Assembly (NCBI GenBank): GCA_051453625.1
Contig: JBOZIK010000001.1
Location: 12,371,463 to 12,435,462, forward strand
Direction of reading: 5' to 3'
DNA from: Welwitschia mirabilis
Lineage: Eukaryota
DNA length: 64,000 nucleotides
Shown in pieces: positions 1 to 64,000 of the stretch (positions are counted from its first letter, which is position 1; each line of letters begins with the position of its first letter). The translations under genes were made by a program, and so were the position numbers. The notes beneath the pieces are model-generated. The model ran no database searches. It worked only from the letters and a program-made list of their open reading frames with translations, and was not told the DNA's origin.

Positions 1-831
1 TGGTAAGTTTTTAATAGGGGATTGTGCATAATCTTTATTAAGAAGATCCGGGAAACACATTCCATCACATGGTAGAATATCTTTTGCTGAATATATTATC
101 AAACAAAAAAAAGAAAAAAAAGAAAAAAAGGAAAACACCACAAAGCTCTACTATAAGTGCACATGACAAATATTCCTAAGAGGGGCCTTGGTAGTGCAAT
201 ATGGTAACTGTGAGAACTCCACTAAGGGGTCATTTGGCCACAATCTAGATATAAAAGGGGGAACAAGAAATATACAGGTCCTTACTTCTTTAGTAGTGGT
301 TGCACTTTTCTCATTGTGATAAACTTAAGTTGTAAAAAATAAAAGTTGAGGAATACTTATATCTCAAGAGTCATTTAAGACATAGCTAATTATCAAAACT
401 ACAACTCTATCATAAATTTCAATCAAAAATTTAAAAAAAAAGAAAAGAAAAGGGAAAAAAGAAAAAGAAAGAAAGAAAAGAGACCAAAGAAGAAAAGAAA
501 TCAAAAGAGGAATATTCAAATTTGTGATGGAATGTGTATCCAAATATTTTCAATTGAATAGCATGCACAATCATTAAATTCTATTTTAACAAAGGAAAAA
601 AGTTTTAAAATCATTTTACATTATCTTAACAATTTGATAAATTATTTAGTTTGAATTTCTTTAAAGGAATTGATATTCCCATAATAAATGAGAATAGTTA
701 TAAGCAAAATTTATTTAAAATAAAGATTAAAAAGCTTATTAAGCCAAAGAGTTTATTACATCTAGTTATAGAAATAAAAACAAAAACATTTTCTAAGTTA
801 CTAAGAAAATAAATCAACCAACAAAAGCAAC

Positions 832-1504
832 TTAATTCTTGAAGTGACCAGAAAATTTATTCTTCCTGTTAGAACACCTAGTCTTGGAAGACCATCCCAT
901 AAAAGTATTACCTAGGGGTAGTAAATACATCTCACTTAGAGACTCAGATAACATATTGATCTCTTCTGGGTGAGCTCGCCAAAAGGTTTGGTAAGGCTTA
1001 GCATTCCATATTATTGTTTGAATTTTTTTCTTATCAAAACTTAATGTAGTAAGACTAAGCACAGGGTTTATGCCTTACAGTTGATCAACCTTTTCTCTAA
1101 TACTTACATCTGCCTAGCTAACTAGTCTAAAAAAAAAAATCATAAACTGAGTCTTTGTGATTAATTTACTAATGAAGCTCTTCATTCTCACCCTCAGATA
1201 CTTGCCTACTAATTCATGGATCATGGAACCAAAACTTGGGGGGATGACACTATTTTTAAAATGATCCTTGTCAGCCTTAGTAATAAAAGATTCTAAGGTA
1301 TTTAAGACCTCTAAAGTTGATTTGTAATCATAGTACAAGAACTACTATATCTTTTTTTTGGACCTAACCGAAATTTGAGGTAATTGGGTGTCTACCCTCC
1401 TAATGCACATGTTTATCTATGTGGAATCTGAATTGAACAGGTAGTATTTTACCTTTTTTGACACTCAAGGCAATAATGCAAGAGTGAGGGGTAATGCAAG
1501 CCAT
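832..1504 (-). pseudogene. Accessory ORF-A of element D (antisense to the element), about 220 codons, unknown family, frameshifted
   Basis: Track ORFs 1114-1338 and 832-1062 plus upstream INMCIRRVDTQLPQI align along their length with the translation of 15136-15740(+). ATG at 1504-1502. Confidence 0.75.
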
Positions 1505-2069
1505 AAGTATTAACTGAGAAAATAAGGAATAGAAGATTATTTAATGGAGAAATTCTAAAGCTCAAGTAGAGAATATGAATGATTAGCATAAAAGAATGAG
1601 ATTTATAACATAAGTATTCCTAGAATGACTAACAAGTGTGATTTTTTTTAAGTTACTTAGTGCACACGTGCTTAGTATTTAAGTAGAAGATTGTGTAAAA
1701 ATTACATACATGTTCTATCCAATAGATGAAGTATGCCAAGTATCAGCAATGATCTTTGAATAAGAAAATAATAGAGGAATTTTAAGCCGACTAACGTTCA
1801 ATTTGAAGTTGGAACTTTAGATTGATTTATAATTACTTTAGTTTTTCCTAAGCTAAAAGCCATTATAAGGATCCACTAAACTTTATCATTATTAATTACA
1901 TTGCCAAGTTATTAGTAAAACCTCGAAAATACTTTTAATTGAAAGAAGACCTTTAGACCATATTTAATAATGCAGAATTTTTTTCGCAGGGGAGCATAAC
2001 AAATAAAAGTTACCAACATTTTCCCTCTAAGAAGATATTATCATAAAATAGGCCTTGAAATTAAGTTTA

Positions 2070-2490
2070 TCCAGTTGACCAACACTTACTCAAAGCTAAA
2101 AATTTAAGTCAAATTTTGAGCGAACTTGATAAACATTGAGACTACATCTGCATAAGCCATCATTGCCTAGTTGATTGATACCAACTTAAAGGTAAACTTT
2201 AAGTCAGATTTTAGACTAAACTAATGTAATAAGAATCTTTAAAAAAAAAAAGATTTTGGCTGATAGTAATTCAAAGTCAAAACTTTGAGTTACATCTCAT
2301 GCCAACTTGATTGTCTTCTTGCATGCTAAAAACTTGTAATGAAACAATGATCACCTGGTTGATTAACGTCAACTCAAAGTCTAAACTTTGAGTTGGATTT
2401 CAAGCCAAGCCACCAAAATGCAAGTTCAAGAAGTTGACTAATACCAACCTAAAGCTAAATCTTTGAACTAGGTTTTAAATCGACTGCATT
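2070..2490. repeat. Degenerate tandem array of about 5 units with roughly 75-100 bp spacing in the ORF-A/ORF-B spacer
   Basis: Recurring gttga(c/t)..a...caac(t/c)(c/t)aaag..aaa(c)ttt(g/a)agt motif near 2074, 2170, 2258, 2358 and 2432. Confidence 0.65.
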
Positions 2491-3379
2491 TTCTTAAACT
2501 TATTTCTGAAGGGAGGGTCTTCTTATTGATGATTCCCATCAACTTTCAACTATATCTCTTTCACATGACATCACTTTTTTTATTCTTACTTTTTTCATTA
2601 TGATAAGTGACTAGAATTTGAAGGAATGCATCAAGAATTTGAGAGTTTTCTATTATTACCTTCAAATTCCTTCGACCAACTCCATAATGGATTCGACGAT
2701 TGTCATTAAGAACTCATCGAACCCGGTGTTGCAAAGAGTGACCACCACTTAAATATGACATTATGTTCCTCAATCATTACATTAAGCTTTTTCTTAATGA
2801 CCCTGGTCTCATTATTAATGATTGCATCACATGTCAGTTCCATGTCATCTAAACTACATTACCATCTGCAACATCACTTCTAAGTTAGCAGATTTTCTTA
2901 CTATTCACCTTACCAACATGTCATTCTATTCTCTAGTATTAGGAATGTTCTAAATAATTATAGTTACATCTATTTAGTTTCTAGTAAAAATTGTCATTTA
3001 GTCTTCATATGTGTAAAGTTAATACAATAGTAATTACAAGTATTTTTTCCTTTTTTAAATGGGAAATACATTAATAAATTTCACTCGTACCCTTGAATTT
3101 TACTTTAATCATGCTTGAGTGGTTTTTCGTATTTAAGCTCTTGAGTAATGGCGGAATACCTTCATGTAAAAATCTCAAGTATGGCCACAATTTTAATTTC
3201 AACATTCTCAAGAATGCCAAATTTAACATGGGAGCATAGTTGAATACACTTTTAATTTGTGAAAATGATGTTTTATATTCTTAGGAAGAAAAGTCTTACT
3301 TAGTAAGTTGTTTTCAAAGGTTTTTTATAAATAAATTTCTTTTTAAAGCACCTTTTTCCATACCTAACTATAATAATTA

Positions 3380-5674
3380 CAAAAATTTAACAAAATGTAG
3401 GATTATTTTTTCATTGAATTTAACACAAGTTCTTTTAGATTCCTGCTTAATTGAATTCAAACAGAGGATTGTCAAGCTAGGATGGTATGAATGGCTTACC
3501 CTAAATGACAGATTATCCTTAGAATTTATCTATGAATTTTACAAGAATTTAAGAAAAAATGATGCTAAAGGCATGCTATAAATAATGGTGAAAAATAAAA
3601 TAATAGTAATTACCTAAGAAAATATTAGAGAAATGTTGCATTTATCACTTAAAGAAAAATATATTGGTGATATTAGCAGAAAAGAAGACACAAATATAAG
3701 CATGAGTCTTCTAGGAAGGATGGCAGTGTAAGGAAGAATTTAAGTGAAAAAAGATACGGAATTTCAGTGAAAAAAGATACGGAATTTCAGTGAAAAAAGA
3801 GTTAAGTTTCCTGAGAATTATAGGGCACATGACCACTCAACTGAAACCGAGAATATCCTCTTCTGCCTCTTAGAGTCTACCATTGCTGCCTCCATCTAAT
3901 ATATTCCATGACCTAATCTAATTCACATTTTAAGAAGTCCTACCTTTCCATTTGCTTCAATATGATCAGTTCTCTAAAGCACTAGAGGAAGACAAGATGG
4001 ACAACCTTTGTAGTGCTTTGAACTTAATGAAAGATGAAATTCAAACCTATCTCGATAGAAAAGAGGAATTTTTAGCATTGAAAAGCTAAGTTGGTAATTT
4101 AAAAATTGAGATTGAATTCTTAAGACAAAGATTAGATCAAGAAAGGGAAAACAATGGAAAGCTATGCTGTAAAATCACTAACAAGGAGGAAAAAATTTAG
4201 CTCTTCTATGCTTTCAAAGATATGAGCAAAAAATTACAAAGAGCTTATAAATACATTGTTAAACTAGAGACTTCTACTAAGGATAGGGAAGAATTAGAGA
4301 ATCTTCCAAGAGAAAGACCAGACATGTTAGTATCCTTATTATAGAATTTAGCTTCAAGAAAGAAATATAATGCTAAATATATAGAGTATCAACAAACCTT
4401 CATTACATTTATGCATAATGAAGGGCTTGACCCCTGAACAAGGAATATTTATACAAAATCTACGTAGACCTATAGGTGATGAATGAAAAATTCATGAAGA
4501 TTCATGCAGAAGCTCAACAATATAAAAATAAATGGCTTAAAGCCTAGAATTATTTAGTATACTATCACTCCCTTTTAGATGTAAATAAGAAAGTCATGGA
4601 TCACATGATGGAAGAAAAAATAAGGCTCTTAAGAATTAGATGGGAGAGGAAAGCTCTTCTGATCAGCCTCTACAAGATTCCTTAATAAAACAAATATCTT
4701 CAAAAATAAAAGAGAAAATCAGAAGAATAGTAAATTCAATTCAGGGCATTTCCTTAACTTCTTTAACTCTGACTGCTGAGATTAAGAACAAAATAAACTT
4801 AAGTATTATTAATGCTTTAAAAGAATCTTATGTAGAGTTAAAGAAGAACATCAAAATAATAAGTTCTAAAGCTACCTAACTTATTATTCAGAATTTGGAA
4901 AAAAAGAATATGATACTGCTCCATGAGCTTTACCTTATGGAAGTAAAGTTGGATAAAAGAATTAGGTTTAGGCATGAAGAATTAACTGATTTACACAACC
5001 TTGACTAGTACCCCCAATAATTATATGACTTCATTAATAAATTTAAAGAATATTTAAAAAGTATTATTTATAAAACTTCTAGGAAATAATCAAATTTAAG
5101 CAAGAATTCAAAAATTTTTTGAATAACACTGCAATAAAATTTTATAAGATACTAGAAAAATATGAGTCTGATGTAAAAGGTTTTGTAGTGTCCTCTTAGG
5201 ATTTTTAATAGTTATATTCTTTTAGAGATCAAATTATATAGAATATGACTATGCTGGGAGGCACTTTTATCAATATTTTTTCAAAACTATAAAATAAAAA
5301 TTCTTCCAAAACATATATAGTCCCCTTTGGAAAAACTTCTAGAATAGAACTACAAGTTGAGGCAACTTTAGAGCCTGAACGTGTACCTAAAAGTCCCTGA
5401 AAAAAATCCTTCTAGCTCCGAAAAGAAAGAGAAAAAAAGTAAAGTAGCCAAAAGCTCCTCCATGAGGCAAAGGCAACGATAGAAACTTAGCTACTCTGGA
5501 GCAGATAGACACAGATACCATAGATATAAGTCATTCTACTCTTTAGAAGGCACATAGGAAAGTTTAGCTACCTTGAAACTGGAAAAATAATTTGTCCAAT
5601 TAGCCAAGAAAATGGAGGAATCAAAATCCAGTGAGGAGCACCCTTTTGTTTTCAAAAGGAGAAAAGGAAAATGA
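3380..5674 (+). pseudogene. Accessory ORF-B of element D (sense, 'env-like' position): plant-transposon-protein-like N-terminal domain, coiled-coil region, basic C-terminus; many stops
   Basis: LIEFKQRIVKLGWYEWLTLNDRLSLEFIYEFYKNL (about 3445-3550) matches track ORF 12529-12744. FITFMHNEG and the C-terminal QLAKKMEESKS are shared with the element C copy. Confidence 0.75.
3744..3800. repeat. Perfect 23-bp tandem repeat, 2.5 copies (GTGAAAAAAGATACGGAATTTCA)
   Basis: Read directly from the sequence. Confidence 0.9.
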
Positions 5675-5678
5675 TGAG

Positions 5679-5707
5679 TCTCTCTCTTCCTCTCCCTCTC
5701 TCTCTCT

Positions 5708-5744
<37 letters not shown>
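5679..5744. repeat. Interrupted (CT)n microsatellite
   Basis: Read directly. It explains the ERERER stretch in track ORF 5536-5865. Confidence 0.95.
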
Positions 5745-5747
<3 letters not shown>

Positions 5748-5797
5748 GTATATATTTATTTTCTAAGGGACTAATAAAACCTTGAGCTTGGGGGAAT

Positions 5798-7362
5798 TGA
5801 TAATGATTAATTATGATGTAAACTTTACTTATTAATGAAATGTTTTCATTTTTATAATTATGCATTTTAAAGAATAATAAATGTTTTTAAGTAAATGTAC
5901 TTACTAATCAATAGGTTAGTTAGTTAGTATGTTGGTAAGTTAGTGTATATATTTTATTATTTAGTTACAAGTACAGAATGCCATTTGGCATGAAGGTGAG
6001 AGAGAAGGCTAAGATGGTGAAAAAGTAGTAACAACCTCAATTATAAACCTATACCTAAGGAGAAAATNNNNNNNNNNNNNNNNNNNNNNNNNNNNNNNNN
6101 NNNNNNNNNNNNNNNNNNNNNNNNNNNNNNNNNNNNNNNNNNNNNNNNNNNNNNNNNNNNNNNNNNNNNNNNNNNNNNNNNNNNNNNNNNNNNNNNNNNN
6201 NNNNNNNNNNNNNNNNNNNNNNNNNNNNNNNNNNNNNNNNNNNNNNNNNNNNNNNNNNNNNNNNNNNNNNNNNNNNNNNNNNNNNNNNNNNNNNNNNNNN
6301 NNNNNNNNNNNNNNNNNNNNNNNNNNNNNNNNNNNNNNNNNNNNNNNNNNNNNNNNNNNNNNNNNNNNNNNNNNNNNNNNNNNNNNNNNNNNNNNNNNNN
6401 NNNNNNNNNNNNNNNNNNNNNNNNNNNNNNNNNNNNNNNNNNNNNNNNNNNNNNNNNNNNNNNNNNNNNNNNNNNNNNNNNNNNNNNNNNNNNNNNNNNN
6501 NNNNNNNNNNNNNNNNNNNNNNNNNNNNNNNNNNNNNNNNNNNNNNNNNNNNNNNNNNNNNNNNNNNNNNNNNNNNNNNNNNNNNNNNNNNNNNNNNNNN
6601 NNNNNNNNNNNNNNNNNNNNNNNNNNNNNNNNNNNNNNNNNNNNNNNNNNNNNNNNNNNNNNNNNNNNNNNNNNNNNNNNNGAAGGCTAAGATGGTGAAA
6701 AAGTAGTAACAACCTTAATTATAAACCTATACCTAAGGAGAAAATAAAGGAAACAAAAAAATAGAGAGAGGTATAAGAAAGGGATCACCATAAAAGGTCA
6801 AAATATTTTTGGCAAAAGGCTTTAGGAATAGATTCAATAAGAATGTCAAGAAGGGATCTCTGGCCATTTTGTAAAGGGTGTAGCAGCATCTTCAATACTT
6901 TAAAGTGTTACTTGCAAAGGAAAACACAAGCCTTAGTGCATCTTTGTGTAACATTTGGTATTTATATTAAGCTAAAAAGCTACATTTTGAGTATCATTTT
7001 ATGCATGTTCTATCACTTAAAAAAGTAATACTATTTTTATTTACTCCTTTTTGTGCAGCTGAACATAAACCAAAATAATTAATAATACTTAGAAATAAGT
7101 ATTATTTAGTATTTCATCAAATTTATATCATATTCTACTAATTTCTTTATTTCTTCCTACTTTAGTATATGTACATAACAACTTAGCGATAATAAAGTGA
7201 CTTGACTAGTTTAAGTAACTTCATCATGATATTATCATGGTGATGCATTTTGAATAAATGGTTAAATCTCAACTAGTTCTCTAGTAAGCCTTTGATGATT
7301 TTTATTTAAGATGTGAGCTTAGTTTAGGTTAGCAATAGCATAGTTTCTGCATTTTTTCAACA
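5798..7362 (+). repeat. 3' LTR of element D (TGAT...AACA; includes N-gap 6068-6681)
   Basis: Preceded by PPT-like GCTTGGGGGAAT. Distantly similar to the reverse complement of the element C LTRs (e.g. TTAGyATGTTrGTA, CAAGTACA, TAGCATAGTTT near the end). Confidence 0.7.
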
Positions 7363-7687
7363 CTGTTCTCTATTATTTTGTAATATTTTTTGCATTTATT
7401 TCACCATATAAGCACCCATAACATAAGCAAGGTGAGGAGGTATTATTATTATTTGTACTTATTTTTACAATGATAGATTTACTCAATTTTGCTTAAATTT
7501 TGAAAATTAAATTTTCTAGGATACTTTTCCTTTAGCTTATGATTTTTTTTATATTTGTCTAATTTATGCTCTAAATTATTTGTAGTCTACGCGAAAGTAA
7601 AAAAAAGTAATGGACGAATTGAATAAAACTCAAAATGAAAATAAGAAAGTGTAAAAATTATAATCAAATAAAGCCATCTTCATATAA

Positions 7688-7979
7688 TGTTAAATTTTTA
7701 GATAAGTTAGGAAGGAACAAATTATAACTAGATTTCATACATTTTATATGGAATAATACAATATATAACTTGTACAAAAAGATATAACCCTTCATGAAGC
7801 AGATTTTGAATAGTTGTGATGCTTTATTTATATTAATTAACTAATTTTTTACATAAATAAATAAATAAATAAATAAATAAATATTACTAGTTTGTTAAAT
7901 TATAATAAAATACATTTAGTTAAGAGATATGAAATACATTATGTATTATGATTTATTGTCTAACCTATTTCATCTAACA
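7688..7979 (-). repeat. Probable short 3' LTR of copia element G (contains a (TAAA)n tract at 7853-7883)
   Basis: On the minus strand, PPT TTAAGGAAGAA then TGTTAGATG follows RNase H directly. A candidate end is AAATTTAACA at 7688. The partner LTR is not visible, so the left edge is tentative. Confidence 0.55.
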
Positions 7980-7989
7980 TTCTTCCTTA

Positions 7990-8958
7990 AACTTCTAGGT
8001 CTTTCTCTTTGATTTGTAAGTCTTTCATGAACTATTAAAATTTATTTTCTTTAATTGACTTCATAAGTATAGCTGCTACCTGCCATTGGATGTTGCTATA
8101 GTTTAGATGGATGAAATCTTTTAACTCCTTAATGTAATGAAACTTAAGTTGAACACCCTTCATCCTTTTGTGAATTATCTGGTTCTTCACTAGTTTTATT
8201 ATGTTTTAACTATGACAATGGATGGAAATAGGAGTTCATGCCTTTCATGAAGATTGCTTAATATTTGATGAATTCATTTAAATTTGTAACATAACATTAT
8301 TGCTATAATACATTCTAATTTGATGGAGGGAAGTGCAGTTGTCTTCTATTTCTACTTAACCATGAAATAGTATTTCCATGAAGTTAAGTAATATAATTTA
8401 TAGTTGATCCACTATCTTCAGCATCTACCTAATATAAATCTATGTAACCAACTAAACTTTCTTTACTTTTACTAAAGATTATGCTATGTTTCATCATTCT
8501 AGCTAAGTACTTCAATATATTGATCACCAACTTCATGTGTGTTTTTTCCTAAAGAATGCATGATTTTGGTGAGTTTATTAATAGAAAGCATAATATTTAG
8601 CCTTGTATTCATCAAATATATCATCTTGCATATTATCTTTTAATACTTCATGGGATTAATTTTTTTTTGACTACTTTATTAGGATTTATATATGTACTTG
8701 GCCCTATAGGATTATTTCATTGTTAATAGTTCTTCAACTATTATTAATAAAGTATTTTATTAGTATGTTTTAATGTTTCATTGTTTTGTAATATTTGAAA
8801 TCCTTAAAAAACAATAGATAAAAAAAGAACTTAACAGCTCCAAGATTTAATATTTTAAATTTTTAACTAAGGGCATTTCTAACTTCCCTAATCTCTTTTT
8901 CACACTCACTTATTAATATTATATCATCAACATAAAGTAATAGTATGACAAAGGTTAG
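7990..8958 (-). pseudogene. Ty1/copia element G: RT C-terminal half and RNase H remnant
   Basis: Minus-strand LTFVILLLYVDDIILIS (YVDD catalytic motif, about 8910-8958) and KGVQLKFHYIKEL...QVAAILMK (decayed KHIDIRYHFIRE...ADILTK). Confidence 0.9.
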
Positions 8959-9900
8959 TGTTTAACAAAATATGCATAAGCATTACAAAACTATGCACTA
9001 AGATTTTAGAAGTGTAAAACTACTAACTTAAAAACTAGCTTTAATCATTTATTTAACAAGAAATCAAAGGATTCCTAAAAAGCTACTTAATATAGTTAGA
9101 TCTCTAACCAACGTAATTGAAATTGCATTACCAAGATTAAGTCTTGATAAAGGTCAACTTGAATAACTTAGGTTGAAGATTGATACATTTCAACTATGTA
9201 CATGATAAACATTATTAAGCAGAGAAATAAAAAGCATCTAAGATAAATATATTACTAGAACAACACTTATTTCTAAGTAGTTCTAATTATCCTAGTCTAT
9301 GTTTGGTTGCATATATAGGAACAAGAAAAAGTAAACACTAATTTTTTAAGAAATTTTAAAGTAGAACAACATAAAGGATAACTTTATAGTTTTATACTAA
9401 TTTCAATGCTGTAAGGCAATAATTATATAAAAGATAATTGATGAAAATCAATGTTTTCTTTATAGGTAGTGCTAGAATTGGGAAATATACTTGTAACACA
9501 TTTTTAGGGATGCACTAGCTCCTTAAGGTTATTGCCATGAAAGATCTTAGTAAAGCATTAATTATAGTTGCATTTCCTTACTAAAAGATTCCCTTTGCCA
9601 TTGGCCTCTTCTCCTTATACCCTTCTCCCTAGTTTCTCATTAGCTTGTTCTTTTTATTTCTTCTCTAGTATAGCTATGTGTGTTAGGGTATTCTTAAATT
9701 TTAGCTCATCCTTTCTACTATTCATCCTTACATAAATTGGAATTTGTACTTGCAATCGCTATTAATAATAATATATGCAATTCTAACTACTAACATGCTA
9801 ACATAATATTACTAACTAAATAAAATACTAAGTATATTAACTTTTAGCATTAAAACATTTTAACATATAACAAAAACATTCAGAGAATTTATGATCATCA
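8959..9900 (-). repeat. 3' LTR of element C
   Basis: TG...CA termini (TGATGATCAT...TAAACA on minus). Alignable end to end with 22189-23080. Confidence 0.9.
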
Positions 9901-10009
9901 GTTTCCCACATGTTGAATCTTTTATTAGTCCCTTTATCTTTAAATAAAATAAAAAGAAATAAAGAAAAGAAAATAAAACAACTTTACATAAATATATACA
10001 ATATAAAAG

Positions 10010-12800
10010 TGTAATTTTTAGTACTTTCCTATGATTTAGATTCTATCATTTCCCTAGTTAATTGGGCCAAATTCTTTCCTACTTGATTTTAGCCAAGAAC
10101 TTTCTTTATTCCTTTATTAGAGTCAGATCATTTACCTCATGGTTTCTAATTTTTGGTTGAGGATCCTCTTTCTTTACATCTATCACTTGATGTAGCTCTA
10201 ATCTACACTGGTTCCTTCCTTTTTCTCTTAGAAGTAGAAGGATCCTTAGGAACAAGAAACTATTCTAGCACTATTTCATTCCTTGTACTATCTTCCAAGT
10301 TTGCTCAATTAGGATAGGATAAACAATGATGTTATTTACCTCCTTCATTTTATTAAAAATATCTACTAAAGTGTCCCTCAATAAATTCATATTATTTATA
10401 ACTCAATATCTGAGTAGATAAGATTGTTGTAGCTTTTAGGATGATATTGAAAATGATTTTACATACATGCTATAAGTGCTAGAAAGGGGTCTACCTCCTA
10501 ATTATATAGATAGGGAGAACGATACATCTGCTCTACATTCTTTTATTACTTTATAAAATTGGGTAGATGTGTTACTTGTAAGGCTATGAGCTTATTCTAT
10601 AAATAATCCAAGAACCTTTTATTTAAATCTACTCTTTAATTTATTCAACTTTTTACTACTAGTTTTAAAATCTCTCTACATATATTCATCAATCCTCTAG
10701 AAGTCTTCTAAATTACATTGTCTAATTGTTCTTAAAGTTTATCTATAAAATGATATAACTTCTAGGAGTAATAGTCTAGACATTGGAACACGGATATTTC
10801 TAGTGTCTAAATATTAATCTTTTCCCTACTATGACCTTTATGGTTCATAATTCATGCAATAACCCCAAGTTTTATTTTTGTAAATTTTTAATTATTAACT
10901 ATGTTGATTCCAAAGATATTAAATCTAATGTTATTTCTTAGATTTGTAAAGGATCTCTCAATAAATTCTTTTATCTATTTTTCTACTTCTGAAACTAATG
11001 TCTAGTGCTTATTTATTTTAAATTCTTTATCTTCTTAAGAAATTATTTAATATGGATAGAAAATTGCCATCCAATTCATGACTATTAGGATTTCATCAAA
11101 ATGATCCCTTATTAAACTTACCAGTTCTTGAACCTCATTCTTAACCTATAATAAAATTGACTCTAATGTGGAGTCTTTAAGAGCAGAAGTAGAAATTAAT
11201 TTTTCTATAGGAATAGTCCCTTTTAATCTACTCTTGAAAACTTGATTCTCTTATAGAATCCATTCAACGGTTCTCTTATTACCATTTAACATTGCTTCAT
11301 AGGAGTTGTTCAGGTTCAAGAACTTTATTCACCTTTGTTTATAATTATGGAAATCGCTTGAGTCTTTATATACTTTTAATTCATTTCTTATATATTCGTG
11401 TATATGTTCTTTAAATGTTCTATGTTTAGATGAATATGTCCTTCATTATGCATAAATGTAATAAATTTGTTTAATGTACAATATACTCAACATCATATTT
11501 CTTGGATGTGGTCATGTTCTACAGTAGAGAGACCAATACATCTTTCTTATTCATTCATAAAGCTTGAGGAGCATTCCTTTCATCTAAAGCTATTTCTAGC
11601 TTTGCTTTTTATTCATATGCCATTTTCAATTTCAAATTGGCCTCCTTATAAGCATATAAAAAGTGAACTCTTTTAGTTTGCTAGTAATATTCTACTAAAA
11701 TTTATTACTTCTTTCTTTTTCTTAATTCAATTCAAATCCCAAAAATTCATTTCCAATTTTTAAACATGAATTCTAATTTTTTAACTTTGATATATCATCC
11801 TTTATCTTGCATCTCATTCTTAAAGAGTTCAAAATACTACAAAGACTATTACTCTTATCCTCTTCCAAGGTCTTGGAAAATGATTATGATTAAGAAGAAT
11901 ATATGCAAAAGAGCTATTATATAGTGAATTATATTGGATCTGATTCTTTCACTCTTATAGCTATTTGAAGTAACCTTATGCCTTGAGGGATAAAAGAAGT
12001 TTCACTAGGCCTTATATGGGAGAATCCCTATAATGAACTCTGTTCTTGCATTAATTTCAAAATACTTAACTCTTTTACTTCAAATAAAGATTACATAGTT
12101 AGCTTTATGCAAGGCCTATTTACTTTAGGATTTATTACCATTTTTTCAAGAGTTCTTATTACTAAGAAAGGGAATCCTATTTTAACAACATCAAAAACTT
12201 TGAATTTTTTCATCTTGATGGTGTACCTTATCAAATCTTGAAAATTTTCTTCACCTATATTAACATTTTCCTACTTTGTTAAGTTTCTAATAGCTTTTGC
12301 TAAATACAAACTAGTTAAACTTATTTCTTTTTATTTATTAAGAATAGGGACTAGGTTACTCACCACAATTCTAGTAATTATAAATAGTTTTGACTCTACA
12401 TTTTTCTCAAACTCTACCTTGCCCTCTTTATTTGAAAGTTTTCATAGAAAAATCATAATTAACTCAGTATCTTCCTTCCCAGTAAAGCTTTTAATGGACC
12501 CTTCCTCTCTTAGAAATTGAAGGATATTTCAGATATCCTCTTGGAAGAAAACCACAATTATACTATTAATCATTGCAATCACTATCTTCTCCTCCTCAAT
12601 GTAATCCATATTTTTATAGAATTTAAAAATAGTACTTGTACTATACTTATCAGTTAGGGCGAGCCACTTCCACCACCCTAATTTAATAATTCTTTGTTTA
12701 AACTTTGACAAATAAGGGTTAACAACTAGTTTCTCAAAACTCACAGAAGAGATTAACTTACATTCATAAATAGATAAGTTTCCTAAAGTTAGATATATTC
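10010..12800 (-). pseudogene. Accessory ORF-B of element C (sense to the element), about 900 codons when intact
   Basis: Track ORF 12529-12744 (KFKQRIIKLGWWKWLAL...FKFYKNM), FPFLVIRTLEKM, FITFMHNEG, PSTSKRKRKEP, NLAQLTREMIESKS. Homologous to 3380-5674(+). Confidence 0.75.
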
Positions 12801-13190
12801 TTGTTTGAATTTAAATTAAAATAAGATAACCTATAACTTTAATTTTTGTGAATTAATTCATGCAAATAAATAATAATACACTTAAGTGATTCATATTTTA
12901 AAGTAAATTGATATTAGAAATACTTATAATAATTCAACATTTTCTTAAAATTCATAAAAGAGATTATCTCATGTTTAGAAATAAATAACTTTCTTAAAGT
13001 TTGATAGATCCTTATTTGAATTTAAATTCAAATAAGATAAACTCTATCTTCAATTTTTATGAATTCATTCATTCAAATGAATAACAATATACTTGAGTGA
13101 ATTCATATTTCAAAGTACATTCATGTTAAAAATGACGTGTAATGATTCAACGTTTTTTGAGTTTTATGAAATATGAAATTATTGTTATTG
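12768..13190. repeat. Diverged tandem duplication of about 210 bp at the 5' end of ORF-B
   Basis: AAATAGATAAGTTTCCTAAAGTTAGATAT... (12768) versus AAATAAATAACTTTCTTAAAGTTTGATAG... (about 12979), collinear for about 190 bp. Confidence 0.8.
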
Positions 13191-15135
13191 TAAGATTTAA
13201 TATTTTAAGCAAACATAGATTTAAAAATGTCAAATACAAATATAAATATTGAAAGATAATAACAACAAAATTTACTTGCTTTTCTCTAATCCTACCTCCT
13301 AGTAGAAGTTTGTATGATTTTAAACACTATGAAAACGTAAAAGGACTAGAAGATAAAGTTTTTACTAGAGAGAATAACTATTTCCCTAGTTACTATGGAA
13401 GATGGTTTTAGAGAGAATTCTAACTTGAAATGAAAATTTTTTACAATCCAAAGTGAAAATAACTTATTGCATTTTACTTCTTAAAAAATATAAACCTTTA
13501 CATGCTAATTAATTTCTACCTTACTTCATAATTAGTTCTTCCATTATCATATGTAGAAGTAATATTTGATGACTGGATTGTCATTGAGATGTCTTTATGA
13601 ACTACTAACCTATAGGAAGAAATGTAGTGGAGTCTAACATGATAGGTTGAAAATATAAATAAGATATCATGATGTATTTAAGGTTGTTTACATGATAAAG
13701 GATGATTGGTTGAAAGTCAAAAGACATATAGTAGTCGAAGCGAGTCTTCAAGATGTGAATTAAGAGGAGATGAAAAGACACATAAATCATATTTAAGTTG
13801 TCAAGCTCATACAATAGTTGGGAGTTTTAGTTAAAGAATTTTCAAATGGGATTTTCAAATTCATATGCTATGTTTGTGTTTAAGATTTGAAGACACTCTT
13901 CAAGAACTCTAGGATTCTTGTAGGGGATCTTCAAAATTTTGAATCACTTATATTATTTATTGTAAGTAATGAGAGGTAAAATAGAAGAAGCAATATTAAA
14001 GATGAAAGTCAAATAAGTCTATAAAAAGTTGAATCCCCATTCAACAAACTTTGTATGCCTTATCAAAGATATTGAATTGAACTAAGTTTTAATTTAAAAA
14101 TGATATTTTTAGTTAATGTAAGTATTTAATCCAACAAATCTAATTTGACTGATAGATTTTAATGAATGCAAAGGACTTTTAAGTTCAACCTAAAATAAGA
14201 AATCTTCAAGGAATCTAAAGGAATTATCTAAATATTATCAACGTCATTTAAGTTTTAGTTGAGAGTTTCAACTTTGTTTTAACAGATTAATCAACTTGAT
14301 TCATGATTAAATTTGATATGTTTAGTTTATTTTAAATAGATTAATAAACTAGTCAACTTGATTTATAACTTTATGTTTAGATAAATTGCAATATTACAAT
14401 TGCACTCACTTAAGTTATAGTTTAAATTTTTAGATTTAAATCAAGGACTTAATTAGTGTAGCAATTTTTTTTTAAAGGACATTTGAGGCAAATAATATGC
14501 AGTACACAATGCTCCATTGTGCTAGGGCTTATGAAAACTTATGATGAGAGATATCAAGTGCAATGTTTCATCAGTTCGTTTGCCTCTTTAGGGATCTAAA
14601 TGTTGGATCTGGGGTCCATAGGTCCCTTGACCTTATCATTAGAACAAACCATTTTGGATAGTATAATAAATTATTATAATATTATTTTATTTTAATTTTA
14701 GGTAATAGTGAACCAAATTTAATAACCTAGAATTTGTCTTTACTTAAAGCTTAAAAAGTTACTCAAATGATCTCATAATTAATCTGATGCTTTAGATTTA
14801 GATTAAGCACTTAATCAATTTAGTGGTAGTTAATTAATGTCCAATCTAAAGAGAAACTATTAAAGCATACCAGGAATCCAATGAATCAAATTTGCTAATA
14901 GGCATTCTACTTAGTTTAATAATTGTTCTTTCATCATGATATTCTAACTTGATTTCTTGACACATGTAAAATCATAAATTCTTAATTAGTAAAACCCATC
15001 AAAGAACTAAAATTAAACCATTACTATATAAAGAATATAACTATTCATCAAAATATTATATTAATCTTTGCTGAAACCTTAAAAAGTTATTCTTCACAAT
15101 CTTTAAAAAAGTTATTTATCTCTCTTCAGGTTATT

Positions 15136-15740
15136 ATGGTATTACACTACACTAACATTTCCATCCCTCCTCCTCCTCCTATTGCAATCTCTAGCATAAA
15201 GAAGATTAGGTAATGCTATTTAAATTTTTATTAACTTAGATCAATATGTGTATAAATTGTGTAGAACTTATCTTCCCATAAATTGCTATTAAGATGGATA
15301 ATGTGATTAAATCCTATTTATATTCAAGTTATAAATTAGTGCTAAGGTTTTGGACATACTACAATTTTTCATCATGAAGGATAAAAAATATATATTTTAA
15401 AATGGAATCATTCCACTCTGCTTTAGGACTATGATCCACAACTTCTACTTGAGGCTAATAATTGAGGAATTATTTTACTTAATTAAGAAGATTAAACTTA
15501 TAGTGTTTTCTTAGTAAAAGATTTGATCAACTTCAAGGAAAAAATCCTGTCTAAGTTTAAATAAAGAGCATATGAAAAAGACCATATGGGCTTCTAAGAG
15601 GTATAATAACTGTTAAAATGATCATCCAATTAAAGTACAAATGATTGTTAAAAATCTGAGTACTACCTTCCTCTTTAAGATCCTTAGAGACTAGGAGGTC
15701 CAATAAGAAGAATAAATTTACTGTATTTTTTATGAGATAT
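15136..15740 (+). pseudogene. Accessory ORF-A of element C (antisense to the element)
   Basis: INMCINCVELIFP; SAKVLDILQFFIMKDKKYIF*NGIIPLCFRTMIHNFYLRL; DQLQGKNP; TIWASKRY...HP; TRRSNKKNKFT. Each block matches the 832-1504(-) translation in the same order. Confidence 0.75.
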
Positions 15741-16569
15741 CTTTCTATTACTTCTTATGCTTTCATATTTAAAAACCCTATGCTTTTAATTTTTGATAGT
15801 GCCTTGATGCTTTGTGTAACAAAATATTTTCTTAATAAAAATTTGATATTTTTGAATTTTATCAAAGAATTTCATTTATATATAGATGATCATATTAATT
15901 TATTTAAAGAAAATTATTTATTGCTAATTTAATATACCACCTTCAAATTCATTTAGAAAACGACAAGAAATCAAGAAGTTTCCCTTGTTGCTTTAATGGA
16001 AAATTAATTGCTATACACTAATTTTAGGTTAATGCTCTTAATCCACATTCCATAATACTTTAAAGTAAAACCTTTTTATCTTTCTTTTACATATACATAT
16101 TATTTTTGTATTATGCCATATTGACTTAGCTGACATTAGTCCATTGTGATTATGTATAGTCTTAGTCACTAGCTATGTCTTAGATGATACCTAGGATGCC
16201 ACTATTTCTTAAACCATTTCTTATTACAAAACTCAACTTTTACTCATAATAAGAAGAGTGAAATCACTATCAGAGGAGTAAGGATCTATAGGATTAAATC
16301 TAGATCATGGCCAAGTAACCTCCTATTGGAGTTCTTACAACTATCATATTGTCCTAATAAAGAACCTTCTTAGGAATATTTGGCTTCATGGACTTACGAT
16401 AGAACATTTTTATTTTGATTTTTTAAATTAAATATCATAATATATACATACATTAATATTGATGTAATGCTATTAAATTTCTTAACAAATGATGAAATGC
16501 ACAACTTCATACTAATGAGTTATTAAGTTGAATTCAATTATTTCCAACTAATCTGAAATTTATCCTTAG

Positions 16570-19500
16570 CAATTTAAAAAATTAACAAATGAAATAAACT
16601 TTAAACGTTTGGTATATTTTATTATGATATATAAAGTGGGAGTATCCTCTCCACTTTATAAGAATTTCCTAAGTATTCTAGTAAAGTCTTAAAGTCATTA
16701 TACATTCTTAACCTTTACTCACAAAGTTGATATGTCACTTTTTCATTAGGGTTAAATATGTTTATGGCTCAGGTTCTTATAATTTTATTTATTTTATAAG
16801 ATTGAAGCTAATTCTATTCATGATTTTATTTTAAATAAAGATTTTTAGAATCATAAAAAATTACTGAGTCTCATATCTTAAAATTGGTTTTTTTAATTTT
16901 ATTATAATGAAATATTTTTGTTTTCCCTTGGATTAACTCTTTTCTTAAGAGAGATTTTATTCTATTTTCATCTAAAATATTTATATATTAAATACATTCT
17001 TCTTCATCTCTATCTAAATTGCAGTTTAATTCCTTAGCTAAAGTTTTTATTTTAAAATGAATTGATACTATTTTACTTTCTTATAAATTAACTCGTATAA
17101 TGTGAATCCAATACTATTTTTTTAGGTTACTCTATAAGTCACACAAATCTTCATTTAGTTTTTTATCCCACTCTATTTTATTTATATTTATAGTTTTTGT
17201 AAATATTTTGTTTAATTATTTGTTTGTTGCTATAGCTTAACCATTGGATTCAGGATGCTAAGTAGTAGATAGTTCATGATGAGCTCCATACTTGAGTAAG
17301 ACTTTACTAAAAATCTTACTTGTAAAATGGATTATTCTCTTACAGATGAAATTCCTTAGTATTTTTCAAATTTGTAAAAAATATTTTTGAGAGAAACATC
17401 AATAATAGTTTGAAAATAATAATAAAAGATAATCGTAGCTTTATCCACTTAGTTAAGTAATCAACATGGACTAGAATATGTATCTTTATATGTGATGAAG
17501 AGTTAATAGATCGAATAAAATCAATATCATACACATTAAAGAATTTAATTAATTAAATTCATTGCTATCATATTTTTAATTTCTAAGTAAACTATCTTTT
17601 CTTTCAACACTTATCACAACTTTGAACATAGGTAAATGAGTCCTTAAATATTATTGGCTAGTAGTACTATATATTAAGAATTTTCATTCTTGATCTTCTT
17701 GTACCATAATTTCCTCTAAATTTTTCATCATGTGCTTATTTAATAATCTGTTTTTGCAAATCTTCTTCCACACACCTTCTAATAATGTGATCTTTACACT
17801 ATCTGAATAAAGTCTTATCATGTCATATTTAATTTTTGACTTCTCTTAATATTTTTAATCTTTTATAGCAATTAATGTAAGATGATAAATTTTTAGAGAC
17901 TATGGAATTAGTTACATCAGCCTACTAGTAATTTATTTAAACTTTCAAAATATGCTCATTGGGAAATTCAGTTTTTACATTTATTTATTCTTATTGATTG
18001 CAAAACTCTAGTCTTAAAAGATGATGATCTACTACATTTTTTGTTTCTTTTCCATCGATAATTTTTAGGTTGAATTCTTGTATTAATAATATCCATCTCA
18101 TAATTATTCAATTTACTTTCTTTTTATTCATTAGAAATATGATAGCACTAGGATCAGTGTATACTCTACCTTCATATCTTATAATAGAGTACCTAAATTT
18201 TTCTAATGCCATTACAATTAATAATAATTCTTTTTTAATTATAATATCATTATGTTAAGCTAAATTTAAATTTTTAATAATATAAGAAATGACATACGGT
18301 CTACTCTCATCATCTTTTTGCATTAAATAGCTTTCATAGCATGATTAGATGCATAAATCATAACGTTTAATGGTTTTGACTAGTTAGGCCCTTGTAAGAT
18401 AAGTTCTTTCATTCCTTAACCTTTTAAGGTTTGAAATAGGATCAGGAATCTTAACCACTTCACTTAATGTTATAAGACAAAATATTATCCACCTTACCTA
18501 CCACTGCAAGCCAAAGAAATCTAGTTGCTTCAACCTTAAATTACTCTTATAAAAGGGCTAAGCCCCTTTATTGTCTTCATTTATTCATGCTTGGTGATAG
18601 CTATACTTTAGAGTAAAGGTGATATTTTTCCATGCCATGCTAAGCTCCCTTTGGAAGTGGATTATTCTTAAGGATAGCCTGATGAATCTCTATCAAATGT
18701 ATTCTTCTATCATGGATGTAAGAGATCTACTTTATTTTAATGAAATTGTAGTTTCGTTTTTAATTTAAGTTATAATTCACATTGTACTTTAAATGCATAA
18801 ACTAAACTATTTATTTGTCAACTATCTATGTTTTTGAGTGAATCCTTTTGCTTATAATTTTGTTTAGTAGTTCATATATGTTTGATGATCTTTATGCATT
18901 AATTTTTTAACTTTTGATACTTACATTTGGACTATAATAGATAAAGTTTCATAAAGATCTCACCACTACTTATGTGATGAATGAGATTATATCACCATTA
19001 TTTACAACTTAGTAACTTGGCATCTTTTAAGATTAATTAAGAAATTTCACTATATTTAGAAAGAAACTTCATTTGTTAGATGATTAATGGTAGTTCTTAA
19101 AGAGTTAGTTTAATTTGTTCCTTTTCCATTTTAAGTTTTTCTTAATACTCCTTCAACTTATAGTTTACATATTTTTTATAAATATTTGTATGTTTACTTA
19201 TATTTTTGGCTATTTCCTTTGTCCCTGAGAAAAGAACAATAACTAGGTCCTCATATAGTTTTATTATAAGCTTGGTTAGGGATATTATACCTATTAAGTT
19301 CATCTAAAAAACTATGATCTTGGTGTCCTAGTATCCTTTATAAGATTTAACTACCAAGGATAAAAGAATCATAAGTAGCAACATTCAATATTCTAAAATT
19401 TATGCAAAATATCAATTTATTTCCCTTTTTGGATACCACAGTAATAGGCTGAGTTACTCTTGATCTAATATAGAATAAATGAATTCTACATCTTAAATTT

Positions 19501-22075
19501 TAGTTATTTTTTGCTTATTTAATTTTTGCATATGTGGGTTAAATATATTTTAGGTTGTCTATTTTATTTAGTTGAAGGATTAAAATAAATCCCATTCTAA
19601 AAAATCCCTAGATCTATCCCTTTAATATTAGTATGGTCTAAAGCAAAGCTTCTTTTCTTTTAACTAATATTCTCTTAAGTTTCTTCTTTAAAGAATGAAT
19701 TAAATTACTATTAATGATTAAGGGTTTATTACAAGCTAATTCTATATATTCTAAGCCCTCTTTAAGTGGAGATTCTTTATTTATTAAGGTTTTAAAGTAT
19801 CTTATTTATATTTTTCATCATTTTTTTATTTAAATACTATATGAGGTTCTTAATCAAAATAGCATTAGCCCTAGCTTCAAAATTAGATATTATTTTCTCT
19901 ATGATAGTAGCATCTAATAATTTGATCTTATTATTAAGTTATTTTAAGCTCATTTTCATTACCCTTTTTATACAATAGATGGTGTCATTAATAGTAATCA
20001 TCTATGATCTTCCTAACATAATTGCATGTGTGTCTTCTTTAGTTTTCATTACTAAAGAGTCAATTAAATAAATGAACCCTTAAAGCTTAATAGATACATC
20101 CTTAAGACTCCTTTAGGTGTAACTGTCAAATCATTTGTTGAATAGACTTTTTCTTGATAAGGTGTTAGTTTTGATTTTTTTAATTTTTCATAAGTTTTGT
20201 AAGCCATCACATTAATACTAGCTCCTAGATCTATTAAAGCTTCTAGCTTTACCTTATTATTTACTTTTATTCTATTATGAGAATTCTTGGAATATTTTAT
20301 TTTTCATGTTATTTATTATAAATAACTTGCATAGAGGTATAAGAAAGTTGATCTTTCTTAATCATTTCTGTTTATTCTTCTTTGATTTTCTTTATATTCT
20401 ATTTCTTAGATTACATGTTCTTCATTTATCTCCACTATGTGTGCACATCCTTTAACATCTTTGTAAGAGTTAATGAGATTATGGTATTCAATAAAGCTTT
20501 GGCTAAATACTCCAAGTTCTTTTTAACTTTAACTTGCTTAATTTATCTAATTATCATTGAAAAGGGTAAAGATTACAATTACTTATCTACTATTTGTTCA
20601 ATTTATATATTAGTTTATTCTTGTATAGACAGGCTACTTGAGTATTTTTTCTTTTAGGAACCCATTCTATTGTCATAGGTTTTCTTGAGATAATATAGCT
20701 TTACTAGTGGCTTCTGTTGTGTAGGGATTTTTCCTTCTTTTTTTTCCTTACTTCTTGTTTATTTCTATTATTTTCTTAATCTTTATCCTCCAATTCCTAT
20801 AGTAATCAAAATGGTATTATCTAATAGAGATTACATATCTTTGCAAAGGTTTTTCTAGTTTCCTTTCCATTTTTTATTTTAGTAAGGTATGATTTCTTTT
20901 TTTCCTGGGGCTGATTTTCTAAATTTAAATCTAATATATTTATATCTAATTACTAAACAAATTCTTAGATCCAAGGATATTCTATTCCCTCATGATCATC
21001 TTCTTTATAATGTTCACAAATAGAACTTTCTTTCCCTTACAAATGTTGTATAGCTAATTAATTGAACTTTCTATCATAATATTAGTCACCTTTTTGGCTA
21101 CCTCTTCGACAAGATTGATATTCTTAGAGATATAAATACTATCTTTTGTTTTAGATATTGAAATCACTTAGTTTTTGCTTTTTTCATTTTCTTATCCCCT
21201 TCATTGTCTTATATTACGAAATTTACTGATTGGTTTACATGTTTCTTGTAGATTCTTAGTCTTAATACTTTCCTTAAATAATAATCCTAACTTCTTTAAT
21301 GTTTGGTTTTGTAGTTCTCTAAGAAAGGTTTTAATACTTTCTTAGGTTGAGATTTTATGACAAGAACCTTTAGTTAGTAATATGTTATATCTATCCATGA
21401 ATTCATCAAATCTTTTATTATCTTTCTACTTAATGTTCAAGATTTATTCCCTTAAGTCTTCAACTACTCTCATGGTATAAAATTTATCTTAGACAATATT
21501 TTTACAAACTTCCAATGAGGTGGCATGATTCAGATTTTTATGATATCATAATTGATATTCCTCCTTAAGAGAAATAGGAAAACATCTTAGTTAATTAGAC
21601 TTTAAGAGTAGATAATTTTATTTTTAAAAGGAATTAAATAAGCTTAAATAAAGTGAAGGCTCTTTAGAATTCTTTCCTTAAAAAGTGGGTATAGAGTTGA
21701 TATTTGTATACCTTACTTTCTTAGGAAATTTTAGAGCATTAAGGTTAATGGAGCTTAAATATTCTAGCTAATGAGTATCATAATTTAAGATCTAGAATCT
21801 CCATCATATTTCTAATAATAACTTGCTGAAAACATATTTTACTATGAGCTTCTTGATTATTATAATTCTTTTATCTTACAATATTCTTCTTGAATAAAAG
21901 GTGCTTGAGAAGAGTAAATAGTCTATGTTCTATCTCACTCATAAGTTAAAAAATTTCTCCTTAATAACCTATTCTAGAGTGATTTCATCAGCTTCTAAGT
22001 CTCCTTCTATCTCTAGTTTAATTTTTCTTCCTATCTAATTCTATAGATCAAATTCTTCGAATATTTAACATACCT
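16570..22075 (-). pseudogene. gag-pol of element C (retrotransposon gag, aspartic protease, partly deleted RT, RNase H, integrase)
   Basis: Gag LRCFPISL (about 21570). Protease ALIDLGASINVM (about 20205-20245). RNase H MALEKFR...VYTDPSAI...RWILLIQEFNL (18050-18215). Integrase DFI...ILVHVDYLTKW (track ORF 17340-17534) and PESNG. Confidence 0.92.
18393..19006 (+). mobile_element. Solo-LTR-like insertion (about 614 bp) between RT and RNase H of element C
   Basis: TGTAA...TTACA inverted termini, TATAAAAG at about 18548, interrupts pol, shares motifs with 47290-47490. TSD not recognisable. Confidence 0.65.
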
Positions 22076-22156
22076 ATTTATATTATCTCTCCATTTCTCT
22101 TGGCTACCTTTTAAATGATAGACTTCTTCATCTTTACTCGTTAGCTTTAAAAGTGT

Positions 22157-22172
22157 CCTCCTTTTGATGTCA
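22157..22172 (-). promoter_or_regulatory. Decayed primer-binding site of element C, probably tRNA-Asn type
   Basis: Minus-strand TGACATCAAAAGGAGG versus the recalled plant tRNA-Asn-type PBS TGGCGCTAGAAGGAGG. All 5 mismatches are transitions. It lies 16 bp from the LTR. Confidence 0.5.
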
Positions 22173-22188
22173 AAATAATAAAAGTTCT

Positions 22189-23080
22189 TGTTTAATAAAA
22201 ATATTCACAAGTATTATATAACTATGCACTAAATTACTAGAAATGTAAAATTGCTAATCTAAAATCTATGTTTAAGATATATTCTGTAAAACTAGTTAAG
22301 ATTGTTAGATCTCCCACTAACTTCATTTGAATTGCATTTCTAAGATGAACTTTTGATAAAGGCTGGCTTGAATAATTTAGATTAAAGATTAATATATTTC
22401 TAATATGTATGTATTAAACATCATTAAAAGGAAATAATAGAACACATTTAAGATCCTATTTCTAAGCATTAATAATTATCCTAACATATGTTCAGTTGCA
22501 TACATAGGAGTAAGAAAAACTAAATATTGCTTTTTCAAGGAATGTTAAAATAGAATAACATAAAGTTTAACTTTTAAGTTATCCATTAATTTCAATGCTA
22601 TAATACAATAATTATATAAGAGATAACTAATGAAAATTAGTTATTCCAGAACTAAATCTAGGAAATATGCCTATGATGCCTTTTCAAGAATGTACTAGAT
22701 CTTTAAGATTACTACCTTGGTGAATTTCTAGTAAAGTACCATTTCTAGTTTCCTTTCCTTCCTAAAATATGCTCTTTTTCTTTAAGCTTTTATCCTTATA
22801 TCCTTTTCCCCTAATTCCTTATTAGTTAGATCCTTTTTTGTATCCTCTAGAATAGTTACATTTGTTAGGTTATTCCTAAATTTAGCTTATCCTTTTTATC
22901 CTTTGTTCTTATGCTAAGTGGAATTTGTATTTACAATGGTTATTAATAATAATGTACATAATGATAACTACTAAAATACTAATATAATATTACTAACTAA
23001 ATAAAATACTAAGTATATTAATGTTAGCATTAAAACTTGTTAACATATAATGAAAATATTTATAGAATTTATGCTTATCA
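22189..23080 (-). repeat. 5' LTR of element C
   Basis: TGATAAGCAT...TAAACA on minus. Partner of 8959-9900. Confidence 0.9.
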
Positions 23081-26000
23081 TAGTATTACTGCTCTCATAT
23101 ACTTACTAAGTGATTTTATGTAGAGGTTCATATCTACAAAGGATTTCTAGCAATCCAGGTTCTTGAGAAATGCATCAATCTTATTAAATCATACTTGAGG
23201 ATGTTGTTTTAGGCAATACAATGAATTTTTATCTTATAGGATTTTGTTTTATGAAATTTGATTTCAAAGACTTTAAGTTGAGTTTTGTAGATTTATTTTC
23301 TAGAATCTTCATTTAGGAATGTGGATTTGATGTTAAGCTTGAATATATTCTAGTTATATTGAACAAATAAATAAAGTATGATTTGTATTATATAAATTTT
23401 TACTATGGATGCAAATGTTCCATTATAATTAATTCTTTATTTTTAAGTAAAACCTTTGATAATGAATCTTTTGTTGTACTTATTAATTATGCTATCTTAA
23501 TATTATTTGATATAAAACATCCATTTCATATTAATTGATTCCTTTATTTTTTAATGGTTTTAAGGTTTGATTCTTTGTGATATATTGTATTTCTTTTACA
23601 TATAATTTTTATAATATGTTTTCTATGGTTTTTTTTTTACATAAGCTAGCTCTTCATCAGTTGTCTCATTAACATTGGAAATAAATTCTTAACCATTTTA
23701 TGTGGTTTAATTTAAATTTTCTTTTATGAAGCTTCTCTTGTTCTCATGTGTTGAATCTCAAACTTGTTTACCAGATATGGTATTTTTATTTTATCATTTG
23801 GAATAGGGTTTTGATTATCACTTTCTTTTGTGAATAGAACAATTTTCTCTTCATCATCAACATGATTTATTACTCTGATGATTTGAGAATCTAATATTAA
23901 GCATTCATAATCTAGTTCATCTAAATTTTGGCTTGCATATTTATTAAGAAGTTTTACTCACTCTCCATTAATGAAAATTATGTCATCAAATGGTGTGAAC
24001 CAAATAGGTTATCATTTTTCCTTATTTCATTAAATATAATATCTTGGGTAATGACTATTATTTTAGAAGTTAAGTTCTATACTTAATAGGCATTATTCTT
24101 ATCAGACTAATCAACCACAAATAAAGTTCTTACTTCATTTTGTAGTTTGTTTTGTTGCTATGGAATGCTCATGAAACTCTTACTTCTAAAAGTTTAAAAG
24201 TGATTTTAAGACACCATCTTATTACATTATTTTTCTTTTGAAATATTACCATGTAAAGATTTATTAGAAACTCTATCTTAAAGATATACAATTGTTATAA
24301 TAGATTATATCCATAGAAATGATGAAATTCATGTCTTATAGAACATGATACTGGTCATTTTCATGATGGTTCTATTTTTGCTCTTCGTTATTCCATTAAG
24401 CTGAGTTGTGAAGGGTGAAGTTACTTTGTTTTGAAATTTAACCTTTTTAAGTTTCTAATAAAACTAATTTAATACACTTTCTTCTCCTCCATCTATTCTA
24501 AGAATTGTCATTTGTAATTTTGTATGTTTTTCCATCAATGCATGAAATACTCTAAAAGCATAAGGATTTCAGAATTATTTCATAGGAAGTATATGAAACA
24601 TATTCTATTATAGTCATTAATGAAAGTGAGCAAATAATTTTGACCTTTTAGGAATGAAACAAAAAATGGTCCACATGAATAACCATGGATTAATTCAAGT
24701 TTGTTGTCTACTTTTTTCTTTCTATTTTTTTAAAATGACTTAAGATGTAATTTTCCCATTTGACAAGCTTCATAGAGTAGTTTCTTAGTTTTATATTTTA
24801 AAACTTCCCCATGGACTTGATGTAGTTTGTTGAAAATTATAAAATTTGTATGCTATACTTTTTGATGCTAAAGCATTGATTTGTCTATTTGGATAGTTGA
24901 AAAAGCTTTATGATTAATGTTTTATAACCTATAACAAAAATATTCTATTATACTAAAATGCTTTAATGTGATTTTTCTCTTTTTCTATAACATGAGGCAT
25001 CTTTTTTTTTTTGTTGCCAAATTTAACTTTGTATCCATCTTGAAGTACAAATTAAACTAATAGTAAATTTATTTTAAAGTTTAAAATATAAGGATAATTC
25101 ATTAGAATAAGAAAGGATAGATACACAATTCCTACTTAACTCACTCTCAATTTTGCTTCATCACCAATGACTATGTGTTTCATGATGCTGCTCGGGATTA
25201 GCTCAAGATTCATGTAGCATTTCTTATTACTAGTCATGTAACTTAATTTTCTTAAGTTCATAAATCATGTTCCATTATTGCTTATAGAGATTAATGATAT
25301 TTCTTATGGATAAACCATATCATCATATAGGATTGTAATTTTTAGAATTTTTATTCTTACTCATTATTCTTATTTTTCTTATTCTACTTATTCTTCTTTT
25401 ATGGGTTATCAGAATTTTTGAAACTAATTTTTAAAGTGATAAAAATTATTATATTATAAAACTTAAAAAATCGGATTTCTTTTTTTATTTATTTTATTTC
25501 TTAGATTTAGTAATAATCAAGTAGTAATAACCATGATTATTTCATATTCTCTTCCTTTTATTTTTTATTGATTTGATGGATATCTGCATTAGCTATTTAA
25601 ATAAACCAGATTTATTAGCATGTTTAATGCTTTAAGAAATGTGTTAAACTTTAGGAGTAGTGCTACAAGTAATATGATATTAATCATCTATTCATTCGTC
25701 ATAGCACTTTATTCTTTAATTCATGATTTTAAGTTAATGATTTTTATCTTCAAATCAGTGAAATCTTCGAGATCTCTAAGCTTACTCATAAAAAGTTCAT
25801 AATTCAATGATTTTTTTTATGATTTACTTTTAAGTTACAAGGTATTCTTTAGAAAGTTTTAAAGTTATTCAAGATTCCTAATATTATGAATTAAAGGATG
25901 AACATTTTCGCTGACATTCATGACTAGAATAAGTCTAGTTAAACATGCATCTTCATTCTTCTTTATAGAAAACTTTCATCCAAGTAATTATCAATTCCTT

Positions 26001-26220
26001 ATCTAATTAGGAAACCCTTCATCCTTATCTTCCATATGGTATACTTTGAGTAGTTAAGTTTTATATTCTTTCTAAGGCATAATCTGAATGTATTTATGGA
26101 TATGAAGGTAACACATTCCTTCTTTGTGTCCTAATTATCTAATAACATCTTCATACTTAATTTGTTTAAAAGCTATAAAATAGTGTTCTTGCGATGTGAT
26201 TTGTAGGTATAATGCTTATA
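23081..26220 (-). pseudogene. Ty1/copia element G: gag, protease, integrase and RT N-terminal half
   Basis: Minus-strand SLYCLKQHPQV*FNKIDAFL (decayed SLYGLKQAPRAW) and SCGPFF...GQNYLLTFINDYNR (rve integrase), in INT-before-RT order. Confidence 0.9.
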
Positions 26221-26221
26221 A

Positions 26222-26685
26222 TGTAGGCATAAAATCCACATATTAATAACCTATAATATTTCAATATCTAATTCGCACAAACACATAGTAGTATAGGGAG
26301 TCAAGCCTAATATCGTAAACTAGTGAGTAATTTAATGATTATCTAAAAAATAAATTAATTCAAATAAGGAAGTAACTTATATCCTTTTCCAATTAAGCAT
26401 GAAAATGAAATAATGATGAAATGATGAATGACATGAAATGGATGTGAAATAAAATGAAATGAAATGTAATGAACTAAAACGCAATACTATGAAAATGAAA
26501 TGCAATTCCTAATGCAATCAATAAACCCAAATTAAATATCTTGTTATGATCAAGCTAGCCCTAATATTCTATATCAAAACCAATATTAGTGTAATTAAAC
26601 ATAAATTAATTCCCACATAAAATATAAGGTGGAGAAGAAGAATAATTAAGTGAATACAAAATAACTATATTAATCATATTGTAAT
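26222..26685 (-). repeat. Fragment of an Athila-type LTR truncating copia G and itself interrupted by Sirevirus A
   Basis: Starts TGTAGG. CGCACAAACACATAGTAGTATAG and GAAAT/GCAAT-rich tracts resemble the LTR end of element F (52207+, 62094+). Confidence 0.5.
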
Positions 26686-29600
26686 TAAGGATCATTGAAC
26701 TCAGAGGGGAGGGGTGAATGAGTTCTACCAAATAAAAAATTTAACTAATAGTTAAATAAAAAAGTAAAATAGTAAATACCTTACTAAGATAACGTGGTTT
26801 CCTAACCTGGGTATGTCTACACATAGATAGTAGCTTCCCCTCACACCTCTAAATATTCTTAACCTACAAGAAAATAGGGATTTTTTGGTGCACCATCAAT
26901 CTTATAACAATGAGAGTATCCTTGCAAGGTAGAACTCTCTTCCCAACAAGGTAATAGTGGTTTTTCAAGTGCATCACAAATCTTACAATAATGAGCAACA
27001 CTCTGTTCCTCATAGAGAAATAATGGTTTTCTATCTGACCACTAATCTTACAATAAAGTAAGTACTCATAGGTACAATATCAATGCACACCCATATAAGG
27101 GTTGCCTTATAATAATTTTTGTAATATGAAATGAACTCACAATAATATTTAAAAATAAGATAGTCCAATAATGTAAGATCTACAAAAACAAACAACAAGA
27201 AGCATAAATGATATAGCTATGAAGAGAGCTTGAGTTCCTTATTGTCATTCTCATCAAAAGTGCAAGTAAATGATACAATAATGTAGGATCTAATAGTAAA
27301 TGATGTAGCACTAAAAGCTTGTTTGCAAATGATAGATTTAATTTTTTGTGAGAAGCTCCAATTACTCATGCATTCTTCATTTCATAAGATATTTGATTAT
27401 TATATGCAAAATAAGTATGATCATTGAAATACCAAAATTTATTTATTTATCTTATGATGTGGAGCATTTATATTATTGAAGAGAAACTAGCTATTTAACC
27501 TTGAAGAGTAGCCATTTAAACTTTGTAACTACTATGTAATGGATATAAAATGTTTAGGCATTAGACACACATCTTTGTTTTTAATCAATGTAAACTTTAA
27601 TTCAAGACATGTTTAAATTTTTAGATATTTACTAATAGTTAGATGTCTTCACCTTATAGACATCTTCAGTAAACTTACATAGAAATTGATCGAAATTAGT
27701 CTATATAATATTTAGACCTTTGTGATCATGAATATATGATGTAAAGGTTGATAGATCTCTTGAAACATAAAATATTAATGAAAATGAAAAATGACTCTGC
27801 ATGTAAACATCTTCATCTATGTCTAGTTAAACTTTCAACATAGCCGTCTTCGATAAGATAGTCATCTTTAACCTGTGACCTAAAAGGTGGTACATCAAAG
27901 ATATCTTTAATATGTATATGTCTTCACTAGAAATGTCTTTAATTGTCTAGACATCTTTACCATAGATGTATTACATTCTATAGATTTCTTCAGATAACTA
28001 ATTTTTCATTTTAATAATTAAAAATTTTCATGAGATATTGTTCTTGAAGATCCATCATTGATTGTGCTTATCATGATTTAATTTTCTTTACAATGGCTTA
28101 TCTACATAATGACATAAAATATTTGATAAGTGAGATCATTAAAACTACATTACCAACAATCTCCTCATTTTTATTGATGTCCAAAAATTGGCAAATCTCA
28201 TTAGGATAATCTCATTTGATTAACTAAACTTAGATAGTCATATTTCAGAGAAATGTACATATTCAATTTTTATAATGATATTGAAGAAACAAGATATTAA
28301 CCACTTGAATAACAGATAAAGACACATAAACATTTGATAAATTATGACATTAGACATTTGAATAAGCATGTAGGATAATAGGAAAAAGCATAAAAACATT
28401 TATTAATTGCATTTAAGAATATTGACAATTGATTAAATATGATATGCTAAGAGTAATATCCCAAAAATAAAATTAGAAAATGGTATTTAACTTATGTGCC
28501 ATTAATACATATGCTCGTGGTGATGTGCTAATACTAGAAATCATAGAATGTTATAATAATAAGGTGCTATTAGTATATAATATGAAGATAATGAAATATA
28601 TGTTAATCAATAAAAATTAAAGCATAACATTTTAAAAATGTGCCAGTAATAACATGATATTAAAACATGAGGGTGTGTCAGAAAAAGTGTGCTAACAAGT
28701 AATAATGGTAGAAGTAATAGAAGACATAAAGGTATGCCAAATAACATGAGTGATCATCAATAAATAATGATGACACTTAGGGATCCAATCTAACATCTCA
28801 TAAATTAGTAATCCATGCCTAATAGGATGTCGTCAAGTTGAAAGCTGATGTGCCTGACTGAATGTAACTGATCTATCTAACCAATTTTCCAAAACTTCTT
28901 CCCCTTTTCAGATAGCAAAGAAAAGGATCTAATCACTAAACATAGAGTCATCATATAATGTGTATCATATCCTTCTTTGTTAGTATACATCTAAGCTCTT
29001 AGACTCTATCTCTGGCTGCTACCTCTACTATGATAGATTAGGAGCTTATTGCTCCCTCTATACTTGTGCCTTCATGGGATGTAATCCCCTTGAATATTCT
29101 TACTGCTAAAAAAATCCAAGATGTCTTTCGTAGTGAAATCTAATAAAATTAGATTTAAGAAATCCTTGGAAAGAGATACTTATCGAGTGACGACTTCGAA
29201 ATGAGATTTGGTGGCTCCTTTTCTAAATAAATAAGGTTAAAACCCTAGTTTTTTAATGTAATTTAATTTCTATAATAGTATAATCAAGATGTCTAATAAT
29301 CTACTCTAAAGATATTTATAAATCTAAAGGTGTCTCTCTTATAGATATCTACAAAACTAAAGATGTCTATAATAAAAGATCCAAAAACATTGAAATATTC
29401 TACAACTAATGCAATCATAATAATAACACTTCAAGAAAGTAAAATAACAAGTATATAATTTAAATTTTACTACTACATATAATAATAATCTCAATTCATA
29501 AGATAATTGCAATTTGGAGTTGACTAATCAAATGATATTACATCTTACCTTACCTGATTGGGTAAGGCTCAATTTCCAAATTCCTATATAGATTTATATA

Positions 29601-30399
29601 TCTTTTAGTACTTTAAGGTTTTGCAAACACATCTGTAAGCTAATCATTCATACTAATATATTACATTGTAATATTTTTGTTTTGAACATGTTCTCTGAGA
29701 AAGTGATGCCAGATCTTAATGTCCTTAATTCTTAAGTGCTAAATAGGATTTTTTGATATATTGATGATGCCCTTATTATTACAATAGATAGGAATGATAT
29801 CCATGAAGAGTTTAAATTGTTTTAACATTTTCTTCATTGATAATAGTTAAGCATAAAAACTTCTAGTACTAATGTACTTAGCCTCAGTAATTCATAGAGT
29901 GGTTGAGTTCTACTGTTTACTACCCTAAGAAAATAGGTATTGTTCAAGAAAAATGTATGTTCCATTTGTGCTTCTTCTGTCATATTTACATCTTGCTTAA
30001 TTTACATTAGAATACCCTATTAGATCAAGGCATGAGTCCTTTAAGTACCAAAGGCTCTAATTAGTAGTATGTTTCAAGTAACGGAAAATTCTATTAATAG
30101 CTATGAGATGTGATTTCCTAGGATTACTTTGATAGTGTGTACAAATTCCTTCACTTAACATAGTATCTATTTTACTAGTAGTAAGATATAATAGACTACC
30201 AATCATACCTATATATAGTTTTTGATCCACTTCTTACCATTTTCATCTTTGTCTAATTTGGTATTTTAATTCAAAGGAGTGTCTTTACCTCTGTAATCTT
30301 GTAAACTACATTTAACTAAATTTTTTTAATATATTTAGCTTATAAAATAAAAGTACCTTGCTTATGTTACATAATTTATAGTCCCCAAAAGTTTCTCAT
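26686..30399 (-). mobile_element. Sirevirus-like copia element A: 3' LTR (26686-28158), PPTs, RNase H and RT end; truncated by a gap
   Basis: AGAGGGGAGGGGTGAAT LTR-end signature. PPT at 28159-28172 and a second tract at about 28895-28908. INISKNPI*HLRIKDIKIWHHFLREHV at about 29685-29770. Confidence 0.85.
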
Positions 30400-30649
30400 N
30401 NNNNNNNNNNNNNNNNNNNNNNNNNNNNNNNNNNNNNNNNNNNNNNNNNNNNNNNNNNNNNNNNNNNNNNNNNNNNNNNNNNNNNNNNNNNNNNNNNNNA
30501 TGTATAAAATTATATGCTATTATATCCACATAGAGTTTTATTTACAGAAAAATATTGATCTTAGTGTTCTAAAAACATTTTTAACTTATATGGTTTTTAA
30601 TAAAAATTGTATAGATTTCTATATCTGGGCAGAAAATCTAAATAGGCAT

Positions 30650-31040
30650 AAAGCTATATATATTATATTGTATTAAATTATATTACTGTATTGTAACATA
30701 TTGTATTATACTTATATAATATTATATTAGATTATGTATTGTATATTAAATTATATTACATTACAAGCACATTATATTATGTTGCATAAACATTATATTA
30801 TATATTATATCATATTAAATTATATTGCTTCTATATTAAATTTTACTTATATTATATTAAATAATATTTATATTTTATTATATAATATATTATATCATAC
30901 CATATTATATTATATTACATGTATATTACATATAGATTATATTATATATTATATCATATATAATATATTATATATATGTTATATTATATTATATTATGTG
31001 CATAATATTTTATTATTTTATATTATGTTGTCTCATATGC
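30650..31040. repeat. Low-complexity degenerate (ATATT)n tract
   Basis: Read directly. It explains the Y/I/L-rich track ORF 30734-31060. Confidence 0.85.
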
Positions 31041-32433
31041 ATAATATTCAAGTATGTTAAAGGGGTAAAAATGTTTAATTCTTACCTTAAAAGGGTACTA
31101 CAAGTGAGAAGGATGTCAAGCCAACATTTTAGTATTTGTACCTTCCTCTTTTAAGTACAACTACGATGGCCTCTTAGATGAAGGAGTAACCACTAGCTAG
31201 ACAATCATGATGTTCAAATTTTCAAGCTCAAACATCTTTTTTTTAAGAGTTAAATGTATGATATAGAAATTAGATTGTGTAAGAAATGCTTATGATTTAA
31301 TGCAATTATATTATACATAGTATAGTTATACAATGATGCAGATTTTAGCATAGTATGCAATGATTACAGTTGCTTCTAGTATTCTTAACGTTTTNNNNNN
31401 NNNNNNNNNNNNNNNNNNNNNNNNNNNNNNNNNNNNNNNNNNNNNNNNNNNNNNNNNNNNNNNNNNNNNNNNNNNNNNNNNNNNNNNNNNNNNNTATATA
31501 TGTTATATTATATTATATTATATTATATGTATGATATTTTATTATTTTATATTATGTTGTCTCATATGCATAATATTGATGTATGTTAAAAGGGTAAAAA
31601 TGTTTAATTATTACCTTAAAAGGGTACTAGAGGTGAGAAGGATGTCAATCCAACATTTTAGTATTTGTACCTTCCTTTTTAAGTACAACTACCATGGCCT
31701 CTTAAATGAAGGAGTAACCACTAGCTAGACAATCATGATGTTCAAATTTTCAAGCTTAAACATCTTTTGTTTAAGAGTTAAATGTATGATATATTATACA
31801 AATTAGATTATGTAAGGAATGCCTATGATTTAATGCAATTATATTATCCATAGTATAATTATACAATGATGTAGATTTTAGCATAGTATGCAATGATTAC
31901 AGTTACTTCTAGTATTCTTAACGTTTTCCAAGTGGATATCCCTAAATATAATTTCTTACATAGTCATGCACATGATTTAAATGTTCCAAGTAGTTATTTG
32001 TTTTCTTATGTACAAAATAATATAATAATAGTAATCATTCTATGATGCTCATTGGAAATGATTAGGCATTTACTTNNNNNNNNNNNNNNNNNNNNNNNNN
32101 NNNNNNNNNNNNNNNNNNNNNNNNNNNNNNNNNNNNNNNNNNNNNNNNNNNNNNNNNNNNNNNNNNNNNNNNNNNNNNNNNNNNNNNNNNNNNNNNNNNN
32201 NNNNNNNNNNNNNNNNNNNNNNNNNNNNNNNNNNNNNNNNNNNNNNNNNNNNNNNNNNNNNNNNNNNNNNNNNNNNNNNNNNNNNNNNNNNNNNNNNAAC
32301 ATTCTATTATGATATTCTCCTTCCATTGGCTCTCACCAAGATGTTATAGTGAGATATGAGGTATCTCTTATGCTTTATGATGGAGGATTACTAATGGATG
32401 ATTTTAGCCAAGTGACTTAGGGATTCACTCACT

Positions 32434-32435
<2 letters not shown>

Positions 32436-32491
<56 letters not shown>

Positions 32492-32510
32492 ACATACACA
32501 CACATACATA
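32436..32510. repeat. Compound (CT)n(CA)n microsatellite
   Basis: Read directly. Confidence 0.95.
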
Positions 32511-33309
32511 CTCTCACTCACTCACTTAGGTACTCATATATCTAATTTATATTAATATACATTTGTANNNNNNNNNNNNNNNNNNNNNNNNNNNNNNNNN
32601 NNNNNNNNNNNNNNNNNNNNNNNNNNNNNNNNNNNNNNNNNNNNNNNNNNNNNNNNNNNNNNNNNNNNNNNNNNNNNNNNNNNNNNNNNNNNNNNNNNNN
32701 NNNNNNNNNNNNNNNNNNNNNNNNNNNNNNNNNNNNNNNNNNNNNNNNNNNNNNNNNNNNNNNNNNNNNNNNNNNNNNNNNNNNNNNNNNNNNNNNNNNN
32801 NNNNNNNNNNNNNNNNNNNNNNNNNNNNNNNNNNNNNNNNNNNNNNNNNNNNNNNNNNNNNNNNNNNNNNNNNNNNNNNNNNNNNNNNNNNNNNNNNNNN
32901 NNNNNNNNNNNNNNNNNNNNNNNNNNNNNNNNNNNNNNNNNNNNNNNNNNNNNNNNNNNNNNNNNNNNNNNNNNNNNNNNNNNNNNNNNNNNNNNNNNNN
33001 NNNNNNNNNNNNNNNNNNNNNNNNNNNNNNNNNNNNNNNNNNNNNNNNNNNNNNNNNNNNNNNNNNNNNNNNNNNNNNNATGATGTTTAATCATGTCATG
33101 TAAATTGATCTACTATAATGTAATATAGTTAATTATTTTTAAAACATTTAGTGCCTTTTAAGTTCAACACAAAAACCAAGTTATGATAGCTTGTCATTCA
33201 TATTTTTTAACAAATATTTTTGATTTTAATGCCTCATTTTCCAAATTAACTAATATTTTTCAAAGATTTTTATTATGTTTACATACTTAAATGTTTTCCT
33301 TAAACATTT

Positions 33310-35286
33310 TGAGGATCGATTTAAATCAGAGAGGAGCGGTGAATGAGTTATAGCTTAAGGGAAAAAAAAGACAAATAATAGAATGAAAAATGCATAATGG
33401 AATGTCTTATTAAGAAAACACGATTTCCTAACCTGGGTATGTCAACACACAAAGAGTAGCTTCTATTCACACCTCTACATATTCTTAATCTATAAGAAAA
33501 TAGTGGTTTTTCAGTGCACCACCAACTTTACAACAAATGAGAGTCTTCTTGCAAGGCATCACTCTCTATTCCTCAAGGAAATAAATGTTTTTTTGACTCA
33601 ACAATAATCTTTATCACAAACAAATGCTCACAAGCATAAAAACAATTGCACACCCTTATAAGGATTGCCTTACAAAGTATTTGATATTCAAGAAATAGAC
33701 TATATAATAATATTCAATAATAACATAGTCCACAATGAATAACTAAAATGCAATATGATAACAAGCCTATATATTTGCTTTGATGAAGATTTAAAATCCT
33801 TAAATTTGTTGTTACAAGCATGAGTATGAATGAAGAATTCAGCAATGAGGGTTCAAAAAGTAAATGATAATAGTAGTGGTAGCTCTTTTGCAATGATGCC
33901 TTGATTCCTCGTGAGGAGAGATTTTTACTCATGTAAGATTTCTTTTGATCTAATCATTGAAAGCCAAGAAATCTTTGTATTTCTGATTGATCAATGAGGT
34001 GCCCAAAAAATNNNNNNNNNNNNNNNNNNNNNNNNNNNNNNNNNNNNNNNNNNNNNNNNNNNNNNNNNNNNNNNNNNNNNNNNNNNNNNNNNNNNNNNNN
34101 NNNNNNNNNNNATAATAATATTCAATAATAACATAGTCCACAATGAATAACCAAAATGCAATATGACAACAAGCTTGTACATTTGCTTTGATGAAGAGTT
34201 AAGATCCTTGAATTTGTTGTTACAGTTATGAGTATGAAGGAAGAATTTAGCAATAAGGGTTCAAAAAGTAAATGATAATAGTAGTAATAGCTCTTTTACA
34301 ATGATGCCTTAATTCCTCGTGAGGAGAGCTTTTTACTCATATAAGATTTATTTTGATCTAATCCTTGAGAGTCAAGAAATCTTTGTATTTCTGATTAATC
34401 AATGAGGTGCCTAAAAAAATTCATTATTAATTTATGACATCGAGGCTTTATAAAATTAAGGAAGATCTAAACATTTGAGATTAGAAGATAGCCATTTGAA
34501 TTCATAACCATCATACAATGGATAGCTAATGCCCATGCTTTAGACACATAACTTTCATTTTAACTGANNNNNNNNNNNNNNNNNNNNNNNNNNNNNNNNN
34601 NNNNNNNNNNNNNNNNNNNNNNNNNNNNNNNNNNNNNNNNNNNNNNNNNNNNNNNNNNNNNNNNNNNCATAACTTTCATTTTAACTGACATGAATTTTAG
34701 TTAAAGACATCTTAAATTTTGTAGATTTATGCACTCTAGATGTCTTCACTTTCATAAATATCTTCATTTTAGATGTCTTCGCTTTTATAGATGTCTTGAG
34801 TTAACTTGCCTAGATTTTGATGAATTTTACACTATAGTATTCTTATACCTCTATGAATCCACTATGTATAAGTTAATAGGTCACCTAAAATTTGAGATAT
34901 TAGTCAAAAATAAAATTTAATTTATTACCTATTTTGGCTTAGTATAGAAATCTTTAATTTTGCAGACATCTTGATCTCTGTTAGGTTCAACTCTCAATTC
35001 AGGCATCTTGAATATGATAGTTATCTTATGGCCTATAACTTAAGTTCTAGTATATTTAATCCATCTTTATATTTTTAGACGTCTTTACTTGAGACATATT
35101 CATTTTTCTAGATGTCTTTAAATAATTAATTTGGTAGTTTAGCATCTAATTTTTTCATGATATTTTTTCTTTGAAGACTCATTATGATCTAGTATCTGTC
35201 AAGATCTGATGTATCTGTAATAATTTGCTTACACAACGACATATCATATTTGATGAATGGAATCATCAAAACTAGATTTTTCAACA
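33310..35286 (-). repeat. 3' LTR of element B (second-copy portion at 35600-36325)
   Basis: TGAGGATCG...TCAACA, followed by ATCTTCCTTTTTTG (PPT on minus). Homologous to 43079-44500. Confidence 0.88.
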
Positions 35287-37289
35287 ATCTTCCTTTTTTG
35301 ATGATGTCCAAACCTTGGTAAATCTCATTAGTATAATCTTAATCAATTAACTAAAGTCAGACATTTTTATTCTACAGAAATGCACATAATCACTAGTTAT
35401 AATAATCATGATATCCACTACTCAAAATAAGAAGGAAGCATATAGACATGTACTGCTTGAAAAACTAGATTACATAATCAACCACTTGAAAATAAGATCN
35501 NNNNNNNNNNNNNNNNNNNNNNNNNNNNNNNNNNNNNNNNNNNNNNNNNNNNNNNNNNNNNNNNNNNNNNNNNNNNNNNNNNNNNNNNNNNNNNNNNNNT
35601 TTATAAAATTAAGGAAGATCTAACCATTTGATATTAGAAAGTAGCCATTTGAATTCATAACCATCATGCAATGAATAGCTAATGCCTATGCTTCAGGCAC
35701 ATAACTTTCATTTTAACTGACATGAATTTTAGTTAAAGACATCTTAAATTTTGTAGATGTCTTTACTCTAGATGTCTTCACTTTCATAGATGTCTTCATT
35801 TTAGATGTCTTCACTTTTATAGATGTCTTGAGTTAACTTGCCTAGATTTTGATGAATTTTACACTGTAGTATTCTTAGGCCTCTATGACTATGAATCCAC
35901 TGTGTATAAGTTAATAGCTCACCTAAAATTTGAGATATTAGTTAAAAATAAAATTGAATTTATTACATATTTTGGTTTAGTGTAGACATCTTCAATTTTG
36001 CAGACATCTTGATCTCTGTTAGGTTCAACTTTCAATTCAGGCATCTTGAATATGGTAGTTATCTTATGGCCTATAACTTAAGTTCTAGTATATTTAGCCC
36101 ATCTTTATATTTTTAGACGTCTTCACTTGAAACATCTTTATTTTTCCAGATGTCTTTAAATAATTAATTTAGTAGTTTAGTATTTAATTTTTTTCATGAT
36201 ATTTTTTCTTTGAAGACTTATTATGATCTAATACCTATCAAGATCTAATGTATCTGTAATAATATGTTTACATAAGGAAATATCATATTTAATGAGTGGA
36301 ATCATCAAAACTATATTTTCCAGCAATATCCCTTTTTTGATGATGTTTAAACCTTGGTAAATATCATTAGTATAATCTTTGCCAATTAACTAAAATCAAA
36401 CATTTTTATTCTAGAGAAATGCACATAATCACTAGTTATAATAATCATGATATCCACTACTCAAAATAAGATGGAAGCATATAGACATATACCACTTGAA
36501 GAACTAGAATACATAATCAACCACTTGAAAATAAAATCACATAGATATACCTCTTGAGGAACTAGAAACATCTAATTTAATCACTAGATAATTAGAATAT
36601 TGCATAGTTAAAAATGTGTTAAATATTTGATAAAACTTCTTCCCCTTTTTGGATAGTCGAAAAAAGAAATATAAATTCAAAATTCTAAAACTTCCATTGC
36701 ACATGTGCATTTGTAGGAGCCTAATATCAACTAATGTTTTGCTAATAATTCTTACCAATAGTACATTTAAAGATGTCTACAATTCTTAAGATATCTGAAG
36801 ATGTCTACAAAGGTTGAGACGTCTATAATAAAAGTTTCAAAAGTTTTGAAAAGATTAATAATTAATGTAATNNNNNNNNNNNNNNNNNNNNNNNNNNNNN
36901 NNNNNNNNNNNNNNNNNNNNNNNNNNNNNNNNNNNNNNNNNNNNNNNNNNNNNNNNNNNNNNNNNNNNNNNAAAGCTTCCCTTGCACATGTGCATTTGTA
37001 GAAGCCTAATATTAACTAATGTTTTGCTAATAATTTTTATCAATAGTACATTTAAAGATGTCTACAATTCTTAAGATACCTTAAGATGTCTACAAAGGTT
37101 GAAACATATATAATAAAAGTTTCAAAAGTTTTGAAAAGATTAATAATTAATGTAATTATAATAATACCACTTTAAAAAGATAAATAACAAGCATATAATT
37201 TAACTTTAACTACATCTAACTACATGTAATCATAATCTCAACTCATAAGATAAATATAATGTAAAGTTAATAAATTAAAAGATATTACT

Positions 37290-40200
37290 TACTTTCTTAC
37301 TTGATTGGACAAGGAAAAATCCCCAAGTTTCTACATAATNNNNNNNNNNNNNNNNNNNNNNNNNNNNNNNNNNNNNNNNNNNNNNNNNNNNNNNNNNNNN
37401 NNNNNNNNNNNNNNNNNNNNNNNNNNNNNNNNNNNNNNNNNNNNNNNNNNNNNNNNNNNNNNNNNNNNNNNNNNNNNNNNNNNNNNNNNNNNNNNNNNNN
37501 NNNNNNNNNNNNNNNNNNNNNNNNNNNNNNNNNNNNNNNNNNNNNNNNNNNNNNNNNNNNNNNNNNNNNNNNNNNNNNNNNNNNNNNNNNNNNNNNNNNN
37601 NNNNNNNNNNNNNNNNNNNNNNNNNNNNNNNNNNNNNNNNNNNNNAAAGTTGATAAATTAAAATATATTACTTGTTTTTCTTACATGATTAGGCAAGGTA
37701 AAATCCCTAAGTTCCTACATAATTTTACATATTTTTTAGTACTTAGAAGTTTTGTAAAAGCTTTTGCAAGTTAATTATCTGTACTAATGTATTGCATAGT
37801 AATATCTTTGTTAAGAATATTTTCTCTGAGAAAGTGATGTCATATGTCAATGTGTTTGGTTCTTGAGTGTTGTATAAGATTCTTAANNNNNNNNNNNNNN
37901 NNNNNNNNNNNNNNNNNNNNNNNNNNNNNNNNNNNNNNNNNNNNNNNNNNNNNNNNNNNNNNNNNNNNNNNNNNNNNNCTCCTTATAGTAATCTACTCAG
38001 CTTCGACTATAGATAAAGTAATCAAGTATTAGTTTTTTACCACTTTAAGATATCAGGTATTTCCTAAGTAAAAAGTACATTCCACTTGTACTTCTTCTAT
38101 AATATTTGTGACCTATCCAATCTACATCACAATACCCTACAAGATCAAACGAGGAGTTCTTTTAGTATCAAAGGCTCTAATGAGTAGTACCTTTTAAGTA
38201 ATAAAAAAATCTTTTGATGGCTACAAGATGTGATTCTCTAGGATTACTTTAATAATATGTACAAATTCCTATAATTAACATAATATCAGATTGACTAGCT
38301 ATAAGATATAAAAAACTACCAATCATACCTCTATATAGCTTTTGATCCACTTTCTTATCATTTTCATCTTCGTCCAACTTGGTGTTTTGATTTATGGGAG
38401 TGTCTTTTGCTTTGTAATATTGTAAACCAAATTTAACTTTCGAAATTTTAATATATCTAGCTTGTAAAATAANNNNNNNNNNNNNNNNNNNNNNNNNNNN
38501 NNNNNNNNNNNNNNNNNNNNNNNNNNNNNNNNNNNNNNNNNNNNNNNNNNNNNNNNNNNNNNNNNNNNNNNNTCACAATACCCTACAAGATCAAATGAGG
38601 AGTTCTTTTAGTACCAAAGGCTTTAATGATTAGTACCTTTTAAGTAATAAAAAATTCTTTTAATGGCTACAAGATGTGATTCTCTAGGATTACTTTAATA
38701 ATCTGTACAAATTCCTATAATTAACATAATACTAGACTGATTAGTTATAAGATATACAAAACTACTAATCATAACTCTATATAGCTTTTGATCCACTTTC
38801 TTACCATTTTCCTCTTCATCCAACTTGGTGTTTTGATTTATGGGAGTGTCTTTTTCTTTGTAATATTGTAAACCAAATTTAACTTTCAAAATTTTAATAT
38901 ATTTAGCTTGTGAAATAAATGTACCTTGATTATGTTGCACGACTTGAAGTTCCAAGAAGTTGATCATTTCTTTCATAACACTTATTTCAAATTCATCCCA
39001 CATAATCTTAACAAATTTCTTGTACAAGGATGCATTAGTAGCATAAAAAATAATACCATCTACATAAATTTGAATAATAATAAAATATTTACCATTTTTC
39101 TAAAGAATAATGTTACATTTGACATACCTCTTTTAAAACCATTTTCAATTAAGTGAGCTTAGAGTTTTTCATACCGAGATCTTAGAGCTTGTTTAAGATC
39201 ATAGAAAGTCTTTTTCAATTTGTATATATAATTAGATTTTTGTAAGTTAATGAACCCATTTAGTTGTTTAACATATACTTCTTCTTGGAGATTTTCATTA
39301 AGAAATGCACTTTTAAAATATAATTAATAAAGTTTAAAATCTTTCATACAAGTAAGAGCTATAATCATTTTTAGCAATGGCATATGAGCCATAGGAGTAA
39401 ATATTTCTTTAAAGTTAATTCCTTCTTATCAATTGTAATCTTTTATCACTATTCATACTTTATTTCTAATAACATTTACATGTTCATCTATTTTATTTCT
39501 AAAAATCCACTTAGCGCCAATAATTGATCTATTAGAGGGTCTTCGAATAAACTTCTAAATATTAGATCTTTTAAATTTATTAAGCTCTTCTTGTATAGTA
39601 ACCATCCAATGTTCATCAATTTTTACTTCTTTGAAAGTTCTAGGTTTAACTTGAGATATATGATCAACATAACCACAAAATTCTCTAGTATGGCTTCTAG
39701 TTTAAATACCTCTATATGGACTTCCTATAACATTGCTTATGGAGTAATTCTTCTTAAACCTTGTCATGGTTGATGGATTTTCCTTACCTAATTCTTCTTC
39801 TTTTTATTCCTCATTATCAGATTGAACTTGAGACTGTCTAGAGGGTTGAACAACTTGCATAGGAACATAATCCTCTTATACATTCATAGAAGTTAGCTCA
39901 ATATCATTTATTTTGACATTTATGATTTTCTCAACTGCACGGTTTCTATTATTGTACACTCTATAAGCTTTACTAACCATAGAATATCCCAGAAAACTTA
40001 CTTCATCAACTTTTGAATCAAATTTTTTAAAATTATTTCTTTTATTTAGAATAAAATATTTTAAACCAAAAATATGAAAGTACTTAATAGAAGGTTTTCT
40101 TCCTAATCACAATTCATAAAAAGCTTTAGAGGTGAATCTACTTACTAGAACTCTGTTGGATAATAGGCTATATTGATGCTTCTACCTAAAAATGTTATGA

Positions 40201-43020
40201 TAAATTTTTGTTATGCATCATTATCCTTATCATATCATTGAGAAGCTTGTTCTTTCTTTTAGCTACTCCATTTTGTTGTAGTGCCTTGGAGATGAAAATT
40301 GATATAAAATACCAAACTAGTTGCAAAATTTTCTAAACTTTGCATTTTTGTACTCAGTCCAATTATTACTCTTTATAATTTTAATNNNNNNNNNNNNNNN
40401 NNNNNNNNNNNNNNNNNNNNNNNNNNNNNNNNNNNNNNNNNNNNNNNNNNNNNNNNNNNNNNNNNNNNNNNNNNNNNNNNNNNNNATAGAATATCCTAGC
40501 AAAATTTCTTCATCAACTTTTGAATCAAATTTTCTTAAATTATTTCTTTTATTTAGAATAAAATATTCCAAAAATATGAAAGTACTTAATAGAAGGTTTT
40601 CTTCCTAATCATAATTCATAAACAGCTTTAGAGGTGAATCTACTTATCGGAACTCTATTGGAAACATAATAGGCTGTATTGATTACTTCTACCTAAAAAT
40701 GATATGATAAATTTTTGTTATACATTATTATTCTTATCATATCATTTAGAACCTTGTTCTTTCTTTTAGCTACTCCATTTTGTTATAGTGCCTTGGAGAT
40801 GAAAATTGATGAAAAATACCAAACTGGCGACAAAATTTTCTAAACTTTGCATTTTTGAACTCAGTCTAATTATCACTCCTTATAATTTTAATTTCGTATG
40901 GTTATTGATTTTTCAACCTAATGCATAACTTAGAAAAATCATTAAAAGCCTCATCTTTATATGTAAGGAAGGCTATCTATGTAAAATGAGAAAAATCATC
41001 TACAATTGTTAAATAATATCTTTTCTTACTTAGACTTTCTATAGATGAAGAACCATCAATATTTAAAGGTAATAGATCTAATGGATGTTTAGTAGAGGTA
41101 ATATTTTTCTTCTCAAAATTTATTTTTGTTAGTTTTCTTTTTTGATAATCTTCACAAATTTAATCATACATGTTTTTAAACTTGGGAAGTCTTCTTACTA
41201 ATTCCTTTATGGATAAGGTTTTGAGAAGATCTTTGTTTACATGATTAAGATTCCTATGCCATCACTCTATTTTATCTGTTTTGTTAAGAAAACACTTGGT
41301 TCCATTATTAGATATATCTTGAAAGGTGGTAATGTAAACATTTGATTTCCTTACTCCAACAAATAAGACTTTGGTAGTAACTTGTTCTCTTATAACATAA
41401 TCATCTTTTGTAAAACTAACAAAAAAATTTACATCACAGGTTTGACCTACACTTAAGATATTATGTTGCAAATCTTCTATAAAAAGTACATGTTTTACCT
41501 TGGTTAAATTACCTCATCCAATGGTACCAACACCTTTGATTGGTGCTTCTGTGTTGTCTTCAAAGATTACAACTCATTTATCTTATTCCACTAAGGTGGT
41601 GAAGCTAGATTTATCTTTAGTCATGTGTCTTGAGCAATCAATATTAATGTATTATGTGTGTTTCTTCATTGCTCTGAGTGCTGTTTGATCTAAAAGTGAT
41701 ATTTTTGATTTTGATACCCATACTTTTCTTAGTTTCTCATACACAAAACATTGTACCATTCTACTTGGTTTTTTGTCATTATCAGTATAATACCCACTTT
41801 TAAATTCCATTGGACATATGTACTAATAATGACCTCTATTATNNNNNNNNNNNNNNNNNNNNNNNNNNNNNNNNNNNNNNNNNNNNNNNNNNNNNNNNNN
41901 NNNNNNNNNNNNNNNNNNNNNNNNNNNNNNNNNNNNNNNNNNTCGTAAAAGTAACAAAAAAATTTACATCACAAGGTTGACATACACTTAAGATATTATG
42001 TTGCAAATCTTCTATAAAAAATACATATTTTACCTTGGTTAAATTACCTCATCCAATGGTGCCAACACCTTTGATTTATGCTTCTGTGTTGTCTTCAAAG
42101 ATTACAACTCTTTTATCTTGGTCTACTAAGGTGGTAAAGCTAGATTTGTCTCCAGTCATGTGCCTTAAGCAACCAATATTCATGGATTATGTATGTTTCT
42201 TTATTGCTCTGAGTTCTATTTGATCTAAAAGTGCTATTTTTAATTTTGATACCCATACTTTTCTTAGTTTCTCCTACACAAAACATTGTACCATTCTAAT
42301 TGGGTTTTTGTCATTATTAGTATAATACCTGCTTTTAAATTCCATTGGACATCTATACTAATAATTACCTCTATTATGAAAATAATAGCAAATAATATTA
42401 TTTCTATATGTAATGTGTTGATATCTTGGCTTATAGTTCCATTTGTTTAGTGAAAAGGTTGAAGTTCTTGTTGTAGCTTCATTATGTTCTAATCCACTAT
42501 TAGTGTTTGAGTATCTACACTATCCAAGCATAACATTTAAGGTTTCCTTTCCTTAGGTGAGTTTCTCATTTATNNNNNNNNNNNNNNNNNNNNNNNNNNN
42601 NNNNNNNNNNNNNNNNNNNNNNNNNNNNNNNNNNNNNNNNNNNNNNNNNNNNNNNNNNNNNNNNNNNNNNNNNNNNNNNNNNNNNNNTTGTTCAAAAGCT
42701 TCTTTATAAGCATTAGGTAACCTTTTCATCTTAATACATACCTTTTCTAATTTAATTCATTATTCAAAAATTATATCATACCTTTCTTGCTAGTCCAGAC
42801 CTATGTTGGCTTCACTATTTATTTCATCTTCTTCTCTTATATCTTCATTTTCTTCTTAAAAATGTGCAATGTCCATGAGAGTAGGATATTTTTCTTTTTA
42901 AAACACCTTTTTCTCTATCGTAGTTTATGTGGATCTTTCTTCTTCATTTCTCCAATGCTCAAACCCATAATATTATAAGAACATCCACATCTTCATCTTC
43001 CAATAGGCATAGTCTATTCA
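37290..43020 (-). pseudogene. gag-pol of element B
   Basis: Track ORF 38695-39027 (RT: EFEISVM...FISQAKY...VDQKLYR), 40317-40571 (KFDSKVDE), 41262-41471 (HNILSVGQ), and protease DCSRHMTKDKS at about 41610-41645. Confidence 0.93.
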
Positions 43021-43064
43021 NNNNNNNNNNNNNNNNNNNNNNNNNNNNNNNNNNNNNNNNNNNT

Positions 43065-43076
43065 ACTCTGATATCA
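43065..43076 (-). promoter_or_regulatory. tRNA-iMet primer-binding site of element B (second copy at about 44769-44780)
   Basis: Minus-strand TGATATCAGAGT versus canonical TGGTATCAGAGC, 2 bp from the LTR. In the second copy it is followed by the gag start MEGVSSIK. Confidence 0.85.
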
Positions 43077-43078
43077 TT

Positions 43079-44500
43079 TAAGGTCTGATTTAAACTTAGA
43101 GGAGAGGGTTAATGAGTTTCCAAATAATAATAATAATAATAATACCAAATAATAAAATGAAAAATATGCAACAAAAGGCCTTATCAAGATAACATGATTT
43201 CCAACCTAGGTATGTCCATATATAAAGGGTATCTTCTACTCATACCTCTGGATATTTTTAACTTACAAGAAAATAGTGGTTTTCTAGTGCACCACCAACT
43301 TCACAACAGATGAGAATCTCCTTGCAAAATAGAACTCTTTTTCCCTTAAGAGAATAATGGTTTTTTGACTCACCAATAATCTTTATGACAAATAAGTACT
43401 CACAAGCATAATAATAATTGCACATCCCTATAAGGGTTTTCTTAGAAAGTATTTGATATTTAAGAAATAAACTCTACAATAATATTTAACAATAAGATAT
43501 CCCACAATGAATAACCAAAATGCAATATAATAAAGAAGCTTGAATATGTGCTTTGTTGAACATTTAAGATCTTTACAGTTGCTGTTGCAGTTATGAATAT
43601 GAATGAAGAATGCAGCAATGAGATTCAAAAAGCAAATGATAATAGTAGTAATAGCTTTTTTGTAATGATGCCTTAATTCTTCATGAGGATAACCTTTTAC
43701 GCATGCAAGATTTCTTTTGATCTGATTGTTGAGAGCTAAGAAATATCTGTATTTTTTATTGATCAATGAGGTGCTAAAAAAAGTTCTTTTTTGATTTGTG
43801 ATATCAAGGATTATAAAATTAAGGACGAACTAGCCATTGGAGATTAGAAGGTGGCCTTTGAAATCTATAATCATCATGTAATGAATAACTAATGTCTATG
43901 CTTCATGTGTATAAATTTAGTTTTAATCAACATAAAATTTAGTTTAAGACCTCTTTAGTCTAGACATATTTACTTTTGTATATAGCTTCATTTTAGACAT
44001 CTTTACTTTTGTAGACGTCTTAATCTAACTTGTCTGATTCTAATGAATTTTACATTGTAATATTCTTGGGCCTTCATGATCATGAATCCATTATGTGCAA
44101 GTTGATAGCTCATTTAAAATTTGAGATATTAGCTAAAAACAAAATTAACTTTGTTACACTTTTTGGCTTAGGATAGAAATCTTCAATTTTGTATATGTCT
44201 TAATCTCTGTTAGGTCTAATTTTTAGTTTAGTTGTCTTGAATATGATAGTTGTCTTATAGCCTATAAATTGAATTCTAGTACATTTAAGATGTCTTTAGA
44301 TTTTAGACATCTTCACTTTTCTAGATGTCTTTAAATAATTAACTTGATAGTTTAGCATCTAATTCTTTTTATGAAATGTTTTCTCTAAAGACCCATTATG
44401 AGCTAGTGTCTATCAAGGTTTAATGTATCTGTAATAACTTGTCCACACAAGGACATAACATATTTGATAATTGAAATCATTAAAACTAGATTTTCCAATA
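43079..44500 (-). repeat. 5' LTR of element B
   Basis: Adjacent to the PBS. Homologous to 33310-35286. Confidence 0.9.
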
Positions 44501-44704
44501 CATTATTTCATGTTAGTCATGCTCTATCATGTTTTTTTACTAAGGAACTACTAAAATTTTGGTTGGGTGGTGATTATGGCATCTGCGTGACATTGCATTT
44601 TTAAGNNNNNNNNNNNNNNNNNNNNNNNNNNNNNNNNNNNNNNNNNNNNNNNNNNNNNNNNNNNNNNNNNNNNNNNNNNNNNNNNNNNNNNNNNNNNNNN
44701 NNNN

Positions 44705-46310
44705 NGCTTAATGGATGACACACCTTCCATTGTTTATTCAAGGAAGTTACTCCTTTTTATGAGTACCTACTCTGATATCATTTAAGAGCTAATTTAAACT
44801 TAGAGAAGAGGGGTGAATAAATTCCCAAGTAATAATAATAATAATTATACCAAATAATAAAATGACAAATATGCAATAAAAGGCCTTATCAAGATGACAT
44901 GATTTCCAAGCTAGGTATGTCCATACATAAAGGGTAGCTTCTACTCACACCTTTGGATATTTTTAACTTACAAGAAAATAGTGGTTTTCTAGTGCACCAC
45001 CAACTTCACAAAAGATGAGAATCTCCTTGTAAGATATCACTCTTTTCCCCTTAAGAGATAATGGTTTTTTAACTTACCAATAATTTTTATGATAAATAAG
45101 TGCTCACAAGCATAATAATAATTACACACCCCTATAAGGGTTTTATTATAAAGTATTTGATATTTAAGAAATAAACTCTATAATAATATTTAACAATAAG
45201 ATATTCCACAATGAATAACCAAAATGCAATATAACAAAGAAGCTTGAATATGTGCTTTGATGAACATTTACAATCTTTACAATTGTTGTTGAAGTTATGA
45301 ATATGAATGAAGAACGCAACAATGAGATTCAAAAAGTAAATGATAATAGTAGTGATAGCTTTTTTTAACGATGCCTTAATTCTTCATGAGGATAGCCTTT
45401 TACTTGTGTAAGATTTCTTTTGATCTGATTATTAAGAGCTAAGAAATATCTATAATTTTTATTGATCAATGAGGTGCTAAAAATAGTTCTTTTTTGATTT
45501 GTGATATCAAGGATTTATAAAATTAAGGAAGAACTAGCTATTTGAGATTGGAAGATGGCCTTTTAAATTTGTNNNNNNNNNNTAACATCTATGCTTCAGG
45601 TGTATAAATTTAGTTTTAATCAAAATGAAATTCAATTTAAGACCTATTTAGTCTAGACATATTCAATTTTGTAGATAGCTTCATTTTATACATATTCACT
45701 TTTGTAGATGTTTTTTGATTTAACTTGTTTAGATTCTAATGAATTTTACATAGTCATATTCTTGGGCCTTCATGATCATGAATCCACTATGTGCAAGTTG
45801 ATAGATCATTTAAAATTTGAGATATTAGCTTAAAAAAAATTAACTTTGTTACATTTTTTGTCTTAGGATAGAAATCTTCAATTTTGTATATGTCTTAGTC
45901 TCTGTTAGGTTTAATTTTCAGTTTAGTTGTCTTGAATATGATAGTCATCTTTTAGCCTATCACTTGAATTCTAGTATATTCAAGATGTCTTTAGATTTTA
46001 GACATCTTCACTTTTCTAGATATCTTCAAACAATTGATTTGATAGTTTAGAATTTAATTATTTTTATGAAATGTTTTTTCTAAAGACCCGTTATGATCTA
46101 GTGCCTATCAAAGTTTGATGTATCTATAATAACCTATCCACATAACATATTTAATAATTGAAATCATTAAAACCAGATTTTCCAACACATTGTTTCATGT
46201 TAGTCATCCTCTATCATGCTTTTTTACTAAGGAACTACTAAAATTTTGGTTGGATGGTGATTATGGCATCTGCATGACATTGCATTTTTAAGAAATATTT
46301 TCAATCTTAG
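44705..46310 (-). repeat. Second, diverged copy of the element B gag start, PBS, 5' LTR (to 46187) and right flank
   Basis: Same LTR and same flanking sequence (CATTrTTTCATGTTAGTCAT...) as 43064-44605. Confidence 0.9.
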
Positions 46311-46759
46311 NNNNNNNNNNNNNNNNNNNNNNNNNNNNNNNNNNNNNNNNNNNNNNNNNNNNNNNNNNNNNNNNNNNNNNNNNNNNNNNNNNNNNNNNNN
46401 NNNNNNNNNNATTTTTAAGAAATATTTTTAATTTTAGTGCCTTATTTTTTAAATTGACCTAATTTTGTGAATATTTTCAACATCCTTATATAGTTAAATG
46501 TTTTTTATTAGATATATTTCCATGTTGATCACTTTCTATCATGTTTTTTTGCTAATAAACTAGTAGAAGTCTTGTTGAAGATTGTGTTAATATGTAAAAA
46601 ATTGACATTTATATTACATGTTTTAAGATAATTTATTATAAATAAAGACATTAATTTAATTATTTTAATTATAAAATATGTATTTCAGTATTTTCAAAAT
46701 AGAACTTAATCTTATGTTTTTTTCCATAATAATTGCAAATATTTAATCATGTTTTGGAA

Positions 46760-47710
46760 TACATGGTGGAAGATGAACACAATTCCACATAAATAATGAT
46801 GGGAATAAAGACTTAATGTGGTAACATGTAGTAGTAGCATTAGAAGATATGTAGCAGAGACATGTGGAGGTGGCACTATAAACATGTGGTGATATCACTA
46901 GTTGCTAGAGAAATCTAAAAGGCACATGTTGAACTCATCATAATGTAAGATTCCACGTAATGCTACATGATAACCTCCACCAAACACAATGAGATAAACT
47001 TCACCAAATGATAAATGATGAAAATTCTACCTAATGCTATAGGATAAAATTTCATCTGCCTAATGCTATATGACAATANNNNNNNNNNNNNNNNNNNNNN
47101 NNNNNNNNNNNNNNNNNNNNNNNNNNNNNNNNNNNNNNNNNNNNNNNNNNNNNNNNNNNNNNNNNNNNNNNNNNNNNNTATAGGATAAAATTTTATCTAC
47201 CTAATGCTATATGACAACGTTCACAAATTCTATAGGAAAGAATCTTACATACCTAATGCTAAATAATTAAGATTTAAACTAACATTATAGGATGGAGCCC
47301 ATCCACCTTACCTACCATTACAATCAAAAGGCTTCCAGCCACCTCAATGCTACCATACCCTATAAAAGAACGTTAAGCATCATTTTTAAAAATCTTTAAT
47401 TAGGTAAAGTAGTGGGAATACTTGGAGTGTCAAGGTTTTATGGGTTTCTAAGAACTCCCTTGGGAGTGTACTTGATCTAAGGCTAGTTTGAGGAGTCCAT
47501 TTTAGCTTTATATTTCTCTCTTAATGTAATGTATTTTTTGAATTAATACGAGAAATATTTATTCATTCTTTTCTTTATAGTGCATATTATTATGTTACTA
47601 GTAATATTTAGGTGAAATTTTTTCTTATTGTCAATATTATAGTAGTTGTTCTTTCTTTTATTTTGAGTTCACATTAACATGATAGTAATAATATTTAGAT
47701 AAGACTACAA
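46760..47710 (+). repeat. LTR-like remnant related to the 18393-19006 insert, with CCTAATGCTA repeats; edges uncertain
   Basis: Shares CCACCTTACCTACCA, TATAAAAG and CTCCCTT(T)GGrAGTG in the same order as 18490-18660. Confidence 0.55.
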
Positions 47711-48899
47711 CATTAAGATATTTAGGACCAAGTAAATTCTTTAAATTTAGCTTTTCAATTGTAGTCACTATTACGTTATAGATATTAAGAACAATTGTAC
47801 TTACTTTCTATGTTCACAAAGAACTATAAAAGNNNNNNNNNNNNNNNNNACTCTAGTGGTAAATAAGATTAGTTATCATACCTAAGCCACCATGACTTGA
47901 TGATTTAAATTTTATTTTTCAAGAATATAAGAATCACTAAAGTAAAGGTGGGTTGTTAGATAAGCCAAGCCAGCCTCTAGAGCATTGTTCATCTTCTTAT
48001 GTCATCAACCTTAGTTCATGAAATTATTTAAAACCCTTGAATTTTATCCTTAGTTTGATTTTCATTACAATAATAAATTATTATTTTAATTTTGATTAGT
48101 TTACCATAAATATCCCTATATAAGAATGATACTGGGTTATCATTCGACTTATTTTGGTTTGATTATACTTAATAATAAATGCTTTTATTAAGAATCATCT
48201 TACTATTTTCATCTAGATGTCCTAGTGGAAAAAGATCCTTTCTCATCAAAATCATCTTTAATAATCATTAATCAATTAAACATTATTTTTTTAGAATGCA
48301 AACCATGATATTTATTCCCTGACATCTCAATTAGTCAAGTGGGATCTTCATGTGGCATTATGATGACATCGGCTAAGGTCTCTCTTATGTATTACACTCT
48401 ATAGGATGAAATTACTTATCATTTTTATTTTAATGAAAGGGATTAGAGATGAATTAGTCCTCAAAATCATCTAGAAGGTATTAAAAATGATGTAAAACTA
48501 TGATTTTTGTGATCCTCACAATAGCCAAGCATAATTATTCTAATTCCCTCATAAATGTATTAAATGGGCCTAAAAACATACTCTAAAACCATGTTAAATG
48601 TGGTTAATTTAGTCTCATAACAGAACTCCTTATCAAGCATTTATTAGTTCTTAAAAAAGCACATTAATAATAATGATTAGTGAGTCAATTTGACAACATA
48701 AATATTCTAACTAATCATAAAAATTATTTTTAGTAACTTTATCATACAAGTTCAAGGTAATAATTGTAGTAGATCTTTTAGGATCTTTCCATGAAGAATA
48801 GATTAAAGGATTTAAGAGCTAATTTGTCTTTCATATAGCTATCCTCAATTTAAATTTATATTCTTAAGAGATCTTTGCATTTTCTTTGTTCTTGTGCTT

Positions 48900-50050
48900 A
48901 AAACTTGCCTTTGTTCCATTCTCATCATTATCACTTATGTAGATAATGCCATGGGGTGATTCATCTAGATTTTCATCATTCTTATTTCCCTATTTTTTAC
49001 TAGTTTTATTCTAATTTTTTAATTGAATATTAAAATCCCCTATCCTATTCTTTTACTTCTCTTTATTTTTCTTAGGGTTGTTAATAGAAGTTACATACTC
49101 AACTAGAATTTCATTCAATCTAAGATTTTCTACTTACTACTAAGACTGTATTTGTCCTTTAATAATGTGAATGCTGGAAGGAACTTCTAAATCTCTATCT
49201 TTATTTATTATAACTTCTCTTAGTTGTTACGCTAAGACTAGTATTGCTTTTGAGTATTCTCTACTTGGGAAGAAACTAAAGTTTCCCCAAAAGTTTCACT
49301 TCCATTGGCCACTTTGGACTATCTCATATTACAATAAGAGATATTTGCAAAAGTTTGACCATATATGAGGGTTTTCTAATCCATGAGTATATACCTAGGC
49401 TTAGGGTTAAGGTATATAACTACTTGATTTTTCATTTCAAATAAACTTAATAAGCTTTTGATTAATTCATAGTCTCTACTAAATACCTATTCTCTTAATT
49501 TATCAGTGAAGAAATTGGAAAGATTCAATTTTCTTCCTTTTCTAAGAGCCAATAATAAGTTTAAGTGTAGTCCCTTTAACTAAGAGTGATTTCCATTTTG
49601 AATAATATAACAATCAATAAATTCAGTGGCTAATTTCTGCGTCCATTGGAGTTTAGGCTTCTTAATATATCCTTTTGCTATTCATGATACACTTTTTTCA
49701 AAAAACCAATCTACATCATTGTATCCTAAAAAGGTTAGGTAAACTAAATCTCCTTTTTCTAGAATTTATAATATTTAAGAAATAAGCCACTAATTCATAA
49801 GATGTCTTCTTCATCCAATTACTAATTTTCCTTTAATTAGGACTTTTATAGATATGAATTTAAGATCTTCTTTCAAGTACAGAACTAGATTTTAAACCAC
49901 TACTAAAATGTTGTTCCAAAGCTTCTTATTCCTTTTGAACTTATCTTTGTTTATAAGTTTAAAATGGCAATGCTTCCTCATTTACTTTAACACTTGGAAG
50001 CTATCAATTTTCCATTAGATTTTTTAAATAATGTTGTCTATGCGTAGGTT
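48900..50050 (-). pseudogene. Remnant of a third retrotransposon accessory ('env-like') ORF; partial second copy at about 50497-50960
   Basis: Minus-strand KKPKLQWTQKLATEFIDCYIIQNGNHS*LKGLHLNLLLALRKGRKLNLSNFFTDKL...LIYGQTFANI, resembling the C-terminal part of the plant-transposon-protein domain. Confidence 0.5.
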
Positions 50051-52206
50051 TACATGTAAGAAGAAGAATTAAAATGGGTAATCTAAATAAATCATAGAGG
50101 GATCCTATAACATTTCCTAATGTATTAATTATCTTTTGCTAGTTTAACCTCTAGACTCCTTGCATAAGATAATAGTCCCAAAATAGATGATAGGTTGCTT
50201 ATGTTTTTTCACATACTTTATAGTAAGATGTGATCATTTATTCCTTCTTTCTAAGGTTTTTTGCTATTAGTACTTTATCCTTGATATCTAACCATTTTAA
50301 AAGTACATATTTATTCATTATACTACATTATTACATGTTCTCTAATATATTATTTATTTTATATTTTTTAATTAAAATGGATGTTGAATTAACTTTNNNN
50401 NNNNNNNNNNNNNNNNNNNNNNNNNNNNNNNNNNNNNNNNNNNNNNNNNNNNNNNNNNNNNNNNNNNNNNNNNNNNNNNNNNNNNNNNNNNNNNNNATAT
50501 AAAAATCAATAAATTTAGTGGCTAATTTCCATGTCCATTAGAGTTTAGGCTTCTTAATATATCCTTTTGCTATTCATGATACACTTTTTTCAAAAAACCA
50601 ATCTGCATAATTGTATCTTAAAAATGTTAGGTAAATTAAATCTCCTTTTTCTAGATTTATAATGTTTAAGAAATAAGCCACTAATTCATAAGATGTCTCC
50701 TTCATCCAATAACTAATTTTCCTTTAATTAGAACTTTTCTAGATATGAATTTAAGATCTTCTTTCAAGTACAGAACTGGATTTTAAACCACTACTACAAT
50801 GTTGTTCCAAAGCTTCTTATTCCTTTTGAACTTATCTCTGTTTATAGGTTTAAAATGGTGATGCTTCCTTATTTACTTTAACACTAAGAAGCTATCAATT
50901 TTTCATTAGATTTTTTAAAGAATATTGTCTATGCATGAGTTTACATGTAAGAAGAAGAATTAAAATGAGTAATCTAAATAAATCATAGAGGGATTCTATA
51001 ACATTTTCTAATGTATTAATTATCTTTTTCTAGTTTAATCTCTAGACTCCTTGCATAAGAGAATAGTCCCAAAATAGATGATAGGTTGCTTATGTTTTTT
51101 CACATACTTTATAATAAGATGTGACATATATTCCTTCTTTCTAAGGTTTTCTGCTATTAGTACTTTATCTTTAATATTTAACCATTTTTAAAGTACATAT
51201 TTATTCATTATACTACATTATTACATGTTCTCTAATATACTATTTATTTTATATTTTTAATGAAAATGAATGTTGAATTAACTTTATTTCTATTAATTAT
51301 TCTATAGTTCCTTTTCATTATCAAGTTCAAATATATTTAATTAATAAGCCATTATAAATAGTTTATAGCTTTACATATGATTGCATTTCCTAAGTAAGTG
51401 TTTCTATGTGTATTTATGTAAATATTAGGTCCTTTATCAAATTCTATTAATTACAAACATATGCATAAATACAACACAGTAATATAGATGTGATTAAACC
51501 TGAATGTTGTAATCCATCAAAGGCCCTAGGCGAGAAGAAATAGAATTGCTTTCATGAAGTAAAGGTTGAAAACGAAAATCAACAATTCAAGAAAAGTAAA
51601 CACATAATGCAATGCAATGAAATCTAATCTAAATGCAATATCTCTCTGACTACCAAATTCTATCACCAAGATCAACCTTACAAAATCTAGATTAATTAAG
51701 AAAACTACCACTAACTAAGACCAAACTAGGGTATTAAGTACATCAATCAAAATATTAAAAAGATATAATTATTAATCTATAAAATATAAAATTCAATTCA
51801 AGTTCCTAAACTAATGACTTCAACCTTAACAAAGGATGGTCTTAATGACCTCTATCATAATTAAAGCTATTATGAAATCACAGCAACATAAACCATAAGG
51901 GACATGCACATGAATATATTAAAACTAAAAGAAATTTTCATATTAAGTCGAATCAACATCCTATTACAAAGTCGCAGTACCTCAATGAAGAAGACATAAC
52001 CCNNNNNNNNNNNNNNNNNNNNNNNNNNNNNNNNNNNNNNNNNNNNNNNNNNNNNNNNNNNNNNNNNNNNNNNNNNNNNNNNNNNNNNNNNNNNNNNNNN
52101 NNAATTGTTCTATAGTTCCTTTTCATTATCAAGTTAAAATCTATTTAATTAATAAGCCCTTATAAATAGTTTATAGATTTGCCTATGATTGCATTTCCTA
52201 AGTGAG

Positions 52207-54004
52207 TGTTGCTATGCGTATTTATGTAAATATTAGGTTCTTTATCAAATTCTATTAATCACCACAATATGCATAAATACAACACAGTAATATAGATGGG
52301 ATTAAACCTAAATGTTGTAATCCATCAAAGGCCCTAGGCAAGAAGAAATAGAATTGATTTTTATGAAGTAAAGGTTGAAAATGAAAATCAACAATTCAAG
52401 AAAAGTAAATACATAATGCAATGAAATTAAATCTAATCTAAACGCAACATCTCTCTGACTACCAAATTTCTATTACCAAGATCAACTCTATATAACCTAG
52501 ATTAATTAAGAAAACTATCACTAACTAAGACCAAACTAGGGTATTAAGTACATCAAACAAAATATTAAAAACATATAATTATTAATCTATAAAATATAAA
52601 ATGCAATGCAAGTTCCTAAAATAATGATTTCAATCTTAAAAAAGATTGGTCTTAATGATCTATATCACAATTAAAGCTATTATGAAATCATAGTAACATA
52701 AACCATAAGGGACATGCACATGAATATATTAAAACTAAAAGAATATTTTCATATTAAGTCGAATCAACATCCTATTACAAAGTAGCAATACCTTAATGAA
52801 GAAGACATAACCCACCATCAACGAAGACTCCTCTCTACAACTAATGGAAAGACCTCTAATCCTTCAATTTCCTATCTAAGAATTTATAATGCAACAAAGA
52901 TGATCAAAGTTAAGGATGAAGGAAATATTTATTGATAATAATAGGCTAAGAAATAAACAATCCTAATATATGTAATTAAAACCCTAATGGTATATGGAAA
53001 TTTCATGACATATTACACAAGTAAGGTAAAGTTTGATACATTGATTAAAAATAGTGGTCATCCTAGTTATCGTCTGGATGATGGTGGGGNNNNNNNNNNN
53101 NNNNNNNNNNNNNNNNNNNNNNNNNNNNNNNNNNNNNNNNNNNNNNNNNNNNNNNNNNNNNNNNNNNNNNNNNNNNNNNNNNNNNNNNNNNNNNNNNNNN
53201 NNNNNNNNNNNNNNNNNNNNNNNNNNNNNNNNNNNNNNNNNNNNNNNNNNNNNNNNNNNNNNNNNNNNNNNNNNNNNNNNNNNNNNNNNNNNNNNNNNNN
53301 NNNNNNNNNNNNNNNNNNNNNNNNNNNNNNNNNNNNNNNNNNNNNNNNNNNNNNNNNNNNNNNNNNNNNNNNNNNNNNNNNNNNNNNNNNNNNNNNNNNN
53401 NNNNNNNNNNNNNNNNNNNNNTACAAAGTAGCAGTACCTCAATGAAGAAGACATAACCCATCATCAATGAAGAATCCTCTCTACAACTAATGGAAAGACC
53501 TCTAATCCTTCAATTTCCTATCCAAGGATTTCTAATGCAATAAAGATAATCAAAGTTGAGGATGAAGGTAATATTTATTGATAATAATAGGTTAAGAAAT
53601 AAACAATCCTAATAGATGCAATTAAAACCTAATGGTATATGGAAATTACATGACATATTACACAAGTTAGGTAAAGTTTGATACATTGACTAAAAATAGT
53701 GGTCATCCTAGTTATTATTTGGATGATGGTGGGGATGACGCCATGTTTAAAGAGTTCTATGTCTAGACTTCATGTTAGTCTAATCAGCATCCTAGTTAAA
53801 TTGGCCTTAAAGCTCATTAATTCCTTCTTAAAATGTAAATCATCAAAATTATTTTAAAATGCCTTTAATTATATTGGTATTTGTGCATTTCTATGATTTT
53901 CTTCTTAACACTTAATAATGTTTATTTTATGCTTAAACTTGTCTAAATGATCTATAAAGCTACTTATAATACCTCATCAAAACATATAATTTGGCATCAC
54001 AATA
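52207..54004 (-). repeat. 3' LTR of element F (about 1.15 kb after removing gap and duplication)
   Basis: TGTTG...CATCACAATA, homologous to 62094-63778. Confidence 0.88.
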
Positions 54005-56108
54005 TAGCCCTCCACTTAGTCTTATTAGTTTTTGACAAAGTTAACGAACAACTGTAATTGCGAGTCAAATTGACTAAGATAGAAATACTAACTAGGTATA
54101 TATAAATTAAGTTTAGAAATCTCAACATGTAAGATAAAAACNNNNNNNNNNNNNNNNNNNNNNNNNNNNNNNNNNNNNNNNNNNNNNNNNNNNNNNNNNN
54201 NNNNNNNNNNNNNNNNNNNNNNNNNNNNNNNNNNNNNNNNNNNNNNNNNNNNNNNNNNNNNNNNNNNNNNNNNNNNNNNNNNNNNNNNNNNNNNNNNNNN
54301 NNNNNNNNNNNNNNNNNNNNNNNNNNNNNNNNNNNNNNNNNNNNNNNNNNNNNNNNNNNNNNNNNNNNNNNNNNNNNNNNNNNNNNNNNNNNNNNNNNNN
54401 NNNNNNNNNNNNNNNNNNNNNNNNNNNNNNNNNNNNNNNNNNNNNNNNNNNNNNNNNNNNNNNNNNNNNNNNNNNNNNNNNNNNNNNNNNNNNNNNNNNN
54501 NNNNNNNNNNNNNNNNATTCCTGCAAGAAAAACAAATTGTGAGTATTTTGCTATTAAGTACATGTTTTACTAAGTATTATCCATAACGTATATCACTCAA
54601 ATAATAGAGATTTAGAATTGAATTAGTACACTATAGATATGTCTCATGAAAATGTAAAAATAACACTTAAAACTTTTAAATTTTTACTCATAATATCTTA
54701 AAATATATATATCCTCTCTTCCGCAACAAGTGAATCAATACGTCCCATATTACATTAAGGTCAGACTCAATAGATCAATTATGTAAANNNNNNNNNNNNN
54801 NNNNNNNNNNNNNNNNNNNNNNNNNNNNNNNNNNNNNNNNNNNNNNNNNGGAATAGTATCTAGTGACTAAAAATAAAGGTTAAATTTAGTTTGAAAAAGA
54901 TGAAGCATGAAAATTAGAATTATCTAAAAAATATTTATGTTTCATCCATGTGGTCATTTGGATAAGAAAAAGGATGACATAGGTTTTCAAAAGATTAATA
55001 AAACATTAAATTATCAACAAAATAAGTTAAAGCTCAGATAATTTCATAGAGATTTAAGAGAAGTATCAGAAACTCTAAGAGATGAGAAATGGCTAAGAAT
55101 TGTGATAAATCAAGAAATGATAAANNNNNNNNNNNNNNNNNNNNNNNNNNNNNNNNNNNNNNNNNNNNNNNNNNNNNNNNNNNNNNNNNNNNNNNNNNNN
55201 NNNNNNNNNNNNNNNNNNNNNNNNAGGTAAATGCACTAAGCTAAGAAAGTTAAATGTGCCATGAGCTCACAATTATTAAAAAGAGTATTGAATGCATCAA
55301 AAATCAAAAATAAAATTAAAGAAAACTAAACTTGAAAATATTCAAAAGAATAGATGAGAAAAATTAGCATCATAAACTAAGGAAATTTATTTGAAAAAAA
55401 AAATTAACTTCTAAAAATAAAAATTGCAAATGAATATAAAAATTAACAAGAAAAATATTAAATGATCAAGTCCTAAGTATTTGTGATGAAAAAGAATGGA
55501 AATGATTTTGAAATACCACAGAAAACAACTAAGAAAGAAAAATGAAAATAGACAACTTAATAAAATGAAGAAAATTATGTATCTACCCTAAATTCAAGCT
55601 TTAAAAACCCTCATAGAAGAAATTATAAAATCACTTGATTAATGATGTATAACATAATGTAAAGACTCCATAAAGTATCACTTAAATAGGTAGTGATTAT
55701 GATGATACCAAGTAACTAATGTTTTCAAATAATGAGTGATAAGATCAAAAGTTTCTCAGAAATAAACTCATGTAATAGCACCCCAAAGCATACCTAAATC
55801 CTCAAAAGTGAAATGATCATATGGGAATACTATAAGCATAACAAATATAGGAAACAAGCAATGCCTTTAATGACACTAAGAACACTATTGATCTCATAGC
55901 ATTAAAGTATTTTATTTCAATCCATGATAAGGGGATTGAAACCACACTAAGAGAAGTAGGAACTTATAAAGCATAACCAATTGACCCCCTGTGGAGTTCT
56001 CATAGCTACTAATACTTCCAAAAGTTCCTCTTGGAAAAATTTACCCAAGTGCAGTAGGACATCATGAGAACCATGTATTTTAGCACAAAAACAATAGATC
56101 ATGGTTAT

Positions 56109-56111
<3 letters not shown>

Positions 56112-56170
<59 letters not shown>

Positions 56171-56171
56171 A

Positions 56172-56210
<39 letters not shown>
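56112..56210. repeat. (CT)n microsatellite
   Basis: Read directly. It explains the SLSLSL track ORF 56064-56249. Confidence 0.95.
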
Positions 56211-56212
<2 letters not shown>

Positions 56213-57799
56213 GTCTTTTGAATATTTCTTTAGAATAAATACCACATGATCATTCACTTGTAAAGACAAAGGGGAAGAAATGAAATGAAAGATATGAAAG
56301 AATACTCTTAAACAATCAAAGAATCATATCATTAAGAGAAAACACAAAAAAACAAAGCATCTTCCTTTAAAATAGAGTTTATAGACATTTGAATGTTTTA
56401 AGATTGGATGAACTTAATCCTCTTACTTTTGAAATGACCAAGTACAAGTTACTAGTCATGGTAACTCTATAAAGTAAACTATAACTCAAGTTTTAAAGAT
56501 GTTCAAGTGATAGCATGACATCCACCAAAAAAATCAACTAAGAAATAATTCAGAAAATGGTAGGATAACTTTTAAAATAATTGATTTTATCATGTTCCAA
56601 GTCTTTTAATAAGTCATGAATTTGTAATCTTGTTTATTTTTCTGAATTTCCCTAATGTTTAAATTAGAAATCTTAACTGAGCCACTAAAAATGTACTTCT
56701 AAAAGATAAGAATCTAGTCATCTAAAGATTAGTTATTTAGATATAAAAAACCAAAAATAAATGTTAAAAAAAAAATCACAAACTAAAAATAAATTTTATT
56801 TGAATCCTAAATTCTATCCATACTTTATTTACAAAAAAAAAGAAAAAGAAAAAGAAAGAAGAATTTATTTAGATTCTAAGGCATTATATTTTCTTAGAAA
56901 AATAAGAACCAAATCAAATAAAGACCAATTCTTAAAACATAATAGACACATATGCATGAAAAAGTAACATTTTGATTACACAAAGTTTATTTGCAATATA
57001 AGAGAAAAAGAAGTTATATAATTTATGGAAGAATAATCTATTATCAAATACATGATATGAATAATTCTAAATATATATTTCATCTAATGGTTGATATTGA
57101 GAATGAAAAAGATTAATAATATTATTAGAAAGCAAAAATCTTGGAGAAATATTCTTTGGATGAATGATTAAAGAAGGTTTAATCTACTAAAGAAGTTCTC
57201 TAAGTCTCAGCTTGAAGTATGAATTATCAAAGAGATAAGATTTTCTACAATTTAGAATTCCAAGATATCCCAAGTTATACCTTTAAAATTATTTATCATT
57301 AGAGGTTAAATTAAACTTAGTAGAATAGAAAAAAATGTTTCTTTGAAAATTTTTAAAAGAATGGAATGAATAAACATGAGAAGATTGTCTAACTTGGATC
57401 ATTATATTGGAAAGGATAGATTTATTTATCATTAAATTTGATTGATATTTTATGGGTTTTTCATTATTCTTCCTTTTTTCATTATTGTCATTACCCTTAC
57501 TATGTTGAATATTTTCTATATTTTTCTTATTAGTAATTGTATCTTTCATTTTTTAATTATTCTTAATTTTTAAACTAATTTTTGAATTTTTTTAAACTAT
57601 CATTCTGCTCTTGCATCTAGACCATGGGGGTGGATGATGAGACTTATAACAAAAATTTTTAATTAGGTTCGCATGTTGAAATTATTTCCTATTAATATAT
57701 TTTACTTTTCCTTGTATTGGAATTGTTTATTTTTGTTGGATTTTTGTACAAAGTTAAGTCTTGTAGCATTCTTAATTTCATGTTAACTGGGTGATGTTG

Positions 57800-60250
57800 A
57801 ACAACTAAGTTGATTTAACTATTTTTTATAAGTTTACTTCATCATCCATATCTTTTTGTGTGCATCAAAAACTCTAATATTGTATCTCTTATCTCTAATG
57901 TGACATTCCATTAATTTAGCTCATGTGTCTATAATGCAATGAGTAATTGCACAAAAGGATCTTCATAAAAGTAGTGGGTAACTTCTATCATATTATACTT
58001 TAATTACAACTACATATATAGGGTAGTGAGCTTCTTCTATTTGGATGAGTAAGTTTTTAATAATTTTCAAAGATTTCCTAATTGTAGTATCAGCCAATTC
58101 TAATATGATTTATGTAGGTTTAATTCTTTCTTCTAATCCAAATCTTTTACAAATGTGAAGAGGCGTGACATTTACACTTGCTCTTACGTCAATTAAAGAC
58201 TTTCTAATTTTCTTATTTTCTTCTAAAGTAACACTCACTGTTGATGCCCCAGGGTCTTTAAATTTAGGTGATCTTTGTATAACTAAGTTGGAAATATATT
58301 GAGTAAGAAAGACTCTACTAGGGATAGTACATTTTTGTTTTCTTCTAAGTAGGTCCTTTTTCAATTTAGCATATTTAGGATTTTCTTGCAAGATTTTTAA
58401 AAAGGGAGAGTTGTTATTATCATCTTTCATTAAGTGCTCATCAGAGTTAGGATTTCTATTAATCTAAGGGATATCTTGTCTTTTTCTTTTATTCTTTTGT
58501 GAAGGCTCATCTAAAGTTCAAGGGAAAGTATAAGTTTTTAAGATTTCTAGATCATCTTTTTCCTCATATTTATCATCGTTTTTAGAAGTTGAAGCCTCAT
58601 GAATAGGTGGTATTACATCAATTATTTTATAATTCCTTTTTATTTCATTTGAATCTAGAAAAGTTTGAGTTGCAATATATCCTTGTCTTCTTTAAAAAGA
58701 AAACACTGTTTATTGAAACACATTTAATAAATTTCTAATGTTTGTATTGTTTTTTATTAATTATTTTANNNNNNNNNNNNNNNNNNNNNNNNNNNNNNNN
58801 NNNNNNNNNNNNNNNNNNNNNNNNNNNNNNNNNNNNNNNNNNNNNNNNNNNNNNNNNNNNNNNNNNNNTGTTTCTATTAGTTTTTATTAATTCTTTTATA
58901 ACTAGTTACTTCTGATTTTGTTGAGAATTTGAGGGGCTTGATTGAAAATTATTTGGTTGGAATCTTAAATTATTGATTATATTTTCAGAAGATTTTCAAT
59001 TATTTTATCCTCTCATTTCTTTTTAATATTGCATTTGATTTTGAGAATTTGAAGGCCTTTAGTTAAATGCACATAATTCTTTAAGTATTTTCTCTTTACA
59101 TCTTGATAATAAAGGACATTCTTCTATTACATAAGAGTTATCCTTACATATATCACATGTTGATGTTATGTTTTTATCATTTGATATTTTTTCATCTATA
59201 ATCATTTGAGTGTATTTATCCAAAGAAATAGTGAAATTCTTAATTATATTTATTGAATTATTTTGAACTTCCTCCTTATCATGTTTTTCTTCTTTTAAGT
59301 TTTTTATCATTTCACCTATAATGTAATTTTCTTTAAAAGTTGGTTTAGGCCAAGTTTGACTAATTTCAAATAGGATCTTCTAATAACATTCATGTATTTT
59401 CTAATCCCAAGATCATCAAGTTGCCACCAAACAAAAAATCTACAAGTTATTTAGTTTCCCTATTCAATCCACTATAAAGATAATCTATTAATTTTTTTTA
59501 GGGAATCCATTAATAGGATTGAAATGAGTAGCTATAATAAATCATTCATACGTNNNNNNNNNNNNNNNNNNNNNNNNNNNNNNNNNNNNNNNNNNNNNNN
59601 NNNNNNNNNNNNNNNNNNNNNNNNNNNNNNNNNNNNNNNNNNNNNNNNNNNNNAATCTATTAATAGGATTGAAATGAGTAGCTATAATAAATCATTCATA
59701 TGTTGTGGCATAATTCTTATTAGATTGTTGTTGAAAGTTTGTGACATTTTTCTTCTCTTTTTCATTGTACTTTTACTCATGAATCTTTTGATAAAAGTGT
59801 CTTGTGTTTGACTCTACATTTTTAGACTTTTATGAGGTATAGTTTTTAAGCCAAAATTTCACACTAATCCCTAATTGTAATAGGTAAAGTATTAATAATT
59901 TATTTTTTTCCATTTTCTAAATTGAGCACTAATTGTTCTATGTTGGTGAGATGCTGAAAAGGATCTTTATTAGATTCTCCTAAAAAGGTTAAATAAGGAT
60001 TTAAGTTTTTTAATTATACATCATCACTAGGAGGTAAGTTAAAAGGATTTTGGATTTCATGTTTTCCATGGACTATTAAGTATTTAAGTTTAATATCTAT
60101 AATTGCATTAAATGTATTTGCATTAAGATTTTTAATCATGGTTGGGGTATTAGATAATGCTACTTGCTTTTACTTTTGCATTATATTTAAGTAAGATTTT
60201 AAAAATGATCCACTTCTATACTATTACTTTCTTTTGAAAAAAATTAGATT
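57800..60250 (-). pseudogene. gag and aspartic protease of element F (5' part duplicated at about 60935-61470)
   Basis: LTFLGESNKDPFQHL (gag), CDICKDNSYVIEECP (decayed zinc knuckle, ORF 59059-59310), PKFKDPG...SLIDVRASVNV (protease, ORF 58110-58430). Confidence 0.9.
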
Positions 60251-62072
60251 CTAAATTAACAAAAGCTAAAAAGTTTCATTCAACTCTTGGAATTTTTTAT
60301 GTATTTGGGATGTGTGTTCCTAGGCTAAGTTTGATGTCGATTAAAACTTTTTTGATATTTTACTTAATCAAGCTCTACTCCCTTAGATACTTCATCTTTT
60401 TACCTAAATGTACTGTGTTCCTACATTCTTAGTGATGTTTCTACAATATCATCTCTATCATTATACAGATGATTACCTAGGTGAATACTGCAAAACATAG
60501 AAAATCAAAAACTAAATATAGAACCAAAATAAAAACTAATAGTTGTTAGCTTATGTTGCATGGACAATAGAGGAGATGATATTAATTTATTCTATGGTAG
60601 AAAACAAAAACTATGGAAAATATTAAAAAAACCCTAACCCTAGGCCATTTCCCCTTGTATCCTCTGGATAATAAGAAGGATGACAAGCATGAAAAATATG
60701 AATTGAAAAATGAAAAAAAAAGGAAAGAAAAACTATGATATTTATAGTAAAAATACAATGTTACCATAAAAAAAACCTAAATTGAAATCTAAATCAGTTA
60801 TCTGAGTAATTAAAATCCTCAAACTCCTTGTAGTNNNNNNNNNNNNNNNNNNNNNNNNNNNNNNNNNNNNNNNNNNNNNNNNNNNNNNNNNNNNNNNNNN
60901 NNNNNNNNNNNNNNNNNNNNNNNNNNNNNNNNNNCATACGTTGTGGCATAATTCTTACTATATTGTTGTTGAAAGTTTGTAACATTTTCTTCTCTTTTTC
61001 ATTATACTTTCACTTATGAATCTTTTGCTAAAAGCGTCTTGTATTTAACTCTACATTTTCAGACTTTTATGAGGTATATTTTTTAAGCCAAATTTTCACT
61101 TTGAATCCTAATTGTGATAGGAAAGGTATTAATAATTTTTTTTTTCCATTTCCTGAAGTGAGCACTAATTGTTCTATGTTGGTGAGATGTTGAAAAGGAT
61201 TTTTATTAGATTCTCCTAAAAAGGTTAAATAAGGATTTAAGTTTTTTAATTATACATCAACACTAGGAGGTAAGTTAAAAGGATTTTGGATTTCATGTTT
61301 TCTATGGACTATTAAGTATTTAAGTTTAATATCTATAATTGCATTAAATGTATTTCCATTAGGATTTTTCATCATGGTTGGGGTATTGGATAATGCTACT
61401 TGCTTTTGCTTTTGCATTGTATTCAAAATAGATTTAAAAAATGATTCACTTATATACTATTACTTTTTTTTTTAAAAAAATTAGATTCTAAATTAACAAA
61501 AGCTAAAAAGTTTTTTTCAACTCTAGGAATTTTTTATGTACTTGGGATGTGTGTACTTAGGCTAAGTTTGATGTCGATCAAACTTTTTCTGATATTTTAC
61601 TTGATCAAGCTCTCCCTTAGATAATTCATCTTTTTACTTGAATGTATTGTGTCCCTACATTCTTAATGATGTTTCTACAATATCAGCTCTATCATTGTAT
61701 AGATGATTGCCTAGATGAATACTGTAAAATATAGAAAATAGAAAACTAAATATAGAACCAAAATAAAAACTAATAGTTATTAGCTTATGTTGTTTGTACA
61801 ATAGAGGAGATGATATTGATTTATTCTACGGTAAAAAACAAAGCTATGGAAAATCTTAAAAAAACCCTAAACCTAGGATATTTCCCCCTGTGTCCTCTAG
61901 ATAATAAGAAAGATGACAAGCATGAAAAACGTGAATTTAAAAATGAAAAAAAATATGAAAAGAAAAACTATGATATTTATAGTAAAAATACAATGTTATC
62001 ATAAGAAAATACCTAAATTGAAATCTAAAGCACTTATCTAAGTAATTACAATCCTTGAACTCCTTGTAGCCT

Positions 62073-62090
62073 TCCTTAGCAATGGCGCCA
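62073..62090 (-). promoter_or_regulatory. tRNA-Asp-type primer-binding site of element F
   Basis: Minus-strand TGGCGCCATTGCTAAGGA versus Athila-type TGGCGCCGTTGCCGGGGA (4 transitions), 3 bp from the LTR. Confidence 0.88.
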
Positions 62091-62093
62091 AGA

Positions 62094-63778
62094 TGTTGTA
62101 GTGCGTATTTATGCAAATACTATGTTCTTTATTAAATTCTATTAATCACAAAAATATGCATAAGAATAACATACTAATATAGATGGAAGTGAATCTGAAT
62201 ATATCATAATCTATCAAAGACACTAAGTGAGAAGAAAGAAAATTACTTTTCACAAAGTAAAGGTTCATAATAAAAATCAACAATGCAAGAAAAGTAAACA
62301 CATAATGTAATGAAATGCAATCTAATCTAAATGCAACATCTATTTAACTACTAAATCTCTATAATTATGATAGAGCTTGTATAACCTAGATTAATCAAGA
62401 AAACTATTACTAATCAAAACCAATCTAGGCTACCAAGTATATCAAACAGAATATGAAAAACATGTAATGATTAATTTATAAAATATAAAATGTAATGCAA
62501 GTTCCTAAACTAATGATTTCAACCTTAATAAAGGTTTCCCTTGATGACCTATATCATAAATGAAGCTATCACGAAATCATAAGAAACATAAACCATAAGG
62601 GACATGCACATGAATATATCAATACTAAATAAGATTNNNNNNNNNNNNNNNNNNNNNNNNNNNNNNNNNNNNNNNNNNNNNNNNNNNNNNNNNNNNNNNN
62701 NNNNNNNNNNNNNNNNNNNNNNNNNNNNNNNNNNNNNNNNNNNNNNNNNNNNNNNNNNNNNNNNNNNNNNNNNNNNNNNNNNNNNNNNNNNNNNNNNNNN
62801 NNNNNNNNNNNNNNNNNNNNNNNNNNNNNNNNNNNNNNNNNNNNNNNNNNNNNNNNNNNNNNNNNNNNNNNNNNNNNNNNNNNNNNNNNNNNNNNNNNNN
62901 NNNNNNNNNNNNNNNNNNNNNNNNNNNNNNNNNNNNNNNNNNNNNNNNNNNNNNNNNNNNNNNNNNNNNNNNNNNNNNNNNNNNNNNNNNNNNNNNNNNN
63001 NNNNNNNNNNNNNNNNNNNNNNNNNNNNNNNNNNNNNNNNNNNNNNNNNNNNNNNNNNNNNNNNNNNNNNNNNNNNNNNNNNNNNNNNNNNNNNNNNNNN
63101 NNNNNNNNNNNNNNNNNNNNNNNNNNNNNNNNNNNNNNNNNNNNNNNNNNNNNNNNNNNNNNNNNNNNNNNNNNNNNNNNNNNNNNNNNNNNNNNNNNNN
63201 NNNNNNNNNNNNNNNNNNNNNNNNNNNNNNNNNNNNNNNNNNNNNNNNNNNNNNNNNNNNNNNNNNNNNNNNNNNNNNNNNTAAACTCAAAAATAGATAA
63301 TTCTAACAGACACAACCAAAACCATAATAGTGCATGGAAAGCACATGATACATTAACATGTTAGGTGAACTTTGGTACATTGACTAAAAATAGTAGTTAT
63401 TTTGGTTTTCATTTAGATAATGGTAAGGATGATATCACATTAAGAGAGTTCTATATTTAGCCTTCATGTTGATTCAATTAGCATCCGAATTAGCATGCAA
63501 TTGGTATTATCTGAGTTTGTCATCTAGATGATATAGGGGATGATAACCTTCTTAAGGCTTCTTATCAAGTTAAATTGGCCTTAAAGCTCATTAATTTCTC
63601 CTTAAAATGTGAAGTATTAGAATTAGTTCAAAATTATTTTATATGTATTGATATCTATGCATGTCCATAATTTTCTATTTGACTCTCAATAATCATCATT
63701 TCATGCTTATATCTATTTAAATATCCTACAAAACTACTCAAAATACCTTATAAAAATATATAATTTTGCATCACAATA
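62094..63778 (-). repeat. 5' LTR of element F (contains N-gap)
   Basis: Adjacent to the PBS. Ends ...GCATCACAATA followed by TSD GTGAG. Confidence 0.88.
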
Positions 63779-64000
63779 GTGAGGTAATATCCCTACTCTC
63801 TAGTAGTTCTTAACCTTTAAGCTAATAATGTTTTTTAGCCAAACCGTTTCTGGTCTCTAACTCCTCAACATCATTTAGGCTCTTGTCATTCAATACTTTT
63901 AAGGATCAGAATGGGATATTTCCTTATCTAATCCTTTAATATTTTAGTATCTTCAACTCTTTCTATAAGGGGGAATCCTCTTTCTTTAACTTTCAATATT

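Follow-up and report, generated by a model that had tools for sequence, protein, structure and literature searches.

Among plant Ty3/gypsy retrotransposons, antisense additional ORFs (aORFs) have been described in the interval from pol to the 3′ LTR, with examples in Grande (gene23), RIRE2, Retand, and PvRetro13 (PMC7264820). In the part of that source that deals with them, such ORFs are reported to lack similarity to database proteins and to be without a known function, and some have been localized to the nucleus (PMC7264820). In the Retand lineage, antisense ORFs are reported in all surveyed clusters, and TRP28 in 97%; the regions between pol and the 3′ LTR span 2,933–6,566 bp, a DNA-binding or regulatory role has been proposed for the antisense TRP28 ORFs, and the sense ORFs are described, in the sections of the source that cover them, as having no known domain (PMC11963269). 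Another relevant system is Athila 14 of sunflower, for which the corresponding portion of the source describes a sense 3′ aORF(+) with Transposase_32, together with a 70-aa ORF(−) that has one predicted transmembrane helix (PMC11728184).

The DNA considered here is a 64,000-nucleotide stretch of the Welwitschia mirabilis genome (assembly GCA_051453625.1, contig JBOZIK010000001.1, positions 12,371,463 to 12,435,462 of the forward strand), referred to below as the window. It contains, in two copies termed C and D, an open reading frame, ORF-A, that is most probably a decayed antisense additional ORF of an old Ty3/gypsy LTR retrotransposon family. Because ORF-A lies between pol and the 3′ LTR, runs opposite to gag-pol, carries a coding signal, and is conserved in 2 of 2 copies, it would be classed as an additional ORF of the aORF-3R kind.

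How does this locus compare with the described systems? Like maize Grande gene23, rice RIRE2, Silene Retand, and Phaseolus PvRetro13 ORF2, ORF-A is antisense, is located between pol and the 3′ LTR, specifies a small basic protein, is conserved between copies, and has no similarity to database proteins; the likeness is one of description (position and orientation) rather than of sequence similarity. Unlike these ORFs, ORF-A adjoins a sense extra ORF, here called ORF-B, across a spacer of ~1.9 kb. The Retand lineage also has a long pol-to-3′ LTR region with an antisense ORF, the TRP28 ORF, but ORF-A gave no match to PF04195, and ORF-B is weakly Transposase_32-like, whereas the Retand sense ORFs have no known domain as far as the relevant sections of the source describe them (PMC11963269). 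Athila 14, in the portion of the source that concerns it, is similar in that a single Ty3/gypsy element has both a Transposase_32-like sense ORF and an extra ORF on the minus strand; it differs in that its ORF(−) is 70 aa long with one membrane helix, whereas ORF-A is ~192 aa long with no membrane-like segment, and in that Athila 14 carries Transposase_32, whereas the match here is below the Pfam cut-off and found in D only (PMC11728184).

Two inverted copies of a Ty3/gypsy element

The two copies of the element are inverted with respect to one another and collinear over ~7 kb (D from 1 to ~7430, against C from ~16550 to 8945). Copy C is identified as a Ty3/gypsy LTR retrotransposon of ~14 kb on the minus strand, because a pair of LTRs brackets minus-strand pol domains (Table 1). 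Copy D lies on the plus strand and is identified, by its homology to C, as the 3′ portion of another copy. The start of the window truncates D ~140 bases past the end of pol, a distance obtained by interpolation, and this is why pol is visible in C alone. Past the LTR ends (~7430 in D and 8945 in C), there is no significant similarity between the copies relative to shuffled sequences. Both LTRs of C begin with TGAT, and a purine-rich stretch precedes the 3′ copy. The pol gene of C is itself decayed. For example, the RT is so heavily decayed that Pfam RVT_1 gave no match in C pol at E ≤ 0.01. A read-through of the RNase H–integrase part has one weak database match, a 1405-aa protein whose pol domains are of gypsy type.

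The order of the element is 5′ LTR, (gag), protease, RT, RNase H, integrase, a non-coding block of ~0.3 kb, antisense ORF-A, the ~1.9-kb spacer, sense ORF-B, and 3′ LTR, with ~6.8 kb separating pol from the 3′ LTR in C (16691 to 9900). ORF-A is found at the same place in both of the copies in the window. It lies tail-to-tail with pol and in the opposite orientation: in C, the minus strand carries pol and the plus strand ORF-A, and D is the mirror image. The K2P distance between the LTRs of C is 0.296, and that between D and C within ORF-A is 0.595. If D and C are of similar age, about half of the D–C divergence would predate insertion, and hence would have arisen while the lineages were active, when selection could act.

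The element sits in DNA that is AT-rich, with a GC content of 17%–30% per 2 kb and window-wide base shares of 0.35 for A, 0.38 for T, 0.14 for C, and 0.13 for G. CpG depletion is strong (observed/expected ratio of 0.15 across the window, with 0.91 for TpA) and is of the type that methylation and deamination of cytosine would be expected to leave in old repeats; the pattern is not RIP-like. RIP-type mutation was considered as a source of the AT-richness and is unsupported, given these two ratios and the near-equal numbers of transitions (1235) and transversions (1309) among the substitutions between D and C. The assembly is a draft riddled with gaps, and the window contains 31 runs of N. At many of these gaps, the sequence before the gap recurs after it with 90%–98% identity. 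This suggests that the gap-flanking repeats are not real duplications but the two haplotypes of a heterozygous genome, placed one after the other in the assembly. Fragments of copia and gypsy type are also present elsewhere in the window, as are several copies of a separate repeat family (Table 1). A search of the whole window against Rfam gave no match.

Table 1. Positions of the features in the window, numbered from its first base
Feature	Copy	Position	Strand	Basis or remark
5′ LTR	C	22175..23080	−	Pairs with 9900-8945
3′ LTR	C	8945..9900	−	72% identity to 22175-23080 over 960 columns
Decayed pol	C	16691..20303	−	Profile matches and motifs
Protease of pol	C	20067-20303	−	Asp_protease_2, E = 5.2e-4, below cut-off
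RT-like piece of pol (presumed)	C	19350-19499	−	Motifs, by eye
RNase H of pol	C	18072-18335	−	PF17917 (RT_RNaseH), E = 6.3e-13, 49.2 bits
Integrase zinc domain of pol	C	17598-17768	−	PF17921 (Integrase_H2C2), E = 1.3e-5, 25.6 bits
Integrase core of pol (presumed)	C	17343-17552	−	Motifs, by eye
Integrase C-terminus of pol (presumed)	C	16691-16915	−	Motifs, by eye
3′ LTR	D	5800..7430	+	Homology to C 3′ LTR; contains N gap 6068-6681; limits approximate, interpolated from BLAST coordinates
Conserved non-coding block	D	124..401	+	Downstream of pol, past the 3′ end of ORF-A; C counterpart 16157-16424
ORF-A	D	832..1410	−	ATG 1410-1408; 192 codons plus TAA 832-834
ORF-A	C	15246..15743	+	ATG 15246-15248
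ORF-A pieces, in two frames	C	15338-15511, 15516-15551, 15569-15691, 15660-15743	+	
Spacer between ORF-A and ORF-B	D	1411..3284		~50% identity to C
ORF-B	D	3285..5140	+	Sense additional ORF; three frames, many stops
ORF-B	C	10640..12810	−	Sense additional ORF, decayed; tblastx/tblastn to D ORF-B, first block E = 1e-18
Two adjacent copia-type RT fragments		38249-39099	−	107-aa and 134-aa ORFs; duplicated across N gap
Two long ORFs, presumably of another retroelement		58110-59379	−	59059-59379 and 58110-58463; by eye, look like a zinc-knuckle gag piece and a protease-region ORF, respectively; no relation to the D/C family by tblastn
Separate repeat family		26441-28284, 33082-36538, 43064-46292		Several copies, 61%–90% identity
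Repeats flanking N gaps (examples)		30969-31394 / 31497-31927; 34668-35499 / 35700-36538; 49605-50396 / 50497-51285		
Repeats flanking N gaps (further examples)		59697-60833 / 60935-62069; 6004-6067 / 6682-6745		

Codon-level evidence for ORF-A

The ATG codons of ORF-A in D and C align column-for-column. The conserved ATG gives 192 codons, or ~192 aa, which shortens the ~220 aa proposed in an earlier note on this DNA; the ATG at 1504, taken as the upper limit in that note, is out of frame with ORF-A. Four in-frame stops interrupt D ORF-A (codons 22, 23, 99, and 112), and the minus-strand frame 832-1341 contains two internal stops. The pieces of C ORF-A fall in two frames, and C must therefore have acquired frameshifts besides stops. 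Judged by these lesions, both copies are pseudogenes. The four D/C peptide pairs quoted in the earlier note are all present, in frame 832-1341 of the minus strand in D, and in C in plus-strand frames starting from 15338, 15516, 15569, and 15660.

The similarity between the two copies is well beyond chance. Their nucleotide identity is 62% (422/684). The nucleotide local score of 39 compares with 14.1 ± 1.4 for shuffles (n = 200, maximum 20) and 15.1 ± 1.7 for real segments of the window (n = 200, maximum 21), and the protein local score of 119 compares with 30.5 ± 4.9 for shuffles (z of ~17.5 for DNA and ~17.9 for protein). When D ORF-A was searched against the window with tblastn, the sole match with E < 0.1, besides D ORF-A itself, was C ORF-A (E = 1e-7).

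Evidence for coding comes from the distribution of mismatches among codon positions in a MAFFT alignment of D with inverted C. Over 832-1341, mismatches at codon positions 1, 2, and 3 number 54/142, 40/142, and 77/141 (χ2 = 21, p = 2.8e-5), in what is a single pairwise alignment of ~60% identity, with saturated synonymous sites and indels that are not multiples of three. The order 2 < 1 < 3 is the classic coding order, and since position 2 is the most conserved, the pattern agrees with coding on the minus strand rather than the plus. The signal continues in the same phase over 1342-1452 (13/37, 25/36, 12/37; p = 0.002), so that a frame-consistent coding signal spans 832 to about 1452. In a sliding scan, the phase signal is limited to 841-1560, which corresponds to ORF-A and shows one phase throughout, and 3361-5160, which corresponds to ORF-B. 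Three non-coding controls show no codon-phase bias: 1-831 (p = 0.49), 1561-3280, within the spacer (p = 0.54), and 5141-6060 (p = 0.99).

Comparison of the six frames over 832-1341 (139 aligned codons) gives the same picture. Stops in the ORF-A frame number 1 for D and 2 for C, compared with 10–16 and 7–18, respectively, in the other five frames. Identical residues number 56/139 in the ORF-A frame versus 40–46 in the other five, and the BLOSUM62 sum is 259 versus 46–133. The Nei-Gojobori pN/pS ratio is 0.42 in the ORF-A frame, compared with 0.59–1.25 in the other frames and 0.78–0.92 in non-coding DNA; the ratio for the best block of ORF-B is essentially equal, at 0.43.

Is ORF-A a single exon? 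Spliced models with an upstream ATG were considered for D (ATG 1504, GT donor 1452, AG acceptor 1311) and for C (ATG 15136, donor 15210, acceptor 15339), and were rejected even though they are in frame in both copies. First, chance alone puts 10 of the 48 donor/acceptor pairs of D in frame. Second, the putative intron, 1311-1452, carries a signal in the ORF-A frame (16/47, 31/46, 17/47; p = 0.0015). Third, the putative exon, 1453-1504, shows no codon-phase signal (8/17, 8/18, 8/16).

Could these patterns have arisen without a gene ever having existed? Homology at the DNA level between two non-coding stretches of AT-rich sequence might, as a by-product, yield both an open frame and matching peptides. 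Indeed, D/C identity outside the ORF is similar (about 50%–60% in general, and 72% in the non-coding block 124-401, the best-conserved DNA shared by the copies), weak tblastx matches occur in several frames, and there are long open frames elsewhere in the window. Of 87,858 stretches of 170 codons, 0.45% contain at most three stops; these fall in 13 regions of the window, some of low complexity, so openness by itself is insufficient evidence. By-products of homology would not, however, account for a codon-position bias in the classic order that is absent from three flanking controls, a single nearly stop-free frame out of six that is shared by both copies, or a pN/pS ratio below that of non-coding DNA. 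The absence of a gene is therefore extremely unlikely, and the data support the view that ORF-A once encoded a real protein. The earlier note had named codon-position bias between the copies as the test that could refute its coding claim; the claim survives that test, with the six-frame stops and pN/pS in agreement, and the same three lines of evidence bear out the broader idea that the retroelement carried a protein-coding sequence opposite in strand to gag-pol. The sample consists of two copies, both of them pseudogenes, with no intact ORF-A among them. A two-copy codon-phase test can recover such a gene even when the copies are ~40% diverged and ridden with stops.

The predicted protein and its possible relatives

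The ORF-A read-through has a pI of 9.94, with 30 K+R versus 15 D+E. As the earlier note had suggested, the C-terminal tail is basic: the last 25 residues of D include 6 K/R and 0 D/E, and 28 residues of C include 7 K/R and 1 D/E. Within the tail, the motif TR(C/R)SN(R/K)KNKF is conserved, and is basic in both copies. The maximum 19-residue Kyte-Doolittle hydropathy of ORF-A is 1.22, with no membrane-like segment. An env-like protein of the sort found in plant endogenous retroviruses was considered and rejected, given the antisense orientation, this low maximum hydropathy, and the lack of a transmembrane segment. An AF2 model built without an alignment has a mean pLDDT of 46 and a pTM of 0.29; it shows low-confidence, all-helical secondary structure and is unusable.

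Searches for relatives of ORF-A were made at the level of families, proteins, and structures. Pfam searches with hmmscan, run up to E = 10, assigned no family to the ORF-A read-through, to three pieces of C, or to any of the three frames in D or C, and TRP28 (Transposase_28, PF04195) in particular has no match in any frame of either copy. The separate ORF pieces likewise gave no Pfam match. The earlier statement that ORF-A matches no gag, pol, or env motif is thereby borne out and extends to Pfam families. A phmmer search of 1.84 billion representative proteins found no genuine relative of ORF-A. The sole match (E = 1.5e-6) was dismissed as spurious, being to a tandem-repeat protein over five stretches via a short WAHPE-like motif. 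Two stop-free pieces of ORF-A were compared with the ESM Atlas and gave no useful match; one scored 0.85 to helical-repeat proteins, with low recognition, and the other scored 0.92–0.95, almost entirely to unnamed clusters.

These results bear on two further explanations for ORF-A. The first is that ORF-A is a very divergent member of a named antisense-ORF family, either Transposase_28/TRP28 or Grande gene23/RIRE2, with decay masking the kinship. Its position and orientation equal those of the named ORFs, the pol-to-3′ LTR region is very long (~6.8 kb, compared with the 2,933–6,566 bp given for Retand in the relevant part of PMC11963269), and the heavy decay of both copies lowers the sensitivity of the searches. 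However, a Pfam search as permissive as E up to 10 gave no such family, PF04195 is unmatched in all three frames of both copies, and 1.84 billion representatives yielded no genuine phmmer match, making membership in a named family rather unlikely. The second explanation is that ORF-A is a captured (transduced) fragment of a host gene, an antisense passenger that was of no service to the element. Gene capture by LTR retrotransposons is documented, in the part of PMC7264820 that treats it, and ORF-A is without a retroelement motif. Against capture, no host-like relative appeared in the phmmer or ESM Atlas searches, and ORF-A holds its position in both copies, which differ by a K2P distance of 0.6, with purifying selection between them. 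We consider a host origin very unlikely.

The suggestion in the earlier note of a novel retroelement protein family stands in part. ORF-A does appear to be a retroelement protein without a match to a named family; its kind, on the other hand, is already described in plant Ty3/gypsy elements, at least in the portions of the literature that deal with additional ORFs (PMC7264820, PMC11963269). At the level of sequence, the two decayed copies make the ORF-A family at most a candidate for a new one.

Neighboring sequences and a proposed role for ORF-A

On its 3′ side, ORF-A is followed by the conserved non-coding block, which shows no codon-phase bias (p = 0.38) and may be a cis-acting element of the retrotransposon. 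On its other side lies the spacer, without a codon-phase signal, which we infer to be the site of a putative antisense promoter. Beyond the spacer, ORF-B shows codon-phase bias in three blocks (p = 0.016, 2.9e-5, and 6.8e-4). The N-terminal part of D ORF-B has a weak match to Transposase_32 (PF20167; E = 1.7e-4, 21.9 bits versus a cut-off of 45 bits); the score is weaker still in the 700-aa ORF-B read-through, and C ORF-B has no match to PF20167. The rest of ORF-B looks like a coiled coil. ORF-B gave no match in database searches, whether queried alone against longer proteins or, in a two-row alignment, against those of comparable length. Antisense to C ORF-B, on the plus strand, is a long open frame, 11894-12616, that has 1 stop in 170 codons and includes a 92-aa ORF (12242-12520). 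Instead of being a gene, this frame may simply reflect the codon composition of ORF-B.

What would the product of ORF-A have done? If ORF-A is an antisense additional ORF, as we think most probable, then it would have encoded a protein of ~192 residues, kept by purifying selection, while the family was active. After insertion, both copies would have decayed neutrally, gaining stops and, in C, frameshifts as well. Transcription was probably from a promoter of its own in the spacer, divergent from ORF-B. The product would have been basic (pI of about 9.9), probably all-helical, and free of membrane segments, with a conserved basic patch at its C-terminus. These properties would fit a nuclear or nucleic-acid-binding factor with an accessory or regulatory role in the retrotransposition cycle; the function, promoter, and nuclear localization proposed here for ORF-A are drawn solely from analogy and composition. 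A similar accessory or regulatory role has been proposed for the Grande gene23 and Retand TRP28 proteins, in the sections of the sources that discuss them (PMC7264820, PMC11963269).

A more far-reaching possibility is that ORF-A founds an unnamed family of accessory proteins that is unrelated to TRP28/gene23. Such a family would belong to Athila-like plant elements in which a bidirectional control region, located internally, drives a divergent gene pair, with the antisense basic protein and the sense Transposase_32-like coiled-coil protein as two non-canonical factors acting together. We offer this as a tentative proposal, and a somewhat doubtful one. The value of ORF-A would rise only if intact relatives were to prove that there is a distinct, widespread family; alone, it opens no new question. 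Extra genes in antisense orientation are widespread in plant LTR retrotransposons, functionally unexplained, and usually missed by annotation pipelines. To these, ORF-A adds an example of an antisense ORF that adjoins a sense Transposase_32-like ORF.

Follow-up and report, generated by a model that had tools for sequence, protein, structure and literature searches.

[quoted passage not shown] We give this reading a probability of about 0.65. A wider proposal, which we regard as tentative and on balance doubtful, is that the Athila elements of this plant carried an undescribed antisense accessory gene, under selection and some 195 codons long, which had its own internal promoter, contained no known domain and was placed head to head with a Transposase_32 ORF; antisense genes would then occur in Athila as well as in Tat, and would have been missed by surveys because they are too short.

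Element C (8946-23080, 14.2 kb, minus strand) is a copy of a Ty3/gypsy LTR retrotransposon. It has LTRs of the form TG...CA, which were found as a pair by blastn and aligned (3' LTR, 955 bp, 8946-9900; 5' LTR, 905 bp, 22176-23080; both on the minus strand), and a perfect 5-bp TSD, TACTA, which was read directly at 8941-8945 on the 3' LTR side and is identical at 23081-23085. The terminal CA of the 5' LTR now reads TA. The two LTRs are 76% identical, with a p-distance of 0.239 and a K2P of 0.295 over 891 sites; the CpG observed/expected ratio, counted with the evidence on the identity of the element, is 0.15. A polypurine-tract remnant, TGTGGGAAAC (9901-9910, minus strand), adjoins the 3' LTR and aligns with the tract of element D. 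In the Pfam search an RNase H remnant (RT_RNaseH, 18072-18335, minus strand), which passes the cut-off with 48 bits (E 1.6e-12), was found upstream of an integrase zinc-binding remnant (Integrase_H2C2, 17598-17768, minus strand), which scores 24.2 bits (E 3.7e-5) where 25.5 would be required. Both lie in one minus-strand frame, in keeping with the RT-RH-INT order; the RT core was not detected in this domain search. The end of pol at 16240-16424 (minus strand) is 74% identical to D 124-330 and has a sense-frame peptide match, and its position suggests that it is the C-terminal tail of the integrase. It is followed by a conserved stretch (15747-16239, minus strand; 67-69% identity to D 331-870) which reaches up to ORF-A and is not periodic (p 0.78-0.90).

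Element D lies on the plus strand and is a truncated copy, the remainder being outside the window. Its pol end (124-330, plus strand) is recognized by homology to C 16424-16240, and its polypurine tract TTGGGGGAAT (5788-5797, plus strand) adjoins the 3' LTR, with TTGGGGG at 5788-5794 ending 3 nt ahead of the TG of the LTR. The start of this LTR (TGAT..., 5798-6067, plus strand, cut by a run of N at 6068-6681) can be aligned with the beginning of the C LTR in the same register. No LTR-to-LTR match between C and D was reported and the collinear alignment ends at the LTR starts, in keeping with the statement of an earlier note on this DNA that the LTRs barely align. The distance from pol to the 3' LTR is 5.5-6.3 kb in the two elements. 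Both are very old, broken copies, as is seen from the K2P of the LTR pair and from stops in every frame. The best explanation is that C and D are related but distinct elements which were inserted anciently.

A six-frame tblastn comparison of the two regions gave collinear blocks of amino-acid similarity in opposite window orientation, and within the window the blocks of ORF-A and ORF-B are common to C and D only. The head-to-head layout and the coordinates of the earlier note were thus borne out: the two ORFs point apart across a spacer which between the mapped relic ends measures 1.9 kb in D (1421-3284) and 2.4 kb in C (12811-15242). The mismatches between C and D are codon-periodic in ORF-A and ORF-B and not in the flanking conserved DNA, so that the similarity exceeds both chance and DNA-level homology. 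It should be noted that the name ORF, taken over from the earlier note, is no longer literally correct, as neither cassette has a stop-free frame of at least 100 aa; the longest runs free of stops measure 98 aa (D ORF-B), 93 aa (C ORF-B) and 80 aa (D ORF-A).

Judged from its sequence, ORF-B is the canonical 3' sense extra ORF of the Athila lineage, with a length of about 640 codons. This assignment follows from its Transposase_32 domain together with literature which places the domain in Athila 3' forward extra ORFs: 166 of 168 matches to pfam03078 (ATHILA ORF-1) fall in such ORFs, and 167 Athila elements have a match (Neumann 2019 supplement). In C the relic occupies 10560-12875 (minus strand); a coiled-coil-like half comes after the Transposase_32-like domain, which lies at about 12684-12142, and 337 codons of it lie in a single frame with about 11 stops (12810 to 11800). 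In D (3285-5200, plus strand) the N-terminal part of the domain (about 3474-3659) and a coiled-coil-like middle are left; frame shifts are needed, and about 300 nt of the domain are missing. On the pol strand D 3384-3761 matches C 12774-12394 (31% over 127 aa, E 4e-18, tblastn) and further blocks extend to D 4975 and C 10803, while blastn gives no DNA match where the protein similarity reaches this E value. PF20167 (Transposase_32) is the sole Pfam family matched by C ORF-B (E 0.003-0.006, profile positions 2-173 of 177) and the only one identified in D ORF-B (E between 1e-4 and 1.9e-4, over profile positions 2-58), both matches, at 17-23 bits, being far under the curated cut-off of 45. D ORF-B also shows weak matches to coiled-coil families in Pfam. 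Nothing was found for ORF-B in word-index homology searches. The differences between C and D in the middle of ORF-B have an excess at third codon positions (p 5e-5) and pN/pS is 0.38-0.67, lowest in the proposed frame; the periodicity, which changes phase on the way, extends in D from about 3400 as far as 5200 and reaches in C about 10560. At the N-terminus stops are as few in the shadow frame as in the true one, so that stop counts alone are weak.

ORF-A is, on the sequence data, a true coding relic which lies antisense to the element and has been under purifying selection in the past. In D it covers about 195 codons (832-1420, minus strand) from a conserved Met to a stop at 832-834; in C (15243-15746, plus strand, hence antisense to the element) it is found by tblastn to D and needs two frame shifts. 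Opposite the pol strand D 1440 to 832 matches C 15216 to 15682 with 28% over 133 aa (E about 2e-7), and C and D share a stop just upstream of the conserved Met. The mismatches are distributed over the three phases as 51/89/43 (p 8.9e-5, a result robust to the choice among four alignment settings), corresponding to a rate of 0.53 at third positions against 0.31 and 0.26 at the others. The excess persists in transversions alone (p 0.001), so that it is not produced by deamination at wobble sites rich in GC. ORF-A also contains the best of eleven 300-nt windows across D 124-1923 (periodicity p 7e-4). Its pN/pS of 0.62 is lowest in the proposed frame. At first and second positions the mismatch of 0.26-0.31 is equal to the value of 0.31 in the non-coding control and close to the 0.24 by which the LTRs differ, from which it follows that most of the amino-acid change is decay after insertion. 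The claim of past selection on both ORFs is thus upheld, for ORF-A from a sample of two copies which are both broken.

One may ask whether ORF-A was a gene of the element at all, since a cis-acting stretch with chance periodicity, or a fragment captured from the host or another transposon in the common ancestor, could also be shared by C and D. Such an origin would account for the lack of any homologue or domain: neither copy matches a Pfam family at E up to 10, phmmer, run exhaustively against 1.84 billion representatives, produced one match, a repeat protein judged spurious, the PDB holds no homologue and the Atlas search returned noise-level rows only. The adjacent non-coding DNA, D 331-831, shows still stronger conservation, and transduced fragments are known in plant LTR elements (PMC7264820). 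A passive fragment would, however, diverge evenly over the codon positions after the split of C and D, whereas the periodicity is found over the whole ORF, in its best window and also in transversions, and it is one and the same frame that is poor in stops in C and in D (5 and 6, the fewest of six frames, against 11-20 in the others). Of the 223 codons of this frame in D 7 are stops, and each of the remaining five frames has 13-25 (binomial p 6e-4). Transduced genes are, moreover, usually in sense orientation (PMC7264820). We consider this origin improbable.

The strand of ORF-A has to be settled separately, because mismatch periodicity determines the wobble phase and cannot separate the two frames which share it. 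If the coding frame of ORF-A was the wobble-sharing one of the sense strand, the elements would have possessed a pair of sense extra ORFs and would have lacked an antisense gene. At the ORF-B N-terminus such a shadow frame is no richer in stops than the true one, and the purine skew, which flips locally across ORF-A in both copies, is small on the antisense strand (0.04-0.05). Yet the sense frame has 11 and 12 stops in the two copies, about twice the antisense counts, and it is also the poorer one in amino-acid identity (0.27 against 0.34) and in pN/pS (0.82 against 0.62). In D 913-1440 tblastn finds matches in the antisense frame only. The ratio of second- to first-position mismatches, 0.83 in the antisense and 1.21 in the sense frame, fits the antisense strand. 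A codon-usage score, which in a leave-one-out trial classified 9 of 9 known segments correctly, gives D ORF-A +14.8 in the antisense and -19.4 in the sense frame; in C it is positive in all three pieces, though small (+0.2 to +3.9). Sense coding of ORF-A is accordingly held to be quite improbable, and antisense coding is the reading retained below.

With respect to lineage, the best explanation of the sequence features is that C and D are members of the Athila branch within the non-chromovirus OTA group, as the earlier note had proposed. An additional archaeal-type RNase H defines Tat; in element C only 102 aa separate the end of RNase H from the integrase zinc domain, which speaks against an additional RNase H in the interval from RH to INT, and Pfam gives no RNase_H or RVT_3 match, with decay limiting detection. 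TTGGGG, the core that is conserved in the PPT of Athila-like elements (PMC2844528), adjoins the 3' LTR in D and has decayed to TGTGGGA in C. The domain of the Athila-type 3' forward extra ORF is present in both elements at relic level, PF20167 scoring below its 45-bit cut-off, and element C has the 5-bp TSD. The PBS is complementary to tRNA-Asp in 72% of Athila elements (Neumann 2019 supplement); the bases after the 5' LTR of C are too decayed to type it. That C and D are Tat-group elements of the Retand or Ogre type, in which antisense extra ORFs are usual, with ORF-A a degenerate Transposase_28 or PMD gene, is very unlikely, for although their pol-to-3' LTR distance falls within the Retand range of 2.9-6.6 kb and 86% of Retand elements have 3'R ORFs and 22% have 3'F ORFs (Neumann 2019 supplement), ORF-A matches neither domain at E up to 10, the RNase H-integrase interval and the TTGGGG core speak against it, and the sense ORF has an Athila-type domain where Retand sense ORFs encode no known domain.

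Under the preferred reading ORF-B, with a Transposase_32 or ATHILA-ORF-1-type domain and a coiled-coil-like half, would be a sense-strand accessory gene, most likely expressed, by analogy with Bagy-2, from a subgenomic RNA which was spliced and had the 5' LTR as its promoter. ORF-A would start about 1.1 kb and end about 0.5 kb downstream of pol on the antisense strand, a real protein-coding gene which purifying selection presumably maintained as the lineages of C and D drew apart. It would need its own internal antisense promoter, as the antisense genes of Grande and Retand suggest, and from the same kind of analogy its product may be a small regulatory, possibly nuclear, protein. Both copies are now dead. 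The earlier note suggested that the two ORFs were possibly co-regulated from a bidirectional internal promoter. The C spacer shows no similarity to the D spacer above shuffled controls. In two RNA runs 20 and 11 reads fitted in part somewhere along the 14.2 kb, none of them on ORF-A or ORF-B. As the copies are dead the scarcity of reads is uninformative on the active family, and with a spacer that is not conserved and almost no reads the promoter idea is left without support. A 212-bp tandem duplication is present in element C at 12730-13156.

The functions of the extra ORFs of plant LTR retrotransposons remain unknown according to reviews (including PMC7264820), and ORF-B, being a standard Athila extra ORF, adds nothing new to them. 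If intact relatives confirm ORF-A, there would be selected antisense genes in the Athila branch below the survey cut-offs of 250 codons (Neumann 2019) and 600 bp (Vicient 2025), and since ORF-A falls below both, such genes may be under-counted. The combination of wobble-phase periodicity between two dead copies with a codon-usage score of true against shadow frame may recover coding relics and their strand elsewhere.

Among known systems, the Athila 3' forward extra ORF (pfam03078 / PF20167) has the same domain type and position class as ORF-B. ORF(+) of sunflower Athila 14 (PMC11728184) has 487 aa with PF20167 at residues 133-312; ORF-B differs from it in being a relic with stops, frame shifts and sub-threshold Pfam scores, and in being longer, with a coiled-coil-like C-terminal half. 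A transposon-associated domain followed by a coiled coil is also the architecture of the PMD-CC extra ORFs of Tat elements (Ustyantsev 2015), but PMD is not Transposase_32 and PMD-CC is mostly found antisense or in a 5' position. The antisense extra ORFs of the Tat group (aORF-3R) comprise Retand ORF4 (Transposase_28), maize Grande gene23, for which an own promoter has been shown (review PMC7264820), rice RIRE2 and the Ogre PMD ORF. Like them ORF-A would need its own promoter, and some Retand elements also have sense ORFs in the region; unlike them it is short and has none of their domains (no Transposase_28, PMD, SMC or DUF390 in Pfam at E up to 10), and its element appears to lack the extra RNase H. 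The antisense coding capacity opposite gag-pol which characterizes an aORF-3R is conserved between C and D, in two decayed copies only. The novelty claimed in the earlier note was overstated for ORF-B and for the arrangement, which leaves the antisense ORF-A, a sequence family in an Athila-type element for which no match was found in the literature and databases. A similar arrangement is that of sunflower Athila 14, which combines a small antisense ORF with the Transposase_32 ORF(+) in the same orientations as C and D; its ORF(-) has 70 aa with a single predicted transmembrane helix (PMC11728184), against about 195 codons in ORF-A.

Element C, the complete Athila-like element of the window, is an LTR retrotransposon on the minus strand (8946-23080). 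Its two LTRs (23080->22176 and 9900->8946, minus strand) have TG...CA ends, and TACTA is found as a perfect 5-bp duplication at both ends of the element. The LTRs differ by 23.9% over 891 aligned sites (K2P 0.295) and the insertion is therefore very old; a commonly used plant substitution rate would place it roughly ten million years ago. The bases next to the 5' LTR, too decayed for the primer binding site to be typed, agree with a tRNA-Asp primer site at 7 of 18 positions. A single minus-strand frame holds the Pfam matches to RT_RNaseH (E 1.6e-12), RT_RNaseH_2 (E 4.8e-5) and Integrase_H2C2 (E 3.7e-5), and the five remaining frames of the element gave no Pfam domains. RNase H and the integrase zinc domain are separated by 102 amino acids. 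So short a distance speaks against an additional RNase H between them, in the literature the defining feature of the Tat group (Retand, Ogre and Grande), although decay limits what can be detected. Element D, a relative on the plus strand, is truncated at the window start, and over its initial 330 bases it matches the terminal part of pol in element C. The 3' LTR of D begins at 5798 immediately 3' of TTGGGGGAAT, and element C carries TGTGGGAAAC at the matching position; TTGGGG is given as the conserved polypurine core in Athila-like elements in PMC2844528. A (TC)33 microsatellite (5679-5744) lies just 5' of the D polypurine tract.

In the region from pol to the 3' LTR, which we call the cassette, both elements carry two accessory coding regions that lie on opposite strands and point apart, and both regions were selected while the C and D lineages were active. 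ORF-A (~195 codons; D 1420-832, C 15243-15746) is antisense to pol, and ORF-B (~640 codons; D ~3285-5200, C ~12875-10560) is in the sense direction. The earlier note had proposed this layout as well as the conservation of collinear amino-acid blocks, and both are confirmed by a six-frame tblastn comparison of D with C, in which the blocks are collinear and run in opposite directions along the window; the blocks have no other matches within the window. Protein similarity is best at D 3384-3761, where ORF-B starts (E 4e-18, with 31% identity over 127 aa), and blastn finds no match there. The pairs seen at the DNA level have an identity of 58-61% and join D 124-884 to C 16424-15688, D 1131-1499 to C 15512-15159, D 3910-5138 to C 11940-10640 and D 5171-5628 to C 10464-10033.

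The two regions cannot be called open reading frames, as the earlier note had done. A stop occurs every ~11-12 codons in all reading frames of 1-23100, and since neither cassette has a stop-free frame of at least 100 aa they must be regarded as relics. Seven stop-free frames of that length are present in 1-20000, one at 5536-5886 and six spanning a run of N. The window has a GC content of ~25% and 31 runs of N. Decay of the RIP type, suggested by the GC content, is ruled out by a TpA/ApT ratio of 0.95 and a CpG observed/expected ratio of 0.15. Many 100-base runs of N in 30400-63281 are bordered by duplicates of 300-1500 bp with 90-94% identity (e.g. 30969-31394 / 31495-31927, 34668-35499 / 35700-36538, 49605-50396 / 50497-51285 and 59697-60833 / 60935-62069). 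Such an arrangement resembles allelic or repeat variants scaffolded at gaps and not real tandem repeats. A second repeat family in the window's right half, with at least 3 copies at 62-82% identity (26685-28279, 33309-36538 and 43064-46292), has no relation to the C/D cassette.

ORF-A is a genuine relic of coding sequence. The frame D 1420->832, on the other strand from pol, contains 7 stops in 223 codons vs 13-25 in the five other frames, a deficit with a binomial p of 6e-4 at the local stop frequency. A stop directly before the methionine of the conserved '...INMCI...' is common to both copies, and the D copy terminates at the stop 832-834. Mismatches between C and D, counted by position modulo 3, are 51/164, 89/169 and 43/167 (p 8.9e-5), and it is at third codon positions in the antisense frame that the excess lies; four alignment settings gave p values from 2e-4 to 6e-3. 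Deamination at wobble sites is ruled out as the source of the periodicity because transversions alone show the excess (24, 50 and 23 by phase; p 0.001). Sliding windows limit the periodic signal to ~D 900-1500, and there is none in D 124-870, which is better conserved, in the tail D 650-831 or in D 5171-5628. When the six frames are compared over the aligned codons, each copy has its smallest number of stops in the ORF-A frame (5 and 6 vs 11-20 in the other frames); this frame is also highest in amino-acid identity (0.34) and lowest in pN/pS (0.62 vs 0.81-0.98).

Periodicity cannot separate a frame from the frame on the opposite strand which shares its wobble positions, and for this reason a codon-usage score of the true vs the shadow frame was built, with nine segments from ORF-B, RNase H and integrase as the training set. 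Leave-one-out analysis showed it to be correct for 9/9 segments. The score of ORF-A in D is +14.8 for the antisense and -19.4 for the sense strand; the three pieces in C score +1.5, +3.9 and +0.2 for antisense and -0.4, -2.6 and -0.8 for sense. The score is not a mere echo of the A-richness of the element's sense strand, because at ORF-A the opposite strand is favoured. The purine skew reverses locally across ORF-A in both copies. ORF-A was thus probably coded on the antisense strand. Its mismatch at first and second codon positions (0.31 and 0.26) equals that of a non-coding control (0.31) and lies near the divergence of the LTRs. Decay after insertion therefore accounts for most of the amino-acid change, and from the same figures selection before insertion was probably strong.

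Searches for relatives of ORF-A were made with decayed queries of little power; a similar ORF-B query barely recovers its own family, Transposase_32. For both ORF-A copies Pfam gave 0 families at E<=10, no relatives were found in PDB, and the ESM Atlas clusters for a 75-aa stretch were helical-repeat families at noise level (0.82-0.85). The sole match in an exhaustive phmmer search of 1.84 billion representatives, a 349-aa protein with internal repeats that aligned over 5 short stretches, was dismissed as spurious. The C-terminus of ORF-A has a conserved basic patch, which may be taken as only a hint of nuclear localisation.

The stretch from pol to ORF-A (331-831 in D, 15747-16239 in C) is conserved best within the cassette, with an identity of 67-69%, about what is expected from post-insertion decay alone, and codon periodicity is absent from it. 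It contains in D a purine-rich (AAAAG)n tract (433-508), and may be a cis-acting element, e.g. a signal for RNA processing or a polypurine tract of internal position.

ORF-B retains 337 codons in a single frame in C (12810->11800, ~11 stops). Both copies match one Pfam family only, Transposase_32 (PF20167): C over profile positions 2-173 of 177 (E 0.003-0.006) and D over positions 2-58 (E 1e-4 to 1.9e-4), D being without ~300 nt of the remaining domain. The scores, 17-23 bits, are well under the 45-bit cut-off; the assignment is persuasive because two independently decayed copies match collinearly the same sole family of 24,736. The region 3' of the domain gives weak matches to coiled-coil families. 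C/D differences are codon-periodic in D ~3400-5200, with shifts of phase at the frame shifts of D, and no periodicity is found beyond D 5200. Read in the frames proposed, the ORF-B blocks have pN/pS values of 0.47, 0.38 and 0.67, each the lowest of six frames. Past selection, which the earlier note had put forward for both regions, is thus borne out by codon-periodic differences and by the lowest pN/pS in the proposed frames, as read from two dead copies, C and D. An exact-word protein index gave no ORF-B homologues with the D piece, the 337 aa of C or the two-row alignment (E<=10), which is weak evidence since the index requires exact common 5-residue words. In the ESM Atlas a 98-aa open stretch falls with unnamed plant clusters (0.92-0.93); the rank-30 cluster (0.88), of which 24% is Transposase_32, is a lead only. 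A single PDB match to the ORF-B profile (E 0.62) was discarded. A 212-bp tandem duplication with 81% identity (12730-13156) lies over the start of ORF-B in C, and a 23-bp unit is repeated 2.8 times with 97% matches within ORF-B in D (3736-3800).

The element C locus is present in contigs from runs with two species labels (0.84-0.87 of sampled words). A search for related loci kept 0 of 258 pattern matches in a viral collection and 1 of 271 in a metagenome collection; the latter, with 16 residues matched on a contig of 57-62% GC, is ascribed to chance. In DNA contigs at 80% likeness the coiled-coil-like middle of ORF-B in C (11270-11743) has a summed depth ~50x single-copy and the ORF-A bins ~4-6x; the genome seems to hold more close relatives of parts of ORF-B than of ORF-A. 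By far the highest summed contig depth in two DNA runs, 1565 and 4267 vs ~4-5 for single-copy contigs, is found in the bin 16010-16483 at the end of pol, where 16245 and 16282 are end points of many contigs; very many elements genome-wide appear to have in common a segment of ~40 nt from the integrase tail.

The earlier note had suggested that a bidirectional internal promoter serves both regions. Such a shared promoter is possible and found no support; the spacers between ORF-A and ORF-B (D 1421-3285 and C 15240-12811) match at noise level only: the best score, non-collinear, is 38.3 bits vs up to 39.7 bits in twenty shuffles. Beside the start of ORF-B (2400-3300 and 13200-14100) the antisense strand of the spacer is purine-rich in C and D, and the copies are unalignable there. 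By analogy with Bagy-2, for which expression of the sense 3' ORF via spliced RNA has been reported (PMC7264820), ORF-B would be expressed from the LTR promoter via a spliced RNA like other sense 3' ORFs. ORF-A, being antisense, would have needed a promoter of its own, presumably in the internal region as in Grande gene23, whose own internal promoter has been demonstrated (PMC7264820). Two raw-read RNA runs with the same species label gave 20 and 11 reads over 14.2 kb, all partial fits and none of them in ORF-A or ORF-B bins; this is uninformative on the active family because the C and D copies are dead. The few reads of run X13 which touch the cassette cover 47 nt only (14612-14658) and extend both ways into dissimilar, tRNA-like-looking sequence; these 47 nt are probably a short motif common with an expressed locus elsewhere and not transcription of element C. 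ARAGORN found no tRNA genes in the window.

The earlier note did not recognise the combination of the two regions as described. This overstates the novelty: ORF-B is an ordinary Athila extra ORF, already known, and ORF-A is new within a known class of antisense ORFs. The interest is modest, with two dead copies only and no assignable function. Neumann 2019 lists pfam03078 (ATHILA ORF-1) in 167 elements, every one Athila; 166 matches fall in 3'F extra ORFs and one each in 3'R and 5'R ones. It also gives 3'R ORFs in 86% of Retand elements, 22% having 3'F ORFs also or instead, and in 60% of Ogre elements; for Athila the lone value 47, in the last column of a row with a blank cell, is taken as 3'F in view of the pfam03078 counts of the supplement. 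Retand elements have 2.9-6.6 kb from pol to the 3' LTR, with Transposase_28 ORFs in antisense and some ORFs in sense orientation (Vicient 2025). In the literature searched, no antisense Athila ORF of the size of ORF-A is described, and Steinbauerova 2011 and Wright & Voytas 2002 may cover small ones. The single record found of a sense and antisense pair in Athila is sunflower Athila 14, for which PMC11728184 describes a 487-aa ORF(+) containing PF20167, there termed related to pfam03078, together with a 70-aa ORF(-), the same pair of orientations as in C and D. Antisense accessory ORFs are an established class, to which ORF-A adds a member from a lineage with few such reports.
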